From Gemmatimonadota bacterium (lineage in GTDB: Bacteria; Gemmatimonadota; Gemmatimonadetes; Gemmatimonadales; GWC2-71-9), in contig JBDHJR010000007.1 of assembly GCA_039586815.1 (NCBI GenBank), positions 1,844 to 65,843 on the forward strand: DNA of 64,000 bases, in the 5' to 3' direction. Each line of letters opens with the position of its first letter. Positions within the stretch are counted from its first letter, which is position 1. Shown here in pieces: positions 1 through 64,000 of this stretch. Made by a program: the position numbers and the translations under genes. The notes below the pieces were generated by a model, which saw nothing but the letters and a program-made list of their open reading frames with translations, was not told the DNA's origin and searched no databases.

Positions 1-259
1 GGAGCGCAACTCCAGCCGCCGCGGCAGCCTTGATCGTGCGATCGTCCACGTCGGTGAGATTCATGATCTGGAACACCTCGTATTCGAGGTACTCCAGGTA
101 GCGCCGCAGCAGGTCCCCCAACACGAAGGTGCGGAAGTTCCCGATGTGCGCGTAGCTGTATACCGTGGGCCCGCACACGTACATCGTCACGCGCGGCGGT
201 GCGAGCGGCTCGAAGGGGTCGAGCCGGCGCGTTAGCGTGTTGTAGATCCGCAGCGTCAT
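1..259 (-). CDS. cysS: Cysteinyl-tRNA synthetase, N-terminal fragment (gene runs off the left edge)
   Basis: Manual reverse translation from ATG (259-257) gives MTLRIYNTLTRRLDPFEPLAPPRVTMYVCGPTVYSYAHIGNFRTFVLGDLLRRYLEYLEYEVFQIMNLTDVDDRTIKAA. It has the class-I HIGH-type motif (HIGN) and the N-terminal block layout typical of CysS. It is absent from the ORF track because the window edge truncates it. Confidence 0.8.
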   Translation of the reverse strand, partial: MTLRIYNTLTRRLDPFEPLAPPRVTMYVCGPTVYSYAHIGNFRTFVLGDLLRRYLEYLEYEVFQIMNLTDVDDRTIKAAAAAGVAL

Positions 260-343
260 GAGGTCTCTAACTCGGGCAACCGCAAGGAGTTTGGCCGACG
301 TAAGCTAGGGGCGAGCGTCCCGGGCCGTCAACGACCCGACCGC

Positions 344-1060
344 TCAGCTCCGCCCCAGGATGGCCGGAACCACCAGCGGTCCGAGGATCCACGTCACCAC
401 CGCCCCTCCCAGCACGCAAGCGAGCGGCAGACCCACGTGCCAGCCGCACAGCCTGCGGCCCTCCAGCTCGCGCAGCCCCATGCTCCAGAGCGCCACCGTC
501 CAGAGCACGATGAGGTTGGCTCGCGGCTCCAACAGCTCGAGCCAGGCCGGCGCCCGCGAGGCTGAGCGCCACAACAATAGTGGACCCGTGCGAAACCCGT
601 GAGGCGCCAGCACGGCGTCTCCGGCAGTCAGCTGGCTGGCCAGAGGCAGGAGGTAGGTGACGGCGAGCTCGCCGGCGCGATCCACTATGAGTGGCGCAAG
701 ACCGAGCACAGCGACCTGGACGATTGCCTTGCGTCGCTCCTGGGCCAGCATCAACACGGGCTCGGCCAGCACCACCAGCAGCACTGCGGCCACGAGCAGC
801 GCCGGGGACGGTACCAGGCGGTCCGCCACGATGAGACGCAACAGGCCGGCACGCAGGAGCTCGTGGTACATGTTCTCGGCAGGATCGCCACTGGGTGCCA
901 GCACGCGGTTCAGGATCTCGACCTGCCGAGGGAGGGTGGCGAGCCCGAGAGCCAGGGCGGCGCTTCCGAGGGCGGCCGCGGTGCGCAGCGGCCGCGGGTC
1001 CAGCACGGCACGGCGCAGCGCCTCGGGGGGGTCGATCATGACGCGGAGCAGGCTCCTCAT
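344..1060 (-). CDS. Integral membrane protein, unknown family (last gene of the ABC-type operon)
   Basis: 238-aa ORF with several hydrophobic helices (LVAAVLLVVLAEPVLML, VQVAVLGLAPLIV, IVLWTVALWSMGL, LACVLGGAVVTWILGPLVVPAIL). Its start overlaps the stop of the upstream ABC ATPase gene by 4 nt (1057-1060). Confidence 0.55.
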   Translation of the reverse strand: MRSLLRVMIDPPEALRRAVLDPRPLRTAAALGSAALALGLATLPRQVEILNRVLAPSGDPAENMYHELLRAGLLRLIVADRLVPSPALLVAAVLLVVLAEPVLMLAQERRKAIVQVAVLGLAPLIVDRAGELAVTYLLPLASQLTAGDAVLAPHGFRTGPLLLWRSASRAPAWLELLEPRANLIVLWTVALWSMGLRELEGRRLCGWHVGLPLACVLGGAVVTWILGPLVVPAILGRS

Positions 1061-1983
1061 CGCCCCGCCTGCACCGCCGCAGCCCGAACCAGGATGTCCT
1101 CCAGCGCCCGGTAGCGCACTCGCGACCCCGTCACCGCAAGGCGCTCGTCGCGGGCGGACGCCAGAATCTCCTCCACAGAGATGCCGCCGAGGAGGGGGAT
1201 CGCCACCCCTTGCCCAGTCCGCACCCCCGCCGGGTAGCGTTCAAGCAGCCGCTGGGCACGGGCGAGACCAGAGCTGCCGAGCGTGAGCTCCGCCACCCGC
1301 TCCCGCATCAGCTCGGCCGTGTAGACGTCGGCGAGAACTTGCCCTTCCCACAGCACCACTACGCGCGTGGCAAGCCGCTCCAATGCGGCCAGGTCGTGCG
1401 ATGCGATCACCACGCACACGCCGCCGCGAGCGAGGCTCGCGACCTGAGCGCGCAGGTGCCGCTGTACGAGGGGATCCACACCCGCCAGGACCTCGTCGAG
1501 CACCAGGACCCCTGCCTGGAGCACGGCCGCCGCCGCCAGGGCCAGGCGCTGCACCATACCCCGCGAGTAGGTCGCGATTCGCCTTCCCACGAAGGACTGG
1601 AGCTCGCCGATCTCCACAGCCCACCCGATGCGTCGCAGCCGTTCCTGCGGGGAGCGGCTTCGCTGGCCGGCCAAATAAGTGAGCCACTCGGCGCCACTCA
1701 GCTCGGGTGGCGCCACCGGCGGGTCCGAGACAAAGCCCACCATGCGGCGGGCAGGACGTGTGCCCGCGCGGTGGGATCCCACCACCACCTCACCCGAGGT
1801 GGCGGCCAGCTCCCCCGCAATGAGACGCAGCAGGGTCGTCTTGCCCGCACCGTTTGGCCCAACGACTCCGACGATCTCACCCTGCCCCGCGTCGAAGCAG
1901 CAGCGGTCGAGCGCGATGCGCCGGCGGCGTCCGTTGCCGAAGGCTCTGGTCACCGCCCGGCAGGCGACCAGCATCACGACCAC
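1057..1983 (-). CDS. ABC transporter ATP-binding protein
   Basis: Walker A GPNGAGKTTLLRLIAG, signature-like YSRGMVQRLALA and Walker B VLVLDEVLAGVDP, followed by H-loop ASHD. Confidence 0.85.
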   Translation of the reverse strand: MVVMLVACRAVTRAFGNGRRRRIALDRCCFDAGQGEIVGVVGPNGAGKTTLLRLIAGELAATSGEVVVGSHRAGTRPARRMVGFVSDPPVAPPELSGAEWLTYLAGQRSRSPQERLRRIGWAVEIGELQSFVGRRIATYSRGMVQRLALAAAAVLQAGVLVLDEVLAGVDPLVQRHLRAQVASLARGGVCVVIASHDLAALERLATRVVVLWEGQVLADVYTAELMRERVAELTLGSSGLARAQRLLERYPAGVRTGQGVAIPLLGGISVEEILASARDERLAVTGSRVRYRALEDILVRAAAVQAGR

Positions 1984-2780
1984 CCTGCGGCTCGCGCGTC
2001 CCCACCGTCCCCCAGGGCGACGGCCCAGGCCGCGACGGCCGCCCCCACCACCACCCAGGCCCCTAGCACCACCACGTCGGGCAGCGTGGCATCACGCAGC
2101 CAACGAGCCGCGCGCCAACTCAAGGGGAGGACGTTCCAGGCCGTGACGGCCACGCGCTGCACGAAGGGCCATCCGGCAAACATCTCGAGCACCTCTGAGG
2201 GTCGCAGGGCGCCGAAGAGCGCCCCGACGAGCCCCAGCATCCCTGCCGCCGAGGCCCCGAAAGTGGGCGCCAGGGCCAGGGTGAGTGCGCCGAGTGCCGC
2301 CGCATGCAGTAGGGCGGCCAGTCCCAGCGCCGTGAACCGCGGCTCTCCCCCACCTGCCGCGCTGAGCGCCGCGGCCGCGACCACCAGGACGGGGGCGAGT
2401 AGCAGCAGCAATCCCACCAGGCGTCCGGCGGGAGCGAGCCACCAGGGTCCCGCCGCCCGTCTGGCGGAGATGAGGGCGGCGCCGGGCGCCAGAAGACGTG
2501 ACCCCGCCACCGCAGCGAGGCATCCACCCACCGCGAACAGTGTAGGGGGAGAGGCCGCACCACCCTGAGCCAGCGCCAGCACCAGGATCAGCAGCGACAG
2601 CAGCGCCGTGAGCCGCACGGCTCGGTGACGCAGCGCCAGCAGGGCACCCAGGACGGCTTCACCCTTCACGGCGAGCAACGGGAGCGGGCGGAGCGCCAGG
2701 CGGCGGGGAGCCACCGGCTCCCCGCCGGCACCCGACCGGCCTCTTGGTTGAAGTGATCCCTCGGGATCGACTATCGTCAC
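1974..2780 (-). CDS. Polytopic membrane protein (putative permease partner of the ABC ATPase)
   Basis: Hydrophobic, Ala/Leu-rich ORF whose stop overlaps the ABC ATPase start. The track ORF extends to 2918, but that overlaps the well-supported small ORF 2786-2992. An in-frame GTG at 2780 lies 5 nt downstream of that ORF's stop, so I chose it as the start. The start is uncertain. Confidence 0.5.
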   Translation of the reverse strand: MTIVDPEGSLQPRGRSGAGGEPVAPRRLALRPLPLLAVKGEAVLGALLALRHRAVRLTALLSLLILVLALAQGGAASPPTLFAVGGCLAAVAGSRLLAPGAALISARRAAGPWWLAPAGRLVGLLLLLAPVLVVAAAALSAAGGGEPRFTALGLAALLHAAALGALTLALAPTFGASAAGMLGLVGALFGALRPSEVLEMFAGWPFVQRVAVTAWNVLPLSWRAARWLRDATLPDVVVLGAWVVVGAAVAAWAVALGDGGDARAAGWS

Positions 2781-2785
2781 TGTGC

Positions 2786-2992
2786 CTAGAAGATCCGGCA
2801 GACCGCCGTACGGATCATGTAGCAGTAACCGCGCGCGGCGGCGAGATAGACGTCCCTCGTCGGGAAGTCGCGGTCGCACGACTCGAGCGAACCCAGCATG
2901 CATGCCACCGTATGCCACGCGTCGGCGGGTCTCGGATTGGGTAACATCCCCAGGGTACCTGCCAGCAGTACTGCAAAGATCAGTCGTTTCAT
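2786..2992 (-). CDS. Small secreted cysteine-containing protein (68 aa)
   Basis: MKRLIFAVLLAGTLGMLPNPRPADA... is a classic signal peptide. The mature ~43 aa carry 4 Cys. A GAGGAGG Shine-Dalgarno sequence lies ~6 nt upstream of the ATG (reverse complement of 2999-3005). It is the first gene of the 2992->344 operon. Confidence 0.5.
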   Translation of the reverse strand: MKRLIFAVLLAGTLGMLPNPRPADAWHTVACMLGSLESCDRDFPTRDVYLAAARGYCYMIRTAVCRIF

Positions 2993-3179
2993 GGCTCGTC
3001 CTCCTCGCCGATCAGGCTGTGAGGACGAGTGTGGGGCTGAGCGCGCCCCCAGGTGTGATCGTTCCGTTGCCCCGACGCGCCGATGCTTGCACGGCGGAGC
3101 TCCTCGCCGGGGTGAAGCGCAAACGGGGCGACGGATCGAATCCGTCGCCCCGCAACAGAGGACCGCGCTGCGAGAAGCG

Positions 3180-4313
3180 CTACCCTTCGGGAGCAGTATC
3201 CACGGTGATCACCTTGCGCTCACCGGTAGTCTGCACCAGCACGGCGCTGGGTGCGCGGAACACGTCCTGCTCGCCGTAGATCTCGCCGAACAGGATGTGG
3301 CGCGTCACCACCATGAGCGAGGCCAGCGTTGGAACGGCCACGATCAACCCCAGCACACCCATGAGGTAGGCCATCACCAGCACGCTGCAAATGGTGAGCA
3401 CCGGGGGAAGGCTCACCCGCTTCTCGAAGATCAGCGGTGCGACCACGTTCGCCTCCACCAGGTGCACTCCGATGCCCAGCCCCAGCACCGCAACGGCGTG
3501 CGGCCAGCTGCTGATCGTGAGGATGAGGAGCGCTGGCAGAATGGTGGAGGTGATGGTGCCGAAGAACGGCACGATGACGACTACACCGGTGAACACGCCG
3601 AACGCCAGGACGTAGGGTACCTGCAGCACCCACAGCCCGATCGCGGTGAGCACTCCGAGCACCAGCATGGCGAACAGCTGCGCCCAGATCCAGGTGCGGA
3701 TGGTCTCGCCCAGATCGGCCAGCGTCGTGCGGGCCACGTGCCGGAACTGAGGCGGCACCAGCGAGATCATGCCCTCGCGGTACTCCCCGGGGTTGCGCGC
3801 CATGTAGATGGCCATGGCCATGACGCTCACCAGCTCGACCGCGAGCTTGCCCCCCGCGGTCAGGTACGGCAACAGCGATCCGCGCACGAACGTGGTCGCG
3901 TCGTCGATCAGGGTCTGCACCGCGCCGCCGCCCTCGGCACCGAGCACGGTTCCCTCGAGGACCGGATAGCGCTCGGCCCACTGGGCCATGATGCCCTCCA
4001 GGTCCTGGGCGTAGCGCGGCAGCGCGGCCACCAGGTCCTGCACCTGCTCCACCAGCGGCGGCAGGATGAGCCAGCCGGTGCCGACGGCAGCCGCGAGCGT
4101 CAGCATGATCGCCGCCGTCAGCGCCAGGGCGCGGCGCAGGCGAAAGCGACGCACCAGGAAGTCCGTGACGGCCGAGAGGTAGACGGAGAAGATCGCCGCG
4201 ATGAACAGCAGCACGACGACCTCGGAGACGCGCCCGAGGAAGAGGAAAAGAAGCGCGGCGACGAACAGAACTACGAGCGTCGCCGCGAGACCCCGCCAAC
4301 CGTCCATGCTCAT
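3180..4313 (-). CDS. AI-2E family transporter (PerM/YhhT-like, UPF0118)
   Basis: 377 aa with ~8 TM helices. The layout and sequence blocks are typical of AI-2E/PerM permeases (…FIAAIFSVYLSAVTDFLVRRF…, …GIGVHLVEANVVAPLIFEKRVSLPPVLT…). Its start codon overlaps the pspA stop at 4313. Confidence 0.8.
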   Translation of the reverse strand: MSMDGWRGLAATLVVLFVAALLFLFLGRVSEVVVLLFIAAIFSVYLSAVTDFLVRRFRLRRALALTAAIMLTLAAAVGTGWLILPPLVEQVQDLVAALPRYAQDLEGIMAQWAERYPVLEGTVLGAEGGGAVQTLIDDATTFVRGSLLPYLTAGGKLAVELVSVMAMAIYMARNPGEYREGMISLVPPQFRHVARTTLADLGETIRTWIWAQLFAMLVLGVLTAIGLWVLQVPYVLAFGVFTGVVVIVPFFGTITSTILPALLILTISSWPHAVAVLGLGIGVHLVEANVVAPLIFEKRVSLPPVLTICSVLVMAYLMGVLGLIVAVPTLASLMVVTRHILFGEIYGEQDVFRAPSAVLVQTTGERKVITVDTAPEG

Positions 4314-5089
4314 CAGCTCCCTTTGCTCACATCGTCATCCTCGACGAGCTCGGCGTCGGAAACCTCGCTGTCCTCGCCGTCGGTGAGCTGGGGACGATCC
4401 TCCGATTCGCCCGGCCCCAGCACCCCCATCTTGCGCTTGAGCTCGAGTAGCTGGTTGTCGGCGCTGCCATGGAACTCGAGTGCCTCGAACTGCGATTGCA
4501 GCGTGTCGCCCTCCAGCTCGCCAGCCAGCTCCGTTGCCGCCACCGCCTGGCGCTCCATGTCCTCGATCTTCTCTTCCATGCGCCGGAAGCTCTCGAACGC
4601 ACTCTTGTCGGACATGGCGGACATCGTCTCCTGGATCCGGCCCTGCGCCTCGACCCGCCGCTGCCGCGCCACGAGGAGGTTCTTCTTGCGCTTGGCGTCC
4701 TCGATCTTCTCGTTCAGCTCGCGCAGCGACGCCTTGAGGCTCTCCACGTCGGCCTTGTGTTTCACCCATGTGTCGTGCATCTGCTGCGCGGATTGCAGAT
4801 GCTCGTTGTGCCGCAACAGGGCCTGCTTGGCGAGATCGTCCCGCCCCTCCTGCACCGCCAGCATCGCGCGCCGCTCCCAGTCTTCGGCCGCCTTCTTCTC
4901 CTTCTCGACCTGTGCCTGGAGTTTCTTCTCATCGGCGATTGCGGCCGCGACCTCCTGCTTCGTCTTCGCGAGCTGCCCCCGCATCTCGACGAGCAGCTGA
5001 TCCAGGACCTTCTCCGGATCCTCCGCCCGCCCGATCAGAGCGTTGATGTTGGCTTTGATGACCGTTGCCAGACGCTGGAAAATGCCCAT
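4313..5089 (-). CDS. pspA: Phage shock protein A / IM30 family
   Basis: MGIFQRLATVIKANINALIGRAEDPEKVLDQLLVEMRGQLAKTKQEVAAAIADEKKL… is the canonical PspA/IM30 N-terminus with long coiled coils. The C-terminal tail is acidic. Confidence 0.9.
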   Translation of the reverse strand: MGIFQRLATVIKANINALIGRAEDPEKVLDQLLVEMRGQLAKTKQEVAAAIADEKKLQAQVEKEKKAAEDWERRAMLAVQEGRDDLAKQALLRHNEHLQSAQQMHDTWVKHKADVESLKASLRELNEKIEDAKRKKNLLVARQRRVEAQGRIQETMSAMSDKSAFESFRRMEEKIEDMERQAVAATELAGELEGDTLQSQFEALEFHGSADNQLLELKRKMGVLGPGESEDRPQLTDGEDSEVSDAELVEDDDVSKGS

Positions 5090-5269
5090 TTCGAAATCAC
5101 CCCTCCCGATACGGCGTCTATGGGAGCCGACGCAAACCGCACGCGATCACGGCGTGAAGTAAGCTAAAGATTTACGATTCGGCGCCACCGCGCCACCAGC
5201 CCTCGATACCGGCGCGGCGTCCTGCCTGTGGTACGCCTGGCGCCAGCGGAATGTTTCATTTATGAACGC

Positions 5270-5560
5270 TCAGCCGTCCCCCTGAGGCAGGCGCGGTGCG
5301 TCGCGGCCCCTCGCCATGAGCCGCTCGGCGAAGTCGAGCCGCTCCTGCACCTCGCCGAGCTCCTGCCGCAGCGCCTCGATCTCGTCGAGCAGCGCCATCT
5401 GGGAATCCTCGATCTGGCGGGCCAGGCCATCGGGCACGTGCTTCCCGGAACCCCTGATCCTGTCTGCCACGGCCTTCCCCACGGGGGATATCGCGAGCAG
5501 GAAGAGCGAACCGCCCCCGAAGATGAACGTGACCGCCACGATGTCGAGAATGCCTTCCAT
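5270..5560 (-). CDS. PspB-like single-pass membrane mini-protein, paralog 6 of 6
   Basis: MEGILDIVAVTFIFGGGSLFLLAI… (TM helix) …EIEALRQELGEVQERLDFAERLMARGRDAPRLPQGDG. Confidence 0.7.
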   Translation of the reverse strand: MEGILDIVAVTFIFGGGSLFLLAISPVGKAVADRIRGSGKHVPDGLARQIEDSQMALLDEIEALRQELGEVQERLDFAERLMARGRDAPRLPQGDG

Positions 5561-5565
5561 CTATG

Positions 5566-5841
5566 TCAGTGCCCCTTGGGAAGCTCCTCGTGCTTCTTTT
5601 GAGTGAGCACTCGCTCAGTGAAATCTAGCCGCTCCTCGACCTCCGTCAGCCGGAGATCGACTTCGTCCATCGCATCCAACCTGGCCCTGAGCTCATCGAT
5701 CTCGCCGCGCAGCGTGTCGTCTCCTCCGCGCGGCGTTCCCGCTCCCTTGCCCTCCATCCTGCGGACCGTGGCCTTTACGATTGGCAGCCCCAGCACGCAG
5801 GCGGTGATCGTCGCAGCGATGACAACCAGGTCGTAGTCCAC
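5566..5841 (-). CDS. PspB-like single-pass membrane mini-protein, paralog 5 of 6
   Basis: MDYDLVVIAATITACVLGLPIV… …EIDELRARLDAMDEVDLRLTEVEERLDFTERVLTQKKHEELPKGH. Confidence 0.7.
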   Translation of the reverse strand: MDYDLVVIAATITACVLGLPIVKATVRRMEGKGAGTPRGGDDTLRGEIDELRARLDAMDEVDLRLTEVEERLDFTERVLTQKKHEELPKGH

Positions 5842-5842
5842 G

Positions 5843-6136
5843 TCAGGCCCCCGGCGCCAAACGGTCCCGCTCGCGCTGCTGGGTCATGACCCGCTCGGCG
5901 AAATCGACCCGTTCCTCGAGCTCCTGCACGCGGCCGGCGACGTCCTCGAGCCCCGCGACACGGTCCTCCAGACGGGCCAGGTCGGCCCGCACGTCGTCCG
6001 CATTGGGCAATCCCTTGCGGCCATAATGCACATCCACCCAGTGGCGCACCGTGCGTCCCAGGGTGACCATGACCACGACACCCGTAGCCATCCCTGCGAT
6101 CGGGATGACGATGTTGGCGACGGCCCACGGATCCAT
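5843..6136 (-). CDS. PspB-like single-pass membrane mini-protein, paralog 4 of 6
   Basis: MDPWAVANIVIPIAGMATGVVVMVTLG… …LARLEDRVAGLEDVAGRVQELEERVDFAERVMTQQRERDRLAPGA. Confidence 0.7.
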   Translation of the reverse strand: MDPWAVANIVIPIAGMATGVVVMVTLGRTVRHWVDVHYGRKGLPNADDVRADLARLEDRVAGLEDVAGRVQELEERVDFAERVMTQQRERDRLAPGA

Positions 6137-6140
6137 ACCG

Positions 6141-6434
6141 CTATGTCCCGGGCGGCAGCCCGTCCCGCTCCCGCTGTTGTGTGAGCACCCGCTCGGTAAA
6201 GTCCACCCGCTCCTCCAAGTCGTGCAGCCGGTAGCTCTGCTCCTCGAGCGCTTCCACCCGCGCCCTCAACTGCTCGACCTCGGCAGAGCCGGCACCGCCG
6301 TGCAGCGCTTCGCGCTCCTGCTTGCGGTCGATCAGGCGGTTCGCGGTGCGGTAGATGCCGTACAGGACGCCCGCTCCCATTGCCATCCCGATGAGCGGGA
6401 AGACAACCTCCTGAATCCACAGCCAATCGGGCAT
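6141..6434 (-). CDS. PspB-like single-pass membrane mini-protein, paralog 3 of 6
   Basis: MPDWLWIQEVVFPLIGMAMGAGVLYGIY… …VEQLRARVEALEEQSYRLHDLEERVDFTERVLTQQRERDGLPPGT. Confidence 0.7.
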   Translation of the reverse strand: MPDWLWIQEVVFPLIGMAMGAGVLYGIYRTANRLIDRKQEREALHGGAGSAEVEQLRARVEALEEQSYRLHDLEERVDFTERVLTQQRERDGLPPGT

Positions 6435-6437
6435 ACG

Positions 6438-6707
6438 CTACTCCCCCGGGGGGAGCTGGCCTGTCTGATTGTGCCGCGCCAGCACCCGCTCGGTGAAGTC
6501 CTGCCGCTCCTCCAGCTCGGTCAGACGCCAGCGCAGATCCTCGACCTCACCCCGCAGCGCCTCCGCATCGGCGGAGTGCTCCAGCTCGCCATGCCGTCCG
6601 GCGATCCGCTCGCCGATCGCCTTGCCCAGCGGGCCACGGAAGATCAGGACGGCTCCGACGGTGAGAAACAGAGAGATGGGCACCAGGAATGGCGCGATCT
6701 CGTGCAT
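6438..6707 (-). CDS. PspB-like single-pass membrane mini-protein, paralog 2 of 6
   Basis: MHEIAPFLVPISLFLTVGAVLIF… …ALRGEVEDLRWRLTELEERQDFTERVLARHNQTGQLPPGE. Confidence 0.7.
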   Translation of the reverse strand: MHEIAPFLVPISLFLTVGAVLIFRGPLGKAIGERIAGRHGELEHSADAEALRGEVEDLRWRLTELEERQDFTERVLARHNQTGQLPPGE

Positions 6708-6710
6708 GGG

Positions 6711-6974
6711 CTACTCCCCCTCTCCCAGGCGCTGCGGGTCGCGCTGGCTGGTCAGCATGCGCTCGGTGAAGTCCACGCGCTCGTGCAGCTCCGACACCTC
6801 TGACGCGAGCTGCGTGATGGCATTCCGCAGCTCGTGTGCCTCAGCGGGCCCGAGGCTCGGCTTGGGTCTGCTCCACCGCTTGAGCAACGCGGCAGCCGTG
6901 ACACCCACTATCGTGAAGGCACCGAACGCGCCGATGACGATCGAAACGCCTATGCCTATCTCGATGGGATCCAC
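6711..6974 (-). CDS. PspB-like single-pass membrane mini-protein, paralog 1 of 6
   Basis: MDPIEIGIGVSIVIGAFGAFTIVGVTAAALL… …ELRNAITQLASEVSELHERVDFTERMLTSQRDPQRLGEGE. Confidence 0.7.
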   Translation of the reverse strand: MDPIEIGIGVSIVIGAFGAFTIVGVTAAALLKRWSRPKPSLGPAEAHELRNAITQLASEVSELHERVDFTERMLTSQRDPQRLGEGE

Positions 6975-7066
6975 GCCACCCCCGTTCGATTCCGACCCAC
7001 CGTACGGGCCGCTGTTTCAAAAAGTGTCACCTGTTCCGCAGAATTAATAGCCCTCGGCCAGGGAAG

Positions 7067-9910
7067 TCATTCGCGCAACAGCGGCCCCAGAAACTTCGCC
7101 GTGTGCGACTTCGAAACCCGGACCACCTTTTCGGGTGGACCTTCGGCCACCACCGCGCCACCGGCTTCGCCACCCTCCGGCCCCAGGTCGACGATCCAGT
7201 CGGCCGTCTTCACGACCTCCATGTTGTGCTCGATCACGATCACGGTGTTGCCTTTGTCCACCAGGCGGTGCAGCACCTCGAGCAGCAGCCGCACGTCCTC
7301 GAAATGCAGGCCGGTCGTGGGCTCGTCCAGGATGTACAGCGTACGGCCGGTATCGCGCTTGCTGAGCTCCGTGGCGAGCTTCACCCGCTGGGCCTCTCCG
7401 CCGGAGAGGGTCGTTGCGCTCTGCCCCAGGTGTATGTAGCCGAGGCCGACGTCGTTCAGCAGCTCGAGACGGTTGCGGATGCGGGGCTGCTGCTCGAAGA
7501 ACTCCAGCGCGTCGGCCACGGTCATGTCGAGCACGTCCGCGATCGACTTGCCGCGGTAGCGCACCTCCAGCGTCTCCCGGTTGTAACGCCGTCCCTTGCA
7601 CACGTCGCACGGCACGTACACGTCGGGCAGGAAGTGCATCTCGATCTTGACGAGGCCGTCCCCCTGGCACGACTCGCAGCGGCCCCCCTTCACGTTGAAC
7701 GAGAACCGACCCGGGCCATAGCCCCTCAGCTTGGACTCGGGGAGCTGGGCGTAGAGCTCGCGGATTGGCGTGAAGAGCCCCGTATACGTAGCCGGGTTCG
7801 AGCGGGGCGTGCGCCCGATCGGACTTTGATCAATGTCCAGGACCTTGTCGACGTGCTCGACTCCCTGCAGCACGTCGTGCTCGCCGGGCACCAGCTTGGC
7901 GCGGTACAGGTGCCGAGCCAGGGCATGGTACAGGATGTCGGTCACCAGGGTGGACTTTCCGGAACCGGATACGCCGGTGACCGCCACGAACAGTCCCAGG
8001 GGGAACTCCACGTCGAGGTTCTTCAGGTTGTGCTGCCGGGCGCCCACCACGCGGACGGCCCTCCCCGGAGATCCCTTGCGCCGTGCGGCGGGCACCACGA
8101 TGCGCAGCTCGCCTCGCAGATACCGCCCGGTGAGCGACGTGTCGTGGCGCAGCACGTCCTCCAGTCCGCCCTCGGCCACTACCTCCCCACCGTCGCGCCC
8201 CGCACGGGGACCGAGATCGATCACGTGATCGGCGGCCCGGACGGTGTCGGCATCGTGCTCCACGACCAGCACCGTGTTGCCCAGGTCCCGCAGGCCACGG
8301 AGTGTGCTGAGCAGCCGCCCATTGTCGCGGGGGTGGAGTCCCACCGAGGGCTCATCCAGCACGTAGAGCACGCCCACAAGGCGACTGCCGATCTGGGTGG
8401 CCAGGCGGATGCGCTGCGCCTCCCCCCCCGATAGGGACGACGCCGAGCGTCCCAGTGTGAGATAGGCCAGCCCCACGTCGCACAGGAAGCGGAGCCGCTC
8501 CGTCACCTCCTTGAGGATCGGGCCGGCGATCTCCCGCTCGACCGACTCGCTCCCGCCGTTGCCGCCCAACGAGAGCTCCTCGAAGAACCGCAGCGCGCCA
8601 TCCACCGCGAGGTCCACCACCTCACCGATCCCCTTTCCCCCCACTAGCACGCTCAGGCTCTCGGCCTTGAGCCGGTGGCCCCCGCAGCTCTCACATGCCT
8701 CGTCCACCATGAAGTCGCCGATCTGCACCCGCACCGAGTCCGACCTCGTCTGGTGGTAGCGCCGCTCCACGTTGCCGAGGATCCCCTCCCACTCCGCCTC
8801 GTAGTCCTGCCCCGTGCCGCGGGAGCCGCTAAACCGGAAGGTGCGGCCCGGCACTCCGTGGAGCAGCGCCTGCCGAGCCCGGTCGGGGAGGTCGCCCCAC
8901 GGGGCCGACAGGTCGAACTCCAGCTCCTTGGCCAACGTGGGGAGCACCACGTTCTTCAAGTAGCCCCGCGGCTCGCCCCAGGGGAGCACTACGCCCTCGA
9001 GCAGCGAGATCCGGTGGTCGCCCAGCACCAGGCCGGGGCTCACCACGCGCCGCACCCCGAGCCCGCCGCAGTCGGTGCACGCTCCGTAGGGCGAGTTGAA
9101 CGAGAACTGCCGTGGCTCGAGCTCGGCCAAGGAGTAGCCGCACTCCGGACATGCGAACCGCTCCGAGAAGAGGACGCTCTTCGACTCCTTGCCGTGCCGC
9201 ACCACTTCCACGAGACCATCGGCGGCACGCAGCGCCGTCTCGATGGAGTCGTGCAACCGCCCGCGGTCGGACTGCCGCACCGCCATGCGGTCCACCACGA
9301 GACCGATGTCGTGGTTGACGCGACGATTCAGCTTCGGTGGCGTGCTCAGGTCGTGCACCGCACCGTCCACCCGCACGCGCACGAAGCCCTGGCGACGGGC
9401 GCTCTCGAACAGGTCCTTGAACCCGCCCTTGCGGCCGCGCACCAGGGGCGCGATGAGCTCGATCTTGGTCCCCGCACGCCAACTCAGCACGGTGTCGGCT
9501 ATCTCAGAGGCGCTCTGTCGGCTGATGGGGGAGCCGTCGTTTGGACAATGGGGCGTGCCAACCCGGGCCCATAGGAGCCGCAGGTAATCGTAGATCTCGG
9601 TCACCGTGCCGACGGTGGAGCGCGGGTTGTGCCCGGGGGCCTTCTGCTCGATGGAGATTGCCGGAGAGAGCCCCTCGATGGCGTCGACGTCGGGCTTCTC
9701 CATGAGGCCGAGGAACTGGCGGGCGTAGGCGGACAGCGACTCGACGTAGCGCCGCTGTCCCTCGGCATAGATGGTGTCGAAGGCCAGCGACGACTTGCCC
9801 GATCCCGAGAGCCCCGTGATCACCGTGAGCCGGTTCCGGGGGATCTCCACGTCTATGTTCTTGAGGTTGTGTACCCGCGCGCCGCGGACCACGAGGTCTT
9901 CGTTCGGCAT
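7067..9910 (-). CDS. uvrA: Excinuclease ABC subunit A
   Basis: [66 protein letters not shown]… has two ABC modules (GLSGSGKSS and GVSGSGKST), zinc-finger Cys pairs and the LSGGEAQR signature twice. The track ORF starts 19 codons upstream at 9967. I prefer the ATG at 9910 because it matches the conserved UvrA N-terminus. Confidence 0.95.
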
Positions 9911-10028
9911 AGCCTTGGAACGTACCCGAGCCCCGGGCAGCCGGTCAATCCGCCGATTGTGACGCAAATCGCTTGCGGCCCCCTCCGGGCCATCGTAGTT
10001 TGACCCTCCCTACCTCCGGTGCGATGCC

Positions 10029-10373
10029 ATGACCGAGGCTCCCGCCATAGTGGTGCTCACCACGCTGCCCAACGCCGGCGAGGCGAAGGCATTCGTGCGG
10101 CACTTGGTGGAGGAGCGGGTGGTCGCGTGCGGGACGGTGCTGGGGGACGTCACCTCGATCTTTCGCTGGCAGGGTGCGATCGAGGAGGCGGGTGAGACCC
10201 AGGTGATTCTCAAGACACGCAGGGACCGGTGGGACGCCCTCCAAGCCGCTGTCCGGACCTCGCATCCGTACGACGTGCCGGAGCTGCTGGCGCTGCCTGT
10301 CGAATCCGGCCTGGGTGCCTATCTTGAGTGGGTGGCAGCCGAGACGACGGCCCATGAGGGGGAAGAGGCATGA
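10029..10373 (+). CDS. cutA: Divalent-cation tolerance protein CutA
   Basis: 114 aa. …VVLTTLPNAGEAKAFVRHLVEERVVACGTVLGDVTSIFRWQGAIEEAGETQVILKTRRDRW…SHPYDVPELLALPV… is the typical CutA1 core. Confidence 0.85.
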   Translation: MTEAPAIVVLTTLPNAGEAKAFVRHLVEERVVACGTVLGDVTSIFRWQGAIEEAGETQVILKTRRDRWDALQAAVRTSHPYDVPELLALPVESGLGAYLEWVAAETTAHEGEEA

Positions 10374-11239
10374 ATCGGACTCAACGCCGTCGCCGCACCC
10401 GGCGACGCATGGCAGCTGAGTTGGGGGCGCGGACACCTCACTTCCAGGGAGAGATGAACCACACTCCTCAGGACGAGCCCACACAGAATCACGAGCCGGA
10501 GCCCGAGGCGTCGGCCTCGCTCCCGTTCGAGCTGGCCGAGGAGATGGCGGCACCGATGACGCACGAACCAGAGGACGGCGCGGTGACGGAGGAGCAGCCG
10601 GAGGTCGCGCCCACGAAGCCCTCTCCGGAGGATGGACTCTACGCCGCCGCCCGTGAGGCCTCGGACGCGGGCGATGTGGAGCACGCCGTGGATCTCTACC
10701 GTAACCTGCTGCAGCAACATCCGCAGGACGTGCGAGCCCGCAACAACCTGGCGCTGCTGCTCGACCAGCAAGGCGATCACGAATCCGCCCTCGACGAGCT
10801 CGAGGGCTGCCTCACCTACGAGCCCGATAATCCGCACGTACTGGTGAACCGAGGCGCCGTGCTGGGCGCCGTGGGCCGGTTCGCCGAAGCGGAGGAGGAT
10901 CTCCGCAAGGTGCTACGCCTCGAGCCCGGCAATTCCGAGGCTCACTTCAACCTAGGCGTCGTGGTTTCCCGCAAAGGACTGTGGCGCGACGCGATCCCCT
11001 TCCTGCGGCGGGCGGTGGAGCTCGACTCGAGTCGCGCGGCCGCGTTCTACTACCTTGGTGAGGCGCTGAACCACGCAGACGACCTGGATGGGGCCCTGCA
11101 TTCCTTCCAGCGTGCCGTAGAGCTGCGACCCACCAATCCAAAGGCGCTCTACGGCCTGGGAATCGTGCTGGACCGCCTGAACCGGCCCGACGAGGCGGCG
11201 CAGATGTACCGCCGCTCGCGCGAACTGTCCGGGCAGTGA
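10370..11239 (+). CDS. TPR-repeat protein with an acidic N-terminal region
   Basis: Start ATG overlaps the cutA stop (ATGA). The C-terminal ~200 aa are consecutive 34-aa TPR units (…AVDLYRNLLQQHPQDVRARNNLALLL…, …EAHFNLGVVVSRKGLWRDAIPFLRRAVELD…, …YYLGEALNHADDLDGALHSFQRAVELRP…). Confidence 0.75.
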   Translation: MNRTQRRRRTRRRMAAELGARTPHFQGEMNHTPQDEPTQNHEPEPEASASLPFELAEEMAAPMTHEPEDGAVTEEQPEVAPTKPSPEDGLYAAAREASDAGDVEHAVDLYRNLLQQHPQDVRARNNLALLLDQQGDHESALDELEGCLTYEPDNPHVLVNRGAVLGAVGRFAEAEEDLRKVLRLEPGNSEAHFNLGVVVSRKGLWRDAIPFLRRAVELDSSRAAAFYYLGEALNHADDLDGALHSFQRAVELRPTNPKALYGLGIVLDRLNRPDEAAQMYRRSRELSGQ

Positions 11240-11742
11240 TCCACGTTGTGGTGGACGACCTCGCGTTCGTACCGGCGGACGCGGTCGTTCGCCCCGCTAC
11301 TTCCACTCTCGAGCCCGCTAGCTCGTCCGTCCGTCACCTGGAACAGGTGGGCGGCGCCGCCTTCTGGAAGCAACTGAGAGTCCAGAAGGAGTTGGACGTC
11401 GGGGCCGCTGTCGTGACCTCTTCTGGTGAGCTGGAAGCGGAGTTTGTGATCCACGCCGTGGTGCGAAGCGACACGGAAGACGTAAGCTCGGCGGGCGTGA
11501 GACGCAGCATGCTCAGCGTGCTGCAACGGGCGGCGGATTGGGAGCTGGCACGGATATCCACTCCGGTCCTCGGCACGGGCCCGGGTAACTTGAGCCTGGA
11601 GGACGCCGCAGGCGTAATGGTCGACGTTCTCGCCACCCAGCTCCGGACCGCCACCTATCCCAAGGACGTGTTCATAGTGGTGGAGTCCGACGAAGATCGG
11701 GCAATCGTAGAGGCCTGTCTCCGGAGTCGCATCCTCAAGTGA
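11236..11742 (+). CDS. Macro-domain (ADP-ribose-binding / Appr-1''-pase-like) protein
   Basis: GTG start overlaps the upstream stop. …VPADAVVRPATSTLE…LEQVGGAAFWKQL…GAAVVTSSGELEAEFVIHAVV…ISTPVLGTGPGNLSLEDAAGVMVDVL… follows the macro-domain pattern (Gly-rich loop GTGxG). Confidence 0.65.
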   Translation: MIHVVVDDLAFVPADAVVRPATSTLEPASSSVRHLEQVGGAAFWKQLRVQKELDVGAAVVTSSGELEAEFVIHAVVRSDTEDVSSAGVRRSMLSVLQRAADWELARISTPVLGTGPGNLSLEDAAGVMVDVLATQLRTATYPKDVFIVVESDEDRAIVEACLRSRILK

Positions 11743-13271
11743 ACCGACGGTATCTGGCTTTAGCCGTTCTGGCGGTCTGGCTCGCAGCGGTCGGATGGAT
11801 GGTGCGGCGCGAGTACTTCCGCCCGCGCGCCGACATGTTGGCAGACGCGGCGTTGAGGATACCACCCGGCGCCGCCTACTACCGGCTCGACCTCGGAGGG
11901 CAGCAGATCGGCTTCGCTTCGAGTCTGGTGGATACGCTGCCGGACACGCTGCGCCTGCAAGACCTCATGATCCTCGAGATACCGGCCCTCGGGACGGTAC
12001 AGCGCATCGAGGCGCGCACCGACGCCAAGCTCAGCCGCTCGCTGCGGCTGCGCACCTTCGAGGCCACGATTCGCGGTGCCGACGTCCGGTTCGGTGTGCG
12101 GGGAGAGGTGTCCGGCGACTCCCTGCTCACGCTCGAGATCGAGAGCGCGGACAGCCGGCAGCGCCAGGAGATCGATCTGGACGAGCCGATCGTGCTGCCG
12201 GGCCTGATGCCTCTCAGCCTGGTGTTCGGCGGCGAGCTCGAGGTGGGGAGGAGCTATGCCGTGCGCCTGTTCGATCCCCTGCAGCTCGGGCAGCGGGACG
12301 TAAACGTCACGGTGCTCGCCGAGTCCACGCTGTTCGTTCCCGACTCGGCGCGCTTCGAGCCGGAGACCGACTTGTGGGTGGCGGCGCGCTGGGACACGCT
12401 CCGCGCGTGGAAGGTACTGCAGGAGACCCGCGGCCTGGAGCTGGAGGCGTGGATCGACGAGATGGGCCAGATCGTGCAGGCCACCACCCCGGTCGGGTTC
12501 ACCATGGAGCGCACCGCGTTCGAGATCGCGTTCGAGAACTTCCGCCGCCACCAGGGCGTGCGCCTCACGAGTGACGTGGGTGCCGACCTCATACGCCAGA
12601 CCGCCATCGCCTCCGACGTACGACTGTCGCAGGAGGCGCTGGGCGAGTTGAGAGTGCGTCTGGGCGGGGTGGACCTCGAGGGATTCGAGCTGAGCGGCGG
12701 CCGCCAGGAGCTACGAGGCGACATGCTGGTCGTGCGGCGCGAGGCCGACTCGCTACTCGACGCCGGCTACCGCATTCCCGCCGACGACCCCGACCTGGCA
12801 CCGTTCCTGGAAGCGGAGCCGCTGGTTCACAGCGACGATCCGCGCATCGAGGCTCAGGCGCGCCAGATCGTGGGACGCACGCGCAACCCGAGGCGGGCGG
12901 TGGAGCGGCTGGTGGATTGGGTGTACGACGAGATAGACAAGCGCGTCACGGTGAGCGTGCCGAGCGCCCTCGAGGTACTCGAAACGCGCCGCGGCGACTG
13001 CAACGAGCACACCGTCCTCTTCGTGGCCCTTGCCCGCGCGGTGGGTATACCGGCGCGCACCGCTGCCGGCCTCGTGCACGTGGACGGCTCGTTCTACTAC
13101 CATGCCTGGCCCGAGGTCTACCTCAACGGCTGGGTCGCGGTGGATCCCACGTTCGGCCAGTTCCCCGCCGACGCCTCGCATCTGCGCTTCACCATCGGCG
13201 GGCTCGCACAGCAGGCGGAACTCATCCGGCTCATCGGCCGGCTCACTCTCGACGTGGTGGATACGGAATGA
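11739..13271 (+). CDS. Transglutaminase-like (cysteine protease fold) domain protein, N-terminal membrane anchor
   Basis: N-terminal TM helix (YLALAVLAVWLAAVGWMV). C-terminal core …RRGDCNEHTVLFVALARAVGIPARTAAGLVHVDGSFYYHAWPEVYLNGWVAVDPT… carries the Cys-His-Asp transglutaminase-core motif. The GTG start overlaps the upstream stop. Confidence 0.8.
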   Translation: MNRRYLALAVLAVWLAAVGWMVRREYFRPRADMLADAALRIPPGAAYYRLDLGGQQIGFASSLVDTLPDTLRLQDLMILEIPALGTVQRIEARTDAKLSRSLRLRTFEATIRGADVRFGVRGEVSGDSLLTLEIESADSRQRQEIDLDEPIVLPGLMPLSLVFGGELEVGRSYAVRLFDPLQLGQRDVNVTVLAESTLFVPDSARFEPETDLWVAARWDTLRAWKVLQETRGLELEAWIDEMGQIVQATTPVGFTMERTAFEIAFENFRRHQGVRLTSDVGADLIRQTAIASDVRLSQEALGELRVRLGGVDLEGFELSGGRQELRGDMLVVRREADSLLDAGYRIPADDPDLAPFLEAEPLVHSDDPRIEAQARQIVGRTRNPRRAVERLVDWVYDEIDKRVTVSVPSALEVLETRRGDCNEHTVLFVALARAVGIPARTAAGLVHVDGSFYYHAWPEVYLNGWVAVDPTFGQFPADASHLRFTIGGLAQQAELIRLIGRLTLDVVDTE

Positions 13272-14026
13272 TCCGGCTGGAGGAACTCACAAAGACCTAC
13301 GGCAAGTTCGTGGCGGTCGACTCGATCGACCTGCACGTACCCCGCGGACAGCTGTTCGGCTTCCTCGGACCGAACGGCGCCGGCAAGACGACCACGCTGC
13401 GGATGATCGCCGGGATCCTCCGGCCCACCCACGGGCGCATCTGGCTCGGGGGTGACGACCTCATTGCCGATCCCATGACGGCCAAGGCTAGGCTCGGCTT
13501 CATACCCGACCGGCCGTTCGTCTACGAGAAGCTCACCGGTGCCGAATTCCTCCGCTTCGTAGCGGGGCTGTACGGCGACGACGGTGCCGCCGTGGAGCGC
13601 CGCGTGGACGAGCTGTTCGAGCTTTTCGAGCTCTCGGTGTGGAAGAACGAGCTGGTGGAGTCGTACAGCCACGGGATGCGGCAGAAGCTCATAATCTCGA
13701 GCGCACTGATCCACCGCCCCGAGTGCATCGTGGTGGACGAGCCGATGGTGGGCCTCGACCCCAAGGGTGCCCGCCTGCTGAAGGACATCTTCCGCGCCTT
13801 CGTCGAGAAGGGCGGGACCGTGCTGATGAGCACGCATACTCTCGAGGTGGCACAGGCGATGTGCGACCGCATCGCAATCATCCAGGAGGGACGGATCGTT
13901 GCGCGCGGCACCATCGACGAGCTGCGCAAGCAGACCGCGGCCGGCGACGCGTCACTGGAGGAGCTGTTCCTCAGGCTGACGGGCGGCGCGGCCATCCAGG
14001 AGCTGGCGGCTCTCCTCAGCGATTGA
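13268..14026 (+). CDS. ABC transporter ATP-binding protein
   Basis: MIRLEELTKTYGKFVAVDSIDLHVPRGQLFGFLGPNGAGKTTTLRMI…YSHGMRQKLIISSALIH…IVVDEPMVGLDP… has Walker A, signature and Walker B motifs. The ATG at 13268 overlaps the upstream TGA, so the long track ORF starting at 12917 is rejected. Confidence 0.9.
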   Translation: MIRLEELTKTYGKFVAVDSIDLHVPRGQLFGFLGPNGAGKTTTLRMIAGILRPTHGRIWLGGDDLIADPMTAKARLGFIPDRPFVYEKLTGAEFLRFVAGLYGDDGAAVERRVDELFELFELSVWKNELVESYSHGMRQKLIISSALIHRPECIVVDEPMVGLDPKGARLLKDIFRAFVEKGGTVLMSTHTLEVAQAMCDRIAIIQEGRIVARGTIDELRKQTAAGDASLEELFLRLTGGAAIQELAALLSD

Positions 14027-15705
14027 TGCAGTCCCTCACCCAGATCCTGATGCCGAAGTGGCGCACCGGCTTGGCGCGGCTGCGCCAGGGTCGGGGACGC
14101 GGCGGCAAGGCGCTCGTGGTGGGCACGGTGGGGCTCATCTTCTGGACGGCGATCTTCGGCGTGCTGTACCGGGTGCTGGTCTATTTCCGCGGCGTCGAGG
14201 AGATCGGCCCCCTGCTCGCGGGGAAGCTCTTGAGCCTGGTACTGCTCTCGTTCCTCGCGATCCTGCTCCTCTCCAACGTGATCACCGCCCTCTCGTCCTT
14301 CTTCCTGGCCAAGGACCTCGATCTACTGGTGTCGGCGCCGGTGGACTGGCTCAACATCTATCTCGCCAAGCTGGGCGAGACCATGTTGCACAGTTCCTGG
14401 ATGGTGGCGCTCATGGCGGTGCCGATATTCTCGGCCTATGGCGTGATCTACGGTGGGGGATGGCTGTTCGGCCCCTTCGTGGTCGCCGTACTCCTACCGC
14501 TTATCCTGATGCCGGCCGTGATTGGCAGCGCGTTCACGCTGACCCTGGTGAACGTGTTCCCGGCACGACGCACCCGAGACCTCCTTTCCGTGATCGCCAT
14601 ACTGGCCGCGGGCGGAGTGGTCCTCTTGTTCCGCATCATCAGGCCGGAGCGCATCGCCCGCCCGGAGGGCTTCCAGAACCTGCTCGACTTCATCACCGTG
14701 CTGCGCACTCCCACGTCGCCGTTTCTCCCGAGCGAGTGGGCGACCGACGCATTGATGGGTTACCTCGTGGGACCGTTCGACTGGCTGCCGTTGTTGCTCC
14801 TGTGGAGCACGGCCGGCGCACTCGTGGTGGCGGGCTCATGGCTTCACGCGCGGCTCTACCCGTCCGGATACACGCGCGCACAGGAAGGCGCCGAGCGTTT
14901 CATCAAGGGATGGATCTGGCGCAGTGTGCTCGACCCGGTGTTCAAGCCGCTTTCGGTGGCGCGCCGCGAGTTCGTGATCAAGGACCTGAAGCTGTTCTTC
15001 CGTGACACCACGCAGTGGAGTCAGCTCATCCTGCTCGGGGTGCTCGTGGTCATCTATCTGTTCAACATTCAGGCGCTCCCGCTGTTCACGGGCGAGCGGG
15101 TCCCCTTCTTCCTTGTCACGGTCGTGTCGTTCCTGAACCTGGGTCTGGCCGGCTTCGTGCTGGCATCGATCGCGGCCCGGTTCGTGTTCCCGGCGATTTC
15201 GCTCGAAGGACAGCAGATGTGGCTACTGCGTTCGAGCCCTCTCGACCTGCGAGCGTTGCTGTGGTCCAAGTACTGGGTGGGGACCGTGCCACTGTTGGTA
15301 CTGGCGGTGCTCATCACCGTGTTCACCAATGTCATTCTCAAGGCCTCGCCATTCATGATGGTGGTGAGCACCGCTACGATCGTGCTGCTCACTTTCGCTA
15401 TCAGCGCGCTGGCTCTCGGGTTCGGCGCACTCTATCCGCAGTTCGAGACCGAGAACGCCGCTCAGATCCCGACCTCCTTCGGCGGGCTCGTCTTCATGAT
15501 GACGACGGTCGCGCTGCTCGCCGTGGTCATCATGATCGAGGCGGTGCCCGTCTACCGCTACCTGCGCGCAGGCTTCCTCGGTGAGGCAATGAGTGTGGAC
15601 GCCACGATGGTCGGAGCGTTCGCCGCAGTAGTGCTCATCTGCGTGCTGGCGACCCTGATCCCGCTCAAGGTTGGCCTCAGGAGGATGGAGGGATTCGAAT
15701 TCTGA
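14026..15705 (+). CDS. Polytopic membrane protein, putative ABC-exporter permease
   Basis: MQSLTQILMPKWRTGLARLRQGRGRGGKALVVGTVGLIFWTAIFGVLY… is followed by ~10-12 TM helices. The ATG at 14026 overlaps the ATPase stop codon. Confidence 0.7.
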   Translation: MQSLTQILMPKWRTGLARLRQGRGRGGKALVVGTVGLIFWTAIFGVLYRVLVYFRGVEEIGPLLAGKLLSLVLLSFLAILLLSNVITALSSFFLAKDLDLLVSAPVDWLNIYLAKLGETMLHSSWMVALMAVPIFSAYGVIYGGGWLFGPFVVAVLLPLILMPAVIGSAFTLTLVNVFPARRTRDLLSVIAILAAGGVVLLFRIIRPERIARPEGFQNLLDFITVLRTPTSPFLPSEWATDALMGYLVGPFDWLPLLLLWSTAGALVVAGSWLHARLYPSGYTRAQEGAERFIKGWIWRSVLDPVFKPLSVARREFVIKDLKLFFRDTTQWSQLILLGVLVVIYLFNIQALPLFTGERVPFFLVTVVSFLNLGLAGFVLASIAARFVFPAISLEGQQMWLLRSSPLDLRALLWSKYWVGTVPLLVLAVLITVFTNVILKASPFMMVVSTATIVLLTFAISALALGFGALYPQFETENAAQIPTSFGGLVFMMTTVALLAVVIMIEAVPVYRYLRAGFLGEAMSVDATMVGAFAAVVLICVLATLIPLKVGLRRMEGFEF

Positions 15706-15740
15706 CCGCGGGGAGGCGACTGCCGCTGTGGGAGCTATTC

Positions 15741-17513
15741 GTGGCACTCGCGGCGGTAGCGCTCTACGCTCGAACGATCGGGTTCGGTTGGGTGTTCGAC
15801 GACAATTTCGACGTCGTCAGCAACACGTTCGTACAGTCATTCGCATACCTGCCGCAGTGGTTCACGACCACCTCATGGACTGGAGCCGCGGGGGAGAACT
15901 TCCTCTATCGGCCACTCGCGCTGCTGACCTATGCCTTGAACTACCAGGTCTCCGCGCTCGAGCCCTGGAGCTACCACCTCGTCAACATCGCGCTGCACGC
16001 CGGCGTCTCGGTGCTAGTCGTACGAGTCGGCCGGATTTGGGGGCTCTCGACGATGGCCGCCGGTCTCGGCGGTCTCCTGTTTGCCGTGCACCCCGTTCAC
16101 GTGGAGGTCGCGGCGGCAGTGTTCGGGCGCAAGGACTCGCTCATGGCGCTGTTCACCCTCGCCATGGTACTGCTGCACCGGAGGGCACTGGCCCGAGGGG
16201 GATGGACTGCGTTGCTGCCGGTGGTCGCATACGCCTGCGCCATGCTGTCCAAGGAAGCGGGGGTGGTGAGTCTGGCCCTCGTGGCGGTGCACGACTGGTA
16301 CCTCGAGCCGGACCGTGGCAGGCTGCTCAGGAATCAGCGGGCAGCGGGACTGTACATCGCCTACCTACTCACGTTCCTGGTCTACCTGCTCGTTCGGACG
16401 ACCGTCGCCGGCGGGATCGGCGTGGCCGAAACGTCGTTCCTGGACAATCCCCTGGTCGCAGCCGGGCCGGGAGCACGCCTGGGTACGGCCATTGTCGTGG
16501 TTGGACGCGGCGTCGCACTGCTGGCGGCGCCCCTCACACTGTCACCCGACTACTCCTACGACGCGATACCCGTCGTCCAGTCGCTGTTCGACCTGCGGCT
16601 CGTGGCGACCGTCGTGGGGCTCGGCCTGCTGGGGTGGATGCTGGCGACCCGCGGGGTCCGCAGCCCGGCCGTGCCGATTGGGGTGCTGTGGTACGCCATC
16701 GCACTGTTCCCCACTTCGAACCTGCTTCTTCCGGTGGGGACGATGTTCGCGGAACGGCTGCTCTACCTACCCAGCGTGGCCGCCTGTCTCCTCGCGGCCG
16801 CAGGGATCGCATGGATGAGCCGCAGGAGCGGTCGCGTCGCTCTGGCGGCCGCGTTTGGGCTGGTGGCGGCCTTCTCAATCCAGACGGTGCGGTACTCGAG
16901 CGCTTGGCGGGACGACGTCGCGCTCTTCCGCTGGGCGGTGGCGAGCGTGCCGCAATCCACCAAGGCACACCACAAGCTGGGCGAGGAGCTATTGCGTGCC
17001 GGTGACCTGGGTCAAGGCGTGCGGGAGCTGGATCTGGCCCTCACGATCGCGCCCGAAAACGGATACGCCGCATCGACGCGGGCGGTGGCGGAGCGGCTGA
17101 TCGCCGACCGCTACTTGCAGCACGGTGAGGAGGCAGTCGACCCTCCCACCGACCCCGACCTGCTGAGCGTTCTGGCCAAGGTGAGCGGTGACCGCGGCGA
17201 TTTCGCGCAGGCCGAGCGCTACTGGCAGGCGGCGCTCTCGATCGATTCGCTGCACTCACACAGCCTGGCCGGCATGGGCCTGTTGCACCTCATCAGGTCC
17301 GACACGGCCAGCGCGATCGGGTACCTTGAGCTGGCGGTGGCGCAGGAGCCGCCGCCGGCCCCCGCGTGGTTCAACCTGGGGCGTATACACCTGGCACGCG
17401 GCGAACGCCTGCTCGCAGCGCGGGCGCTGCGCCAATTCGTGGCGTTGGCCGGTTCACGGTACCCGACCCAGGTACAGTGGGCGGAGGGCGCACTTGCCAC
17501 CCTGACACAATGA
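15741..17513 (+). CDS. Membrane protein with C-terminal TPR repeats (PMT/TMTC-like glycosyltransferase-fold candidate)
   Basis: The N-terminal ~400 aa hold ~10 TM helices starting …YARTIGFGWVFDDNFDVVSN…. The C-terminal ~180 aa are TPR units (…AHHKLGEELLRAGDLGQGVRELDLALTIAP…, …AWFNLGRIHLARGERLLAARALRQFVAL…). Confidence 0.7.
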   Translation: MALAAVALYARTIGFGWVFDDNFDVVSNTFVQSFAYLPQWFTTTSWTGAAGENFLYRPLALLTYALNYQVSALEPWSYHLVNIALHAGVSVLVVRVGRIWGLSTMAAGLGGLLFAVHPVHVEVAAAVFGRKDSLMALFTLAMVLLHRRALARGGWTALLPVVAYACAMLSKEAGVVSLALVAVHDWYLEPDRGRLLRNQRAAGLYIAYLLTFLVYLLVRTTVAGGIGVAETSFLDNPLVAAGPGARLGTAIVVVGRGVALLAAPLTLSPDYSYDAIPVVQSLFDLRLVATVVGLGLLGWMLATRGVRSPAVPIGVLWYAIALFPTSNLLLPVGTMFAERLLYLPSVAACLLAAAGIAWMSRRSGRVALAAAFGLVAAFSIQTVRYSSAWRDDVALFRWAVASVPQSTKAHHKLGEELLRAGDLGQGVRELDLALTIAPENGYAASTRAVAERLIADRYLQHGEEAVDPPTDPDLLSVLAKVSGDRGDFAQAERYWQAALSIDSLHSHSLAGMGLLHLIRSDTASAIGYLELAVAQEPPPAPAWFNLGRIHLARGERLLAARALRQFVALAGSRYPTQVQWAEGALATLTQ

Positions 17514-17537
17514 CGCCCAGCGAATTCGCTGGGCGTC
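17512..17537 (+). terminator. Perfect 26-nt palindrome (13-bp arms) at the stop codon of the TPR membrane gene; putative bidirectional terminator
   Basis: GACGCCCAGCGAA|TTCGCTGGGCGTC starts one nt into the TGA stop (17511-17513) and lies between convergent genes. It has no clear U-tract. Confidence 0.5.
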
Positions 17538-17645
17538 ATGTCTTAGCGAGGTGAGTCGCCCGGAGGCGGGACCGACGGCGGTCTGCCGGTCGGTTTAGTT
17601 CCGTCCACGCCGACGGCCTACCTCCGGGCGTATCGAGCGGGCATC

Positions 17646-18584
17646 CTACTCGATGATGTAGGGAATGCCCCAGATGTTGGCGTTGTAGTCGTCACCGTCC
17701 TGGGTGGCGAACGTGCCGGCGTCGATCGCGTCCACGGCTATCCGCTCGCGCCCACGGTGCTTCACCATCCAACTCAGCGTCCAGTATGTGTCGACGCCCG
17801 CGTCGGTCTCGCTCACCACCATCTGCATCGGCAGCCTCACCCACATCCGCATGTCCAGGCTGGCGTGGAACAGGTGGAGGTACACGAAGGTGGGCGGCGT
17901 GAAGTCCGCGTCGGAGCTGTTGTCCACCCACGCCTTCACGGTCACTTCCTGCTCGGGGCGCAGGTGCGGCACGCGGCCGTCCACTTCGAACAGCTGGCTG
18001 GGATCCTCGACCTCGAGGAACGGCTCTCCGTCCACCCAAACCTCGATGCGTGCTATATCCACGGTCTGCTTGTCCGGATCGGTCAGCACCACCTCGGCAG
18101 GCGAAACCGCTACCAGGCGCCAGCGCCGCCCTCTCTCATCGGTATTCGCAGCGTCGTTGCGCCGGAACCGGGCGTACTGCACGAGCGTCTGGTTCAGCGG
18201 CTTGCTGGTGGGGTTGAACTGATCGTCCTCTGTGATGTCGAGCAGGAACTCGCCTTCGAACACGAGCTCCTTGGTGACCTGCGCGATGCCGGCCTCGGTG
18301 TCCACGTCGATGGTGATCAAGCGTTGGACCGGCCGGCCGTGGCGTCGGCCCCAAGCTCGCGGCGCTGCGACCCCTTCCCCAGCCGCGCCTGGCGCTGCTG
18401 CCGGGCTTGCACCCTGCGCCACGCCTTCAATACCCAACTCGTCGGAGAAGAACCCCGACTCCTGCAGGATTTGGAGAATCTCCTCGCGATCCTCTTCCGA
18501 GGCGTTCCCCAGGCCGGTGGTGTCGGTACACGCCGCCAAGGCGAATGCGCCGAGCACGACGGCCGTCATGAGGTAGCGTTTCAT
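17646..18584 (-). CDS. Lipoprotein, unknown function
   Basis: MKRYLMTAVVLGAFALAAC|TD is a signal peptide with a lipobox. The 312-aa soluble domain matches no family I recognise. Confidence 0.6.
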   Translation of the reverse strand: MKRYLMTAVVLGAFALAACTDTTGLGNASEEDREEILQILQESGFFSDELGIEGVAQGASPAAAPGAAGEGVAAPRAWGRRHGRPVQRLITIDVDTEAGIAQVTKELVFEGEFLLDITEDDQFNPTSKPLNQTLVQYARFRRNDAANTDERGRRWRLVAVSPAEVVLTDPDKQTVDIARIEVWVDGEPFLEVEDPSQLFEVDGRVPHLRPEQEVTVKAWVDNSSDADFTPPTFVYLHLFHASLDMRMWVRLPMQMVVSETDAGVDTYWTLSWMVKHRGRERIAVDAIDAGTFATQDGDDYNANIWGIPYIIE

Positions 18585-18736
18585 TGGATCCCTCCCAGTG
18601 TTCGAGCCTAGTCTATCGCTTCTGGGAAGGGGGACGCAGCGACATTAGGGGGTGTTAAGCACGTGATGGGGATCACACTCGATTTCCCCGGGCGGCGGGC
18701 GCATTCGGGAATGCCTCGGGTGGCCGAGGCCGTGTC

Positions 18737-19849
18737 TCACTCGGGCACTGGGGACGATTCCCTGAGCTCCACGAAACCGTAGACGACTATTCTGTCGGGT
18801 CCTGACTGGTTGGTCACGAAGATCAGGTGCTGCAGCTCGAACTGCGGGTGCACGTACTGCCTGAAGTAATCGAGATGCCGGTAGTCCACTGCCACCTTCG
18901 CCGGGAGGGACATGAAACCGGGGCCACGGTAGGGGCCTCCGAAGAACGTGAGGAGCTTCCCCTCGCGGTCGAAGATCTGCACGTTCTCGAACCGCGCATC
19001 CACCACATAGACCCGCCCCTCCTCATCCACGGCCACGCCCTTGGGTAGCGCGAACTGCCCGAAGGCAACGCCACGGCTGCCAATCGTCCGGAGGTGGTGG
19101 CCTTCCGTTGAATACACCTCCACCTTGGCCCCCAACTGGTCGCTGACGTACACTTCGTCGCGCCACACGTAGAGGTTTGCGGGCCTCGCAAGTCCGCCCG
19201 GCTCACGCGGCTCGAGGCCGTTGGGGAAAGAGAACAGGTGTTCACCCGAGGCCCTGTCGAACACGCGCACACCCCGTACCGCGTAGTCCGAGATCCAGAT
19301 CCGGTCCTCGGTCACGAACACATCCCCAGGCTGCACCACGCTGTCGGCACCCACGCTCCCCCGGTACGTGCCGGTGCTGTCCAGCACGAGGACCTCGCCC
19401 AGGCCGAGGTCGGCAACGTAGAGATTCCCCGCGTCATCCATGTGGCAGTTCACAGGTCGTCCGATGCGCTCCGGACCCCCAGCATACACGTGTTCCAGAG
19501 TCCGCTCCTCGAGATCGAGCACCTCGAGCCCGGGAAGCCCCAGGTCGCACACGTAGATCTTGCCGCCGCCGACCGCGAGCCCGTATGGACGCACTATGAG
19601 GCTCACCGAATCGACCTCGCTCTCGCCCACCAGCCACGACAGGAACGAACGCGACTGCGCTTCCCGTAGATCCGAGGCCGACGTGATACGCGTGAGGAAC
19701 TGAATGCGAGCGGTATCGGGAGGTGGCGGGAATACCACCAGAGAGTCCGAGGGGACCGACGATGCCTGCTTCCCAGCGCACCCGCCGAGATTCAACCCGA
19801 CGGCTACCAGCACTGCGCCCTGGCGCAACCGGCGTGCAACAGACTTCAT
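18737..19849 (-). CDS. NHL-repeat / six-bladed beta-propeller lipoprotein
   Basis: Lipobox …VAVGLNLGGC|AGK. Repeated blades of the type G.F..P.G.AVD..G.IYV.D (…RPYGLAVGGGKIYVCDLG…, …RPVNCHMDDAGNLYVADLG…, …LPKGVAVDEEGRVYVVDAR…). Confidence 0.7.
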   Translation of the reverse strand: MKSVARRLRQGAVLVAVGLNLGGCAGKQASSVPSDSLVVFPPPPDTARIQFLTRITSASDLREAQSRSFLSWLVGESEVDSVSLIVRPYGLAVGGGKIYVCDLGLPGLEVLDLEERTLEHVYAGGPERIGRPVNCHMDDAGNLYVADLGLGEVLVLDSTGTYRGSVGADSVVQPGDVFVTEDRIWISDYAVRGVRVFDRASGEHLFSFPNGLEPREPGGLARPANLYVWRDEVYVSDQLGAKVEVYSTEGHHLRTIGSRGVAFGQFALPKGVAVDEEGRVYVVDARFENVQIFDREGKLLTFFGGPYRGPGFMSLPAKVAVDYRHLDYFRQYVHPQFELQHLIFVTNQSGPDRIVVYGFVELRESSPVPE

Positions 19850-19873
19850 ATCGGCAGACTCCCTTGAATGACC

Positions 19874-19903
19874 GAAGGGGATGACCGTTTGGGCATCCCC
19901 TTC
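19874..19903 (-). terminator. Intercistronic stem-loop (10-bp stem) between the tetraheme gene and the NHL propeller gene
   Basis: GAAGGGGATG-N10-CATCCCCTTC. No U-tract, so it could be a terminator, attenuator or processing/stability element. Confidence 0.35.
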
Positions 19904-19950
19904 GTACTATAGAGACCAGCGGTCCAACTCGCCACCGCTCGCCGGTTCGC

Positions 19951-20556
19951 CTACTTCGTGTGGCAATCTCCACAGAGGGAAGCCGGAGCCAAGCGCAGGA
20001 ACATGACCTGGCCCTCGCCGTGCGGATTGTGGCAGCTCGCGCACTCGACGTCACCACCCCGTAGCGGGAGAGACGTCGGGGTGCCGGCCACCAGGTCGCC
20101 GTCCGTCGAAGCCGCAGCTGCGTAGTCGATCGACACCGGATGGTCGTCACCCAGATTGGTGCCGATGTTCGCGCTGGCGTTCACCAGGCCCTGCGCATCC
20201 GCCCCGCCCCCGAAGTTGTCGACGTTCAGCGTCCCGTCATGGCATCCCAGGCACAGGCGCGATGACTCGTTCACCGTACTCGGATTGGTCTCCATCGTGA
20301 GGCTGCTATAGAGCACGGAATACGTGGCCGCGGCATTCACGGAGTGGTTCCACAAAGGACTGATAGTCGTGGCCGGGCTGTGTGGCACGTGACATGATTC
20401 GCACAGACCGGCAGCAAGCCCGTTGTAGTTAGCTGACGAGGGGTTGCCAGCCACGAAGTCGTGCGGACTGTTGTCGACCTGACTCCAAGCCTGACCCATC
20501 GCCGCGGCTGCAGGCATCAGCAGCAGCGCCGCGACAGTAAAGAGCGTCTTCTTCAT
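19951..20556 (-). CDS. Tetraheme c-type cytochrome ('doubled CXXCH' Geobacter-type family)
   Basis: Signal peptide MKKTLFTVAALLLMPAAAAMGQA. Four CxxCH motifs (CESCH, CLGCH, CASCH, CGDCH) with the pattern SPHDF…CxxCHxPH typical of paired-CXXCH cytochromes. Confidence 0.85.
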   Translation of the reverse strand: MKKTLFTVAALLLMPAAAAMGQAWSQVDNSPHDFVAGNPSSANYNGLAAGLCESCHVPHSPATTISPLWNHSVNAAATYSVLYSSLTMETNPSTVNESSRLCLGCHDGTLNVDNFGGGADAQGLVNASANIGTNLGDDHPVSIDYAAAASTDGDLVAGTPTSLPLRGGDVECASCHNPHGEGQVMFLRLAPASLCGDCHTK

Positions 20557-20811
20557 CCCACCCTCCTTCAGTCCAGCCGGACCATTGGCCCAAGGCTGAG
20601 GAGAAACTCGTGATTATCGCTGAGTACAGCTTAGGTGAGTGGGCGAATCGCTACTGTGATACTCGTCATAAACTCGCGTTCATCTTTCTTGTGATTTCAG
20701 TCATAGTGAATTGCTCCGGATTGCTGCATACATACTGCGCGTACTTCAGACGAAATTCATCGATTCTTCATTGAGGAGATCCGATTCCCGAGAAGTGATA
20801 TCGGGATTGTC
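20557..20811. promoter_or_regulatory. AT-enriched divergent intergenic region (shared promoter/operator region of the two arms of the cytochrome cluster)
   Basis: ~255 nt, markedly less GC-rich than the flanks, lying between divergent genes. It contains the inverted repeat TCCCGA(20786-20791)-N9-TCGGGA(20801-20806) just upstream of the + strand gene. I could not assign -35/-10 boxes with confidence. Confidence 0.4.
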
Positions 20812-21762
20812 TTGTCCCAAAGCATGGACTTCTCCGACTCGAAGCCCGCACGCCGGCAATCGCCGCGTCACAGGGAGATCGATCGAGTGCATAGCGGGGC
20901 GCAAAGCAGGATGGGTTGGGCGATGGTGGCAACCGCGGTCGCGTCGATCGTCGGGTGCAGTACGGCTGCGTCCGTATTCCTCGACTTGCCCGAGCAACGC
21001 GAACAACCTGCGGTGCCCATTGCCGCCACTACGAGTCTGGCCGCCCCGCCGCAAGACACCGTCAGGCCACCGATCGAATCCACCCTGAGCGCAGACAGCG
21101 CCCTAGCATTGCTCCCGAAGGACGCCGCCGGCGACGTCGATTGGGTTGCGGCACTCCGCTCGGGCGTCGTGCGACCGAGACGCGGCCTCCCTGGAGTGGC
21201 TTCCCCCAGTGGCAACTCCGACTTCGGCTATGATTTCCGACTCCGGGGCCCGAACGAGATGTTCGACGCTCTCTTCCCACACTCCTCCCACGTGGAGTGG
21301 ATGGCCTGCGACGCGTGCCACCCGTCGATCTTCCCGTATCGCGGGGCCCCGATCTCGATGAAGGAAATCAACGAGGGTGACTCCTGCGGCCGCTGTCACG
21401 GTACGGTCGCGTTCCCCGCCTCCACTTGCTCGCGATGCCACCCGGCCATGCCGGCACCCTCACCGCGCCAGACGCAGCTGAGCCACGACATTCTGCCGGC
21501 GCGTGCCGGCAGCGACAGCACCAGCCCGTCGGGCGAGTATCCCAGGGCCCGGTTCGCGCACTGGGTTCACCGCGTCCGCTACCAGTGCTCGGCGTGCCAC
21601 CCGCAGCTCTTCGACATGCGTGCCGGCTCCGACACTCTCACAATGAGCGCCATGCAGAAGGGAGAGGCATGCGGCGCGTGTCACGACGGAGACGTCGCCT
21701 TCTCGCTTCTGAACTGCACCACCTGTCACGCGACGCCTGCCGGTGGAGAGGAGGGGCCCTGA
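20812..21762 (+). CDS. Hexaheme cytochrome c with two c7-type triheme domains
   Basis: Six CxxCH motifs (CDACH, CGRCH, CSRCH / CSACH, CGACH, CTTCH) in two repeats of the c7 pattern F.H..H….C..CH…………C..CH……….C..CH. The start is uncertain: TTG 20812, ATG 20824, or ATG 20911. The last would give a lipoprotein-like signal MGWAMVATAVASIVGC. Confidence 0.8.
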   Translation: MSQSMDFSDSKPARRQSPRHREIDRVHSGAQSRMGWAMVATAVASIVGCSTAASVFLDLPEQREQPAVPIAATTSLAAPPQDTVRPPIESTLSADSALALLPKDAAGDVDWVAALRSGVVRPRRGLPGVASPSGNSDFGYDFRLRGPNEMFDALFPHSSHVEWMACDACHPSIFPYRGAPISMKEINEGDSCGRCHGTVAFPASTCSRCHPAMPAPSPRQTQLSHDILPARAGSDSTSPSGEYPRARFAHWVHRVRYQCSACHPQLFDMRAGSDTLTMSAMQKGEACGACHDGDVAFSLLNCTTCHATPAGGEEGP

Positions 21763-23696
21763 CCCGGCTGGGGACGCTGGCTGCGCTTCTCGCGCTGGCC
21801 CTGCCCCTTCAGCCAGCGCGCGGGCAGAGCCCGGTCTCGCTGACGTCGGGTCAGGGGCAGATCGGCGTCGAGTTCCTGGGGCTGTGGTCCGATTACGACG
21901 CACGACCCGGGATTCGGCAGGCCAACTTCAGGGAGTGGGCCGAGGCTCGCGTCCGTGCCACCATCGTCGATCCCCGCCTCCTCAGCTTGCGGCTGCGCAT
22001 CAGACCCGAATGGCAGCAGTCCAACTGGGGCGGCGAGACTGACGTGCCTGATCAGACGGCTGCACGGCTCGGCTGGAACGGCTCGCTGACGCTGCTGGAG
22101 GGGCGCCCGGTCTCGCTCACCATGACCACGCTGCGCTCGACCGCCACAACCCGCAGCCAGATCGGCTCCGAGACCGGAGTCACGCGCTCGGAGTTCACCT
22201 CGTCCTTGCGTGCACGTCTGCGTTATCTCCCGATGCGGATCACCTTTCGGCGCTTCACGCAGGACCACGACGTACGTTCCGGTCCGCTGCCGGTGCGCCA
22301 GTGGTTCACCAGCAGCCGTCTGCGGCTGAGCGCGAAGAACTCCAAGACGCAGCTGTCGCTGGAGCGACACTGGTACGACGACCGCCTGCAGCAGCCAAAC
22401 GATTTCACGGAGACACACGGGTGGTTCCATCACATGTTCCGCTGGGGCAAGGGCAGCAGCATCGCGTCAGACGTGGACTTCGTGGATCGAGTTGGTGGCT
22501 ACCCCTACCGCAACTTCTCCTGGTCGGAGAGGGTGCACCTGCAGCACACACGCTCCGTCAACTCCGAGTACGAGTTCCGCACGGGCTCGACACGGGCGGG
22601 CTTGGGATCGAGCAGCTTCCGCTCGCTCGGCGCCGCGGTGTCGTTTCCCATCATGGCCGCCCTGAGAGCCCGGATCGAGGGATCTTCCCTTCGGACGCGG
22701 TTCGACATCGGCCACGAGAGCATTCTGCGCGTTGGGCCCCGGCTGGAGTTCGCCACCCGACTGCCGCTCCGTTCGCGGCTCAGTGTCGGGACTGCGCTCA
22801 TGTACGAGCGGGCCTCACAGCAGCCAGTGGCCGACCAGTGGGTCCCGGTCGCCGGTGAGCGACATATAGTGGACGTCCAGCGCAGCTTCTTCCTCGATCG
22901 GGCCGCGGTCGACCTCGCCTCGATTCGCGTGCTTCGCAACGATCGAACACTCGTTTACCAGTCGGCTTTCGACTATGAACTCGTCGAATCGGGGCCATTC
23001 ATTCAGGTAGTGGTACTCCCGGCCGGCCTGATTCAGGTCGGTGACACGCTCCTCGTGGACTACCGGCACCACGTCGTCCCACAGGCAAGTAAGGAGCAGT
23101 TGGTCGCCACCTTGAACGTGACCATCTCCAGCGGACCTGTCCTGGCGTACTCTCACTCTCGATTGACCGGCGGACTGACGGCGGACGACCCACCTCCACT
23201 GCCGGTGCCGACAGGTAGTGCAGTCACCAGTCTGCGTGACCTCGACGAGATCGTCTTCGGACTGCGCGTGCGCGGCAGAATCCCGATCGGCCAGGGTGAT
23301 GCCGGTATCGAGCGGTCCATCCGCAGGGCGGACGCCTACCGTATCGAGACGCTCGAACTGAGGGCGATCTGGAGCTTCACCGTCGGCCCGGGCATTCTCG
23401 GTTCGGTGCAGGGAGCCTTGGCACGGACGGATGGGAGCGACGGTCCTTCACGCACGCTCTCCGGCAGCGCCTCCGTTGTGTGGTGGGCGCACCGCTCGCT
23501 CTCACTCCGCGCAACGCTGGGTTCATGGCAGCGCAGTGTCGAAGACAGCGACGCATCCTTCCTTGGTGGCGGAGTGGGTGCCGAGTGGCGGCGCGGCAAG
23601 TTCCTAGCCGCGTTGCGCTACGATCACTCGCAGTGGGACGAGTTCAGCCCCCGACTGGACGACCGGGTTTCCGCGATTCTCGTGCGCGAGTTCTGA
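21669..23696 (+). CDS. Putative outer-membrane beta-barrel protein (porin component of a porin-cytochrome module)
   Basis: Signal-like …LGTLAALLALALPLQPARGQ. The long body has alternating-hydrophobicity, Arg/Ser/Thr/Gly-rich segments with no TM helices or Cys, and it ends …RVSAILVREF (C-terminal aromatic, OMP hallmark). The start is uncertain: the ATG at 21669 overlaps the upstream gene by 94 nt, and a non-ATG start near 21760 is possible. Confidence 0.55.
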   Translation: MRRVSRRRRRLLASELHHLSRDACRWRGGALTRLGTLAALLALALPLQPARGQSPVSLTSGQGQIGVEFLGLWSDYDARPGIRQANFREWAEARVRATIVDPRLLSLRLRIRPEWQQSNWGGETDVPDQTAARLGWNGSLTLLEGRPVSLTMTTLRSTATTRSQIGSETGVTRSEFTSSLRARLRYLPMRITFRRFTQDHDVRSGPLPVRQWFTSSRLRLSAKNSKTQLSLERHWYDDRLQQPNDFTETHGWFHHMFRWGKGSSIASDVDFVDRVGGYPYRNFSWSERVHLQHTRSVNSEYEFRTGSTRAGLGSSSFRSLGAAVSFPIMAALRARIEGSSLRTRFDIGHESILRVGPRLEFATRLPLRSRLSVGTALMYERASQQPVADQWVPVAGERHIVDVQRSFFLDRAAVDLASIRVLRNDRTLVYQSAFDYELVESGPFIQVVVLPAGLIQVGDTLLVDYRHHVVPQASKEQLVATLNVTISSGPVLAYSHSRLTGGLTADDPPPLPVPTGSAVTSLRDLDEIVFGLRVRGRIPIGQGDAGIERSIRRADAYRIETLELRAIWSFTVGPGILGSVQGALARTDGSDGPSRTLSGSASVVWWAHRSLSLRATLGSWQRSVEDSDASFLGGGVGAEWRRGKFLAALRYDHSQWDEFSPRLDDRVSAILVREF

Positions 23697-23698
23697 AG

Positions 23699-24514
23699 GT
23701 GCGGACCGTCATCTCATTCGCCGTGATCTGCCTGGTCGCCTTTCCCGGGTACACGTACGCTCAGCACGCTGCGCTCGGAGGATCGCTCGAGTCGGGGAAC
23801 AGCTGCTCGGTATGCCACACCTCCCATCCCGAACGCAGCACCACGCGCAGCCTTATTCAGGATCGTGATTTGTCGGATAGAGCCGCGTGGCTGCGCCACC
23901 AGGCAACCGGCGTCTCGGCCGTGTCCCTCAGCTGTCTCCGGTGCCACGCCGACGCCAGCGTACGTCAGCGCCAGCCGGAGTTCGCCAGGCGCGCGGTCTT
24001 GGCACCCGAACGAGCGTTTCTCGGCTTCGACCTGGGCGACGATCACATGCTGGGAACCTTCGATCCCCTGATCGACGACTACTCGCACCGCATCCGTGGT
24101 CAGGCCGATCCTCGGACCGAGCAGCGGAGGCCGACGATCCTCGGTGACACCACCATCGTGATCGAGTGCACGACCTGCCACGATCCACACGACCGCGTCT
24201 CCGCCATTCCGAATGTCGCCAGACAGCACATGGTATGCGGCACGTGCCACGACCTCGCTACGTACCTCACCAGGCATCACTCAGGGCAGGCCTGCTCGGA
24301 CTGCCACGCAGTGCACGGGAGCGCACAGGCAGGATTGCTCATGGGTCGGGGGCCGGAGGAGACCTGCGGTCGCTGCCACGGGGGCCTGGGCGTGCAGTCC
24401 GACGACGGTCGATTGGGCATGATGGCGGCGGCCCGGGGCCCGCAGATTCCACTCAGCGATGATCACCAGCTGGGCTCGAACTGCATCGACTGCCACGGGG
24501 CGCATCGGCGCTAG
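23699..24514 (+). CDS. Heptaheme c-type cytochrome
   Basis: The GTG at 23699 lies 2 nt after the upstream stop. Signal VRTVISFAVICLVAFPGYTYAQ. Seven CxxCH motifs (CSVCH, CLRCH, CTTCH, CGTCH, CSDCH, CGRCH, CIDCH). I rejected the 5' extension of the track ORF to 23480 because it overlaps the barrel gene. Confidence 0.8.
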   Translation: MRTVISFAVICLVAFPGYTYAQHAALGGSLESGNSCSVCHTSHPERSTTRSLIQDRDLSDRAAWLRHQATGVSAVSLSCLRCHADASVRQRQPEFARRAVLAPERAFLGFDLGDDHMLGTFDPLIDDYSHRIRGQADPRTEQRRPTILGDTTIVIECTTCHDPHDRVSAIPNVARQHMVCGTCHDLATYLTRHHSGQACSDCHAVHGSAQAGLLMGRGPEETCGRCHGGLGVQSDDGRLGMMAAARGPQIPLSDDHQLGSNCIDCHGAHRR

Positions 24515-24517
24515 ACG

Positions 24518-26383
24518 CTAGAACCTCCCCCCGTCACCGTGTCGGTGACAGCCGTAGCAGTTGTCCTTCGTCACCATCGCCGTGCGGTTGTGGCACGTGT
24601 TGCACCACGCTCCGGCATCGCTCACCGGATCGGCACTGCTCGCATTGGTGACCACCCCATAGTCGAAAGTCTGCAGCCAGTTGCCCCCCTGCTTCGCATA
24701 GTAACCGTCCAGCGGCACACCGGTCCTGCTCTTGACCGTGTCCACCAGCATGAAGTGCGACGTCGTATCGCGACTCACATCGACGTTGGGATGTGCGCGG
24801 TGGCAGACTGAGCAGGTCAAGATGGAGCCGGGCCCCCACCCGTCATCACCCTCCAGGTCGAGTCCGGCGGCTGACTGGCTCCGACCACCCATGCCGTCAC
24901 TGGCCCACGTGCTCTGAATGTTCACGATCGTCGGCGCCGCGTGGTCCTGGACACCGGACGGGAAGGTGCCGTCGTGGCAGTCGAGACAGAACTCGCTCAA
25001 CGTATCCGCATAGCTCGTGTAGGCGTAGTAATACGAGTCGGTACCCACGACGTGACCGTCCGCCACCGTCGGATCTGGATCCAGAATGAACGGCAGTGCA
25101 GTCGTGGCCGTGTGCGGATCATGGCAGTCGACACACTCGATCTTGGCACCGCTCCGCGCCTGCGCCGTTTGCTGGACGTCGTGACGGTCATTCAGGTTCG
25201 GGTTGCTGTTGAGGCCGGTGGCCTGCTGCACCCAATTGATCGCCCGGCTGAAGGCGGAGTTCAGGTCTATGCTGGATGGGCCACCGGCGTCGTGGCAATT
25301 GAGGCAGAATCCTTCCTCCTGCTCCGCGTTGGCGGGCGCCGTGGCCGGCACGCCGGCCGGAGCGAGCAGCTTGAGCTTGTCCGAGCCGTGGCCGCTGGCA
25401 TGGCAGCCGAAGTCACCGTCGCCGTAACACGACACGGACGGCGACGTGGAGTTGTGAGACGCCAGGGCCCACGCGGCACCGTCGATCTGCGGGACAGCCA
25501 CGTTGTCGGTGAACGGCGTCGTATCACCGTTGGCGCCGTCGGCGTCGTGGCAAGCCAGGCAGAACGAGTTCAGCGAGACCGCTTCGGGGGCTGACGCGTT
25601 GGGATCTCCCGTCAGCACGATCGCCGCAGCCGTATTGCCGGGGTCGTCCACATTCCACAGGCGCACGCTGCCCTGCTGGTGCTCGCTCTGGTCGTGACAA
25701 ACCACGCAGTCCAGCGTATCGGCGGGTGTGGCCGCGTGGTGACTGAGCCGATCGAATTCCGCGACGACCGCGCGGCGGCTGCCCTTTACGGACGCGTGAC
25801 AGTCGGTACAGGCTCCTCCGGCCGCTGCGAACCCGCTGGCATGGGTGTGACAGGCTGGGCAGTCCTTCTGGTTGTTGTGTGCCGGCATGCCGCCGCTCTG
25901 GCGGTGGTAGTCGGTGGCCGTGTGGCATACCTCGCACACGCCGTCGTAGGTGCCGTCGCCGTCGGCGAAGTCGGTCGTGTCCATGAACACTACCGCTCGA
26001 GCTCCGCCGGTATAGCGGTTGTCGAGCGCAACGGGGATCAGCGCCAGGTTGGTGCCCGTTTCGCCCTCGTGGTCGTGACAGTCCCGGCAGCTTGTCGAGT
26101 CGGGTGGCGTATGCTTGCCGCCCGCGTGAACGGCCACGCCCTTAGGCACCGTCTCCCCATTGTACGTGGCAGGCGCACCGTCCGCGTGGCACGACATGCA
26201 GAGATCCTCGGCGCGCTGGTAGTCCATCAGCTGCGCCTCGGCAGCACCGTGCAGATTGTGGCAATAGTCACAGGTGTCGTGTTTCACCTGTGCGCGGGCC
26301 GTTTCGGCGCTCCCACCCAGGACGCCCAGCACGACCACGACAGCCGTGACGACCTGCGCTGCCGCGAACCGAGCGCAGCTCAT
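24518..26383 (-). CDS. Large multiheme c-type cytochrome (14 CxxCH plus one CX7CH candidate)
   Basis: Signal …VVVVLGVLGGSAETARAQ. Motifs: CDYCH, CMSCH, CRDCH, CEVCH, CPACH, CTDCH, CVVCH, CLACH, CLNCH, CVDCH, CLDCH, CSVCH, CNTCH, CYGCH, plus CYGDGDFGCH. The long heme-poor spacers suggest a surface-exposed or extracellular cytochrome. Confidence 0.85.
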   Translation of the reverse strand: MSCARFAAAQVVTAVVVVLGVLGGSAETARAQVKHDTCDYCHNLHGAAEAQLMDYQRAEDLCMSCHADGAPATYNGETVPKGVAVHAGGKHTPPDSTSCRDCHDHEGETGTNLALIPVALDNRYTGGARAVVFMDTTDFADGDGTYDGVCEVCHTATDYHRQSGGMPAHNNQKDCPACHTHASGFAAAGGACTDCHASVKGSRRAVVAEFDRLSHHAATPADTLDCVVCHDQSEHQQGSVRLWNVDDPGNTAAAIVLTGDPNASAPEAVSLNSFCLACHDADGANGDTTPFTDNVAVPQIDGAAWALASHNSTSPSVSCYGDGDFGCHASGHGSDKLKLLAPAGVPATAPANAEQEEGFCLNCHDAGGPSSIDLNSAFSRAINWVQQATGLNSNPNLNDRHDVQQTAQARSGAKIECVDCHDPHTATTALPFILDPDPTVADGHVVGTDSYYYAYTSYADTLSEFCLDCHDGTFPSGVQDHAAPTIVNIQSTWASDGMGGRSQSAAGLDLEGDDGWGPGSILTCSVCHRAHPNVDVSRDTTSHFMLVDTVKSRTGVPLDGYYAKQGGNWLQTFDYGVVTNASSADPVSDAGAWCNTCHNRTAMVTKDNCYGCHRHGDGGRF

Positions 26384-27360
26384 GGGACCCGCTCTATGCT
26401 GGCGGTTCCGTTGCTTACGACGATGAGTCGTCCGTCCTCGCCCAGCACCACGTCGAGGGGCACGCGCAGCCTGCCTCCGTCGGCAACGTGGGCGCCCACG
26501 TGTGGCAGCGGCTGGCCGGTGGCGCGGTCGAACACGAGAACCTGCCCCAGCAGCGCGTCAGCCACGTAGATCCTGCCTTCGCCGTCGACGGCGATGCCTT
26601 GCGGCCGGGAGAAGCCGTCCGAGCACCCGAGCATGCCGCAGGTACCATCGCCCGAGATCTCGGCCAGGAAGTTGCCGTCGTAGTCAAAGATCTTGACGGC
26701 CGCCGCGACACCCGGCTCGCCGTAATCGCTGACGAGCACCTCCCGGCGGTTCTCGTCCACGGCGATACCCGTGGGCGCGCGGAGCCCCGCCCGGTCCGGG
26801 CTGGGACCGGCCAGCGTCCCTCGAGCCTCGCCATCGAGAGTGAATGTCTTCACCTCACGTGTCCCGCCGGCGACGACGAACACGAGGCCCATCCGATGAT
26901 CAATGGCGAGGTCACTGGGATACGGGGCCGCACCGCGCCCGAAGGAGTACTTCCAGGTCCCGTCGGGACCGAACACGTCCACGGTACCTGCGTCGGCGTT
27001 TCCCACAAACACCCGGCCGCCCCACAAGCCCACCCCCAGGGGCTTTCCGTCAACCTGAAGTGCCTGATCCGGCTGGAGGGTCGCCGCGTTGACTCGGAGC
27101 ACAACTTGAGATCGCGAGTCCGACACGAGCAACCCGCCGCTCGGGGTCAGGACCATTCGAACGGGGGACTGCAGCCGGAGGAGTGAGGTATCGAACGGCC
27201 GCGAGAAGTTGGGCTCGACCGGGTCTTCCGGTCCGGCCAGTGGCTCCTCGTGCTGGCCGACGGTTGGACGGTCGACGCACGCCGCCGCGAGCAGGGCTCC
27301 GCCCAGCACGGCGAGTTTGACCGCAGAGTTCCGTCGATACAGGCTACGCATCGTGATCAA
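26380..27360 (-). CDS. NHL-repeat / beta-propeller lipoprotein
   Basis: Lipobox …LGGALLAAAC|VD. Blades include …PVRMVLTPSGGLLVSDSR…, …PSDLAIDHRMGLVFVVAG…, …PTGIAVDENRREVLVSDYG…, …PQGIAVDGEGRIYVADAL…, …PLDVVLGEDGRLIVVSNG…. Its stop overlaps the start of the 14-heme gene (26380-26383). Confidence 0.7.
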   Translation of the reverse strand: MITMRSLYRRNSAVKLAVLGGALLAAACVDRPTVGQHEEPLAGPEDPVEPNFSRPFDTSLLRLQSPVRMVLTPSGGLLVSDSRSQVVLRVNAATLQPDQALQVDGKPLGVGLWGGRVFVGNADAGTVDVFGPDGTWKYSFGRGAAPYPSDLAIDHRMGLVFVVAGGTREVKTFTLDGEARGTLAGPSPDRAGLRAPTGIAVDENRREVLVSDYGEPGVAAAVKIFDYDGNFLAEISGDGTCGMLGCSDGFSRPQGIAVDGEGRIYVADALLGQVLVFDRATGQPLPHVGAHVADGGRLRVPLDVVLGEDGRLIVVSNGTASIERVP

Positions 27361-27519
27361 CCGTCCCCCTATCCACCCAACTGCTTGTAGATAAAGCCTT
27401 TACGGCACACGACGCCGGAGTGCTCAGGCACCGCTCCGCCGCACGACCTTTGTCGAGCGATTCTCTAGGGATGTTGTAGGGAACAGGGGTGCCGTGCCGT
27501 GACACCCCTCACGATGGGC

Positions 27520-28056
27520 TTATACGTGTGCGATGGTCTTCGCGCCGCATTCCGCGCAGAACTTCGCGCCGGCCGGCAACTCCTTGCCGCACTCTGAGCA
27601 GAACGACCCACTTTCAGAGACCGCCGCGGAGAGCTTGCCGCCGCAGTTGGAACAGAACGTCGCGTCCACCTCGGGCCGCGGTCCGCAAGACGGGCACACG
27701 GCGCCGCGCCCGGCCGCCGCTCGCTTGATCAACTCCTCGGCCACGTCCTCCGCAGCCATGTCCAGCTCCTCCGCCTCCTCGGCCTCGATCGCCGCGATCG
27801 CCACCTTGGAGTACTTCGCCTTGAGCGCTGCGTAATCATCATCGGACAGCTTGCCCGTGGCGCGGTCGAACTCGATCTCCTTCAAGGCCAGCAACGCCTG
27901 GACCTTGGCCGAGTCGGACTCTTCGATGTCGGTGAAGTCGATCTCGTCGGCGGGGGATGTCGCCTGCTCGTCGGCCCCTCGGGCCGAGAACAGGGGCTCG
28001 AGCACGAGCGCCACCGCGACGAAGGCTACGATGACACCCGCTATCAACTCCAGCAT
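27520..28056 (-). CDS. Membrane-anchored double zinc-ribbon protein (possible CcmI-like accessory factor)
   Basis: N-terminal TM helix MLELIAGVIVAFVAVALVLEPLF, which resembles the CcmI N-terminus. An acidic coiled region follows, then two CxxC…CxxC ribbons (CPSCG…CSNCG, CSECG…CAECG). It lies 6 nt downstream of the ccmH-like gene. Confidence 0.55.
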   Translation of the reverse strand: MLELIAGVIVAFVAVALVLEPLFSARGADEQATSPADEIDFTDIEESDSAKVQALLALKEIEFDRATGKLSDDDYAALKAKYSKVAIAAIEAEEAEELDMAAEDVAEELIKRAAAGRGAVCPSCGPRPEVDATFCSNCGGKLSAAVSESGSFCSECGKELPAGAKFCAECGAKTIAHV

Positions 28057-28062
28057 GAATCG

Positions 28063-28644
28063 CTACTCCAGCTTTTCCAGCTCGGACTCGAGCTTGGCTC
28101 GTTCGTCAAGACTGAGGTCGGTCGGCAGGTCCGCCGCACCGGCCAGCTCCACCCCGTCCGCCGAGCGACGAGAGAAGACCCAGAGGAGCGCGGATCCGAC
28201 CGCTATTATCGCCGCACCAGGAACGAAGTATGCCGCGAGATTGAACCCTTCCTTCTTCGGCGCCATCAGCACGGTCTCGCCGTGCTTCGCCACGAACGCA
28301 TCGAGTATCTCCTCACCGGTCATCCCCTCCTCCACCATGCCCACCAGCTCCCGGTGGATCGCGGGAGAGGTTCCGCAGGTGAAGTCGGTAGTGCGGCACG
28401 TGTAAACATCCAGATTGCACCCGCAGGTGCAGCGCATCTGGCTCTCGATGCCGACGATGAAGGGATCGTTCTCGTAGTCGGTGATGCGGCCGCGTGGGCG
28501 ACCGGCGAGATCCGGTCGCAGTAGCTGCCCCACCGCTGTGTCACCCTGCGCCTGCGGATCGCCCTGCAGCAGCGCACCTGGCAAGAGGGCCGCTCCCGAC
28601 AGCTTCAGGGCATCGCGCCGCGAGTAGCGTCGCTCAACTAGCAC
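28063..28644 (-). CDS. CcmH/NrfF-like cytochrome c maturation protein with an atypical Cys motif
   Basis: Tat-like leader RRYSRRDALKLSGAALL. Core …QMRCTCGCNLDVYTCRTTDFTCGTSPAIHRELVGMVEEGMTGEEILDAFVAKHGETVLMAPKKEG… is followed by a TM helix, which is the CcmH topology. The canonical LRCxxC box is replaced by RC-T-C-G-C. Its start overlaps the ccmF stop. Confidence 0.5.
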   Translation of the reverse strand: MLVERRYSRRDALKLSGAALLPGALLQGDPQAQGDTAVGQLLRPDLAGRPRGRITDYENDPFIVGIESQMRCTCGCNLDVYTCRTTDFTCGTSPAIHRELVGMVEEGMTGEEILDAFVAKHGETVLMAPKKEGFNLAAYFVPGAAIIAVGSALLWVFSRRSADGVELAGAADLPTDLSLDERAKLESELEKLE

Positions 28645-30670
28645 CGGCTGAGCTCCCCTCCAGCGTCGCCGCGTAGCCCGCCATGGCGCGGCGTCGATCC
28701 GCTCCGGTGCTGCTTCCGGGCCACAGGGTCACCACACCTCCGGCCACCAACACGATGCCGCCGAACCAGAGCCACCACACCAGCGGATTGAGCGTGAAGC
28801 GGTACACCGCCTCCTCGGTGCCGGCCACCGATCCGGCGTACACGATGTAGATGTCCTCGCGCAGGTCGCTGCGGATTCCCGCCTCGGTGGACGGCTCGAA
28901 GGTCGCCCGTCCGAAGGAATCCACGTGCTGCCGCTTTTCGCTCTTCATGACGCCCACCCGCTCGCCGTCTCGAGCGACTTCGACGCTCGCCGCGGTCGTG
29001 AAGCGGTTGAGTTCCTCGTACTGCGAGACGCCCAGGTGGGTGAACGTATAGGTGTAGCCCCAGGGGGACCGCAGATCCGCCGACTGTCCGGGCTTCAGGG
29101 AGGCCTCGATGTCCGTCTTGAACGCCTGCCCAGCGAACGCCACGAAGTACAGCACGATGCCGAGATGAACGACATAGCCGCCGTAGCGCCGCCGATTGCG
29201 ACCCACCAGGCGCGCAAAGGCCTGCGGATAGCTCTCACCGTGCAGCCGGTGCCGTGCCCCGACGCCGCGCACGAACTCCTGCGTGACGGTTCCGACCACG
29301 AACGCGGCGAGGGCGAACGTCATTATGGCGTACAGGTTCCGCATGCCCAGTGCCAGCAGCAACACCGCCACGATGGCGCCGGCGCTCATCGGCACGGCAA
29401 ACTGGCGGTTCAGGTGTCCCGGGCTCGCCCGACGCCACGCGATGAGCGGCCCGATGCCGGTGAGCGCCAGCAGCCCCAAACCGATCGGGATGTTCACCTG
29501 GTTGAAGAACGGCGGACCCACTGTGACCTGGGTACCGCGGATCAGCTCGGAGATCATGGGGAACATGGTGCCCCAGAGCACGGAGAACGCGATCCCCACC
29601 AGCAGCAGGTTGTTGAACAGGAAGCTGGCTTCGCGGGAGACCATGCTCTCCAGGTGCGACTCCGCCTCGAGCATCGGAAGCCGCTTCCAAATCACCCATG
29701 CCGTCGCCACGATGATGAAGATCAGGTAGAACCCGAAGTACATCCCGATCGGCGACTGCGAGAAGGAGTGGACGCTGGAGATGATCCCCGAGCGCGTGAT
29801 GAACGTGCCGAAGATCGACAGCAGGAACGACAGCGAGATGAGCACCATGTTCCACTTCTTCAGCATCCCGCGCTTCTCCTGGATCATCACCGAGTGGAGG
29901 AACGCGGTCATCGTGAGCCACGGCAGGAAGCTGGCGTTCTCAACCGGATCCCACGCCCAGTAGCCGCCCCAGCCCAGCTCGACGTACGCCCACCACATCC
30001 CGAGCGTGATGCCGATGGACAGGAACAGCCACGAAATGATGGTCCACTTCCGAATGGCGTGCAGCCATCCCGTATCGAGCCGCTTGGAGAAGAGCGCGGC
30101 CATCGCGAACGCGAATGGGATCGTGATGCTGATGTACCCCAGGTACAGCATCGGTGGATGGATCACCATCCCGGGGTTCTGCAGCTGCGGGTTGAGTCCG
30201 TTGCCGTCCGCCGGCGTGAACGCCAGCCGCTCGAACGGATTGGCCGCGAACAGCGTCACCACCACGAAGAAGAAGACGATGGATGCCGTCACCGCTCCGG
30301 CGTACGGCATCAGGTCCTCGTAACGCCGGCCCGTGAGCCACTGCGCCAGGGCTCCGAAGATGGCGAGCACCACCGCCCAGAAGAGCAGGCTGCCGGCCTG
30401 CCCACCGTAGAAGGCGGACAGCGTGTACACCAGCGGGAGATTGCGGCTGGTGTAGCTCGCCACGTAGGCAACGTTGAAGTCGTGCTTGACGAGCGCGACG
30501 ATGAGCGCAAAGGACGCCACCACCAGGACGCCGGCCAGGGCGTAGGTGGCGCGCCGCGCACTGCGAACGAGATCCGGGCGCTGCTTGGCACCGCCCACGA
30601 AACCCACAATGGTGGCCCAGGCGCTGAGCAGCAGTGCCAACCACAGCGCTAGCTGTCCGAGAATCGTCAT
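28634..30670 (-). CDS. ccmF: Cytochrome c heme lyase / maturation protein CcmF
   Basis: MTILGQLALWLALLLSAWATIVG… with ~15 TM helices. It has the WGGYWAWDPVENASFLPW tryptophan-rich (WWD) heme-handling motif and a conserved CcmF C-terminal domain. I prefer the ATG at 30670 (4 nt after the ccmE stop) over the track start at 30718. Confidence 0.9.
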   Translation of the reverse strand: MTILGQLALWLALLLSAWATIVGFVGGAKQRPDLVRSARRATYALAGVLVVASFALIVALVKHDFNVAYVASYTSRNLPLVYTLSAFYGGQAGSLLFWAVVLAIFGALAQWLTGRRYEDLMPYAGAVTASIVFFFVVVTLFAANPFERLAFTPADGNGLNPQLQNPGMVIHPPMLYLGYISITIPFAFAMAALFSKRLDTGWLHAIRKWTIISWLFLSIGITLGMWWAYVELGWGGYWAWDPVENASFLPWLTMTAFLHSVMIQEKRGMLKKWNMVLISLSFLLSIFGTFITRSGIISSVHSFSQSPIGMYFGFYLIFIIVATAWVIWKRLPMLEAESHLESMVSREASFLFNNLLLVGIAFSVLWGTMFPMISELIRGTQVTVGPPFFNQVNIPIGLGLLALTGIGPLIAWRRASPGHLNRQFAVPMSAGAIVAVLLLALGMRNLYAIMTFALAAFVVGTVTQEFVRGVGARHRLHGESYPQAFARLVGRNRRRYGGYVVHLGIVLYFVAFAGQAFKTDIEASLKPGQSADLRSPWGYTYTFTHLGVSQYEELNRFTTAASVEVARDGERVGVMKSEKRQHVDSFGRATFEPSTEAGIRSDLREDIYIVYAGSVAGTEEAVYRFTLNPLVWWLWFGGIVLVAGGVVTLWPGSSTGADRRRAMAGYAATLEGSSAGAS

Positions 30671-30674
30671 GTGA

Positions 30675-31079
30675 TCAGGCGGAAGGTTCCGATTCGTACC
30701 GCGAGCCGCACTTGGCAAGCAGACTGGTTGCGTGGAACGTCCCGTCAGGCGCCAGTCGTCCCTCGACCACCACGTCCACGTCGTCGGTGAACGTGTCGGG
30801 CGCGATTCCTCGATAGACCACCGGGTACGTCTGCTCGCCGTCCGTCACCTCGAAGTTGATCGTCTGCGAGGCGACGTCGCGCTCGATGGTGCCGTGCACC
30901 ACCCGCGCTCCCATCTTGACACCGACGTCGTGGAAGGTGGGATCGGCCTGGACCCTGTCGGCCAGCTCCGACGGGGTGAGGAAGTACACCCCCGTCTCCT
31001 TGATGCCCGAGGTCATGAGGAAGCCAACCGTCGTGAGGACCAGCCCGGCTCCGATGATGAACTTAGTGCGTGGTTTCAT
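30675..31079 (-). CDS. ccmE: Heme chaperone CcmE, Cys-variant (CxxxY instead of HxxxY)
   Basis: N-terminal anchor KFIIGAGLVLTTVGFLM, then an OB-fold core …VKMGARVVHGTIERD…INFEVTDGEQTYPVVYRGIAPDTFTDDVDVVVEGRLAPDGTFHATSLLAKCGSRYE. The canonical LAKHDxxY heme-binding His is a Cys here. Confidence 0.85.
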   Translation of the reverse strand: MKPRTKFIIGAGLVLTTVGFLMTSGIKETGVYFLTPSELADRVQADPTFHDVGVKMGARVVHGTIERDVASQTINFEVTDGEQTYPVVYRGIAPDTFTDDVDVVVEGRLAPDGTFHATSLLAKCGSRYESEPSA

Positions 31080-31142
31080 GGCTCGAAATATATCCTACGT
31101 TTACACTCAGGAAAAGCTCTCCGGAACCCCTCTAAAGAACCC

Positions 31143-32654
31143 TTAACCGCCTATTACATCGGGTTTTTCGGCCCTCGCCCAGTGGAGCGTCGCCTGTACG
31201 GCGCGGCGCCAGGCCCCGTGGCCCCCGGCCGGCTGGGGGCCGGGCTCGAACCAGCTGTAGCTACGGCACTGCATGAAGGCCTCGGAGCTGCTCCACACCC
31301 CCGTGGCCAGCCCAGCGAGGCCCGCGGCTCCCAGGGCCGTGGTCTCCACCACGTCCGGCCGCGCCACCGGGACCCCCAGCGCGTCGGCCTGGAACTGCAT
31401 CAGCCAGTCGTTGGCGGCGGCCCCGCCATCCGCCTTGAGCTCCGCGAGCGCCACCCCGGACGCCTCGGCCATGCTCTCGACCACGTCCTGCGTCGAGTAG
31501 GCCATGGCCTCGAGCGCTGCCCGCACCAGGTGCGCGCGGGTCACCCCGCGGGTGAGCCCCACGATCGTTCCCCTGGCTTCCGCCTCCCAATGCGGCGCCC
31601 CCAAGCCCACGAACGCCGGCACGAACGATACTCCCGCCGTATCCGGTACCGAACGCGCCAGGGCCTCAGTCTCCGCGGCATGCTCGATGAGCTGGAGACC
31701 ATCCCGCAGCCACTGCACGGCGGCACCGGCGATGAAGATCGAGCCCTCCAGGGCGTAGCCGGGTCCACCAGTGGCGTCGCACGACACCGTGGTGAGCACC
31801 CCTGTGCCCGACCTGCTGCCGGGGAGCTCCGCGCCCACGCTCATGAGCAGGAACGCCCCCGTGCCATATGTGCATTTCGCCTGTCCCGGCTGCCAGCATC
31901 CCTGGCCGAACAGAGCTGCCTGCTGGTCGCCCGCGATGCCCGCGATGGGGATCTCCGCGCCCAGGTGCTCGGCCGCTGCGGTACCGACGATCGCGCTCGA
32001 CCGCCCGATCTCCGGCAGGCTCACCCGCGGCACCCCGAACAGCTCCAGCAGCTCCTCGTCCCAGTCCTGCCGCTCCAGGTTGTAGAGCAGGGTGCGCGAG
32101 GCGTTGGTGTGGTCGGTCACGAAAGCTCGTCCACCGGTGAGCCGGAAGATGAGCCACGCGTCGATGGTGCCGAACAATGCATCGCCCGCCGCCGCGCGGG
32201 CCCGCAGGTCGGGGACCTCGCTCAGCAGCCACTCGATCTTGGTGGCGGAGAAGTAGGGATCCCACACGAGGCCCGTGCGCTGGGCCACCCAATCCGGGCC
32301 CAGCTCGTTGTGGAGCGCACGACAGCGGGCGGCGGTACGGCGATCCTGCCACACCAACGCATGGTGCAGCGGGGCTCCGCTGGCTCGATCCCACGCGACG
32401 ACCGTCTCCCGCTGGTTCGTGATCCCGATGGCGGCCGGTTCGTCGCCGGCCTGCTGTACCGCTTCTCTCGCGGTTTCGAGCGTGACGCGCCAGATCTCCT
32501 CGGCGTCGTGCTCGACCATGCCGGGTGCGGGAAAGTGCTGGGTGAACTCGCGGTAGGCGCGGGAGACGACGTTACCGTCGGCGCCGATCACGAGGGCCGT
32601 GGACCCGGTGGTGCCCTGGTCGAGTGCGAGAATCGTGGGCATGGATCGAAACAC
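31143..32654 (-). CDS. glpK: Glycerol kinase
   Basis: …ILALDQGTTGSTALV…, …ITNQRETVVAWD…, …GTIDAWLIFRLTGG…FVTDHTNASRTLLYNL…, …IAGIAGDQQAALFGQ…GQAKCTYGTGAFLL… is the FGGY kinase/GlpK signature. The start is 32654 or 32642. Confidence 0.9.
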   Translation of the reverse strand: MFRSMPTILALDQGTTGSTALVIGADGNVVSRAYREFTQHFPAPGMVEHDAEEIWRVTLETAREAVQQAGDEPAAIGITNQRETVVAWDRASGAPLHHALVWQDRRTAARCRALHNELGPDWVAQRTGLVWDPYFSATKIEWLLSEVPDLRARAAAGDALFGTIDAWLIFRLTGGRAFVTDHTNASRTLLYNLERQDWDEELLELFGVPRVSLPEIGRSSAIVGTAAAEHLGAEIPIAGIAGDQQAALFGQGCWQPGQAKCTYGTGAFLLMSVGAELPGSRSGTGVLTTVSCDATGGPGYALEGSIFIAGAAVQWLRDGLQLIEHAAETEALARSVPDTAGVSFVPAFVGLGAPHWEAEARGTIVGLTRGVTRAHLVRAALEAMAYSTQDVVESMAEASGVALAELKADGGAAANDWLMQFQADALGVPVARPDVVETTALGAAGLAGLATGVWSSSEAFMQCRSYSWFEPGPQPAGGHGAWRRAVQATLHWARAEKPDVIGG

Positions 32655-32755
32655 AACCGGCGCGGCTCGGCACTGTCAACCCGCGTCACCCCCGCTTCAT
32701 CCTTTCTTCATCCCGCGCCGGGTACGGTACACGCGGGACCGCGAAGGAGGGATGC

Positions 32756-33427
32756 ATGGGCGTGCGGACCATCGAGGCACGCGAACGCGTCATGGAGAAG
32801 AACAACGAGCTGGCCGCAGAGGTGCGCCGGCGGCTCGAGGAGCACCGCGTCTGCGCGTTCAACCTGGTGTCGTCACCGGGATCGGGAAAGACGCTCCTGC
32901 TGGAGCGGACGCTCGAGCGACTGGGGGACCGTCTCGAGATCGCCGTGATAACGGGCGACGTGCAGACCCAGAACGACGCCGACCGGCTGGCGCGCTACAC
33001 CAACAAGCTGGTGCAGGCAGTGGTGACTGGAGGAGCGTGTCACCTCGACGCCCGCCAGATCTCGACGGCGCTCGACGCGATCGACCTGTCACGCACCGAC
33101 CTCGTGTTCATCGAGAACGTCGGAAACCTGGTCTGCCCCGCCGGCTGGGACCTCGGCGAGGAGGCCAAGGTAGTGCTGTTCTCGGTCACCGAGGGTGAGG
33201 ACAAGCCGGTCAAGTACCCGGCCATGTTCCAGCGCGCCGAGTACGCGGTGCTCAACAAGATAGACCTCCTGCCCCACCTCGACTTCGACGGCGAGCGCGC
33301 GATCGCCTGCGCCCACGAGGTGAATCCGAACCTGCGGTTCTTCCAGACCTCTGCGCTGACCGGGGAGGGGGTCGAGCAGTGGTGCACCTTCATCGAAGCG
33401 CACGTGCGGGACGCGGTGGTAGCTTAG
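32756..33427 (+). CDS. hypB: Hydrogenase/urease-type nickel-insertion GTPase HypB
   Basis: GAAGGAGG Shine-Dalgarno sequence 7 nt upstream of the ATG at 32756. …AFNLVSSPGSGKTLLLERT… (P-loop), …ITGDVQTQNDADRL…, …CHLDA…, …DLVFIENVGNLVCPA…, …VLNKIDLLP… are G3E-family HypB motifs. Confidence 0.85.
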   Translation: MGVRTIEARERVMEKNNELAAEVRRRLEEHRVCAFNLVSSPGSGKTLLLERTLERLGDRLEIAVITGDVQTQNDADRLARYTNKLVQAVVTGGACHLDARQISTALDAIDLSRTDLVFIENVGNLVCPAGWDLGEEAKVVLFSVTEGEDKPVKYPAMFQRAEYAVLNKIDLLPHLDFDGERAIACAHEVNPNLRFFQTSALTGEGVEQWCTFIEAHVRDAVVA

Positions 33428-33436
33428 CGCTCGGCC

Positions 33437-34462
<1,026 letters not shown>

Positions 34463-34504
34463 GGTCGGTCCCTCCCCTCAGCGTCGTGTGAGTGCCCGGA
34501 TGAG

Positions 34505-36130
34505 CTAGCGGTGCCCCGACGAGCGAGCGGCGCCGTCGCGCCGTGGGTCGGCGGCGCCGCGCCATGTGCCGCCACGTCGCGCCACAGCGTGGACGCCGCC
34601 GAAGTACGCGTTACGCCCCTGGAGATCCCACGAGGCGCGCGGCTCACTGAGCACAAAGCCTCGCTGCTCCATCAACATGAGAACCGAGTCCGGCGCTTCG
34701 CGCCATTCCACGAACAGGGCGCTGTCCGGAATCACGTGCAGCCTGGGGGCGGCGACCGCCGTCTCGATGTCCAGTCCATCGTCCACCCAGAGCTGCGCCA
34801 CCTGTACCACGGCAGAGATGATCCGGGCGCTTCCGGGGCTCCCCAGCGCCAGCACGGGCTCGCCTTCCCGTGCCAGGATGGTCGGACTCATCGAGGAGTA
34901 CGGCATCGCATTGGGTCGCAGCGCAAACGGGTGCCCGGGATCGCCTAGCACGAACTCGCGCATGTAGTCGTTGTACAGGAACCCCAGCGAGGAATCGGCG
35001 GCTTTGGCTCCGAACGCAAAGTTGATGCTGGCGGTGACCGCGACAGCCATGCCGTCGCCGTCCGCCACGGAGAAGTGCGTCGTCTCGCCGGCCCCCACCT
35101 CCAGCAGCTCCCGTGCGCGCGCCTTGTCGATCTTCTCGGCCACGTCGGCGCCGTAATCCACCAGGTCCCTCACCGGCGTATCACGCCTCGTGCGATGGCC
35201 AATGCGCAGCGCCTGACCGAGCAGCGGAATCCGACCAGGCGAGTCCGACGCCAATGCCTCGGATGGCGACTGCTCCAGCAAGTTGAGCATCTGCAGAACG
35301 ACCCATCCCCCACCCGGTGGCGGGAGCGTGTACACGTCCCACCCGCGGTATGATCCTCTCAGAGGATGCAGCTCTGCCGGCTGCGGCAACTGCTCCAGGT
35401 CTTGCAGCGACAGCCAGCCGCCGTTGGCTGCCATGTCACTGGCAATTGCGCGCGCGATCTCCCCTGTGTAGAAGTCCTCCGCTCCATGCTGCGCGAGCCG
35501 GCGCAGCGTGCGCGCCAGCTGCGGTTGGCGAAACACGCTGCCCTCCGCAGGGGCCACTCCCTCACCGGTGAGGAACAGTCTCCCGGCCGCCGGATTGGCG
35601 CGCAGCGCTTCCTCCGCGTTCACCCACACGCGGTGCCGGAAGGGACCCACTACGAACCCCTCCTCTGCATAGCGTATCGCCGGTTCGAGCAGCTGCGCCC
35701 ACTGAATTCGGCCGCTTCCGTGGTGCTGCCAAGCGTACTCCAAGACTCGAACCGTCGTGGGGACGGTCGTGGCCCGGTACGTGACGATATCGGCAGGGCC
35801 CGCGTCGAGAGGCGTTGCGCGCGGCGCATAGGAGGTGCCGTTGATGACCAGGGGAGGCTCGCCTGGCGGGTGAAGCAGTATTTGCGTCTGCCCTCCCAGC
35901 CCCGACATGGCGGGCTCGGTCACGGCCAGGGCGAAGGACACGGCGACAGCCGCATCGACTGCGTTGCCGCCGGCTCGCAGGATCGCTGCTCCGGCCTCGG
36001 CCGCCTCCGGGCTGGCGGCGACGGCGACGCCGGCTCGCTCACTGCCGGGCTCACAGGCTGCCAGCGTGAGCGCATTCCACAACGCCATGCCCAGCGCGGC
36101 TCTTCTGACGATACTCCCCTGCATCGGCAT
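34505..36130 (-). CDS. ggt: Gamma-glutamyltranspeptidase
   Basis: Signal or lipoprotein-like N-terminus (…NALTLAAC). …AGAAILRAGGNAVDAAVAVSFALAVTEPAMSGLGG… and the autoprocessing site …GETTHFSVADGDGMAVAVTASIN…. Confidence 0.9.
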   Translation of the reverse strand: MPMQGSIVRRAALGMALWNALTLAACEPGSERAGVAVAASPEAAEAGAAILRAGGNAVDAAVAVSFALAVTEPAMSGLGGQTQILLHPPGEPPLVINGTSYAPRATPLDAGPADIVTYRATTVPTTVRVLEYAWQHHGSGRIQWAQLLEPAIRYAEEGFVVGPFRHRVWVNAEEALRANPAAGRLFLTGEGVAPAEGSVFRQPQLARTLRRLAQHGAEDFYTGEIARAIASDMAANGGWLSLQDLEQLPQPAELHPLRGSYRGWDVYTLPPPGGGWVVLQMLNLLEQSPSEALASDSPGRIPLLGQALRIGHRTRRDTPVRDLVDYGADVAEKIDKARARELLEVGAGETTHFSVADGDGMAVAVTASINFAFGAKAADSSLGFLYNDYMREFVLGDPGHPFALRPNAMPYSSMSPTILAREGEPVLALGSPGSARIISAVVQVAQLWVDDGLDIETAVAAPRLHVIPDSALFVEWREAPDSVLMLMEQRGFVLSEPRASWDLQGRNAYFGGVHAVARRGGTWRGAADPRRDGAARSSGHR

Positions 36131-36156
36131 GCTTGCTCTCCCTCTGCTGGCGTCGC

Positions 36157-36699
36157 CTAGATCATCCCCACGTACCGCTCTCGCAACACCTGCGCATGAT
36201 GCCGCTCGTGCCCGGCCAGGATGTAAGGCACCGAGCGCACCGTGAACGCCATCTCATTGGCCACCCCGGAGCGCTGCGCGAGCTCCGAGTTCAACGAGCG
36301 GAAGAACGTGAGGCTCGCGGCCCTCACGCTGCGGAACTCGTCCAGCACGTCGCCGAACGGGCGCTCGTCGAAGTTGGCGCCCGCCACGAAATCGTTCTCC
36401 TCGAACCCCGGCAGGGCGGTGGCGTCGTTCCGGCTGAAACGGAGCGCCCGATAGGTGAACACCCGCTCCGTATCGCTCAGGTGCCCGATCACCTGCTTCA
36501 CGCTCCACTTCTCGGGAGCGTAGCGAAACAGGGCCTGTTCCTCGCTCAGCCCCGACACCGACGCCAGCGTCTCGCCACACTGCCGCTCGAGCAGCTCAAG
36601 GACATCTTCCTCGGGCACCAAGCTCGTATAGCGGCGGAAGTATTCCGGATATTCGGACGGTTCGGGTCTGGCGATCTGCGGGACTGCCATCTGCGGCAT
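36157..36699 (-). CDS. DinB-family (four-helix-bundle metalloprotein) protein
   Basis: …YAPEKWSVKQVIGHLSDTERVFTYRALRF…LAGHERHHAQVLRERY… shows the DinB/YfiT-type His triad spacing. I chose the ATG at 36699; the track ORF starts at 36801. Confidence 0.7.
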   Translation of the reverse strand: MPQMAVPQIARPEPSEYPEYFRRYTSLVPEEDVLELLERQCGETLASVSGLSEEQALFRYAPEKWSVKQVIGHLSDTERVFTYRALRFSRNDATALPGFEENDFVAGANFDERPFGDVLDEFRSVRAASLTFFRSLNSELAQRSGVANEMAFTVRSVPYILAGHERHHAQVLRERYVGMI

Positions 36700-36839
36700 G
36701 CTCCAGGTGGATTGGGACCTTGAAATGAAACGCCGGGCGCGTGACGGGGCCAGATGGCAAGTGGCCCGACCACACGCGCCGCCAAACCTGCCAGCGGGCA
36801 TGCAGCCGGGCCGGGGGGGTCCTGTCGGGACCCAGCGTC

Positions 36840-37352
36840 TTACGTGAAGACGATCTGGCCCCCTGCTGCCATCTCGTAGAACTCACCCACCGTGATGATG
36901 TCCGTGATGTGCGGTACGAAGTCGTCCTTACTGAGGTCGAACATGTCCACCGACGCCTTGCAGGCGTACATGCCCGCTCCCGTGTCGGCGATCATCTCGA
37001 CGAACTCGGGGATCGGCGGAATGTCCAGCTCCTCCATCTTCTTCTGCATCATCTTGGTGACCATGGCGGACATTCCGGGGAAGCCGCCCAGCCAGGTCGC
37101 CATGTGGAGGCCGGGGTTCCCCACGGTCGCCACCTTGATCCGCTCTTGCTTCTTCTTCGTGATGGCGTCCATCCCGAAGAAGGTGAAGAACACGTTCGCC
37201 TCGATCCCTTCCATCCGGGCGCCGTTGGCCATGATGAGGCCGGGGTACACACCCTCGAGCGAGCCCTTCGAGATGATGATCGAGACCTTCTTGATCGTCT
37301 CCGGCACGGCCACGTCCGCCGTGGCCTGCTCGGGCATTGTTGCATTCGTCAT
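36840..37352 (-). CDS. DsrE/DsrF-like sulfur-relay family protein
   Basis: …KVSIIISKGSLEGVYPGLIMANGARMEGIEANVFFTFFGMDAI… and …GAGMYACKASVDMFDL… carry the conserved DsrE-type Cys. I chose the ATG at 37352; the upstream extension is Arg/Gly-rich with no support. Confidence 0.75.
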   Translation of the reverse strand: MTNATMPEQATADVAVPETIKKVSIIISKGSLEGVYPGLIMANGARMEGIEANVFFTFFGMDAITKKKQERIKVATVGNPGLHMATWLGGFPGMSAMVTKMMQKKMEELDIPPIPEFVEMIADTGAGMYACKASVDMFDLSKDDFVPHITDIITVGEFYEMAAGGQIVFT

Positions 37353-37381
37353 GGTCGCGTTCCCTCTCTTTGACTCGCCGA

Positions 37382-37696
37382 TCAGATGCAGCCGCGAGGC
37401 TTGGGAATCCCGCCGATCTTGGCGGCCAGCTTCGCGGGTCCCTTGGGGAAGAGCTTGTACAACTCCTTGATCGGCACGCCCGACTCCTTGCCCAGCGCGC
37501 GGATGGAGGGGGCGTTGCCCGTCTCCAGGTACTGGTTGCGCATGAACTCCACGACCTGCCAATGCCGGTCGGTCATCTCGGCGATGCCGGAGTCACGCGC
37601 GATTTCCTGCCCGACGTCCCTGCTCCACTGCTCCGGCTTCTGCATGAAGCCCTCTGCGTCTACTTCGATCGTCAGCCCTGCAATCGTTGCCGTCAT
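37382..37696 (-). CDS. TusE/DsrC/DsvC-family sulfur carrier (single C-terminal Cys, TusE-like)
   Basis: 104 aa. …EVDAEGFMQKPEQWSRDVGQEIA…EMTDRHWQVVEFMRNQYLETGNAPSIRAL…KELYKLFPKGPAKLAAKIGGIPKPRGCI. The C-terminal arm has the penultimate Cys but not the second Cys found 10 residues upstream in DsrC. Confidence 0.8.
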   Translation of the reverse strand: MTATIAGLTIEVDAEGFMQKPEQWSRDVGQEIARDSGIAEMTDRHWQVVEFMRNQYLETGNAPSIRALGKESGVPIKELYKLFPKGPAKLAAKIGGIPKPRGCI

Positions 37697-37715
37697 GGTG
37701 TTTCCCCCCTATGGC

Positions 37716-39050
37716 TCAAGCGACTCTCGCGGAGTCGTCCTCAGTTACCATCGAGTTGCGCGCCCCTCCCTGCACCGCGTGACGCTCCGGCGGGGGAAGG
37801 TCAACCCGTTGCTTGCCGCGCAGCGACATGCGCGCGGGCACACCGGGCATGTTCCGCCCGGGAAGCAGCATGTGCCAGTACACCCAGCGGAACCACATCT
37901 TGCCGATGTGGTTCATGCGCGTCTCCTTCAGCAGGGAGAGCGGGCCTACACCGGCGAACGGGAACTTCCCGGGCAGCGGCTGGATGTCGTAGTTGAAGTC
38001 GATGAGCACGGCCTTGTTGAAGCCGGTCTCGATGAAGCAGTTGGCGTGGCCGTCGAACCCCTCCTCGAGCGGCTCCGACGCCAGGTACCGCCGGATGTTC
38101 TCCTCCAGCACCTCGGCCTCGAAGTGCGCCACCGATCCCGCCTTGGAGGTCGGGAGGTTGGTGGCGTCTCCCAGCGCAAAGATGTTCTCCTTCACCTTCG
38201 CCTGGAGCGTGGCCTGGTCGGTGAAGATGAAGTTCATGTCGTCGCCGAGGCCGGGTGAGCGGCTGACGAAGTCAGCGCCCATGTGGAGCGGGATGCTTAC
38301 CAGCAAGTCGAAGCCCTCGACCCGCTCGTCCCACGACTTCAGCTCGCCCTTCTCCCCATCGACCTCACCGGCGTTGAAATCGGTGATGAGCTCGATTCCC
38401 TTCTTCTCCAGCAGATCCCCCAGCGCCTTGGCGGCTAGCGGCCGGGTGAACGCTCCATCCAGCGGCGTGGCCAGCGCGATCTCGACCTTGTCGCGCATGC
38501 CCTTCTCCTGGAAGTACCAGTCGGCCAGGAACACGAACTCCAGTGGCGCGATGGGGCACTTGATGGGCATCTCCACGATGTTCACGACCAGACGCCCGCC
38601 CTCCCACCGCTCGAGCGCCTGGTGCAGCTTGGTTGCGCCATCGAGTGTGTAGAACTCGTGCATCGTGTCGCCCCACCCGGCTCCGGTCAGCCCTTCCGTC
38701 TCCTGGGGGGCAATGCCCGTGCCGCTGGCCACGATGAGTACGTCGTAGTCGAGCGTCTTGCCGCCCTCCAGGTAGACGCGGTCCTCCTCGGGCTCGACTC
38801 TATCGATGGCCGCCTGGACGTACTCCACACCCTTCCCGACCTGGGGGCGGCGCGGCTTGACCGTGTCTTCCGGTGTGTAGATCCCGAAGGGAACGAACAG
38901 CAGACCGGGCTGGTAGACGTGCTGATTGTCCTGATCGACAATCGCAATCTGCAGCTCGCCGGACCTGTAGTCGGACCCGTACAGTTTGCGCAAACGGTTG
39001 GCCATGATGGTGCCGGCCGTACCTGCGCCCAGGATCACGATGCGCTTCAT
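37716..39050 (-). CDS. sqr: Sulfide:quinone oxidoreductase-like flavoprotein (FAD-dependent pyridine nucleotide-disulfide oxidoreductase)
   Basis: MKRIVILGAGTAGTIMANRL (FAD GxGxxG motif), …QHVYQPGLLFVPFG…, …YDVLIVASG…, …IFALGDATNLPTSKAGSVAHFEA…. Its position next to DsrE and TusE/DsrC-like genes supports a sulfide-oxidation role. I chose the ATG at 39050. Confidence 0.75.
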   Translation of the reverse strand: MKRIVILGAGTAGTIMANRLRKLYGSDYRSGELQIAIVDQDNQHVYQPGLLFVPFGIYTPEDTVKPRRPQVGKGVEYVQAAIDRVEPEEDRVYLEGGKTLDYDVLIVASGTGIAPQETEGLTGAGWGDTMHEFYTLDGATKLHQALERWEGGRLVVNIVEMPIKCPIAPLEFVFLADWYFQEKGMRDKVEIALATPLDGAFTRPLAAKALGDLLEKKGIELITDFNAGEVDGEKGELKSWDERVEGFDLLVSIPLHMGADFVSRSPGLGDDMNFIFTDQATLQAKVKENIFALGDATNLPTSKAGSVAHFEAEVLEENIRRYLASEPLEEGFDGHANCFIETGFNKAVLIDFNYDIQPLPGKFPFAGVGPLSLLKETRMNHIGKMWFRWVYWHMLLPGRNMPGVPARMSLRGKQRVDLPPPERHAVQGGARNSMVTEDDSARVA

Positions 39051-39249
39051 GGGTTTCCCCCCCTTGTCCTCGTGTATCCCAGCTCCGGGGCGCGGCGCTC
39101 GGGCCGCGGGCCGCCGGTTTCCTTGCATCACCCAGGCGTAAGAATATAACATATCTATATGGCTATTATCAAATTACAATGAAGGGCCCTTCAGATTACC
39201 CGCTATAGGGATAATGTGTTATCGAGCAACGACTTAGCCATCCTGCCGC
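39051..39249 (-). promoter_or_regulatory. AT-rich leader/promoter region upstream of the SQR sulfur operon
   Basis: It contains a ~70-nt stretch that is strikingly AT-rich for this genome (…AAGAATATAACATATCTATATGGCTATTATCAAATTACAATGAAGG…, ~39141-39186). Exact promoter elements are not assigned. Confidence 0.35.
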
Positions 39250-39918
39250 CTACACGAACGTGGTGATCTCCTCCAGCCGCTTGCGGGAGATGTCGGGGAC
39301 GACCGCATCTTCCGCGGGGTAGCCCACGACTAGCAGCAGGAACGGGCGCTCGTTGGCGGGACGCCCCAGCACCTCGTTGAGGAAGCCCATGGGGCTCGGG
39401 GTGTGGGTGAGGGTCGCCAGGCCCGCGTGATGCAGTGCCGTGATGAGTAGCCCGGTCGCCAGCCCGACCGACTCGGTCACGTAGTAGTTCTGCATGCGCC
39501 TCCCGTCGGGAGCCACTCCGTAGCGTTCCGCGAATACGGCAATGAGGTAGGGCGCGGTCTCGAGGAAGGGCTTGTTCTCGTCGGTTCCGAGGGGGGCCAG
39601 CGCTTCGAGCCAGTCACTCGGCGCCCGGTGGCGGTAGAACTCTCGTTCCTCCTGCTCAGCACCCTCGCGGATGCCGCGCTTGATCTCGGGGTCCGCCACG
39701 ACCACGAAATGCCACGGCTGCCGGTTGGCACCGCTCGGTGCGGTGCCGGCGGCACGCAGGCAGTCCTCTATTACGGCGCGTGGGACCGGTCGGTCCGAGT
39801 AGTGCCGCACCGTGCGGCGGCGGCGCACTTCCGCGTAGAACTCGGAAGCACGCCGCTCCATCTCCGCCACCGGGTACTCCCGATAGGCGGGCAGGGAAAC
39901 AAAGTGGGGCTCCGTCAT
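39250..39918 (-). CDS. Nitroreductase-family flavoprotein (iodotyrosine-dehalogenase-like subgroup)
   Basis: …[43 protein letters not shown]…, …[31 protein letters not shown]…. Confidence 0.8.
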
Positions 39919-40397
39919 GCCCGCTTGGCCGAGCGAATCACGACGGGCTCGAGCGGCACGTCCTGGTGGCCGCCCTTACCGCCCGTGGGGACCCCCACGA
40001 TGTCGTCCACCACATCCATTCCGTCGGCCACCTTACCGAACACCGCGTAGCCGAAGTCACGCCCCCCGTGATCGAGGAAGGCGTTGTCGGCCACGTTGAT
40101 AAAGAACTGGGAGGTGGCGCTGTGGATGTCGGAGGTGCGCGCCATGGCCAGGGTGCCGCGCTCGTTCTTCAGCCCGTTGTCCGCCTCGTTCTTGATCGGA
40201 TCCCGGGTGGGCTTCTGCTGCATGTCCTCGGTGAAGCCGCCGCCCTGGACCATGAACCCCGGGATCACCCGGTGGAAGATGGTGCCGTCGAAGTGGCCTT
40301 CATCCACGTACGCCAGGAAGTTCTCCACGGAAGCGGGGGCCTGCTCCACGAAGAGTTCGATGCTGACGTTCCCCTTGGTCGTCTCCAATACGACCAT
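39915..40397 (-). CDS. ppiB: Peptidyl-prolyl cis-trans isomerase, cyclophilin type
   Basis: …[20 protein letters not shown]…NE…[10 protein letters not shown]…..[15 protein letters not shown]…YAVFGKV..GMDVVD.I…. Confidence 0.9.
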
Positions 40398-40418
40398 CGG
40401 CTCCTCCAGTGTGAATGG

Positions 40419-40742
40419 TCAGATTGTGGGGGGCCGCCACGCGAAGCGCGACAGTGCGACCCGCTGCCGGCCGTCGAAGCATATGCCCTCGGCTTCGAGA
40501 AGTGAACGCTGCACTCCTTCCCACCCCGGCTCCGCGCGGCGGCTGATCTCGCCGCGGGCATTGATCACGCGGTGCCACGGAACGTCGGAGCCGTCGGGGA
40601 GGGCGTGCAGCGCGTATCCCACCTGGCGGGCGTGTCCGGGCAGACCCGCCAGCTGCGCCACCTGGCCGTAGGTGGCTACCCGACCCCGCGGCACCCGCCG
40701 CACCACACGGTAGATGCGCTCGTACGTGTCAGCGCGACACAT
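40419..40742 (-). CDS. MGMT-family DNA-binding protein, alkyltransferase-like (ATL; no acceptor Cys)
   Basis: …VPRGRVATYGQVAQLAG.PG.ARQVG.AL…..VPWHRVIN..G.IS. The PCHRV active-site Cys is replaced by Trp (PWHRV), as in ATL proteins. Confidence 0.75.
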   Translation of the reverse strand: MCRADTYERIYRVVRRVPRGRVATYGQVAQLAGLPGHARQVGYALHALPDGSDVPWHRVINARGEISRRAEPGWEGVQRSLLEAEGICFDGRQRVALSRFAWRPPTI

Positions 40743-40819
40743 CCGGAAGCCCCTAAACGAAGCGGCCCCCGGGTCGCGGTGACCCAGGGACCGTTACGCC
40801 TCGAATTCCGTACCGTCCG

Positions 40820-41215
40820 TCAGCCGGTGTGGCACAGGGTGCAGTACTTCACATCCCTGCCCTCGTGGCTGGCCGGAGCGTCGGGAATGGCCTCCATGGC
40901 ACCGGGCGTGTGGCACATCATGCACTGCTCCCTGCCCTGCACGCCGTGGGAGACCGCCTTCGGGCTCATCGTCTGCATCGGCGAGTCTGTCGCGTGGCAC
41001 CACATGCACGTCTCGATGCCCCGTCCCTCGTGGGTCGCGGGCGCATCGGGCACCGCCTCCATGGCACCAGCGGTGTGGCACATCAGGCAGTTGTCCCGCC
41101 CCTGCACGTCGTGGCTCACCGGTGGCGGCATCGTCTCCTGCCCGAACGCCGGCACCGCAAGCACGCTGGCCACTAGCAACACACCCATGGCACTCGCGAA
41201 TCTCGCATGGCTCAT
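40820..41215 (-). CDS. Tetraheme c-type cytochrome built from an internal tandem duplication
   Basis: Signal MSHARFASAMGVLLVASVLAVPAFGQ. Two ~50-aa repeats: VSHDVQGRDNCLMCHTAGAMEAVPDAPATHEGRGIETCMWCH and VSHGVQGREQCMMCHTPGAMEAIPDAPASHEGRDVKYCTLCH. That gives 4 CxxCH motifs. Confidence 0.8.
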   Translation of the reverse strand: MSHARFASAMGVLLVASVLAVPAFGQETMPPPVSHDVQGRDNCLMCHTAGAMEAVPDAPATHEGRGIETCMWCHATDSPMQTMSPKAVSHGVQGREQCMMCHTPGAMEAIPDAPASHEGRDVKYCTLCHTG

Positions 41216-41244
41216 GAATCCCCTCCCCTGTTGATGTCAGCCAA

Positions 41245-41265
41245 AGGGCGGCCCCCCGCCGCCCT
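41245..41265 (-). terminator. Short GC stem-loop after the dodecaheme gene
   Basis: AGGGCGGC-CCCCC-GCCGCCCT (8-bp stem). It lies in the 108-nt gap before the tetraheme gene and has no U-tract. Confidence 0.3.
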
Positions 41266-41323
41266 CGGACAGATACTTCCCTGCTGTCTTATACACCGCC
41301 AAGCCGCGGCGGTCCACCCACGG

Positions 41324-42277
41324 CTACGGTGATCCCGGAATGGACGTCCCGTGACACACCGTGCACGCCTGCGGGTTGCTCTTCCGCAGACTCTCCGCGT
41401 TGAAGTTGGGCCCGTGTGGACTGACGCCCCGGTGGCAACTGATGCAGGAGCTCTCGGTGTGGCACGCCACACAGCTCTCGAGGCTCTGCCGCGCGGCTTG
41501 TCCATGACCCGCGCCGAAGCCCTGCTGGCCGTCGTGATATCCCGTGCCCTGAATGTTGTCGACAGTGAGCCGGGCCGTCTGGTGACAGTCCTGGCAGAAC
41601 TGCCCTGGATTGTGGCACGAGCTGCACTCGGCGAGCTGGGAATACGCCTCCGCCGGGTGCGCCGACAAGTAGTCGGCCTGGTGGTACCCCGGCGCGGGAT
41701 CCGCGGCCCCGGGCCGATGGCACGACAGGCAATCGGAGCGCACGTGGCAGTTGGCACACGTCTCCGGAGCCGATGTGGCCGGTCCGCGGTGCTCCTCGAC
41801 CCAGGCACCTATGTGGGACGCCGGCTGCGGCGCCTGCGCGTGGCACAGGCTGCAGGGCGACTCCGGCGCGGACTGGTGCGGCGCTTCGATGCCGTGGCAA
41901 CTGAGACAGTTGTCCACTACCGCGCGCTCGACCGCCATCGCGGGGGCGCCCGCCGCCTGGTGGCACGAAGCGCAGTCGATCGGCGGGTGCGTCTCGTGGC
42001 TGAAGTTGTCCGCTGCATAGGCGCCCGCCGTCGGCGGCTGGTACTCTACCACGGGCTGAATCTGCCCGTTGTGGCAGCCGGCACAGAAGGAGGCATCCGG
42101 GTAGACGGCTCCCTCACCGGCCACGCCGGAGTGACACATGGTGCAAGACGTGAACAGGGCAGCGTGTCGCTCGTGCGGGAATTGCCCTTGGGACCCTGGC
42201 TCCGGAGCCGGCGCCGGACCCGTTCCCGCAGCGGCGGCGATGACCACCCCCGCGGCCAGCGTCATCATGGTCTTCAT
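41324..42277 (-). CDS. Dodecaheme c-type cytochrome (c7/c3-type polymer, GSU1996-like architecture)
   Basis: ATG at 42277 (MKTMMTLAAGVVIAAAAG…). 12 CxxCH motifs in ~318 aa: CTMCH, CAGCH, CASCH, CLSCH, CSLCH, CANCH, CLSCH, CSSCH, CQDCH, CVACH, CISCH, CTVCH. c7-type leader motif FPHERHAALFTSCTMCH. Its start overlaps the stop of the barrel gene (ATGA at 42274-42277). Confidence 0.85.
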   Translation of the reverse strand: MKTMMTLAAGVVIAAAAGTGPAPAPEPGSQGQFPHERHAALFTSCTMCHSGVAGEGAVYPDASFCAGCHNGQIQPVVEYQPPTAGAYAADNFSHETHPPIDCASCHQAAGAPAMAVERAVVDNCLSCHGIEAPHQSAPESPCSLCHAQAPQPASHIGAWVEEHRGPATSAPETCANCHVRSDCLSCHRPGAADPAPGYHQADYLSAHPAEAYSQLAECSSCHNPGQFCQDCHQTARLTVDNIQGTGYHDGQQGFGAGHGQAARQSLESCVACHTESSCISCHRGVSPHGPNFNAESLRKSNPQACTVCHGTSIPGSP

Positions 42278-43797
42278 TTCGCGCTCCGCGCTTCGGGAAT
42301 CAGGAGGATCGACGGGTGCAGCGTCGGCGCGTCCGGGGTCGAGCCAAAGTAGAGCGTCAGACCCAGGTTGAAGCGCCACTGATCCCACTTGAACGCCGCA
42401 GCGTCGGGCCGCCGACGGTCTTCCGTGTAGTAGCGGGCCTCACCCATCACCCGCACGTCCGGAACCGGCAGGTAGTCGATCCGCAGCGCGCCGTTCCACC
42501 CCTTCACGTCGTTGAAGCGGTACTCCAGCGGCCGCGAGAGGTATCCGCCGTGCCCCGTGATCGTCAGGTTGTCGACCGGCGCCTCCCAGGTGACGCGGAG
42601 GTCGGCGCCGAGCTGCGTCGCGCCCGTTCCCTTCTCGGCCCAGTAGTTGCCGCCGATGCGCCACCGGTCGAACCCCGAGTAGGTGACGCCGAACAGGCCG
42701 CGCCACCCGTCGTTGGCGACGGTCCCGAAGCGGTCGGTGGCCTCGGTGTCCTCGTACTTGAAGATCTCACCGACGCCGCGCAGCTCCAGCCCCCTGATCG
42801 GGTACCAGTAGACGTTGCCGAACCCGGCGTTGTAGCCGACCGGGCTGAAGGAATTCCAGATCTGCCACAGCGGGAAGTTGGGGCGATAGCGCCGCCAGCC
42901 CACGTTGGCCCTGATGTTGCGCTTGGGGGTCGTGTACCCCACGGCCACATCAGCCGTCCCGACCACCCTCTGCGCGATGTCCCACTGCACGCCGCCGGTG
43001 ACCGAGAAGCCGCGCGAGGGGTACCAGGCCAAATCGAGGGTCGTCTGCTCGGCGAACAGGTAGTTGGCGGAGGAGGCCGCGTCGATCTCGCGGTGGTACA
43101 GCCAGCGCCCCTCGAACCCCTTGAGACGCCAACCGAGTCCGCCTCCAATCACGTACTGCCGCTGGGACGGCTGGTATTGGTCAAGCGGATTCACGTACTG
43201 GCTGGAAACCAGCACGGGAGTCCCGCGGGCCAACCCCCATCCGCCGTAGCCGAAGACCTCGAGCCTGCGGTCGAGTAGGAAGAGGTTGAGCTTGGCGCCG
43301 TCCACACCGATGTATCCCAGACGGTTGGTCTCGTGGAACCGGCCCAGCACTGCGGTGAGAAGACTGATCTTGTACTCCCCGTAGGCCTCGAGCAGCTGCA
43401 CGTCCGGCTTCACGGCGGGCCACACGTCGGGGTTCGCCAGATCGGTGCCGGCCCGGGCCTTCACGCGGAAGCTCAGGCCCCTGACGCCGAGCCCAAACAG
43501 CGCCGCATCGAGCGTGCTCACCAGCGGCGCACCCTGCCGCGCCGCTCCCTCTTTGTGGTAGTAGCAGGTCGACGTCGTGCCCTCGCCGCACGTCACGGCG
43601 AAGCCGTTCCACTCGTAGCCCCCGGTGGCGCCGGTCGTCACATCGGCGAATGGAACGCTGTCCAGATCCCAGCCCTTGTAGGCGACGGACTGGAACCAGG
43701 TGTCGAGTCGGACCTGGTATCCTTGGGCGAGAACCGGTGCCGTCCAGAAGACCAGTGCTGCGGCGGCAACCATCACGCGGACGAAGGACCGCTTCAT
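42274..43797 (-). CDS. Putative outer-membrane beta-barrel protein (porin partner of the dodecaheme)
   Basis: ATG at 43797. Signal MKRSFVRVMVAAAALVFWTAPVLAQ. It is Cys-free and rich in Gly/Tyr/Trp/Arg, with alternating-hydrophobic strands (…GLSFRVKARAG…, …LDLAWYPSRGFSVTGGVQWD…, …WRFNLGLTLYF…). I rejected the 95-codon 5' extension in the track. Confidence 0.6.
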   Translation of the reverse strand: MKRSFVRVMVAAAALVFWTAPVLAQGYQVRLDTWFQSVAYKGWDLDSVPFADVTTGATGGYEWNGFAVTCGEGTTSTCYYHKEGAARQGAPLVSTLDAALFGLGVRGLSFRVKARAGTDLANPDVWPAVKPDVQLLEAYGEYKISLLTAVLGRFHETNRLGYIGVDGAKLNLFLLDRRLEVFGYGGWGLARGTPVLVSSQYVNPLDQYQPSQRQYVIGGGLGWRLKGFEGRWLYHREIDAASSANYLFAEQTTLDLAWYPSRGFSVTGGVQWDIAQRVVGTADVAVGYTTPKRNIRANVGWRRYRPNFPLWQIWNSFSPVGYNAGFGNVYWYPIRGLELRGVGEIFKYEDTEATDRFGTVANDGWRGLFGVTYSGFDRWRIGGNYWAEKGTGATQLGADLRVTWEAPVDNLTITGHGGYLSRPLEYRFNDVKGWNGALRIDYLPVPDVRVMGEARYYTEDRRRPDAAAFKWDQWRFNLGLTLYFGSTPDAPTLHPSILLIPEARSAK

Positions 43798-43955
43798 ATA
43801 CCCCTCCCCCAACGGACCGTGTGCGACTATAGTAGGGTCCGGCCGGGAACGCGTCCAGCCCCGAACGCTCCTATCCCCTTTGATTTCTCTTAACGTTTCT
43901 TCATCCAACGGTAGGCCGTCCACTCGGGGTGCGTCGGCCTGCCGGGTTGCCGCCT

Positions 43956-46814
43956 TTACTGGTACCCGAAGAGCATGGAGTACACGATCAGCGCAATCAA
44001 CGTGAGCCCGACTCCGAGCGCCGCAAAAGCGAAGATCCGGAACCCCAGCTCCACCCGCTTGGGGTAGGGCTCGACCAGCCACTCCTCCAGCTTACCCTCC
44101 GCCACCAACTCCTCGTACTCTCCGGGCTTGTCAGCCTTCAGCTCCTCGATGGGCACTCGACCCGTGAAGATCACCGGGTCCATCGGGAATTTGTCGGGCC
44201 GGAAGTGCGTGTTGAAGAAGTGCACGGTGAAGATGAACGCCACCGCCAGCAGCTTCACCGACCACCCGGGCATGATGATCGTGAACAGCTCCGGGAACCA
44301 GAGCAGCAGGCCCGTCGAGCCGATGATGAACATCCCCCAGAAGACCGCGAAGTAATCGAACTTCTCCCAGTAGGTGTACCGCCCGTACTTGGGCCGCGGA
44401 CCACGGCCGAAGAACCACCTGATCGACTGCCCGAACTCCCGGAGGTCACGGGAACCGAAGATGATGGAATCCCGCGAGGTGATGTACTGCCACCACGTCA
44501 GTCCAGCGCTCTTCTTCTGCTTGCGCACGTCCCACAGGTGCACCAGGAACGTCGCGATGAGCGCCACTGCGCCGACACGGTGCAGCACCCCCGTTGTCTG
44601 GAACCCACCGGCCAGCCGCGCGGAAACCTGCGCCCACCCCATGTACGAGAACTTCAGCACCATCCCCGTGAGGGCCAGTATGAAGAAGCTGAGCAGCATC
44701 ACACCGTGCAGCGATCGCTGGAACACGGTGAACCGGCGGTACAGCGGCTCCCCGGGCTTCGCGTGGTGCCGCTTTCGCGCCTCCGGCGTGCGCACCAGCC
44801 GGAACAGCCACGCCAGGGTGTGCAGCGTGGCGAAGGTCAGAGTACCGACCAGCAGTGCCGTCATGCCCCAGAAGGTCCAGAACAGGAACGGGTATTTCTC
44901 CGGATCGTGGTGCGTGGCGTGTGTGAGATACCCCGTGAAGCGGATGTTGGCGCCAGCGTGGCACCGTGAGCAGGTCTCCACCACGTTGCGGCGGCTCAGC
45001 AGCGAGGTCGGCTCGCTGGTGGGCAGGATGTTGTGGGTCCCGTGGCAGTCGTAGCACTTGGCGGCCGCCTCGTCCCCCAAGCGCGAGACCTTGCCGTGGA
45101 ACGTGTCGAAGAAGGTCTTTGCCTCGTCCTCGTGACACCGGCCGCACTGGTTCATCATGAGCAGCCGGAAGTCGCCCCGGTCTACCCGCCTGATGGTGTG
45201 CGACGTGTGGCAGTCCTCGCAGGTGGGGAGCGAGCGGTGGTCGTCGGGCTCTCCCACGTCCGGCGAGTGGATGCTGGTGTTGAAGATCTCCTCGATGCCG
45301 TGATGGCACGTACCGCAAGTCCCGGCGAGGTTGTCGGGGTGCACACTCGAGTTGGGGTCGTCCGCTGGCAGCTCGCGGTGCGCCGTGTGGCAATTGCTGC
45401 ATGTGGCGGTCACAACCAGTCCGCTCTCGAACAGCCCCTTGCCGTGGATGCTCATCTCGTAGCTCTCCACGGGGGGCGGGATGTCCATTGTGCGCGCCAG
45501 GGCTTCGAGCGGCTCCGGTCCAGCGGCTTCGATGTCCTCCATTAGGTGCGCCGACTCGATGCGCACCGCAGCGGTCTGGCCCGTGCGGTGGCACTGCGCG
45601 CACAGCGCCGGCACGTTGCGGGCGAAAGTCGGCGAGGCCGGGATCCGCTTGCCCAGGGTAGCGTGCTGGTCGTGGCAGTCGAGACACACCGGTGCGTCAG
45701 GATCACCTTCGGCGGCCAGCCGGCCATGCATGCCGGCCGTGTACTCCCCGACCTCGTCCTCGTGGCACGCGGCGCAGTCCACCCGCTGGGTGATCGCCGC
45801 GCAGGGTCGCGATAGCCTGGGGCTCACCTCAGCGTGGCACTGGGCACACGGTGTCTCCGCGTGGCTCGAGGTGAAGTACGCTTCCTCGTTCACGTAGAGC
45901 GACACCGTGTCGCCCCGCGCCACTCCCACGAGCTCCTCGTCACCGTGGCATCGCAGGCAGTTGGCGTTGGCCGAGCCAGCCTCGTAGAACACCCTGCGAA
46001 TACGGTGCGGCGCATGGCAGTCCACACAGGCGGGGATCTGGTGAGGCTCCTCCTCCCATAGCCGCCCCTCGATGACCTGCACGTGCACCTGCTCGATCTG
46101 CGCGTGGCACTGCGTGCAGGTTTCCGCGACGTTGTCGTGGTGGATGCTCGAGCGGGCGTCGGTGTGCGGTAGGATGAAGTGCGACGTATGGCACGAGGTG
46201 CACACCGCCGTCACGGTGAGCCCCTGCTCGTACAGCCCCGAGCCGTGGATCGACTGGGAGTAGTTCTCGAGGATGCTGTCCTGGGGAATCTGCAACCGCC
46301 GCGAGACTGGCGTGCCCTCCTGGTGGCACTCCCCGCACAGGAACGGGATGTTCATCACCCGCGTGGGCGAGCGGGGGTCGCGGTGGGAGCGTATGTCGTG
46401 CGTGCCGTGACAGTCGACGCAGCTGGGGGCAAGCGGGTCGGCACGGGCTGCCGCCTGCCCGTGCAGTGAAGCGTCGTGCTCCTCCGCCTGCTGGCGGTGG
46501 CACAGGCTGCAGTCGACCGCCGGCACATCGTCGGGATGCGGGAAGCTCAGCCCGGTGTGGCACATGACGCAGAGCATCCCGGTCTGCCCGTGCGCGGATC
46601 CGCCGAACTCTTGCTCGTCCACGACGAGCTGCGCAGCGTCGGGGCGCCCCTCGAACAGCGCGGGGTTGGTGTGGCACATCAGGCAGGGTTGATTGTCCTG
46701 TGCCACTGCGCCCGCAGCCACACAACAGAAGAAGGCGGCGAGCAGCACACCCCTCCCAACCACCCACACCCGATGGTTCCGGCTGCTCGACCGCCACCCA
46801 TGATGGCTGCGCAT
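43956..46814 (-). CDS. CbcL-like fusion: 19-heme periplasmic cytochrome c domain + C-terminal diheme b-type (HydC/FdnI-like) membrane domain
   Basis: ATG at 46814 (MRSHHGWRSSSRNHRVWVVGRGVLLAAFFCCVAAGAVAQ). I counted 19 CxxCH motifs from CLMCH to CSRCH. A 4-5 TM domain follows with conserved His residues (…FQRSLHGVMLLSFFILALTG…, …GVLHRVGAVALIATFLVHLWD…, …FIFTVHFFNTHFRPDKFPMD…). Confidence 0.85.
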   Translation of the reverse strand: MRSHHGWRSSSRNHRVWVVGRGVLLAAFFCCVAAGAVAQDNQPCLMCHTNPALFEGRPDAAQLVVDEQEFGGSAHGQTGMLCVMCHTGLSFPHPDDVPAVDCSLCHRQQAEEHDASLHGQAAARADPLAPSCVDCHGTHDIRSHRDPRSPTRVMNIPFLCGECHQEGTPVSRRLQIPQDSILENYSQSIHGSGLYEQGLTVTAVCTSCHTSHFILPHTDARSSIHHDNVAETCTQCHAQIEQVHVQVIEGRLWEEEPHQIPACVDCHAPHRIRRVFYEAGSANANCLRCHGDEELVGVARGDTVSLYVNEEAYFTSSHAETPCAQCHAEVSPRLSRPCAAITQRVDCAACHEDEVGEYTAGMHGRLAAEGDPDAPVCLDCHDQHATLGKRIPASPTFARNVPALCAQCHRTGQTAAVRIESAHLMEDIEAAGPEPLEALARTMDIPPPVESYEMSIHGKGLFESGLVVTATCSNCHTAHRELPADDPNSSVHPDNLAGTCGTCHHGIEEIFNTSIHSPDVGEPDDHRSLPTCEDCHTSHTIRRVDRGDFRLLMMNQCGRCHEDEAKTFFDTFHGKVSRLGDEAAAKCYDCHGTHNILPTSEPTSLLSRRNVVETCSRCHAGANIRFTGYLTHATHHDPEKYPFLFWTFWGMTALLVGTLTFATLHTLAWLFRLVRTPEARKRHHAKPGEPLYRRFTVFQRSLHGVMLLSFFILALTGMVLKFSYMGWAQVSARLAGGFQTTGVLHRVGAVALIATFLVHLWDVRKQKKSAGLTWWQYITSRDSIIFGSRDLREFGQSIRWFFGRGPRPKYGRYTYWEKFDYFAVFWGMFIIGSTGLLLWFPELFTIIMPGWSVKLLAVAFIFTVHFFNTHFRPDKFPMDPVIFTGRVPIEELKADKPGEYEELVAEGKLEEWLVEPYPKRVELGFRIFAFAALGVGLTLIALIVYSMLFGYQ

Positions 46815-46958
46815 CCTCGTCACCACTCGTCCCCGCCTAGATTCGATCGAATCGTGCCCCCGCCAAGATACACTTGAATGCCGCACCGAGAGCCGGCCCG
46901 GTAGATCCTAAAGAATTCCTCACCCGAATTTGTAAGTCGGTGCCAGGTCACCCCTTAG

Positions 46959-46998
46959 GCGAGGGGCGGGAGGTACCTAGGCACCTCCCGCCCCTCGC
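46959..46998 (-). terminator. Perfect 16-bp GC-rich stem-loop between the two CbcL-like genes
   Basis: GCGAGGGGCGGGAGGT-ACCTAGGC-ACCTCCCGCCCCTCGC lies 19 nt downstream (minus strand) of the stop at 47017. There is no U-tract, so it may be a terminator, attenuator or mRNA-stability element. Confidence 0.55.
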
Positions 46999-47016
46999 TA
47001 CTCCACGTGCGCTACG

Positions 47017-49008
47017 TCAGTTCTTCGTCCGCACCGTTCCGCCTGATTCTCGCGTCGGCGTGTTCTGCGCTGCGGCGGCGTTCTCATCAACGCCTTGAGC
47101 CGAGGCCGCGGGAGCCAACTCCTCGTCATACCACTGCGCGTGGTGGTGCATCACGAAATGCTCCGGCAAGCGGCCCGTTAGCCATGCCCAGTTCATGGGG
47201 TATGCGTCGGGGTGCACGATCACGAAGAAGAGGTGCCACACCAGGATTGCAAGCGTGGCGAGCCAGGCCTCGTAGTAGTGCACCGTCTGCGACGCCGGCA
47301 CGATCCACCACGGCAGGATCTTCACCGCCGCGACCGGGAACCAGAGCACGAATCCGGTCACCACCATGACCACCGTGCCCCACACCAGCGCCCAATACTC
47401 CGCCTTCTGCGTGTAGTCGTAGCGCCCGAAGCGCGGGTGCTTCCTCGTACGCCACGTGTAGTACCGCAGGTACTGCGTCGCGTCGGTGGCGTCGCGCCAC
47501 TGCGGCAGCATCGCCTTGAACTCTTCCTTGCCCCGCCGCGTCATCATGACGTACAGCACGTGGCTCACCGCCACCGCGATGAGCACGACCGCGGCGATGC
47601 GGTGCAGGTTGGAGCGCACCGGCTCGTTCATGCCGATGGCGGTGAGCCATTGGACCCACCACGCGTCGGGGAACCGCAGCGCAAACCCCGTGACCACCAG
47701 CAGGATGAAGGCCACGGCGTTGACCATGTGTTGCGCCACCTGAGTACGATCGAGCCGCGTGATGTAGCCCACCCGCCGTTCCTCCCGGCGGCGCTCGATC
47801 AGGTAGTAGTTGAACACCACGGCGTTGTGCAGCGCCATGATCCCGATCGTCGCCGCGATGATCACGTAGTAGATGAGGCGGATCACGTTGTTGATCGGGT
47901 TGGCCGCCATGGAGGCCGTGATGTGGGTGTAGCTGGTTGCGAACTCCGTGTCGGCATCCGGATGGCACTGTCCGCAGGTGGCCGTCAGGTTGGCCGGGTG
48001 GATCGTGGAGGCCGAGTCGGACGCCGGCAGCACTGCATGGGTGGTGTGGCAGCTCACGCAGGTGGCGGCGCGCTCATAGTCGCGGGCCGTCGCCCAACCG
48101 TGGTAGCTGTCCTCGTAGGTGCCAATGACGCCACCCTGCATGCCATACTTGGCGATGATCTCCGGGTCGCCGTGGCACTCGCCGCACGTCTCGGTCGCGA
48201 GCCGGGCGTCGTAGGTCCGGGCGTGGGGGTCGTCGTGGGACAGGATCAAGTGCTCCCCGTGACAGTCCGTGCACGTGGGGCTGTCGCCCAACCCCGCCCG
48301 CAGCGCCCGCCCGTGAATCGAGGCATCGTAGAGCCGCTCAATTTCGTCGTGGCATTGGCCGCACGTGGAGGCGACGTTCAGGTGGTTGATCTTGGACTCG
48401 GGGTCCAGCGTCCCCCGCAGATCGTGCACGCCGTGGCAGTCGGTGCAGCGGGCGGCATCTCCGTCACCGTTGCGGCCGTGCACTGACTGGGCGTACGACC
48501 CGTAGATCTGGGGCAGGCGGACGGCCTCTTCGGTACGCAGGCCCGCCTCGCCGTGACAGGCGGCGCACATTATTGGGACGTTCTCGTGGTGAGTACGCGC
48601 CTCCGGATCCGAGCTGCGCCGGATGTCGTGCGCCCCATGACAGGAGGCGCAGGTCGGAGCTGCGGCAACCCCGCGCGCCAACGCGTAGCCGTGCAGGCTC
48701 TCGCTGAACTCCTGTTCCACGCCGCCGTGACACCCTCCGCAGCTCGGTGGCGGGGCGTCGGCAGGATGGGGGAACCCCGTGTAGCCCTGGTGACAGAACA
48801 CGCACTGCAAGCCAAGCGCCCCGTGCACGGAGGATGTGTACTCCTCCTCCGTGACCACCATCTGCGTCGGGTCCTCCAGCCCGGAGAACATGGCCACGTC
48901 GCCGTGGCACATGAGGCAGAGTTGGTTGTCCTGGGCCGCGGCGGGCTGTGCCGCTATGAATACGCTGGCGATCGCCAGCGAGAAGATCGTCAAGGGACTC
49001 GCGCGCAT
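47017..49008 (-). CDS. CbcL-like fusion: 11-heme cytochrome c domain + C-terminal diheme b-type membrane domain
   Basis: ATG at 49008 (MRASPLTIFSLAIASVFIAAQPAAAQ). 11 CxxCH motifs: CLMCH, CVFCH, CGGCH, CASCH, CAACH, CTDCH, CGQCH, CTDCH, CGECH, CVSCH, CGQCH. The TM domain has His residues at …VAQHMVNAVAFILLVVTG…, …LHRIAAVVLIAVAVSHVLY…, …TVHYYEAWLATLAILVWHLFFVIVHPD…. Its N-terminal 60 aa are clearly paralogous to those of 43956-46814. Confidence 0.85.
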   Translation of the reverse strand: MRASPLTIFSLAIASVFIAAQPAAAQDNQLCLMCHGDVAMFSGLEDPTQMVVTEEEYTSSVHGALGLQCVFCHQGYTGFPHPADAPPPSCGGCHGGVEQEFSESLHGYALARGVAAAPTCASCHGAHDIRRSSDPEARTHHENVPIMCAACHGEAGLRTEEAVRLPQIYGSYAQSVHGRNGDGDAARCTDCHGVHDLRGTLDPESKINHLNVASTCGQCHDEIERLYDASIHGRALRAGLGDSPTCTDCHGEHLILSHDDPHARTYDARLATETCGECHGDPEIIAKYGMQGGVIGTYEDSYHGWATARDYERAATCVSCHTTHAVLPASDSASTIHPANLTATCGQCHPDADTEFATSYTHITASMAANPINNVIRLIYYVIIAATIGIMALHNAVVFNYYLIERRREERRVGYITRLDRTQVAQHMVNAVAFILLVVTGFALRFPDAWWVQWLTAIGMNEPVRSNLHRIAAVVLIAVAVSHVLYVMMTRRGKEEFKAMLPQWRDATDATQYLRYYTWRTRKHPRFGRYDYTQKAEYWALVWGTVVMVVTGFVLWFPVAAVKILPWWIVPASQTVHYYEAWLATLAILVWHLFFVIVHPDAYPMNWAWLTGRLPEHFVMHHHAQWYDEELAPAASAQGVDENAAAAQNTPTRESGGTVRTKN

Positions 49009-49195
49009 CGTCTTCCTCCACTCCAACCCGGCCATCGTGTGGCAACCACCCATTCCCATCGCCGCTCGTCCATCTCACCGTTGGGATATATGGCCCGACG
49101 GCGCATGAAAGATAATGGGAACCACAGCTCCCGAAGGGACGAATTACCTGTTAGGAGGTCTTACCCGACCAGAGGAGTCGCGATTTCGTCGCGCC

Positions 49196-51184
49196 TTACC
49201 CACCACCCAATGGCGCGACGTCGTGACACAGGTGGCACTCCGCGGGAGCGTTGTGCTCCACCCGGTCGGCGTGGCAGATGGTGCACACCTGGCGGGACCA
49301 CTCGGTGATCCCCTGCGCCTTGTCGCCGTGGCATGTGCTGCACTGCGAGTGCCCGAAAGCGAGCGCGTGGCGGTCCTGCACCCCGCCCCGGTGGCACGAG
49401 AGGCAGTCCGCCTCGGGCTGATGGTGCATGTCGTGGCACGCCACGCAGTCTACGCCCCCACCGCTCATGTTGGGCGCGGCGTGGCACATGCTGCACGAGA
49501 GCCCGGCATCCCGGTGCGGGGCGTGCGGGAAGTCGCCGGTCTCGGTTGCCACCGGCGCCTCGGGTGCGCCACCGGGACCCGCGTGGCACTCGGCGCAGTT
49601 GCGGGATTCGATCTGCGCGTGGTGGCACCCGACGCAGTCGGAGGGCGAGCTGAGCAGCGTCTTACCGTGATCGTCGAGCGGCGAGTGGCAGCTCGCGCAG
49701 TCGAGGCCGGCATCCAGCACGTGTCGTTCATGATCGAACGCGGTGCCGCGGAACGAAAGCTCGCTGCGCTCCACCCCCAGGTGACACTGCAGGCAGACGT
49801 TCTCGCTCACCCGCGGCCCGAGGTCCACCTGTGGCACCGCGTACGGGAGGCTGCCCGCGCGCACGGCTTCTTCCACCAACTCCACGCTCGCCCGCAGCAG
49901 CTCGTCGGCGTAGGCGATGTTGTGCGCCCCCTTACCGAGCTCGACGAACTCCACGTTCTCCCGGGCGAGCTCCAGCAGCGAATCCACCTGTGTTCGGGTG
50001 CGCACCTGGGCCGACCCGGCAGCCCGCACTGCCCCCTCTACCACACGCGACGCGAGCCGCACCTTGCGGTCCATCTCCTGCTGCCATGAGGGCAGGATGT
50101 TGACGTAGCGGATACCGTGACACGACAGGCACGACGCCTCGCCGGCGAACCGTACCGACTCGTGCGCGCTCACGCCGCGGAGCAGCTCGTGGCACCCGGT
50201 GCAGGAGACCCGGGCGAGGAACATGGAGCTCGGAGTGTCGTCGGATCCGTGACCGCCGATCCCCGCATACAGTTGTTGCTGCGCCTCGTGCACCCGTCGG
50301 TGGCAGGCCTCGCAGTCGAGTTGGGCTGTCTCGTTTAGTGAGAAGAGCTGATGCACGATCTCTGTGTGGCACTGGGTGCATTCCACGTTGTGCTCGGCGA
50401 TGTGCACCCGATGAACGAGCGTCGTGTTCTCGAACTCCTCGACGCGCTCCGGCCGATTGTGGCACGTCCAGCAGCGTTGCTCGTCGGCGTCCCCCGTGCC
50501 GCGCCGCACCTCATCATGACACGATACGCAAGAGACGAGGTCCTCCACATACTGCTCGTGGTCCACGACGAACCCCGCCGGCGAAACGACGCGTGGTGGT
50601 GCCGTGTGGCACGCTACGCAGCCCGCCACCGGCTCGTCTGCCTCGGCGGCCTTGAAGTGACACAGATTGCACGTCGTCTGCGTGACCGCGAGGTGCTGTC
50701 CCTGTACTATCTGGGAGTGGCACGATGTACAGCGTAGCTGCTTGCCGCGGCGCAGCTCGCCCAGGTGCTGGGTGTGGTCGAACCGCACCCCTCGGTAGTT
50801 CACCACGCCTTCGACCTTGCGCAGCGAGTGGCACCCCGAACGCAAGCAGGCGGCGTCCTCGATCTCGGCCCACGGCTTGGTGCCATAGGCCCCCGTCACG
50901 TACCGCGCTACCTGGTTGGCCGCCTGGAACTTGCCCATCGCTTCGGCCTTCACCCCTGGCGCGTAGTGGCACTTGATGCAGGGCACGTCGTTGTGGGAGG
51001 AGGTCGCCCAGGAATCGTAGTAGGGCTGCATGATGTGGCAGTTGGTGCAGAAGCCCGGCTGGGCGCTGTACTCGATGAACCCGACCGCCCCCACCGCCGC
51101 CAGGATCACCGCGAGCACGCCGATCTGAATGCCGATCTTCAGCGGCTTCGAGAGACGCTGGAGCTGCTCCGAGGCGCGTCGCAT
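49196..51184 (-). CDS. NapC/NirT(CymA/ImcH)-headed membrane-anchored multiheme cytochrome, 21 CxxCH + one CX4CH
   Basis: N-terminal TM helix (IGIQIGVLAVILAAVGAVGFI) is followed directly by CTNCHIMQPYYDSWATSSHNDVPCIKCH, the NapC/NirT quinol-dehydrogenase head. 19 further CxxCH motifs run along 660 aa. An additional CLRSGCH is present. Confidence 0.85.
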   Translation of the reverse strand: MRRASEQLQRLSKPLKIGIQIGVLAVILAAVGAVGFIEYSAQPGFCTNCHIMQPYYDSWATSSHNDVPCIKCHYAPGVKAEAMGKFQAANQVARYVTGAYGTKPWAEIEDAACLRSGCHSLRKVEGVVNYRGVRFDHTQHLGELRRGKQLRCTSCHSQIVQGQHLAVTQTTCNLCHFKAAEADEPVAGCVACHTAPPRVVSPAGFVVDHEQYVEDLVSCVSCHDEVRRGTGDADEQRCWTCHNRPERVEEFENTTLVHRVHIAEHNVECTQCHTEIVHQLFSLNETAQLDCEACHRRVHEAQQQLYAGIGGHGSDDTPSSMFLARVSCTGCHELLRGVSAHESVRFAGEASCLSCHGIRYVNILPSWQQEMDRKVRLASRVVEGAVRAAGSAQVRTRTQVDSLLELARENVEFVELGKGAHNIAYADELLRASVELVEEAVRAGSLPYAVPQVDLGPRVSENVCLQCHLGVERSELSFRGTAFDHERHVLDAGLDCASCHSPLDDHGKTLLSSPSDCVGCHHAQIESRNCAECHAGPGGAPEAPVATETGDFPHAPHRDAGLSCSMCHAAPNMSGGGVDCVACHDMHHQPEADCLSCHRGGVQDRHALAFGHSQCSTCHGDKAQGITEWSRQVCTICHADRVEHNAPAECHLCHDVAPLGGG

Positions 51185-51185
51185 C

Positions 51186-52421
51186 CTACGGCTTGGCTTC
51201 CCGCAACTTGAACCAGGCGAGCGCGATCACCGATAGCGCCAGGAACCAGACCGGAACGAGCAGCAGCTTGTGCTCCCACTGTTCCTCCGCGTGCGCCTCC
51301 GCCGTGGCCCGGATGATCCCCGTGTTCGAACGCACACGCAGCCCAAGATCTCTCAGCTGTTCGAGGTCCAGACTGTGCTGCACCAGCGCGACCTGGTTGT
51401 ATTCTGAGACGGCACTCTGGTAGCGGAAGCGCTCATCAGCTACCTCGTGACCCATCGCCACCATCTCATCGATGGCATCGGCCGCCTGGTGGAGCTCCTC
51501 CGTGGCTCGCAGCACTTGTTCCTGGATCTCCGCGCCCATGAGTCCCGGACCACTCTCGGCATCGTGACACCTTTGACACAGCGCGGCGATCGCGTCGAAC
51601 GGCGTGCGCTCGGTACCATGGTTGCTGTGGCATCCTAAGCAGCCCTGGAGCTCCCCGCTGCGTGCCGGCCCACCGTGCGGCCCCCGGTAGAACGCTCGCC
51701 CCAGAAGCTCGTGGCACTGACTGCACACGTCGGCGATCTGGTTGACCGCGGGCGGCAACGCAGCGTGCGAGCCGTGACACCCGATGCAGGTCGGCGCCGC
51801 AAAATTGCGTTGCTCGAACACGGCGACTCCATGGGCTCCGGTGCGGTAGCGCTCGAACTGATCGGTGGGCTCCCTGTACCGGGCCATGAGCTGCGCGTCC
51901 TCATGGCAGTTCCCGCACGTGGCCGGGATGTTCGTGGGGTGGACCTCGCTGCGCGCATCCTCCGGCGGCAGGATCAGGTGCGCGTTGTGGCAGTCGGTGC
52001 ACGTGGGCGCGGCGGCGTCGCCCTGTTCGAGAAGCAGTTGGCCGTGGCGACTGGTGCGGAACTCGGCGAGCTGGTCGGCCGCCAGACCGTACTGCCGCAT
52101 CTGGTTGGGGTCGGCGTGGCAGGCACTGCACAGTTGGATGGTCCCCAGCTTGCTGGGCGTTCCAACGAATCGCCCCTGATGCGCTGCCGGGGCCTCGTAC
52201 ACCGCCGTGTTGCCTCCATGACAGTCGTGGCACTTGATACCCTGCTCCGAGTGCACTCCGAGCGTGAACGATCGCCGTTTGTCGGCGTGGCAGACGATGC
52301 AGCCGTACACGGAGTCGTCCTGTGCAGCGAGTCTCTGAGCCGGGGGCACGGGCGCCGCGGTGGCGCCATCCGGCACCGCCCCCAAGAGGAGCACCAACCC
52401 CAGGACCGAGAGGGTCCTCAT
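51186..52421 (-). CDS. Nonaheme c-type cytochrome with C-terminal membrane anchor (paralog of 57711-58994)
   Basis: The ATG at 52421 shares one nt with the cytochrome b stop. Signal MRTLSVLGLVLLLGAVPDGATA. Nine CxxCH motifs (CIVCH, CHDCH, CSACH, CTDCH, CGNCH, CIGCH, CSQCH, CLGCH, CQRCH). A helical region and a C-terminal TM helix LLLVPVWFLALSVIALAWF follow. The 196-codon 5' extension in the track overlaps cytochrome b and is rejected. Confidence 0.8.
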   Translation of the reverse strand: MRTLSVLGLVLLLGAVPDGATAAPVPPAQRLAAQDDSVYGCIVCHADKRRSFTLGVHSEQGIKCHDCHGGNTAVYEAPAAHQGRFVGTPSKLGTIQLCSACHADPNQMRQYGLAADQLAEFRTSRHGQLLLEQGDAAAPTCTDCHNAHLILPPEDARSEVHPTNIPATCGNCHEDAQLMARYREPTDQFERYRTGAHGVAVFEQRNFAAPTCIGCHGSHAALPPAVNQIADVCSQCHELLGRAFYRGPHGGPARSGELQGCLGCHSNHGTERTPFDAIAALCQRCHDAESGPGLMGAEIQEQVLRATEELHQAADAIDEMVAMGHEVADERFRYQSAVSEYNQVALVQHSLDLEQLRDLGLRVRSNTGIIRATAEAHAEEQWEHKLLLVPVWFLALSVIALAWFKLREAKP

Positions 52422-53779
52422 CACGGCCTCCCCACTCCATCCCCGACAGCGCTGTCTGCGGGAGATCCCGGCTCTACCGGCGTCGGCCCGACTCGTTCGA
52501 GCGGTGTGCTGGATCTCGCCGGCACCACCCGCTCCTGCCGCTCCACCTGCCCAATTCCCTCGGAGGGAGGCAACGAACCGATGCCCCGCCCCAGGGCCCA
52601 CAACATGACGAAGCCGCCGAAGAAGACCGCCCCGAGAGCGGCCACAACCGGGCGCTTGCGGATGTGTCGCTCCGGGCGTCGATCGAACAGGGGGAGGAGG
52701 AACAGGCTGAAACCCACCAGCGTAAAGGCCGTGAACCCCCACATCCCGAGATAGCGAAGCAACGCCAGCGACACGTCTACGGGCACCCAGGTGGAGACCA
52801 ATCGATCTGGTACCGTGAGGGGATCCGCCGGATTGCCGAACGGCCGCGGGAACAGCACGGCCAGGGTCACTACCAGCGCCAGGACCAGCACCGTCACGCT
52901 GAGTGACCTCAACAGGTGGTTGGGGAAGAAGGGCGTGCCCTGCTGCTCGGCCTCCTCCATCGCCTGCTTCAGAACTTCCTGTGTCGTTCCCACAGCACTC
53001 AGGCGCCACGGCGCCTTCTCTTCGTTTACTTCTACCGGCGGCGCGATGCCGCGGCGGCGCACGAGCGTGAAGTGGTACGAGAGCAGCGCCAGAGAGATCC
53101 AGGGAAGCACGATCACGTGTAGCGAGAAGAAACGGCTGAGCGTCGCGCCCGACACGATTACGTCACCCATGAGGGCATCAGCAATCACCCCACCGAAGAA
53201 CGGGAAGCCGGAGATCGCAACCAACACCTCGGTCACCGTCCAGTAGGCCCACTGATCCCAGGGCAGCAGGTAGCCGCTGGCGCCGAACGCCAGGACCACT
53301 CCCAGCAGGAGCAGCCCGACGGTCCAGTTGGTCTCCCGGGGGGGCTTATACGCCGCCTCGAACAGGACCCGCGCCATGTGCGCCAGAACGGCCAGAACGA
53401 TGAGGCTTGCGGACCAGACGTGGACGTGGTAGATCAGCCAGCCGAACGACACGTTCGACACGATGTGTTGCACGCTCGGGTTGGCCTCTTGCACCGACGG
53501 GCGATAATACAGCGCCAGCAACACGCCCGTGACCACCAGCATCATGAAGAGCACGTACGTGATGCCACCGAACATCTGGCGCCAGCCCACGTGGGGGTCG
53601 AGCCGGTACTTCAGAGCCTTGCGGAGTGCATCATCGATCCGCAGCCTGCGGTCGATCGGTCCGTAGATCAGCCCGAGGAACCGGGCGCCTCCCAGCAGGC
53701 CCGCATCTGCACTCGCCTTGAGGTCGTCCCACGTCTGGGAGAACCATAGGCTCGTGGCGTGCCACATCCGACGAATCAT
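52421..53779 (-). CDS. Cytochrome b (fused b6 + subunit-IV type), divergent: Qo PEWY motif absent
   Basis: …FGGITYVLFMMLVVTGVLLALYYRPS…FGWLIYHVHVWSASLIVLAVLAHMARV… has the heme His pair at H-x13-H. …TLSRFFSLHVIVLPWISLALLSYHF… has H-x14-H. In the position where the paralog 56113-57210 reads KPEWYF, this protein reads VSTWVP. Confidence 0.85.
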   Translation of the reverse strand: MIRRMWHATSLWFSQTWDDLKASADAGLLGGARFLGLIYGPIDRRLRIDDALRKALKYRLDPHVGWRQMFGGITYVLFMMLVVTGVLLALYYRPSVQEANPSVQHIVSNVSFGWLIYHVHVWSASLIVLAVLAHMARVLFEAAYKPPRETNWTVGLLLLGVVLAFGASGYLLPWDQWAYWTVTEVLVAISGFPFFGGVIADALMGDVIVSGATLSRFFSLHVIVLPWISLALLSYHFTLVRRRGIAPPVEVNEEKAPWRLSAVGTTQEVLKQAMEEAEQQGTPFFPNHLLRSLSVTVLVLALVVTLAVLFPRPFGNPADPLTVPDRLVSTWVPVDVSLALLRYLGMWGFTAFTLVGFSLFLLPLFDRRPERHIRKRPVVAALGAVFFGGFVMLWALGRGIGSLPPSEGIGQVERQERVVPARSSTPLERVGPTPVEPGSPADSAVGDGVGRP

Positions 53780-53780
53780 G

Positions 53781-54236
53781 CTATGACTCCGTCACGTAAA
53801 CTGTGCCGTCCCGTACGAACACCGAGTAGCGGGCGAGCGGTGCGGTGGAGAGGCCGGTCACGACGTAGCCGTGCAGGTCGTAGATCACGTAGGAGCAGGG
53901 CGAGAAGACGCGCGACGACTCGTCATCCCACTGGAGGATGCAACCGTCGCTGGGGGAAACGCCCTGCAAGGCAAAGTATGTGTCTTCCTCGACCCTAACG
54001 ACGAGGATCGCGCGCTCGCCCCACCGCACCAGCCGGCTTGCGCCGACCGGGAAGTCGGCCTGGCGCACCACGCGAAACGCAGGCTGCACCTGGGGGATCT
54101 CGAGGCGCTCGCCCGGTAGGACGTAGAGCCCGACACTCAGCCCGATGGTCGCGAGGATCAGGACAACGACCGCGCCGAGCAGGAGCTCGTTGAAACCGAG
54201 CCCCGAAGTCTTCTCCTCCGCACCGTCAGCGCTCAG
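53781..54236 (-). CDS. Rieske-fold protein lacking all four 2Fe-2S ligands (pseudo-Rieske subunit), probable N-terminal TM anchor
   Basis: Alignment with the canonical Rieske protein at 57212-57694:
[32 protein letters not shown]
GVSPSDGCILQWDDESSRVFSPCSYVIYDLHG
Box spacing is identical, but Cys/His/Cys/His are all Ser, while the two disulfide Cys are kept. The track ORF starts at GTG 54089. However, the frame stays open to 54329 and encodes a TM helix (LLLGAVVVLILATIGLSVGLYVL) with no ATG/GTG/TTG. I propose a CTG start at 54236, preceded by GGGAGGGGA. The 5' end is uncertain. Confidence 0.55.
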   Translation of the reverse strand: MSADGAEEKTSGLGFNELLLGAVVVLILATIGLSVGLYVLPGERLEIPQVQPAFRVVRQADFPVGASRLVRWGERAILVVRVEEDTYFALQGVSPSDGCILQWDDESSRVFSPCSYVIYDLHGYVVTGLSTAPLARYSVFVRDGTVYVTES

Positions 54237-54315
54237 CGCTCCCCTCCCTGGATATGAGCCTGGTGGCTCGTAGTCAAACCGTGCTAAGATTGGCAGACCC
54301 CTTCCGATTGTGCAA

Positions 54316-54347
54316 CCGGCCCCGCTCCCTCACGAGGGCGGGGCCGG
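54316..54347 (-). terminator. GC-rich stem-loop downstream of the nonaheme lipoprotein gene
   Basis: CCGGCCCCGC(TC)CCTC-AC-GAGGGCGGGGCCGG gives a ~14-bp stem with a 2-nt bulge. It lies 29 nt past the stop at 54376 and has no U-tract. Confidence 0.35.
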
Positions 54348-54375
54348 CGCCAACCTGTGTCTGCGGCGAATCCGT

Positions 54376-55944
54376 CTACTTCCGCACCACGCCCTCCGGC
54401 AGCACCCCCTGTAGCGGCGCCGGCAGCGGGTTGGTCACGCCGTAGTGCGCAGCTCCCTCGTTGATTGAGGCGATCATCAGGGCCCGGAGGAACTTGGGAT
54501 TGTGCACGCCGTTGCCGCTGGTGGGGTGCGAGCTGATGTGGACGACAGTGGCCGGGTTGACCCGAATGTAGAAATCCGCGAACCACGGCGCGTCATCGGT
54601 CGCCGCGAGCTGCGCATTCCACAGGACACCCTCCGCCGTGGTGAACAGCACGTCGCTCACGTCGAGGATGCTGCCCCCCTCCTGCGCGACGATGCTAACC
54701 AGGAGCCCGGTATCGCCCGCGTCCAGTGTGTCGTTGGCGTTGGCATCGTCCCACACCATCTCGAGGTAGCCGGTCAGCTCGGCCTTGAAGTTCAGGTACG
54801 CGGTCCGGGCGAAATCCTCGGAGATGTGGCACGGGAGACACGCGGTAAACCGCTGCGAGTCCACCGTGCAGTTGTGGCCCGGTACCGGGATGCCCTGAGC
54901 GTTGAGGCACGGGATGGCCTCGAACAGGTGTCCCACGCTCTCGAACACAAATTCACCGGTCGCCTGGTCGTTCACCGTGAACCGCTCCACGTGACACGTG
55001 GCACACAGTCGCTCGTTGAGGTCTTCGTCACCGTGCGTCGGTACCAAGCCGTCCTGCCAGTCGAGGCTGTCCGGCCACCACCCGATGTTCTGCGCCAGCA
55101 CCAGCGGTCCCTGCGCCGCATGCGGGCCGTGCGTAGTGGCCCCGGGTATCGTGCGGTTGTTATGGCACTTGACGCAGAGGTTGCGGTTCGAGCCGATGTC
55201 GATCGGCGATCGCAGCTGCGAGTCGTTGTCACGACTGTGCGGATCGTGACACGTGGCGCACACGATGTCGAACGCGCCTGTGCTGTCCTTCTCGACGTAA
55301 TTGGCGTTCTCGCCGAACTGGGCCAGCATGGCGATGCGGCCGTTGTGGCACTCCCCGCAGTCGCTGCGACGGGAGGCGAAGCTCGTGACGTTGCCGTGTG
55401 CCGACTGGGACCACTGTTCCACGAACGGAGTGTGGACACCCGTGTGGCAGTCGCCGCAGCCGTCACCCAGACCCACGCCGGCCTGGATCGAGGCGAGCGG
55501 CTGCGTGTTCCCGGGATTCACCATATGGTCGGCGCCGGGACCGTGGCAGTTCTCGCACTGCACGTCGTAGTAGGTGGCACGGCCCACGGTGTCGCTGGAG
55601 TCGAGCGCGTTGATCCCCGCCGGGGCCGTCAGCGCGTTACCGTTCTCGCTCACCGCGTGGCAGCCCTCACAGTAATCCGCGACGTGGCCCGAGTTCTGCA
55701 AAGATGCCCACGCGTGCGAGTGGCCCGTGCTTTCCCAGTCCTTGGTCTGATCGGCGTGGCAGTTGCCGCAGGTGGGCCAGCCGGCCTCAGCGTCGGCGTA
55801 GCCGAGGAACCCGTTCACGGAATCGGGCGGCGGGTTGAAGGGATCGCGCGTTTCCGGTGTGACCGTGTCGTCGGTACACGCGGCCATGGCGAGGAACCCC
55901 AGCGCGAACACAGCCAGGAAGGCTCTTCTTACGGAATGTGCCAT
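54376..55944 (-). CDS. Nonaheme c-type cytochrome lipoprotein
   Basis: MAHSVRRAFLAVFALGFLAMAAC|TDD contains a lipobox. Nine CxxCH motifs (CGNCH, CEGCH, CENCH, CGDCH, CGECH, CATCH, CVKCH, CATCH, CLPCH), then a ~170-aa heme-free C-terminal domain. I prefer the ATG at 55944 over the track start at 55962. Confidence 0.8.
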   Translation of the reverse strand: MAHSVRRAFLAVFALGFLAMAACTDDTVTPETRDPFNPPPDSVNGFLGYADAEAGWPTCGNCHADQTKDWESTGHSHAWASLQNSGHVADYCEGCHAVSENGNALTAPAGINALDSSDTVGRATYYDVQCENCHGPGADHMVNPGNTQPLASIQAGVGLGDGCGDCHTGVHTPFVEQWSQSAHGNVTSFASRRSDCGECHNGRIAMLAQFGENANYVEKDSTGAFDIVCATCHDPHSRDNDSQLRSPIDIGSNRNLCVKCHNNRTIPGATTHGPHAAQGPLVLAQNIGWWPDSLDWQDGLVPTHGDEDLNERLCATCHVERFTVNDQATGEFVFESVGHLFEAIPCLNAQGIPVPGHNCTVDSQRFTACLPCHISEDFARTAYLNFKAELTGYLEMVWDDANANDTLDAGDTGLLVSIVAQEGGSILDVSDVLFTTAEGVLWNAQLAATDDAPWFADFYIRVNPATVVHISSHPTSGNGVHNPKFLRALMIASINEGAAHYGVTNPLPAPLQGVLPEGVVRK

Positions 55945-56112
55945 CACGGACACCTCCCCCACATATCGTTGGCACCGACACCCCGTGCAGTTCGCGGGAC
56001 GCTGCTACTAATTAATGCGAGCAAACTAGTCGCGCAATAGAGGGCTTCCGACTAAAGAAACATTAATAGTCCGTTATACATTATCGACTTAGCCGCCCGC
56101 ACCGGCGCACCA
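55945..56112 (-). promoter_or_regulatory. AT-rich 168-nt gap inside the supercluster (candidate internal promoter/regulatory site)
   Basis: …CTACTAATTAATGCGAGCAAACTAGTCGCGCAATAGAGGGCTTCCGACTAAAGAAACATTAATAGTCCGTTATACATTATCGACTTA… (~56005-56092) is far more AT-rich than the surroundings. It separates bc module 1 from bc module 2. Confidence 0.35.
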
Positions 56113-57210
56113 TCAACTCGCAGGATCGGCCGTGTATCCGAGATAGGTCAACACGATGATGTAGACGATCATGGCAATCCCGATCCACGTATACAACCGG
56201 CTCGGCTCGCCTCGTGCGGAGCGTCGGTCGAGCAGCGGGATGAGCAGCACGAAGAGACCGGCCAGGCCGAACCCGATGATGCCTACGACCTCTCCCTCGA
56301 TTCCCAAGATGTGGGCCGGTAGGTACTTCAACGTCTGGAACGTGAACATGAAGTACCACTCCGGCTTGATGCCCGCCGGCGCAGGAGCGAACGGGTCCGC
56401 CTTGTCACCGAGATGCGCCGGGAAGTAGGCCGCCAGTGCCGCCAGCGCCGCCAGCGCCACGAGCCACCCGACCAGGTCCCGCAGCAGGAAATTGGGGACG
56501 AACGGCATTGCACCCTTGCTGCCTCCGCGCCGTTCGACGTCGAGCGGGACGCTCATCCCCTGCTTCTGCACGAGGAACAGATGAAGCCCTAGAATGGCGA
56601 CGGTGAGCAGCGGAAAGACAGCCACGTGAAACGCGTAGAACCGCGTGAGCGTGGCCCCTGTCACGTCGTCTCCCCCGCGCGCCACCCGCAGCAGGAACTC
56701 CCCGACGACCGGCACCACCCCGAGGATCTCGGTCCCCACTCGCGTCGCGAAGTATGCCAACTCGTTCCAGGGCAGCAGATACCCGGTAAACCCGAAGGCC
56801 AACGCTAGGCCCATGAGCGCCACGCCGGAGAACCAAGTTATCTCCCTCGGCCGGCGGTAGGCCTTCAAGAGCAGCACGCTGAACAGGTGAATGAACAGAG
56901 TGAAGATCATCAGGTTCGCCGCCCACGAATGGATCGAGCGGACCAACCATCCGAACTCCACTTCGGCCATCAGGAACTGCACCGACTCGTAGGCCTCCTC
57001 GGCGCTCGGTCGGTAGTAGAACAGCAACAGGATGCCCGTGGACACCTGGACGATGAACAGGAAGAGGGTCATCCCACCCAGGTAGTACCAGATCGTGTGC
57101 CGGTGGACCGGCACCTCCTTCTTCTTAGCGAGGGCTTTCAGGCCGGCCAGCCCGACACGCGCCTCGAGCCACGCCTCGCACTCCACCAACCACTTTCGCA
57201 ACCGCGCCAT
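56113..57210 (-). CDS. Cytochrome b (fused b6 + subunit-IV type), canonical
   Basis: …[28 protein letters not shown]…[25 protein letters not shown]… (H-x13-H), …[26 protein letters not shown]… (H-x14-H), and the Qo motif …[17 protein letters not shown]…. Confidence 0.9.
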
Positions 57211-57211
57211 A

Positions 57212-57694
57212 TCAGCTTTCCCTGCTCACGAAGATCTGATCGTCGCGCACGTTCACGACGTACGCCTCGAGCGGCGTCGGGGGTGGGCCCTCGATTTGCT
57301 GGCCATTGAGGTCGAAGTGCCCGTTATGGCACGCGCACCAGATATGGCCGATGTCCCCTCGATACTGCACGATGCAGCCCAGGTGCGTGCAGGCGGCCGA
57401 GAAAGCTCGAAATTCACCGGCACTGGTGCGCACCAGGATCCCCGGTCGGCTGCCAAACCTGAAGATCTGGGCCGAGTTGGGCGGGACGTCAGCGGGTGTG
57501 AACGGTAGCACTACCGAGGCCGCCGCGGACTCGCCCGCCGCGGGCGGCACGAGGTAGCGTCCCGTAGGGTAGAGTATCGCCAGTACCAGGCCGCCGACGC
57601 TGGTGCTGAGCAGCCACGTCGTCAACGTCCTGCTCAGCACCCAATCGATGAATCTCCTGCGAGAAGTCCCGCGCTCGGGGCCGTCTGCAGCCAT
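57212..57694 (-). CDS. Rieske 2Fe-2S protein (canonical ligands, Tat leader)
   Basis: Tat motif SRRRFIDW plus a TM helix. Cluster boxes CTHLGC and CACHNGHF. It lies 1 nt upstream of cytochrome b. Confidence 0.9.
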
Positions 57695-57710
57695 TCAGAG
57701 GTCCTCGGGT

Positions 57711-58994
57711 TCAGGTGGTGGGTTGTTCCCTGCTATCGAGCTCGCGGATCTTGAGCAGGAGCCCGACAATCAACATCCCGATGATGACCACCGAGATGGC
57801 CAATCCCATGCGTCGGAACTGGAGCCGCCCCGTTGCCTGTACCCCAAGCTCGTGGGCCGTCGCCGCGATCTCCAACCCCGACTCGACCTCGTCCTTCACG
57901 GCAATCACGTTGAACGAGTGCACGGCCGCTCGGGCGCTGATCAACGCGGTGCTCGCGCCGGTGAGCTCGAATTGCGCCTGGCTCACCTCCATGCCGGCGT
58001 CCTCTGCCCGCTCCAGAAGCGAGTCCGCCTCATGATGCGCCGTCGAGAGGGAGTCGATCAGGCTGCGCATCGCGCTGGCTACCTGGCCACCCGGGTCTCC
58101 GGAGGTGTGGCACCTGGCGCACACCGCTCCCTCCTCGAGCCCGAGTAGATCGTCACCGGGCCGCGTGATGTCGTGGTTGTTGTGGCACGTTGCACATCCC
58201 GGCACACCCAGCATCGCAAATGTCCGCGCGTGCCTGCTCTGCGCGAAGAGATCCGCCATCACGCTGTGGCACTGCCCGCACACGTTGCCGACCCAGGAGA
58301 TTCCGGGCGGGGCAGCGCCATGATTGCCGTGACAGTCGTTGCAGGTGGGTGCCGACAGATCGCCCCCTTCCGACATCGCCTCCCAATGGACGCTCCGCTG
58401 ATATCGCTCCAGTTGGTCGACGGGAATGCGATACGGCTCCATGTACTCGGCATCGGCATGACAGCTCGAGCAGGTCGCAGGTACGTTCAGCGGATTGACA
58501 CTCGAGAGCGGGTCCGTCGGCGGTCTGATGGAGTGCGCTGGGTGGCAGCTCACGCACGTCGCCGTCTTTGAATCGCCGAGCTCTATCAGCCGCCGACCGT
58601 GAACCGAGCTGGCAAATTCCGCCACCTGGTCAACACGAATCGACGGGTTATAGCGCCTCATGAACTCCGCGTTCGAGTGGCAGCGACCACAGAACTCGGC
58701 AACCTGCTCGCGCCCGGGCTTGGCGAGGAATCCCTTGGCCGGGTCCATGGAGGTAATCCCAGGATCCGTCGCATCGCCGCCGTGGCAGGCGACACAGCCA
58801 AATCCCCTCGCCGCATGAATGTCACTGGGAAACGCCCTCGCTGGATTGGAGAGCCGTTCGTCGCCCAGCACCAGGTGGCACGCTCGGCAGTTGTCCTCCG
58901 CGGCCTCCTGCTCTTGCGCAAGCACATCTGCCTGCGACGCGAACGTGGCAAGCAGACAGAGCGAGGCGAGCGTGCGGAGAGCCGAGCGCGACAT
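57711..58994 (-). CDS. Nonaheme c-type cytochrome with C-terminal membrane anchor (paralog of 51186-52421)
   Basis: Signal MSRSALRTLASLCLLATFASQADVLAQ. Nine CxxCH motifs (CRACH, CVACH, CGRCH, CVSCH, CSSCH, CNDCH, CGQCH, CATCH, CARCH). A helical region and the TM helix GLAISVVIIGMLIVGLLL follow. Confidence 0.85.
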   Translation of the reverse strand: MSRSALRTLASLCLLATFASQADVLAQEQEAAEDNCRACHLVLGDERLSNPARAFPSDIHAARGFGCVACHGGDATDPGITSMDPAKGFLAKPGREQVAEFCGRCHSNAEFMRRYNPSIRVDQVAEFASSVHGRRLIELGDSKTATCVSCHPAHSIRPPTDPLSSVNPLNVPATCSSCHADAEYMEPYRIPVDQLERYQRSVHWEAMSEGGDLSAPTCNDCHGNHGAAPPGISWVGNVCGQCHSVMADLFAQSRHARTFAMLGVPGCATCHNNHDITRPGDDLLGLEEGAVCARCHTSGDPGGQVASAMRSLIDSLSTAHHEADSLLERAEDAGMEVSQAQFELTGASTALISARAAVHSFNVIAVKDEVESGLEIAATAHELGVQATGRLQFRRMGLAISVVIIGMLIVGLLLKIRELDSREQPTT

Positions 58995-60250
58995 CAGTTC
59001 TCACGCCCCAGCGTCTGGAGATACGAAGACAGGTCCGCCATCTCGACGGTGCTGAACGTGGGCCAGGCCTCGCCTTCTATCATGGCTGCGTGGTTCCACA
59101 GTGCCGCCATGACCGCGGCGGGCGAGTCGAGCCCTTGAACCTGAGCCAGGTCGCCGGCCGCCGTGCCTCCTGTTCCTCCCACTGAATGACACTCCAGACA
59201 TCCCTTATCTCGCACGCGGCGCGCTCCTCGGGTCGCATTGCCTGCCTCGCCAAAGTACCGAACCGACGACAGATAGGCGACGAGATCCGCCATGTCTCCC
59301 GCGCTGAGCCGCGGGACCGAGATCCCACTCGTCTGGATCGCCTCGAGCATGGAGGGAGCCTTATTCCACATGGCCGCGGCGAAGTCGATCAGGCTCTCGT
59401 GCCGTCCCATTCTACCCAGGTCCGGTGCCAACATGCCAGTCTCACCATCGTCGCCGTGGCATTGGCTGCAGCCACGGTCCACGAAACGCTGGCGGCCCTC
59501 CACCGGACGCCCCGGGAGCACGTACAGCGGTGCAGTCGGCATCGCCGGAGACCACGACTCCAGGAAGGCGATGACATCCGTCAGCTCGGAGCCAGTGAAG
59601 GAGGGACGTCTGATTCCTTGAGCCCGCATCGCTTCGGTCATTGCCGGGCCGTGGTTCCACATCGCCGTGGCGATCTGGATCGGCGATCCGTACTGGCTCA
59701 GGAAGTCGAGGTCCGGCCCGGCGACACCACCAACTCCGGCGACCTGGTGGCAGAGCACGCAGTTCTTCTCGGTGAAGAGCTGCCGACCGCGCTCGATCTC
59801 GCCGGGAGGATCGAAGTAGTCGAGCCATACCAGAAAGGCGACCAGGTCGCCGGCTTCCCACGGATCCAGGTGTGGCCGCGCGATCCCGAGCTCATCCATA
59901 CGCTGCACCATCTGCGGGAGGTGATTCCACATCGCGGCGGCAAAGCCGTAGTAGGACTGAGGCTCGGAGGACCGCCCCAAGTCGGGGCCCACCGCGCCGC
60001 CAACTCCGTCGATGGCATGGCACCCGGCGCACCCCATGGCTCCGAAGAGCCGTGCACCTGCCGGCACGCTTTGGCCAGTTCCTTCCGGTATCTGCGAAAG
60101 CAGCGGCTGGAGCGGCCAGCCGAGCACCACGAGAGCGCCACACAGCGCCCGCACCGTGGCTCCCATGCTGTGTCTGATCATTGGCCACCGTCCTTCATGC
60201 TGAAGCCCAACTCGCACTGGCAGACCAGCACTCTGCAGCAGAGCCGTCAT
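58994..60250 (-). CDS. Cytochrome c with four tandem class-I monoheme domains
   Basis: Four ~100-aa repeats of G..LF…GC..CH…G.GG..GPDL……..A.MWNH...M…….P.…E..D..A(F/Y)L. The heme motifs are CAGCH, CVLCH, CSQCH and CLECH. The start is uncertain: 60250 directly abuts the upstream stop, and an alternative ATG lies at 60181. Confidence 0.8.
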   Translation of the reverse strand: MTALLQSAGLPVRVGLQHEGRWPMIRHSMGATVRALCGALVVLGWPLQPLLSQIPEGTGQSVPAGARLFGAMGCAGCHAIDGVGGAVGPDLGRSSEPQSYYGFAAAMWNHLPQMVQRMDELGIARPHLDPWEAGDLVAFLVWLDYFDPPGEIERGRQLFTEKNCVLCHQVAGVGGVAGPDLDFLSQYGSPIQIATAMWNHGPAMTEAMRAQGIRRPSFTGSELTDVIAFLESWSPAMPTAPLYVLPGRPVEGRQRFVDRGCSQCHGDDGETGMLAPDLGRMGRHESLIDFAAAMWNKAPSMLEAIQTSGISVPRLSAGDMADLVAYLSSVRYFGEAGNATRGARRVRDKGCLECHSVGGTGGTAAGDLAQVQGLDSPAAVMAALWNHAAMIEGEAWPTFSTVEMADLSSYLQTLGREN

Positions 60251-61480
60251 TCAGTCACGCCCTCCCGGCTCCTGTGCTTCGGCGAGATTCTTGAGAAAGA
60301 CCGACAGATCCCGCATTTCGTCGCCTTCGAACAGCGGCCACTCCGCATGTTGGAGCTGCGACTGGTCGTACATGGCCGGGGCATGGTCCCACATGGCCGT
60401 GGCGAGTCCGAGCGGCGTCCGGACCGCCTGCGACTCGGATAGGTCGGGTCCGGCCGCCGACTCGCTGCCGCTGGTGTGGCAGGTCGAGCATCCTTTGCTG
60501 CCGAACAGCGCCTCGCCCCGCCGCACGTCACCCCCCATCTCATTGAACCGCAGGTAGTACAGGAACGCGATCACGTCGGCCATTTCGGTTCCTTGGAACC
60601 GCGGAAACGAAATACCCCGACCGCGCATGACCTGGGCCATCTGCGACGCGTGGTTCCACAGCGTCCCCGCGATCTCGGAAACCCGCAGCCGTTGCGTCGC
60701 CGTGCGCAGGTCCGGGCCGAATGCCGTCCCGCTACCATCCGGTCCGTGGCAGGCGACACATCCTTTCGTCGTGAACAGCCGTCGACCCGTGTTGGGGTCT
60801 GGCGGCGTGAGGAACACCAGGTCGCGTCCCCGCAGCGAAGAACGCTCTCGGATGTACGCCTGGATGTCCGCCATCTCTCGCCCGAGGAAGGTGGGCATCG
60901 GGACCCGCTCCACCGATAGCTGCGCTCGCATACTGGCCCAGTGGTTCCACATCCCCTGGGCAAGCACGATCGGTGCGACATAGCGAGCGTAGTCGTCGAG
61001 CGCAGGACCGCCATTCCCGCCTTCACCGCCCACGGCGTGACATGCTGCGCAGCGCTGTTCCCGGTACCACCGCTCGCCGAGCCCGGGGTCTCCCGGCTCG
61101 TCGAACAGCTTCACGTAATAGATGTAACTGATGATGTCAGCGAGCTCCGCCTCCGTGAAGGTGGTCCACTGGAATCCCCTCTCTCTCACGGTCTGTATCA
61201 TCCTCGGCGTGTGGTTCCAGAACACCCCCGCCAGTTGCTGCAGGCTCCGACCGGCTCCGACCAGCGCGAAGTCGGGACCCAGGTTGCCGCCATTCCCCCA
61301 GATGGCGTGGCACCGCACACAGCCCCGCTCGACGAACAGGCGCCGACCGGCAATTGGGTCGCCCGGAATCGACTCGGTTGACTGTGCATGGGTGCTCGGC
61401 GCGCCGGTCATGGTGAGCCAGGCGAGGGCTCCCACGACCCGCAACCACGGATGTTTCACACAACGAAGAGGAGGCATCAT
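60251..61480 (-). CDS. Cytochrome c with four tandem class-I monoheme domains (paralog of 58994-60250)
   Basis: Signal …VVGALAWLTMTGAPSTHAQ. Heme motifs CVRCH, CAACH, CVACH, CSTCH, each followed by GPDL…(M/F)WNH…M and …E(L/M)ADI(I/Q)(S/A)Y(I/L)…. Confidence 0.8.
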   Translation of the reverse strand: MMPPLRCVKHPWLRVVGALAWLTMTGAPSTHAQSTESIPGDPIAGRRLFVERGCVRCHAIWGNGGNLGPDFALVGAGRSLQQLAGVFWNHTPRMIQTVRERGFQWTTFTEAELADIISYIYYVKLFDEPGDPGLGERWYREQRCAACHAVGGEGGNGGPALDDYARYVAPIVLAQGMWNHWASMRAQLSVERVPMPTFLGREMADIQAYIRERSSLRGRDLVFLTPPDPNTGRRLFTTKGCVACHGPDGSGTAFGPDLRTATQRLRVSEIAGTLWNHASQMAQVMRGRGISFPRFQGTEMADVIAFLYYLRFNEMGGDVRRGEALFGSKGCSTCHTSGSESAAGPDLSESQAVRTPLGLATAMWDHAPAMYDQSQLQHAEWPLFEGDEMRDLSVFLKNLAEAQEPGGRD

Positions 61481-61496
61481 CTGTCTCTCACGACGG

Positions 61497-62843
61497 CTAG
61501 AATCCGGTCGAGCTCGAGTACCTCGCCACCCGCTCGGCCACTTCCTGCACGGCCTCTCGCCCTTCCTTAATCTCCCAGATCGAGACGATCGGCACGAACT
61601 TTGTGGCGACCATGTAGAGTAGGACGAACCCAGAGAACGTCGCGGACATGATGGAGAACTCGATCCACGACGGCAGATAGTGACCGATGGACTCGACCTC
61701 CCAGCGTGGATTGACTGACGTGGGAACCACGATGTTATACCGCTCGAGCCACATGCCGATCACCACGGCAATGCTGGCGATGAGCGTGCCGCGTGGTGTC
61801 CGGGTCGACGGCCGCGCCATGAGGGTCAGTGGGATCACGAAGCAACCCGCGACCATGAGCCAAAACGGTATGGCAAATGGGCCGGTCAGCTTCGCCCAGA
61901 AAGTGCGCATCTCGCCCGGCTCACCGCCATAGAAGGCCGTCAGATACTCCGCGAACGTGAAGTAGAACCACAGCACGCTGAACACGAGCAGCATGCGCCC
62001 GAGGTAGTCGAAGTGAATATCCTTGAAGTAGCCCTCGAGGCCGTACGCCTTTCGCAAGATCACCATCGCGATCAGGATCGCCGCGATTCCGGAGTAGATC
62101 GCCCCCATGACGAAGTAGGGTCCGAAGATGGTGCTGTGCCACATCGGTCGCAGCGTCATCGCAAAGATCCAGCCAATCACCGTGTGCACCGACACCGCGA
62201 TGGGAATCACGACGATCGACAAGACTCCGATGGTACGCTCCAGTCGCCAGCGCTGTACGGGCGTACCCCTATACCCGATGGCCAGAAACCTGTAGAGGCG
62301 CGGAGCCTTGATTCCCGAGTCACGAATGATCGCCAGGTCCGGGATCATCGGGACGTAGAGGTAGATCGTGCAGGCCGTGAAATAGAGCCCGATGCTGATC
62401 ACGTCCCACAGCAGTGGGGAACGGAGCTGGGCATGGAACAACACATTGAGCACACGGTCGGGCCGCCCCAAGTCGATGATCGGCTGGATCGCGCCGAACC
62501 CGATGACGAGCACGGTGATCAGCTCCGCCGATCGGGTGATCGCCCGTCTCCACTCCGCCTTGCTGACCCGAAGGATGGCGGAGATCAGCGTACCAGCGTG
62601 GCTGATACCGATGAAGAACACGAAGCAGATGATGTAGATGCCCCAGTAGCCTGGCCGGTTCAATCCGGTGCGGCCGAGACCGTGGCGGACCTGCAGGTAG
62701 TAGGCGAAGACGCCCCAGAGGGTGACGGCGACCAGGATGGCCGCCACGACGTAGAACCCACGCGAAGTCTCCACGAGAGGCCGCAAGAGCACGCGCTCGT
62801 CGGGCGGCAGGCCGTCCAGTTTGGCCTTCACGTCCTCACGCAT
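61497..62843 (-). CDS. NrfD/PsrC/ActC-family quinone-interacting membrane subunit
   Basis: 448 aa, ~10 TM helices. …GLNRPGYWGIYIICFVFFIGISHAGTLISAILRVSKAEWRRAITRSAELITV… is the characteristic NrfD-family N-terminal block. It lies 1 nt downstream of the FeS subunit gene. Confidence 0.85.
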   Translation of the reverse strand: MREDVKAKLDGLPPDERVLLRPLVETSRGFYVVAAILVAVTLWGVFAYYLQVRHGLGRTGLNRPGYWGIYIICFVFFIGISHAGTLISAILRVSKAEWRRAITRSAELITVLVIGFGAIQPIIDLGRPDRVLNVLFHAQLRSPLLWDVISIGLYFTACTIYLYVPMIPDLAIIRDSGIKAPRLYRFLAIGYRGTPVQRWRLERTIGVLSIVVIPIAVSVHTVIGWIFAMTLRPMWHSTIFGPYFVMGAIYSGIAAILIAMVILRKAYGLEGYFKDIHFDYLGRMLLVFSVLWFYFTFAEYLTAFYGGEPGEMRTFWAKLTGPFAIPFWLMVAGCFVIPLTLMARPSTRTPRGTLIASIAVVIGMWLERYNIVVPTSVNPRWEVESIGHYLPSWIEFSIMSATFSGFVLLYMVATKFVPIVSIWEIKEGREAVQEVAERVARYSSSTGF

Positions 62844-62844
62844 G

Positions 62845-63528
62845 TTACCCCCTCGCTCGCAGGTAGTAGACCTTGGGCTGCGTTCCCAGATCCTCCATCA
62901 ACCGCATCACACGTGGATCCTCCTTGAGCTCGGCCACCCGATGGGTCGGATCGTCGAGGTCGCCGAAGACGATGGCACCGGTGGGACAGATCTCGGCGCA
63001 CGCCGGCTGATAGTCGTCCTCCCGCAGCTCGCGCCCTTCGGCGCGGGCGTCCTCCCGTGCGTGCTGCAGCCGGTGGTGGCAGAAGGTGCACTTCTCGATG
63101 ACGCCCTTGGACCGCACCGACACGTCCGGATTGAGATGCTGGCGCTCGGATTCGGCCCACTCGGGTCCGTACCAGTTGAAGTACTTGACCAGGTAGGGGC
63201 ACGCGTTGGCACAGTAGCGGCATCCGATGCAGCGCGGATAGATCTGACCGACGACCCCCTCGTCGCTGATGTACGTCGCCTCAACCGGACACACCTTGAT
63301 GCAGGGGGGGTTGTCACAATGCATGCAGGGACGAGGGTAGAAGTGCATGGCCGTGTGGGGGAACTCTCCCTCCACATGCGCCGTCACCTTCATCCAGGCG
63401 ATGGTGCGTCCCATCTCCGCCTGCTCGGGCGAGACCGTCGGGATGTTATTCTCGCTCTTACACGCCACCTCGCACGCGGCACAGCCCGTGCAACGGTCGA
63501 GGTCGATCACCATGCCCCATCGCGTCAT
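62845..63528 (-). CDS. 4Fe-4S ferredoxin-type subunit (PsrB/NrfC/ActB2-like)
   Basis: The ATG at 63528 gives MTRWGMVIDLDRCTGCAACEVACKSEN…, …CMHCDNPPCIKVCP…, …RCIGCRYCANACPY…, …KCTFCHHRL…ACAEICPTGAIVFGD. These are four Cys clusters in the arrangement of CISM-family beta subunits. I rejected the 5' extension in the track because it overlaps the upstream gene's 3' end. Confidence 0.9.
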   Translation of the reverse strand: MTRWGMVIDLDRCTGCAACEVACKSENNIPTVSPEQAEMGRTIAWMKVTAHVEGEFPHTAMHFYPRPCMHCDNPPCIKVCPVEATYISDEGVVGQIYPRCIGCRYCANACPYLVKYFNWYGPEWAESERQHLNPDVSVRSKGVIEKCTFCHHRLQHAREDARAEGRELREDDYQPACAEICPTGAIVFGDLDDPTHRVAELKEDPRVMRLMEDLGTQPKVYYLRARG

Positions 63529-63542
63529 CGTTCCCGCACCCC

Positions 63543-64000
63543 TCACGCCCTCTCGAGGCGTATGAAGGTGGAATACCAGTTCGACAACCCCGTCAGCGAA
63601 TCGCTCGACGGCTCGAGCACCTGGAGAGGATTGGCCGACTCTCCCTCGGGGGATTGCAGCCGGTAGGGTGCACACACGTTTTCCGCGGCGGTACCCGGAA
63701 AGATCTTGAGGCGCGCACGATACCGGCCCCGTCGGGACGTCACCCACACCATCGTGCCGTCGGCCAAACCCATCGCCGCAGCTGTGGCGGGCGCAACTTC
63801 CACCCAAGGCGCCCAATGCACCTCGGGGAAGAGACCGGGCTGCTCCACGAGCCACCGCTCGAACGCCAGTGTGCCCGACGCGAGGGTCGAGACTCGGTAC
63901 GGCATGAGCCGAAGCGGGAACTGGTCCTCGGCAATCGTTGCCTCTGCCGCCACATCGATGTACGGCGTCCGGTCTCCGCCCTCCGCATCGATCGCGCGCA
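63543..64000 (-). CDS. Molybdopterin-oxidoreductase-family large subunit, C-terminal part (gene continues beyond the right edge)
   Basis: The frame is open to the window edge. …FPLRLMPYRVSTLASGT…NPWLVEQP-like…VEVAPATAAAMGLADGTMVWVTSRRGRYRARLKIFPG… is the typical C-terminal molybdopterin-dinucleotide-binding beta-barrel domain of Psr/Phs/Ttr/ActB1-type subunits. The catalytic region is outside the window. Confidence 0.7.
   Translation of the reverse strand, partial: RAIDAEGGDRTPYIDVAAEATIAEDQFPLRLMPYRVSTLASGTLAFERWLVEQPGLFPEVHWAPWVEVAPATAAAMGLADGTMVWVTSRRGRYRARLKIFPGTAAENVCAPYRLQSPEGESANPLQVLEPSSDSLTGLSNWYSTFIRLERA

Follow-up and report, generated by a model that had tools for sequence, protein, structure and literature searches.

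The window analyzed here (the whole stretch of 64,000 nucleotides from a Gemmatimonadota genome) carries two cytochrome bc-type modules in tandem on its reverse strand, namely a canonical one and a set of four genes encoding a Rieske-fold subunit, a cytochrome b, a nonahaem cytochrome c, and a 21-haem cytochrome c (Table 1). The four genes are tightly packed. The Rieske-like gene ends 1 nt before the start codon of cytochrome b, the ATG of the nonahaem gene shares one base with the stop codon of cytochrome b (TGATG), and the ATG of the 21-haem gene lies 1 nt past the nonahaem stop; judging from these junctions, the two multihaem genes are translationally coupled in the window. This layout recurs in related genomes. 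In all loci with upstream DNA (79 of the 80 genome loci and three metagenome loci) the Rieske-like gene lies immediately 5' of cytochrome b, and nearly all loci that reach far enough continue with the 9-haem and then the 21-haem gene. One locus (L084) has the four genes on their own, flanked by unrelated genes. A further nonahaem cytochrome of 528 aa precedes the module in only about half of the loci and is thus considered accessory rather than core, and fusions of multihaem c with an FdnI-like cytochrome b are frequent downstream companions.

Table 1. Features of the four-gene module and its surroundings (window coordinates; residue numbers refer to the respective protein)
Feature	Position	Strand	Remarks
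Two multihaem c/FdnI/HydC-type dihaem b fusions	43956..49059	-	680 aa, 11 haems; 976 aa, 19 haems
21-haem cytochrome c	49196..51184	-	662 aa; N-terminal TM helix; NrfH/NapC-like quinol-dehydrogenase module
Nonahaem cytochrome c	51186..52421	-	411 aa; signal peptide and C-terminal TM anchor
Cytochrome b	52421..53779	-	452 aa, ATG start; fused b6 + subunit IV type, 7 TM helices
Pro/Gly-rich C-terminal tail of cytochrome b	52424..52588 (residues 398-452)	-	55 aa after helix G; G9 P9 V7 R6 S6
Qo-motif replacement S329-T-W-V-P-V-D-V-S337	52769..52795	-	canonical proteins: P-E-W-Y-F-L-x-x-x
STWV	52784-52795 (residues 329-332)	-	opposite PEWY of the neighbor (BLASTP)
Haem-b His codons, overall span	53072..53422	-	read from sequence
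H236 codon	53072-53074	-	haem-b (bH) ligand
H221 codon	53117-53119	-	haem-b ligand
H134 codon	53378-53380	-	haem-b ligand
H120 codon	53420-53422	-	haem-b ligand
Rieske-fold subunit	53781..54236	-	~151 aa, no cluster ligands
Box II, SPCSYV	53886-53903	-	Rieske-fold subunit
Box I, SPSDGC	53940-53957	-	Rieske-fold subunit
TM helix of Rieske-fold subunit	54120-54194 (residues 15-39)	-	
SGLGF	54192-54206	-	aligned with Tat motif SRRRF of canonical neighbor Rieske
Nonahaem cytochrome c, accessory	54376..55962	-	528 aa; probable lipoprotein signal LAMAAC
Canonical module, for comparison	56113..58994	-	nonahaem c, Rieske, cytochrome b
Canonical cytochrome b	56113-57210	-	PEWY
Canonical Rieske	57212-57694	-	SRRRF, CTHLGC, CACHNG
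Canonical nonahaem c	57711-58994	-	

The 452-aa cytochrome b scores 157.1 bits with Cytochrome_B (PF00033, cut-off 27.2) and 27.8 bits with Cytochrom_B_C (PF00032, cut-off 20.7). Its N-terminal half is closest to cytochrome b6 (1q90_B, E 7e-50) and its C-terminal part resembles subunit IV (2zt9_B, E 1e-6); the hydropathy profile agrees with both alignments on seven TM helices in one fused, not split, chain. Both haem-b histidine pairs are intact, as had been claimed beforehand, namely H120/H134 (H-x13-H, helix B) and H221/H236 (H-x14-H, helix D), and throughout the STWV-type family all four histidines and the haem-packing glycines are conserved to 100%. The b6f-like "green clade" shares the seven TM helices, but its CxGG cysteine is missing here: helix A has Q-M-F-G-G at this position and the whole protein is devoid of cysteine, so haem cn cannot be carried. 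Compared with the canonical neighbor (36% identity, BLASTP E 2e-55), the protein is 87 aa longer through an N-terminal extension, a de-loop insert of ~21 aa, and a C-terminal tail. The tail, originally put at ~80 aa, actually adds ~47-55 aa (55 aa after helix G vs. ~8 aa in the neighbor). It is predicted by topology to lie on the periplasmic side, is variable past about residue 405, and is the second least conserved segment of the family after the de-loop insert (entropy 2.38).

In all bc1 and b6f complexes, the machinery regarded as defining for quinol oxidation consists of the Rieske cluster and the PEWY loop. The proposed change of PEWY to STWV was borne out by BLASTP with the neighbor and by phmmer against solved b6f subunit IV chains, where both motifs fall in an identical, ungapped register (subunit IV side ...LTVPDRLVSTWVPVDVSLALLR...). 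A regular-expression search found no P-x-W-[YF] in the entire 452-aa protein, which together with the ungapped alignment rules out a shifted PEWY. Chance can be rejected as well, as the pattern S-[TS]-W-[VI]-[PV]-V-D-V-S is kept in all 120 homologues listed (57-92% identity), every one of which has the P, E, and Y of PEWY replaced. By position, STWVPVDVS is conserved at S 98%, T 79%, W 100%, V 83%, P 67%, V 97%, D 96%, V 100%, and S 92%, and canonical representatives show P 100%, E 86%, W 100%, Y 100%, and F 96%. The Qo-motif variants compiled by Kao and Hunte 2014 (PMC4122944), i.e., PEWY, PDWY, PPWF, APWY, PPWY, PAWY, and PDWF, all retain the W and an aromatic residue; of these, STWV keeps only the W. 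For cytochrome b, an AF2 model based on 24 aligned family sequences reached a pLDDT of 52 and was too poor for inspection of the pockets.

The partner upstream had been described as a ligand-less Rieske ORF of 102 aa, which is an under-call: the gene probably starts at a CTG (54236-54234), and its product gains a membrane helix. It aligns end to end with the canonical neighbor Rieske (BLASTP E 6e-16) and reaches 29.2 bits with Pfam Rieske_2 (cut-off 27). Its AF2 model (pLDDT 85.9), made up of helix 15-39 and a beta domain, finds its best Foldseek match in the Chlorobaculum bc Rieske domain 8hn2_A (E 3e-9, TM 0.81); 9rk4_A is matched too, and the top matches are Chlorobaculum and Kuenenia bc Rieske domains. 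NirD and other Rieske_2-type cluster-less folds likewise have the Rieske beta-sandwich without cluster ligands. Unlike these, the subunit is anchored by a TM helix, keeps the disulfide cysteines known from bc-type Rieske proteins, and is nearest to bc-type iron-sulfur subunits in both sequence and fold. All four ligands (C-x-H in box I and C-x-x-H in box II) are missing from 80 of 80 family sequences and present in 32 of 32 canonical neighbors. The twin-arginine motif is gone in the window and in most members, with RR kept in a few (e.g., L049, L050, L068, and L078).

On the other hand, the cysteines at position 6 of box I and position 3 of box II are kept in 80/80 sequences. We take these to be the pair that forms the structural disulfide of bc-type Rieske proteins; the disulfide itself is predicted here. 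Their full retention, along with the invariance of Cys99, Cys114, Asp97, Ser112, and Pro113 in the 45 aligned homologues, could also suit a subunit that is still redox-active through another center, either a Cys99/Cys114 dithiol/disulfide couple or a metal site involving Asp97 and Ser112. We deem this very unlikely: the cysteines are the same as those of the structural disulfide, whose simple retention is the simplest reading, two Cys with one Asp and one Ser make no known [2Fe-2S] ligand set, and the widespread loss of the Tat motif suggests unfolded, cofactor-free export.

The two multihaem subunits are equally constant. The 411-aa protein has nine CxxCH motifs in 50/50 homologues and shares 32% identity with its nonahaem counterpart in the canonical module (E 2e-66), and the 662-aa protein has 21 motifs in 54 of 61 homologues, which brings the four-subunit complex to ~32 haems per protomer. 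The 662-aa subunit matches the NrfH model TIGR03153 over residues 23-159 (E 7e-13; 48.9 bits against a cut-off of 134.2) and PF03264 at 35.2 bits (cut-off 24.1) over the N-terminal part of the profile only. With NrfH, NapC, and CymA it shares the N-terminal TM helix and the CxxCHxM first-haem motif (here CTNCHIM), both found family-wide, but it carries 21 haems instead of 4-5 and is encoded within a cytochrome b operon. Since CxxCHxM presumably marks the quinol-interacting haem (Desulfovibrio NrfHA structure), the NrfH-like subunit may, by analogy, hold a P-side quinol site independent of cytochrome b.

Proteins of the NrfH, CymA, and NapC kind act as quinol dehydrogenases on their own. This self-sufficiency and the family-wide NrfH-like N-terminus would even allow quinol to be oxidized solely by the NrfH-like module, with cytochrome b and the Rieske-fold subunit persisting as an inherited scaffold or electron buffer. 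Such an arrangement appears quite unlikely, as one would not expect a pure scaffold to retain its four haem ligands at 100%, nor to combine such low dN/dS with so many polar residues that are invariant in the regions at both membrane surfaces.

Selection is strong indeed, with dN/dS at 0.09-0.21 for cytochrome b (vs. L001-L005) and at 0.05-0.18 for the Rieske-like core (0.26-0.40 in its N-terminal extension). Hallmark catalytic residues are missing in both partners, and one might thus suspect a functionless, decaying remnant of a duplicated bc operon. This is scarcely credible: more than 80 genomes carry intact ORFs, dN/dS stays within 0.05-0.21, the replacement motif is itself conserved, and so is the operon structure with its translational coupling. 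A pseudogene reading is contradicted by the same facts. The original prediction that the change reflects something other than random decay therefore holds; to judge by the conserved motif, the strong purifying selection, and the constant pairing, the STWV change is not decay. The predicted pairing was likewise found, with a ligand-less Rieske beside the STWV-type cytochrome b in every locus examined.

The STWV family is monophyletic (100/100 neighbor-joining bootstraps) and was seen only in Gemmatimonadota metagenome-assembled genomes (MAGs). A scan of species-representative genomes gave 184 loci with a relative, and the 80 of them that were examined are all from Gemmatimonadota. Judging from the MAG names, the genomes probably stem from sediment, groundwater, and other environments. 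The PEWY neighbor can be rejected as the parent of the STWV gene, as neighbor joining never unites the family with the Gemmatimonadota canonical clade (0/100); the family profile scores the canonical cytochromes b of this phylum at 225-259 bits, no better than generic ones. The top-scoring PEWY representative (P0127, 304 bits) sits on a contig that begins at the gene, so its context is uninformative.

More informative is a rare, apparent sister clade of seven clusters at 90% identity (P0132, P0186, and P0382-P0386; loci L085-L087). Its operon has the same four-gene order, namely Rieske, cytochrome b with an N-terminal extension, nonahaem c, and an NrfH-like cytochrome of ~21 haems, and L087 pairs it in tandem with a canonical module, just as the window does for the STWV operon. 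The NrfH-like subunits of the two operons are 39% identical (E 3e-125) and the nonahaem subunits 32% (E 7e-63). Neighbor joining recovers the sister relationship in only 52/100 bootstraps, although synteny supports it independently. The sister clade, however, keeps the Rieske ligands (CTHSEVC/CPCH), a Tat motif (RRSFL), and Qo motifs that all read xxWY (VEWY, RPWY, VKWY, PSWY, and IPWY); ACT-like inserts occur in its Rieske protein and in the de loop of its cytochrome b.

The sister clade has an intact Rieske yet has already lost the conserved Pro and Glu. Read on this branching, the erosion of the Qo motif is older than the loss of the cluster, which is the derived event, and only the final step, i.e., the change of Y to V and the fixation of STWVPVDVS, is placed on the branch where the ligands and the Tat motif disappear as well. 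The earlier notion that ligands and PEWY were lost together is thus right for the Y-to-V change; for Pro and Glu, whose erosion began before, it does not hold.

By its homologies, the complex is a descendant of a Rieske/cytochrome b/multihaem-c complex whose Rieske [2Fe-2S] center is gone. With the cluster ligands, the first acceptor of the bifurcated Qo reaction has been lost, and we infer that a Rieske-dependent Q cycle is ruled out for this complex. A role as quinol:multihaem-cytochrome oxidoreductase can reasonably be proposed from the gene content. We favor, with moderate confidence, a conserved Gemmatimonadota four-subunit complex free of [2Fe-2S] that would link the quinone pool to a multihaem wire without bifurcation, the b haems being the preferred wire. 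The menaquinone pool would then be joined in a non-bifurcating manner to a long periplasmic haem wire. In a less certain step, the two b haems would conduct electrons across the membrane, connecting a quinone site on its cytoplasmic (Qi) face with the multihaem chain in the periplasm. The principle would be that of FdnI/HydC-type dihaem cytochromes b and of the cytochrome b-multihaem fusions whose genes lie just downstream. That both b haems are kept speaks for continued use of electron transfer through the membrane. The Rieske-fold subunit and the STWVPVDVS loop would be kept as a structural and docking interface near haem bL. Electrons could flow outward, from quinol to periplasmic or extracellular acceptors with the membrane potential assisting, or inward, from periplasmic donors to quinone with energy being conserved.

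The conservation profile touches on where the quinone chemistry takes place. On the N-side, the bc loop and the N-terminal b6-like segment have entropies of 0.26 and 0.75, and the P-side ef motif, at 0.67, is conserved as strongly as the haem helices. Per-segment entropy does not discriminate between N-side and P-side chemistry, both surfaces being conserved. The family has moreover gained two invariant carboxylates, D335 and E184 (Val in canonical proteins). Together with the conserved ef motif, these look like a catalytic, proton-handling P-side pocket, which argues against a purely structural role.

It is therefore possible, though somewhat unlikely, that a remodeled P-side pocket still oxidizes quinol and that a c-type haem replaces [2Fe-2S] as first acceptor. 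Candidates for this haem are haem 1 in the NrfH-like subunit and the haems of the nonahaem protein. The second electron would either pass through bL and bH and reach an N-side site, making a haem-based Q cycle, or join the first on the c haems. The cd1 helix (PWDQWAYW) is strongly conserved along with the new ef motif, the family-specific invariant residues E184, S329, T330, D335, and S337 could stand in for the PEWY Glu in proton handling, and both b haems are kept. In canonical complexes the Rieske loops with the cluster contact the Qo pocket, and the Rieske-fold subunit retains two loop cysteines and conserved SPxDGC and SPC loops. Nevertheless, all residues known to take part directly in Qo catalysis with the Rieske head are lost, both the histidines that bind the cluster and Pro, Glu, and Tyr of PEWY, and no precedent is known for a fixed c haem in place of the mobile Rieske head. 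The apparent sister clade weighs against it too: it carries both an intact Rieske and the NrfH-like subunit, so the latter did not evolve to take the cluster's place. The specific variant of a haem-only Q cycle, with P-side quinol sending one electron via bL/bH and the other to a c haem under the Rieske fold as a fixed lid, is unlikely. If it were true, the Rieske-keeping sister clade would be a natural "before" state.

Among known systems, the Rieske/cytochrome b complexes (bc1, b6f, and bacterial bc with multihaem c), to which the canonical module of the window belongs, resemble the STWV complex in several respects. Both have a cytochrome b fold that binds two haems through bis-His sites and spans the membrane with seven TM helices of the b6 plus subunit IV type; both also have a membrane-anchored c-type cytochrome and, in the gene directly upstream of cytochrome b, a Rieske-fold subunit with a TM anchor. 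The STWV complex differs in its missing [2Fe-2S] ligands, in the loss of the Tat motif in most members, and in the additional 21-haem NrfH-like subunit. Complexes of the Geobacter CbcL type join an FdnI/HydC-type dihaem cytochrome b to multihaem c. Along with the downstream 680- and 976-aa proteins, they resemble the favored non-bifurcating arrangement in placing a transmembrane dihaem b on a periplasmic multihaem chain without an Fe-S center. Their membrane fold is unrelated, however (PF01292 vs. PF00033), and the likeness is a functional analogy rather than family membership. Geobacter ExtP/ExtQ and Cbc-type systems likewise have a b6-like cytochrome b gene beside multihaem cytochromes. The NCBIfam model NF040969 for ExtP, a cytochrome b of selenite/tellurite operons, gives the STWV protein 191.1 bits, which reflects general b6 likeness only, since this is under the cut-off of 290 and the canonical neighbor scores higher (217 bits).

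A full-text search of the searchable literature found no published STWV-type cytochrome b, cluster-less bc Rieske, or Gemmatimonadota four-gene operon. Current annotations read "cytochrome bc complex cytochrome b subunit", "Rieske (2Fe-2S) protein", "nitrite reductase/ring-hydroxylating ferredoxin subunit", or "hypothetical protein", and under such names metabolic reconstructions may count STWV modules as a second complex III. Here, a whole bc-type lineage lacks the cluster and PEWY, yet its b haems, Rieske fold, anchor, and disulfide cysteines are under strong selection. It thereby offers a natural experiment on what a cytochrome b core does without bifurcation, for which the sister operon with its intact Rieske provides a direct comparison. 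In an abundant but poorly studied phylum, the family would point to an unrecognized route from the menaquinone pool to a wire of ~30 haems, possibly relevant to extracellular or periplasmic electron transfer.

The respiratory genes of the window run along its minus strand and include a 452-aa cytochrome b in which STWV stands at the Qo motif (see table). By BLASTP it is 36% identical (E 2e-55) to the neighboring 365-aa cytochrome b, with STWV facing PEWY. Compared with solved structures, its N-terminal half is closest to cytochrome b6 (1q90_B, E 7e-50) and its C-terminal part to b6f subunit IV, which reads DRLVSTWVPVDVS and whose ungapped alignment upholds the register. A search for a shifted PEWY turned up no P-x-W-[YF] along the 452 residues. 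The original prediction of a PEWY-to-STWV exchange with both heme-b histidine pairs intact is thereby borne out, as H120, H134, H221, and H236 are all present with the spacings H-x13-H and H-x14-H. The protein contains no cysteine at all, so the CxGG cysteine of heme cn is absent. The C-terminal extension had been overestimated at ~80 aa: the Pro/Gly-rich tail after helix G measures 55 aa (~47 aa longer than the neighbor's), and the rest of the length excess comes from an N-terminal extension and an insert in the de loop.

Features of the respiratory gene region and its surroundings
Feature	Position	Strand	Remarks
Cytochrome b, 452 aa	52421-53779	-	Pfam Cytochrome_B (157 bits) and Cytochrom_B_C (27.8 bits), each over cut-off
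Rieske-like protein	53781-54236	-	
Cytochrome c, 411 aa	51186-52421, downstream of cytochrome b		9 CxxCH, C-terminal anchor
Cytochrome c, 662 aa	49196-51184, downstream of cytochrome b		21 CxxCH, N-terminal TM helix, NrfH/NapC-like start, first-heme motif CxxCHxM
Nonaheme cytochrome, 528 aa, probable lipoprotein	54376-55962	-	Frequent upstream companion of the module; lipobox-like LAMAAC
Two large multiheme c (11 and 19 CxxCH) and FdnI/HydC-type diheme cytochrome b fusions	43956-49059	-	Frequent downstream companions
Canonical cytochrome b, 365 aa	56113-57210		PEWY
602-aa ORF, then 354-aa multiheme cytochrome	41324-44082	-	Downstream of the 976-aa cytochrome
Two ~410-aa proteins, NrfD-like and 4Fe-4S proteins	58994-63855	-	Upstream of the canonical bc module
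CcmF-type cytochrome c maturation gene and intervening genes	28634-30718 / 36840-39918 region	-	

The exchange defines a family. A homologue search of 5.8 billion proteins gave 778 matches under 1e-10, and the best 120 of these (57-92% identity) are Gemmatimonadota proteins wherever a name is given; at the PEWY position, each of the 120 has S-[TS]-W-[VI]-[PV]-V-D-V-S. In a column-wise comparison with 83 canonical representatives, the canonical Qo columns read P 100%, E 86%, W 100%, Y 100%, and F 96%, against S 98%, T 79%, W 100%, V 83%, P 67%, V 97%, D 96%, V 100%, and S 92% in the family. The cd1 helix PWDQWAYW is kept, and the family has an additional conserved glutamate, E184 (96%), where the canonical column holds valine (91%). 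Measured against five relatives, dN/dS is 0.09-0.21 for the cytochrome b and 0.05-0.18 for the core of its Rieske-like partner. Random decay, already disfavored in the original prediction, is contradicted by the replacement motif, shared by all 120, and by the low dN/dS of the cytochrome b gene.

The family is sharply bounded. Among 1.84 billion representatives searched exhaustively with a profile, STWI, STWV, SNWV, or SSWI is found in a handful and ILWF in one divergent member; full-length members score at least 426 bits, and the next match, a PEWY protein, 304 bits. Neighbor-joining with 135 sequences recovers the family, its ILWF member included, as monophyletic in 100/100 bootstraps and groups it with the Gemmatimonadota canonical clade in 0/100.

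Scanning a single genome for each species turned up 184 loci, and the 80 best of these were studied. All 80 are in Gemmatimonadota MAGs, the closest being M8-12_Bin_273 (94% identity). The suspected association of STWV-type cytochromes b with a ligand-less Rieske protein held throughout: the Rieske-like gene lies immediately upstream in 79 of the 79 loci having upstream DNA, as well as in three metagenome loci carrying the most divergent representatives. Set against the canonical Rieske proteins encoded at those loci, box I changes from CTHLGC to [SAG]-P-x-D-G-C and box II from CACH to S-P-C-x. None of the four cluster ligands is retained in any of the 80 sequences, and the two cysteines at the disulfide positions are retained in all of them; in the canonical neighbors, ligands and cysteines are intact (32/32). 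In bc-type Rieske proteins these two cysteines form a disulfide. The AF2 model (pLDDT 85.9) consists of a TM helix and a beta-sandwich, and its best PDB matches are Rieske domains, namely the Chlorobaculum bc complex (8hn2_A, E 3e-9) and Kuenenia kuste4569 (9rk4_A).

The 102-aa ORF originally assigned to this partner is an under-call: homologues carry a conserved TM helix upstream, the frame stays open in the window, and the extension is constrained (dN/dS 0.26-0.40). For this membrane-helix part (54090-54236, -) the window offers no ATG, GTG, or TTG start. Translated from CTG 54236-54234, which sits after GGGAGGGGA and aligns with the GTG of the relative L002 and with Met1 of the canonical Rieske protein, the product matches the canonical protein end to end, residue 1 on residue 1 (29% identity, E 6e-16); translation seems to start at that CTG. 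Gene callers gave truncated 128-aa products for the closest homologues (L001, L003). SGLGF (54192-54206, -) stands where the canonical Tat motif reads SRRRF, and most family members have lost the twin arginine, with the RR pair kept by a few (L049, L050, L068, L078). With the loss of the cluster, the way the protein inserts into the membrane seems to have changed too.

The order of these losses can be read from a rare clade of seven clusters (P0132, P0186, P0382-P0386), the neighbor-joining sister of the family (bootstrap 52/100). The operon at its loci L086 and L087 matches that of the window: next to the Rieske gene stand a cytochrome b sharing the N-terminal extension, a nonaheme cytochrome c at 32% identity (E 7e-63), and an NrfH-like cytochrome at 39% (E 3e-125). 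In L087 it follows a canonical Rieske/cytochrome b/multiheme module, where the cytochrome b has 56% identity to its window counterpart, and this tandem layout is that of the window. The sister Rieske protein has its ligands (CTHSEVC...CPCH) and an RRSFL motif, with Qo motifs VEWY, RPWY, VKWY, PSWY, and IPWY beside it; therefore, Pro and Glu were freed first and the cluster was lost later. On these sequences, Pro and Glu of PEWY would have become unconstrained with the Rieske protein still intact, after which the cluster ligands, the Tat motif, and Tyr would have been lost on the stem of the Gemmatimonadota family, followed by fixation of STWVPVDVS. The proposal that Rieske ligands and PEWY disappeared together accordingly stands for Tyr and fails for Pro and Glu. 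Weak or precomputed Pfam matches (PF18152) place an ACT-like domain at the N-terminus of the sister Rieske protein (L085-L087), and a ~60-aa insert in the de loop of the sister cytochrome b looks like this domain. In P0186, Leu replaces the second helix-D histidine, a bH ligand.

Downstream of the cytochrome b, heme-motif counts are kept at 9 in 50/50 homologues of the 411-aa cytochrome and at 21 in 54/61 of the 662-aa one. The nonaheme subunit and its counterpart in the canonical module are paralogues (32% identity, E 2e-66) with identical heme spacing. The four genes are closely joined in the window (TAG-c-ATG, TGATG, TAG-g-ATG) and occur by themselves in L084, with unrelated genes on either side, and are therefore taken as the core module, which carries about 32 hemes per protomer.

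Further redox genes surround this module. Within the 528-aa cytochrome, residues 60-177 align with the C-terminal portion of the NCBIfam 'UshA-like (seleno)protein' (E 1e-17, under cut-off). The FdnI/HydC-type fusions resemble Geobacter CbcL, and genes akin to them stand after the module at many of the 80 loci. The 602-aa ORF has no Pfam or NCBIfam match; its start is signal-peptide-like (MKRSFVRVMVAAAALVFWTAPVLAQG), and it is Gly/aromatic-rich, resembling an outer-membrane beta-barrel, so that it could form a porin-cytochrome conduit with the 354-aa cytochrome. The two ~410-aa proteins each hold four monoheme cytochrome c repeats and are followed by an NrfD-like membrane protein and a 4Fe-4S protein, whose sequences look like those of ActC and ActB of alternative complex III. 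Given that resemblance, three or more distinct quinol-oxidizing systems would adjoin in the region. The CcmF-type gene lies ~13 kb downstream of the cytochrome cluster (~22 kb from the cytochrome b gene), with genes for a DsrE-like protein, a pyridine-nucleotide disulfide oxidoreductase, and a nitroreductase in between.

By sequence and heme ligands, the cytochrome b belongs with the cytochrome b/b6 superfamily. It lacks the Qo motif, and its partner lacks the Rieske ligands and the Tat motif; the system should therefore not be classified with the Rieske/cytochrome b (complex III-type) enzymes. Every natural Qo motif catalogued by Kao and Hunte (PMC4122944) keeps W together with Y or F; the family is not described in the phylogenies of Baymann 2012 and Dibrova 2017, and searches of the available full texts found neither cluster-less Rieske partners nor this Gemmatimonadota operon.

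Since the cluster is absent, there is no Rieske-dependent bifurcation; since both b hemes are conserved, electrons should still cross the membrane via cytochrome b. Most parsimoniously, all Qo-specific elements would have become dispensable because the quinone chemistry at this subunit is now confined to the N side. Hemes bH and bL would then connect an N-side quinone site to the periplasmic heme chain, by analogy with the wire logic of FdnI/HydC-type cytochromes and the adjoining fusions, and the NrfH-like subunit may have added or taken over P-side quinol oxidation. The main rival holds that the remodeled P-side loop is still catalytic, with a c heme as electron acceptor; the loop is highly conserved and has gained new invariant carboxylates. 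Per-segment conservation does not separate the two models, and the AF2 model of the cytochrome b is too poor to help choose. The N-side transmembrane wire is put forward tentatively, and the explanation as a whole, the best at hand, has about an even chance of being right. Considerably firmer is the more general role: the complex quite probably serves as a functional, cluster-free link between quinone and multiheme cytochromes that operates without Rieske-type bifurcation.

Follow-up and report, generated by a model that had tools for sequence, protein, structure and literature searches.

A Rieske-fold subunit without iron-sulfur ligands encoded in a cytochrome b operon of Gemmatimonadota

The defining features of Rieske/cytochrome b complexes are the 2Fe-2S cluster and the bifurcated oxidation of quinol, on which the Q cycle is based. 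What, then, is the role of a Rieske-fold protein that carries none of the cluster ligands and is encoded directly upstream of a cytochrome b gene? Such a gene is located within the window analyzed here, a stretch of 64,000 nucleotides of DNA from a Gemmatimonadota bacterium. The features of the locus are listed in Table 1.

Table 1. Features of the cluster-less Rieske locus and of the neighboring canonical complex
Feature	Position	Strand	Description
Canonical paralogous complex	56113-58994	minus	9-haem cytochrome c 57711-58994; Rieske protein 57212-57694; cytochrome b 56113-57210
Nine-haem cytochrome c, upstream of the operon in most related loci	54376-55962	minus	possibly an accessory part
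Shine-Dalgarno-like GGGAGGGG	54241-54248	minus	4 nt upstream of CTG; GGAGG core 6 nt upstream
Cluster-less Rieske-fold subunit gene	53781-54236	minus	151 aa; CTG start 54236; stop TAG 53781-53783
N-terminal transmembrane anchor (residues 18-40)	54117-54185	minus	hydropathy; AF2 helix residues 15-39
Former ligand box I, SPSDGC (residues 94-99)	53940-53957	minus	Cys1 to Ser, His1 to Ser; Asp97 and disulfide Cys99 kept
Former ligand box II, SPCS (residues 112-115)	53892-53903	minus	Cys3 to Ser, His2 to Ser; disulfide Cys114 kept
Partner cytochrome b, 452 aa, unsplit	52421-53779	minus	Pfam Cytochrome_B 157 bits; best PDB match cytochrome b6, E 7e-50
Degenerate Qo motif STWV (residues 329-332), PEWY position	52784-52795	minus	alignment with the canonical cytochrome b family
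Nine-haem cytochrome c, 411 aa, C-terminal membrane anchor	51186-52421	minus	9 CxxCH; TM segment near the C-terminus
21-22-haem cytochrome c, N-terminal anchor, NrfH/NapC-type first module	49196-51184	minus	Pfam Cytochrom_NNT; NCBIfam NrfH 48.9 bits

About 3 kb upstream of this gene, where the initial annotation had placed a canonical Rieske protein, a canonical Rieske/cytochrome b pair is present, with CTHLGC...CACH and the twin-arginine (Tat) motif SRRRF in the Rieske protein and PEWY in the cytochrome b. Upon BLASTP comparison with this paralogue (29% identity, E 6e-16), SPSDGC aligned with CTHLGC and SPCS with CACH, both with a 12-residue spacer, and thus the replacement of all four ligands by Ser was reproduced, together with the claimed retention of both disulfide cysteines. 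Since no Cys or His ligands are left, the protein is predicted to carry no 2Fe-2S cluster.

The homologue search proposed in the initial annotation revealed the loss of the ligands in a total of 204 distinct relatives, and those with a named source are all from Gemmatimonadota. Three of the four ligand positions are never Cys or His. The position of Cys3 is Ser in all 204 sequences, that of His2 is variable, and that of His1 is hypervariable, with His in only three sequences, in which the other three ligands are still missing; no partially liganded intermediates were found inside the clade among the 204 sequences. Cys99 (203 of 204) and Cys114 (204 of 204), the predicted disulfide pair, are kept. 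No variation was seen at D97, C99, S112, P113, or C114 among 70 aligned family members, W103 is invariant as well, and the lowest entropy within the protein is found in the former cluster loops. A profile search of 1.84 billion representatives yielded about 14 cluster-less representatives, the named ones again all Gemmatimonadota, below which the score fell sharply and canonical Rieske proteins followed. On the basis of the same pattern in 204 distinct sequences, loss of the ligands by chance in the window protein is excluded. All the related loci are derived from MAGs, and no isolate is represented among the 148 loci from Gemmatimonadota; one related locus (L061) is labeled Akkermansiaceae, which may be a binning error.

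The fold has been retained, as tested by the structure prediction and superposition that had been suggested at the outset. The AF2 model (pLDDT 89.6) gave as the top Foldseek match the Rieske iron-sulfur protein (ISP) of Chlorobaculum tepidum (soluble domain, 8hn2; rmsd 1.3 A over 96 columns, target-normalized TM-score 0.81), and the ISP of Kuenenia (kuste4569, 9rk4) was also among the top matches, these two being the nearest solved structures. Likewise, the family profile matched b6f-type ISPs in PDB, with 8hn2 at E 2e-14. The export signal, in contrast, has gone. At the canonical twin-arginine position in the N-terminal family alignment, the sequence preceding the anchor reads sGLGFNELLL, and the Tat motif (RRx-hydrophobic) was detected in two of 102 family members versus 44 of 47 canonical relatives. 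The Tat motif is required for export of the pre-folded cluster protein.

The cluster-less Rieske gene is the first of a four-gene operon; next come the genes for cytochrome b, for an anchored cytochrome c with nine haems, and for an NrfH/NapC-like cytochrome c with 21-22 haems. The junctions are 1, -1, and 1 nt: the TAG of the cluster-less Rieske gene lies 1 nt from the ATG of cytochrome b, exactly as first described, the ATG of the 9-haem cytochrome and the cytochrome b stop share 1 nt, and the large cytochrome gene follows after 1 nt. The 9-haem protein is a paralogue of that in the canonical complex (32% identity, E 3e-66), and in the large cytochrome a CxxCHxM motif (C46, C49, H50, and M52) is invariant. 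CbcL-like and MtrC-like cytochromes are encoded in the same gene island, with two CbcL-like fusions in the window. When genomes were scanned with the alignment of the large cytochrome, the best 80 loci were all from Gemmatimonadota, and sister groups were reached with the protein of locus L069. The cluster-less Rieske protein and this type of cytochrome b were paired in 68 of 68 and in 65 of 65 loci, in total 133 coupled loci. The dN/dS ratio of the cluster-less Rieske gene is 0.12-0.24, similar to those of the neighboring genes, indicating that it is under purifying selection. The selection and the constant presence upstream of this cytochrome b type (65/65 loci) together imply a retained subunit and not a relic, in agreement with the subunit role proposed in the initial annotation.

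If bifurcation was lost together with the cluster, as that annotation supposed, an independent sign should be found in the partner cytochrome b. The Qo motif reads [ST][ST]W[VI] only in association with the cluster-less Rieske protein, and PEWY or P[PA]WY in association with canonical Rieske proteins; the change from PEWY to STWV, which strictly co-occurs with the cluster-less protein, is the sign expected. The ef region is about eight residues shorter than that of the canonical paralogue, and the CxGG position of b6f haem cn reads MFGG, the Cys being absent. The His ligands of haems bL and bH on helices B and D (H120, H134, H221, and H236) are invariant in 66 of 66 cytochromes b.

The same four-gene module with a normal Rieske protein was found in Bipolaricaulota, Fraserbacteria, Binatia, Acidobacteriota, and Eisenbacteria (loci L069 and L153-L206). 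The gene order (Rieske, cytochrome b, anchored 9-haem c, NrfH/NapC-like 18-22-haem c) is shared, and the large cytochromes are 36-50% identical to that of Gemmatimonadota. In the sister modules, CxH...CxCH and the Tat motif are still present in the Rieske protein, and P[PA]WY in the cytochrome b. As the module thus exists with a normal Rieske protein in other phyla, the loss in Gemmatimonadota is derived and lineage-specific. The sister modules also set the weight of the evidence from cytochrome b. As the Qo carboxylate is already gone in PPWY modules that keep the cluster, the motif change alone is no proof of lost quinol oxidation. On the other hand, the bH ligand has been lost in 23 of 34 sister-module cytochromes b, and thus the b haems are dispensable elsewhere, so that their invariance in the Gemmatimonadota partner implies function. 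A search of the literature accessible to us found no earlier description of this four-gene sister module itself. The origin of the cluster-less gene as a recent duplicate of the neighboring canonical Rieske gene was rejected, because its nearest canonical relatives carry 'CPCH ... W-D' (same module, other phyla) and not the 'CACHNG' of the window; the nearest of these, P0125, belongs to the same four-gene module.

We consider it rather probable that the protein is a structural ex-Rieske subunit, devoid of cofactor, in a Gemmatimonadota-specific bc-derived complex that has lost electron bifurcation at Qo. As the cluster-less form is found across hundreds of Gemmatimonadota genomes, a cytochrome bc-type complex has probably given up the classical Q cycle in this phylum. 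In the mechanism proposed, Sec/YidC would insert the protein so that its head lies on the periplasmic side, and the conserved tip would dock statically on cytochrome b or on a haem protein, in place of electron shuttling. With the bifurcating Qo reaction and the Q cycle lost, the bL-bH pair could serve as a transmembrane electron wire between a putative N-side quinone site and the periplasmic chain of about 30 haems, and the large cytochrome, through its NrfH-type module, may provide a second quinol site on the P-side. Such an enzyme would act as a non-bifurcating quinone:multihaem-cytochrome oxidoreductase and run in another 'gear' than the canonical Q-cycle complex nearby, and it would deliver electrons to, or receive them from, the extracellular-electron-transfer-type cytochromes encoded in this gene island.

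A bolder reading is put forward tentatively, with more doubt than confidence: this descendant of Rieske/cytochrome b complexes, with the high-potential half of Qo dismantled and without a Q cycle, may be an electrogenic or membrane-potential-assisted conduit and represent a new class of respiratory enzyme. It would connect a quinone site on the N-side with more than 30 haems that form a periplasmic wire for extracellular electron exchange, and the ex-Rieske tip would have taken on a new role under strong constraint, for example in gating or plugging the old quinol pocket or in docking a haem domain. The sister lineages have lost the opposite half (haem bH), and if this reading holds, the two groups together would represent a natural dissection of the Q-cycle machine into two halves.

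The Qo site might alternatively still bifurcate the electrons of quinol, with a c-type haem of the anchored 9-haem cytochrome as the first acceptor in place of the cluster and the ex-Rieske head as a conserved platform that places this haem above the pocket. In line with such a reaction, conservation within the protein is highest in the tip loops, the Qo motif still has its Trp, a carboxylate-free P[PA]WY is already used by the sister modules, and the 9-haem subunit has as its paralogue the protein that takes the place of cytochrome c1 in the canonical operon. The substitution of both the Pro and the Tyr of the Qo motif and the shortened ef region, however, argue against it, no precedent for haem-based bifurcation is known in this family, and no haem-contact site was seen in the sequence; we regard this alternative as unlikely.

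The conservation of the tip bears on a second alternative as well. The invariant residues, W103 included, could have acquired a new ligand or catalytic role that is not purely structural. The old cluster site might hold another cofactor or metal, for instance a mononuclear redox or sensing center bound through Cys99, Cys114, Asp97, and Ser112, which would account for invariance at these positions and for the low entropy of the loops. The two thiolates left, however, correspond in the alignment to the disulfide cysteines of canonical Rieske proteins, the positions of His1 and His2 vary, and the loss of the Tat motif speaks against loading of a cofactor in the cytoplasm. A new metal center is, on balance, improbable.

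NirD, the small subunit of assimilatory nitrite reductase, has a Rieske-like fold from which the cluster is missing in many species. It could be argued that the window protein is of this type and unrelated to the adjoining cytochrome b, since Rieske_2 (PF13806), the NirD-like family, is its best Pfam match (27.4 bits versus a cut-off of 27; 60 of 70 members match), while PF00355 gave 14.8 bits, below its cut-off of 20.3, and matched only 10 of 70 members at E<0.01; some relatives are also named 'nitrite reductase small subunit' by the NCBI and JGI pipelines. The N-terminal membrane anchor and the coupling to cytochrome b in 133 loci stand against this identity, as do the best profile and fold matches, which are ISPs of bc/b6f type with the NirD-type structure 3c0d ranking 32nd, the NCBIfam NirD score (19.4 bits versus a cut-off of 74.65), and the absence of NirB among the Pfam matches for the gene products that were scanned in the interval 33437-63855. 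Identity with NirD was rejected on the anchor, synteny, profile, and fold ranking, and is highly improbable.

The start codon of the gene requires separate comment. GVSPSDGCILQWDDESSRVFSPCSYVIYDLHG is part of the translation of 53781-54299 (minus strand). At the start position CTG is found, ATG, GTG, and TTG being absent there, and in this frame a canonical start first appears at 54089 (GTG), use of which would remove the membrane helix. The product started from CTG matches the paralogue from its Met start residue for residue at the N-terminus (BLASTP), five related genomes (L001, L002, L003, L005, and L006) share the CTG column and the G-rich Shine-Dalgarno-like stretch ahead of it, and GTG or ATG is located at the same place in other related genomes. 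The gene limits given in the initial annotation are thus probably right, as supported by the N-terminal alignment and the conserved CTG and Shine-Dalgarno-like stretch, with the correction that the start is non-canonical; translation of the anchor is accordingly deduced from conservation alone. Although the expected position in the window is without a canonical start codon, as might be the case for a decaying pseudogene or an assembly or sequencing artifact at the ligand codons, the 204 concordant sequences, the dN/dS ratio, the intact frame, and the conserved start region make such an origin hardly credible, and it was ruled out.

In comparison with the Rieske ISPs of PetC/QcrA type, the cluster-less protein shares the fold, the single-helix N-terminal anchor, the loop lengths, the disulfide cysteines, and the site directly upstream of cytochrome b, but differs in lacking the ligands, the cluster, and the twin-arginine motif, and in its PF00355 score below the cut-off. 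A conserved linker joins anchor and head and, unlike that of the PetC/QcrA-type ISP, it is not glycine-rich. NirD also combines a Rieske-type beta fold without a metal center with a role as partner subunit, but is soluble, cytoplasmic, and associated with NirB, whereas the cluster-less Rieske protein is anchored, presumably faces the periplasm, descends from bc-type ISPs, and is associated with cytochrome b.

Among complexes with multihaem cytochromes, extKLMNOPQS of Geobacter sulfurreducens (GSU2930-2937) encodes the Rieske protein ExtO, the cytochrome b ExtP, ExtQ, and 10- and 12-haem cytochromes (PMC2825233, PMC5877670). A Rieske/cytochrome b core amid large multihaem cytochromes, in a setting of extracellular electron transfer, is common to both, but the ext system differs in the split into ExtP and ExtQ, the annotation of ExtO as an Fe-S protein, the gene order, and the cytochromes. 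The partner cytochrome b scored 191 bits with the ExtP model (NF040969), below the equivalog cut-off of 290, and is not an ExtP equivalog. The anammox complexes Kuste4569-4574 and Kustd1480-1485 are likewise non-standard Rieske/cytochrome b systems, with multihaem c in place of cytochrome c1 and with non-classical energetics proposed. Their Rieske proteins bind a 2Fe-2S cluster, of which the potentials have been measured (PMC12954380); in the present case the cluster is predicted to be absent. The likeness to CbcL and CbcBA of Geobacter (bioRxiv 10.1101/2021.04.15.440034) is one of proposed principle, two b haems and a periplasmic chain of c haems without a Q cycle, and these enzymes are tuned to a redox window, as proposed for the cluster-less complex. 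Their b subunits, however, are members of the HydC/FdnI (b561) family, in contrast to the bc1/b6f family of the cytochrome b described here, and are not accompanied by a Rieske-fold subunit.

Our full-text searches of the accessible literature yielded no description of a cluster-less Rieske protein in a cytochrome b operon, in keeping with the novelty originally suggested. A lineage at the level of a phylum, from sediments, soils, and groundwater, appears to have dropped the cluster, the export route, and the Qo motif while keeping the Rieske subunit, under purifying selection, and both b haems. Such a complex would show what the cytochrome b scaffold does without bifurcation and offer a natural 'cluster knock-out' for probing the structural role of the Rieske subunit; with the bH-less sister modules alongside, the evolution of the Q cycle by modules becomes open to direct test. 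Metabolic reconstructions of Gemmatimonadota in which these proteins are scored as a second bc complex are probably wrong. Current automatic annotations of these proteins read 'Rieske (2Fe-2S) protein', 'ubiquinol-cytochrome c reductase iron-sulfur subunit', or 'nitrite reductase small subunit'.

On the minus strand, the stretch 53781-54299 was translated as an open frame ending in ...GVSPSDGCILQWDDESSRVFSPCSYVIYDLHGYVVTGLSTAPLARYSVFVRDGTVYVTES*, and BLASTP aligned its product over the full length with the window's canonical Rieske protein (29% identity, E 6e-16). SPSDGC was paired with CTHLGC and SPCS with CACH, the spacing of the boxes being 12 residues in each protein; all four ligand positions (Cys, His, Cys, His) are therefore occupied by Ser, as claimed in the initial annotation, and the two disulfide cysteines of bc-type Rieske proteins are retained, as also stated there. 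The ATG of the cytochrome b gene (452 residues) was likewise found 1 nt from the Rieske stop codon. As for the gene start placed at 54236, ATG, GTG, and TTG are all absent from this position, but a CTG start there appears likely from the sequence. The CTG lies 4 nt 3' of GGGAGGGG (window 54234-54248, minus strand), and the related loci L001, L002, L003, L005, and L006 (near 9990-10010) have the same CTG column and G-rich stretch of Shine-Dalgarno type. Distant relatives start with ATG or GTG a few codons from the CTG position; the GTG start of L003, L005, and L006 corresponds to GCG or GTA in the window, L001, and L002. The mechanical ORF begins at GTG 54089 and would miss the membrane helix. 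The closest relatives are annotated at 127-128 aa with the membrane anchor cut off (for example, the proteins P0001, P0003, P0008, and P0012), a shortening by gene callers that follows from a CTG start without a usable GTG.

By Pfam, the cluster-less protein gave a borderline match to Rieske_2 (27.4 bits; cut-off 27), and comparison with PF00355, proposed in the initial annotation, gave a Rieske score of 14.8 bits, under the cut-off of 20.3; at E<0.01, 60 of 70 family members matched Rieske_2 and 10 of 70 matched PF00355. The structure, predicted by AlphaFold2 on the family alignment (mean pLDDT 89.6), is of Rieske type: residues 15-39 form a helix, which is joined to a beta-domain by a poorly defined linker. 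NirD also has a cluster-less Rieske-like fold, but it is soluble, a context quite unlike that of the window's protein. The family profile matched bc/b6f-type iron-sulfur subunits in PDB, the best being the Chlorobaculum tepidum ISP head 8hn2 (E 2e-14), which was also ranked first by Foldseek (rmsd 1.3 A, 96 columns), followed by Kuenenia kuste4569; the sole NirD-type structure among the Foldseek matches, 3c0d, was ranked 32. The profile matches and the fold ranking together point to descent from a true Rieske subunit of bc type and not to a NirD.

Among 5.8 billion proteins searched, 111 relatives with 48-95% identity were identified, and every named one belongs to Gemmatimonadota. Combined with 68 genome loci and with the loci found via another operon gene, these gave 204 distinct core sequences with the same pattern of ligand loss. 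The Cys1 position is occupied by S (151), A (49), G (3), or D (1), and the Cys3 position by S in all 204; the His1 position is hypervariable (15 different residues, His in three), and S, T, G, R, N, A, D, or K is found at His2. The disulfide cysteines are kept in 203/204 and 204/204. The dN/dS ratio against six orthologues was 0.12-0.24, and neighbouring genes gave similar values. When 1.84 billion representative proteins were searched with the profile, scores fell steeply after about 14 cluster-less representatives, the next being ordinary CxH...CxCH Rieske proteins; named members of the cluster-less clusters are from Gemmatimonadota only. These observations indicate, at the level of sequence, a real protein family under selection throughout the lineage. 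Its members are annotated at source as 'nitrite reductase small subunit', 'ubiquinol-cytochrome c reductase iron-sulfur subunit', 'Rieske Fe-S protein', or hypothetical. A complete module of the Gemmatimonadota type, whose proteins share 50-64% identity with those of the window, was also present in an Akkermansiaceae MAG, a label that may be a binning error.

Features of the window and of related loci (L numbers)
Feature	Position	Strand	Remarks
Cluster-less Rieske	53781-54236	minus	151 aa
Cytochrome b	52421-53779	minus	unsplit, bc/b6f-type; best PDB match cytochrome b6, E 7e-50
9-haem cytochrome c	51186-52421		C-terminal anchor; downstream of cytochrome b
21-22-haem cytochrome c	49196-51184		N-terminal anchor; NrfH/NapC-type first module, CxxCHxM invariant
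Multihaem c fusions	47017-49059; 43956-46886	minus	11 and 19 CxxCH; C-terminal b561/HydC-FdnI-type cytochrome b domain
MtrC/MtrF-like multihaem cytochrome and preceding 602-aa ORF	41324-42388; 42274-44082	minus
Canonical Rieske	57212-57694	minus
Tandem paralogous cytochromes	58994-60250; 60251-61480	minus	four class-I cytochrome c domains each
NrfD-like membrane protein and NrfC-like 4Fe-4S protein	61497-62843; 62845-63855	minus	precede tandem cytochromes; together (58994-63855) immediately upstream of canonical Rieske/cytochrome b operon
Module in Akkermansiaceae MAG	L061		contig CAXMRU010000218.1
bH-ligand-loss loci	L157, L159, L165, L166, L170-L186, L201, L206		cytochrome b genes about 2000-3700
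Rieske 5' of split cytochrome b	L070:62-712; L071:7001-7639		ligand losses
NC10 Rieske, PetC-type anchor	L072:5612-6103; L073:1145-1636		CTHLGC...SPCH
Back-to-back Rieske/cytochrome b pairs	L153:589-3767; L162:452-3716		PDWY, PAWY; PEWY, PRWY

The haem-ligand histidines H120, H134, H221, and H236 of the partner cytochrome b are present in 66/66 orthologues. Its Qo motif reads STWV ([ST][ST]W[VI] family-wide), that of the canonical paralogue in the window being PEWY, and the ef region past the motif is about eight residues shorter. Alignment with PDB and canonical cytochromes b showed no Cys for haem cn. Pairing is strict in the Gemmatimonadota loci: cluster-less Rieske with [ST][ST]W[VI], and canonical Rieske with PEWY. 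The operon junctions are 1, -1, and 1 nt, in order, and the 9-haem subunit is a paralogue of that of the canonical operon (32% identity, E 3e-66). The four-gene core was found in every sufficiently long locus among the 68 detected via the Rieske gene, usually with an extra 9-haem cytochrome 5' of the operon; among loci detected via the large cytochrome, the cluster-less Rieske gene is directly 5' of cytochrome b in 65/65. The surrounding island includes two CbcL-like multihaem c/b561 fusions with the same multihaem c plus membrane b architecture as Geobacter CbcL, an MtrC-like cytochrome, tetra-domain cytochromes c, and NrfCD-like genes; the CbcL-, MtrC-, and NrfCD-like neighbours thus suggest extracellular or periplasmic electron exchange. 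The 602-aa ORF gave no Pfam or NCBIfam match and could be the outer-membrane partner of a porin-cytochrome conduit.

Rieske proteins receive their cluster in the cytoplasm and for this reason are exported via Tat (see also PMC5449189). The twin-arginine region reads SRRRFIDW in the canonical paralogue and KRRDFLNW in the nearest canonical relative, P0125, but sGLGFNELLL in the cluster-less protein; 44/47 canonical Rieske ORFs from related loci carry the RRx-hydrophobic-hydrophobic motif, against 2/102 full-length cluster-less members. A protein without cofactor does not need Tat, and loss of the motif fits loss of the cofactor. The former cluster loops show the lowest per-site entropy in the protein (0.87 and 1.01 bits; elsewhere 1.1-1.8), and D97, C99, L101, W103, S112, P113, and C114 are invariant, which points to some specific role still performed by the tip. 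The linker, LPxExLxIPELQPA, is conserved and not glycine-rich.

Loss of the Qo motif, loss of the Tat motif, and selection support the initial interpretation, and the protein is probably a subunit retained, without its cluster, in a bc-derived complex that does not bifurcate. The mechanism proposed is based on a cofactor-less anchored Rieske fold with conserved tip, a two-haem cytochrome b without Qo motif, and two multihaem cytochromes anchored in the membrane, one of which has an NrfH-type quinol-site motif, the four genes being tightly coupled translationally. The former Rieske protein would be inserted without Tat, would be fixed rather than mobile, in keeping with its conserved linker, and would serve as an adaptor or structural component; presumably, Qo no longer carries out bifurcated oxidation. 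More tentatively, the bL-bH pair might be a transmembrane wire between the haem chain in the periplasm and an N-side quinone site, and the NrfH-like module may supply a P-side site. Such an enzyme would carry electrons across the membrane without a Q cycle: inward flow from periplasmic donors to quinone would generate pmf, and outward flow from N-side quinol oxidation would be assisted by the potential. Its role would be complementary to that of the canonical Q-cycle complex encoded 3 kb upstream. The explanation as a whole is considered somewhat more probable than its wire component.

The idea is reminiscent of Geobacter quinol oxidases that depend on potential (bioRxiv 10.1101/2021.04.15.440034). 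Ordinary bc/b6f Rieske subunits share fold and context with the window's protein, but the defining ligands are absent from the latter. In the Geobacter ext cluster, Rieske ExtO and cytochrome b ExtP lie amid multihaem cytochromes (PMC2825233, PMC5877670); the ExtP model gave 191 bits with the window's cytochrome b, under the cut-off of 290. Anammox Rieske/cytochrome b complexes also have multihaem subunits, but their Rieske proteins bind clusters (PMC12954380). Reviews and phylogenies of the family treat variation of the Qo motif, missing haem bH ligands, and clusters without Rieske (PMC3509893, PMC4122944, PMC5600118); a retained cluster-less Rieske is not mentioned in these three, and its presence in a cytochrome b operon is apparently undescribed in the literature searched.

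P0125, found by profile search, belongs to the same kind of module, its Rieske and cytochrome b being accompanied by an anchored 9-haem c and an NrfH-like 18-haem c. With its large cytochrome as probe, the module was detected in Bipolaricaulota, Fraserbacteria, Binatia, Acidobacteriota, Eisenbacteria, and others, always with CxH...CxCH in Rieske and P[PA]WY in cytochrome b. The Gemmatimonadota state is thus derived, a single lineage having apparently lost ligands, Tat motif, and PxWY together. Of 34 sister-module cytochromes b, 23, mainly from Acidobacteriota and Eisenbacteria, have Arg in place of the helix-B ligand of haem bH, and 12 of these 23 also have a substituted helix-D ligand (T, N, or G); all ligands are kept in the adjacent Rieske. 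The opposite half is decaying there, a mirror image of the Gemmatimonadota loss. The b haems are thus dispensable in this module, making their invariance in Gemmatimonadota meaningful. The conserved module with carboxylate-free P[PA]WY and 18-22-haem c (L069; L153-L206) is distributed in at least six phyla, and no description of it was found in the searchable literature.

Ligand losses were also observed in other Rieske proteins directly 5' of split cytochrome b: the first His is replaced by Tyr in P0136, P0154, and P0180 and by Phe in P0222 and P0244. Single-ligand variants also occur, for example CPRTGC...CPCD in P0131. Among Rieske proteins linked to cytochrome b, such degeneration of ligands may be commoner than assumed. 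The NC10 Rieske, with the third ligand changed from Cys to Ser, adjoins a CsoR-type metal repressor and Fur/FeoAB genes, not cytochrome b. In some Bipolaricaulia and Binatia loci, two Rieske/cytochrome b pairs that differ in Qo motif (PDWY and PAWY in L153, PEWY and PRWY in L162) are arranged back to back.
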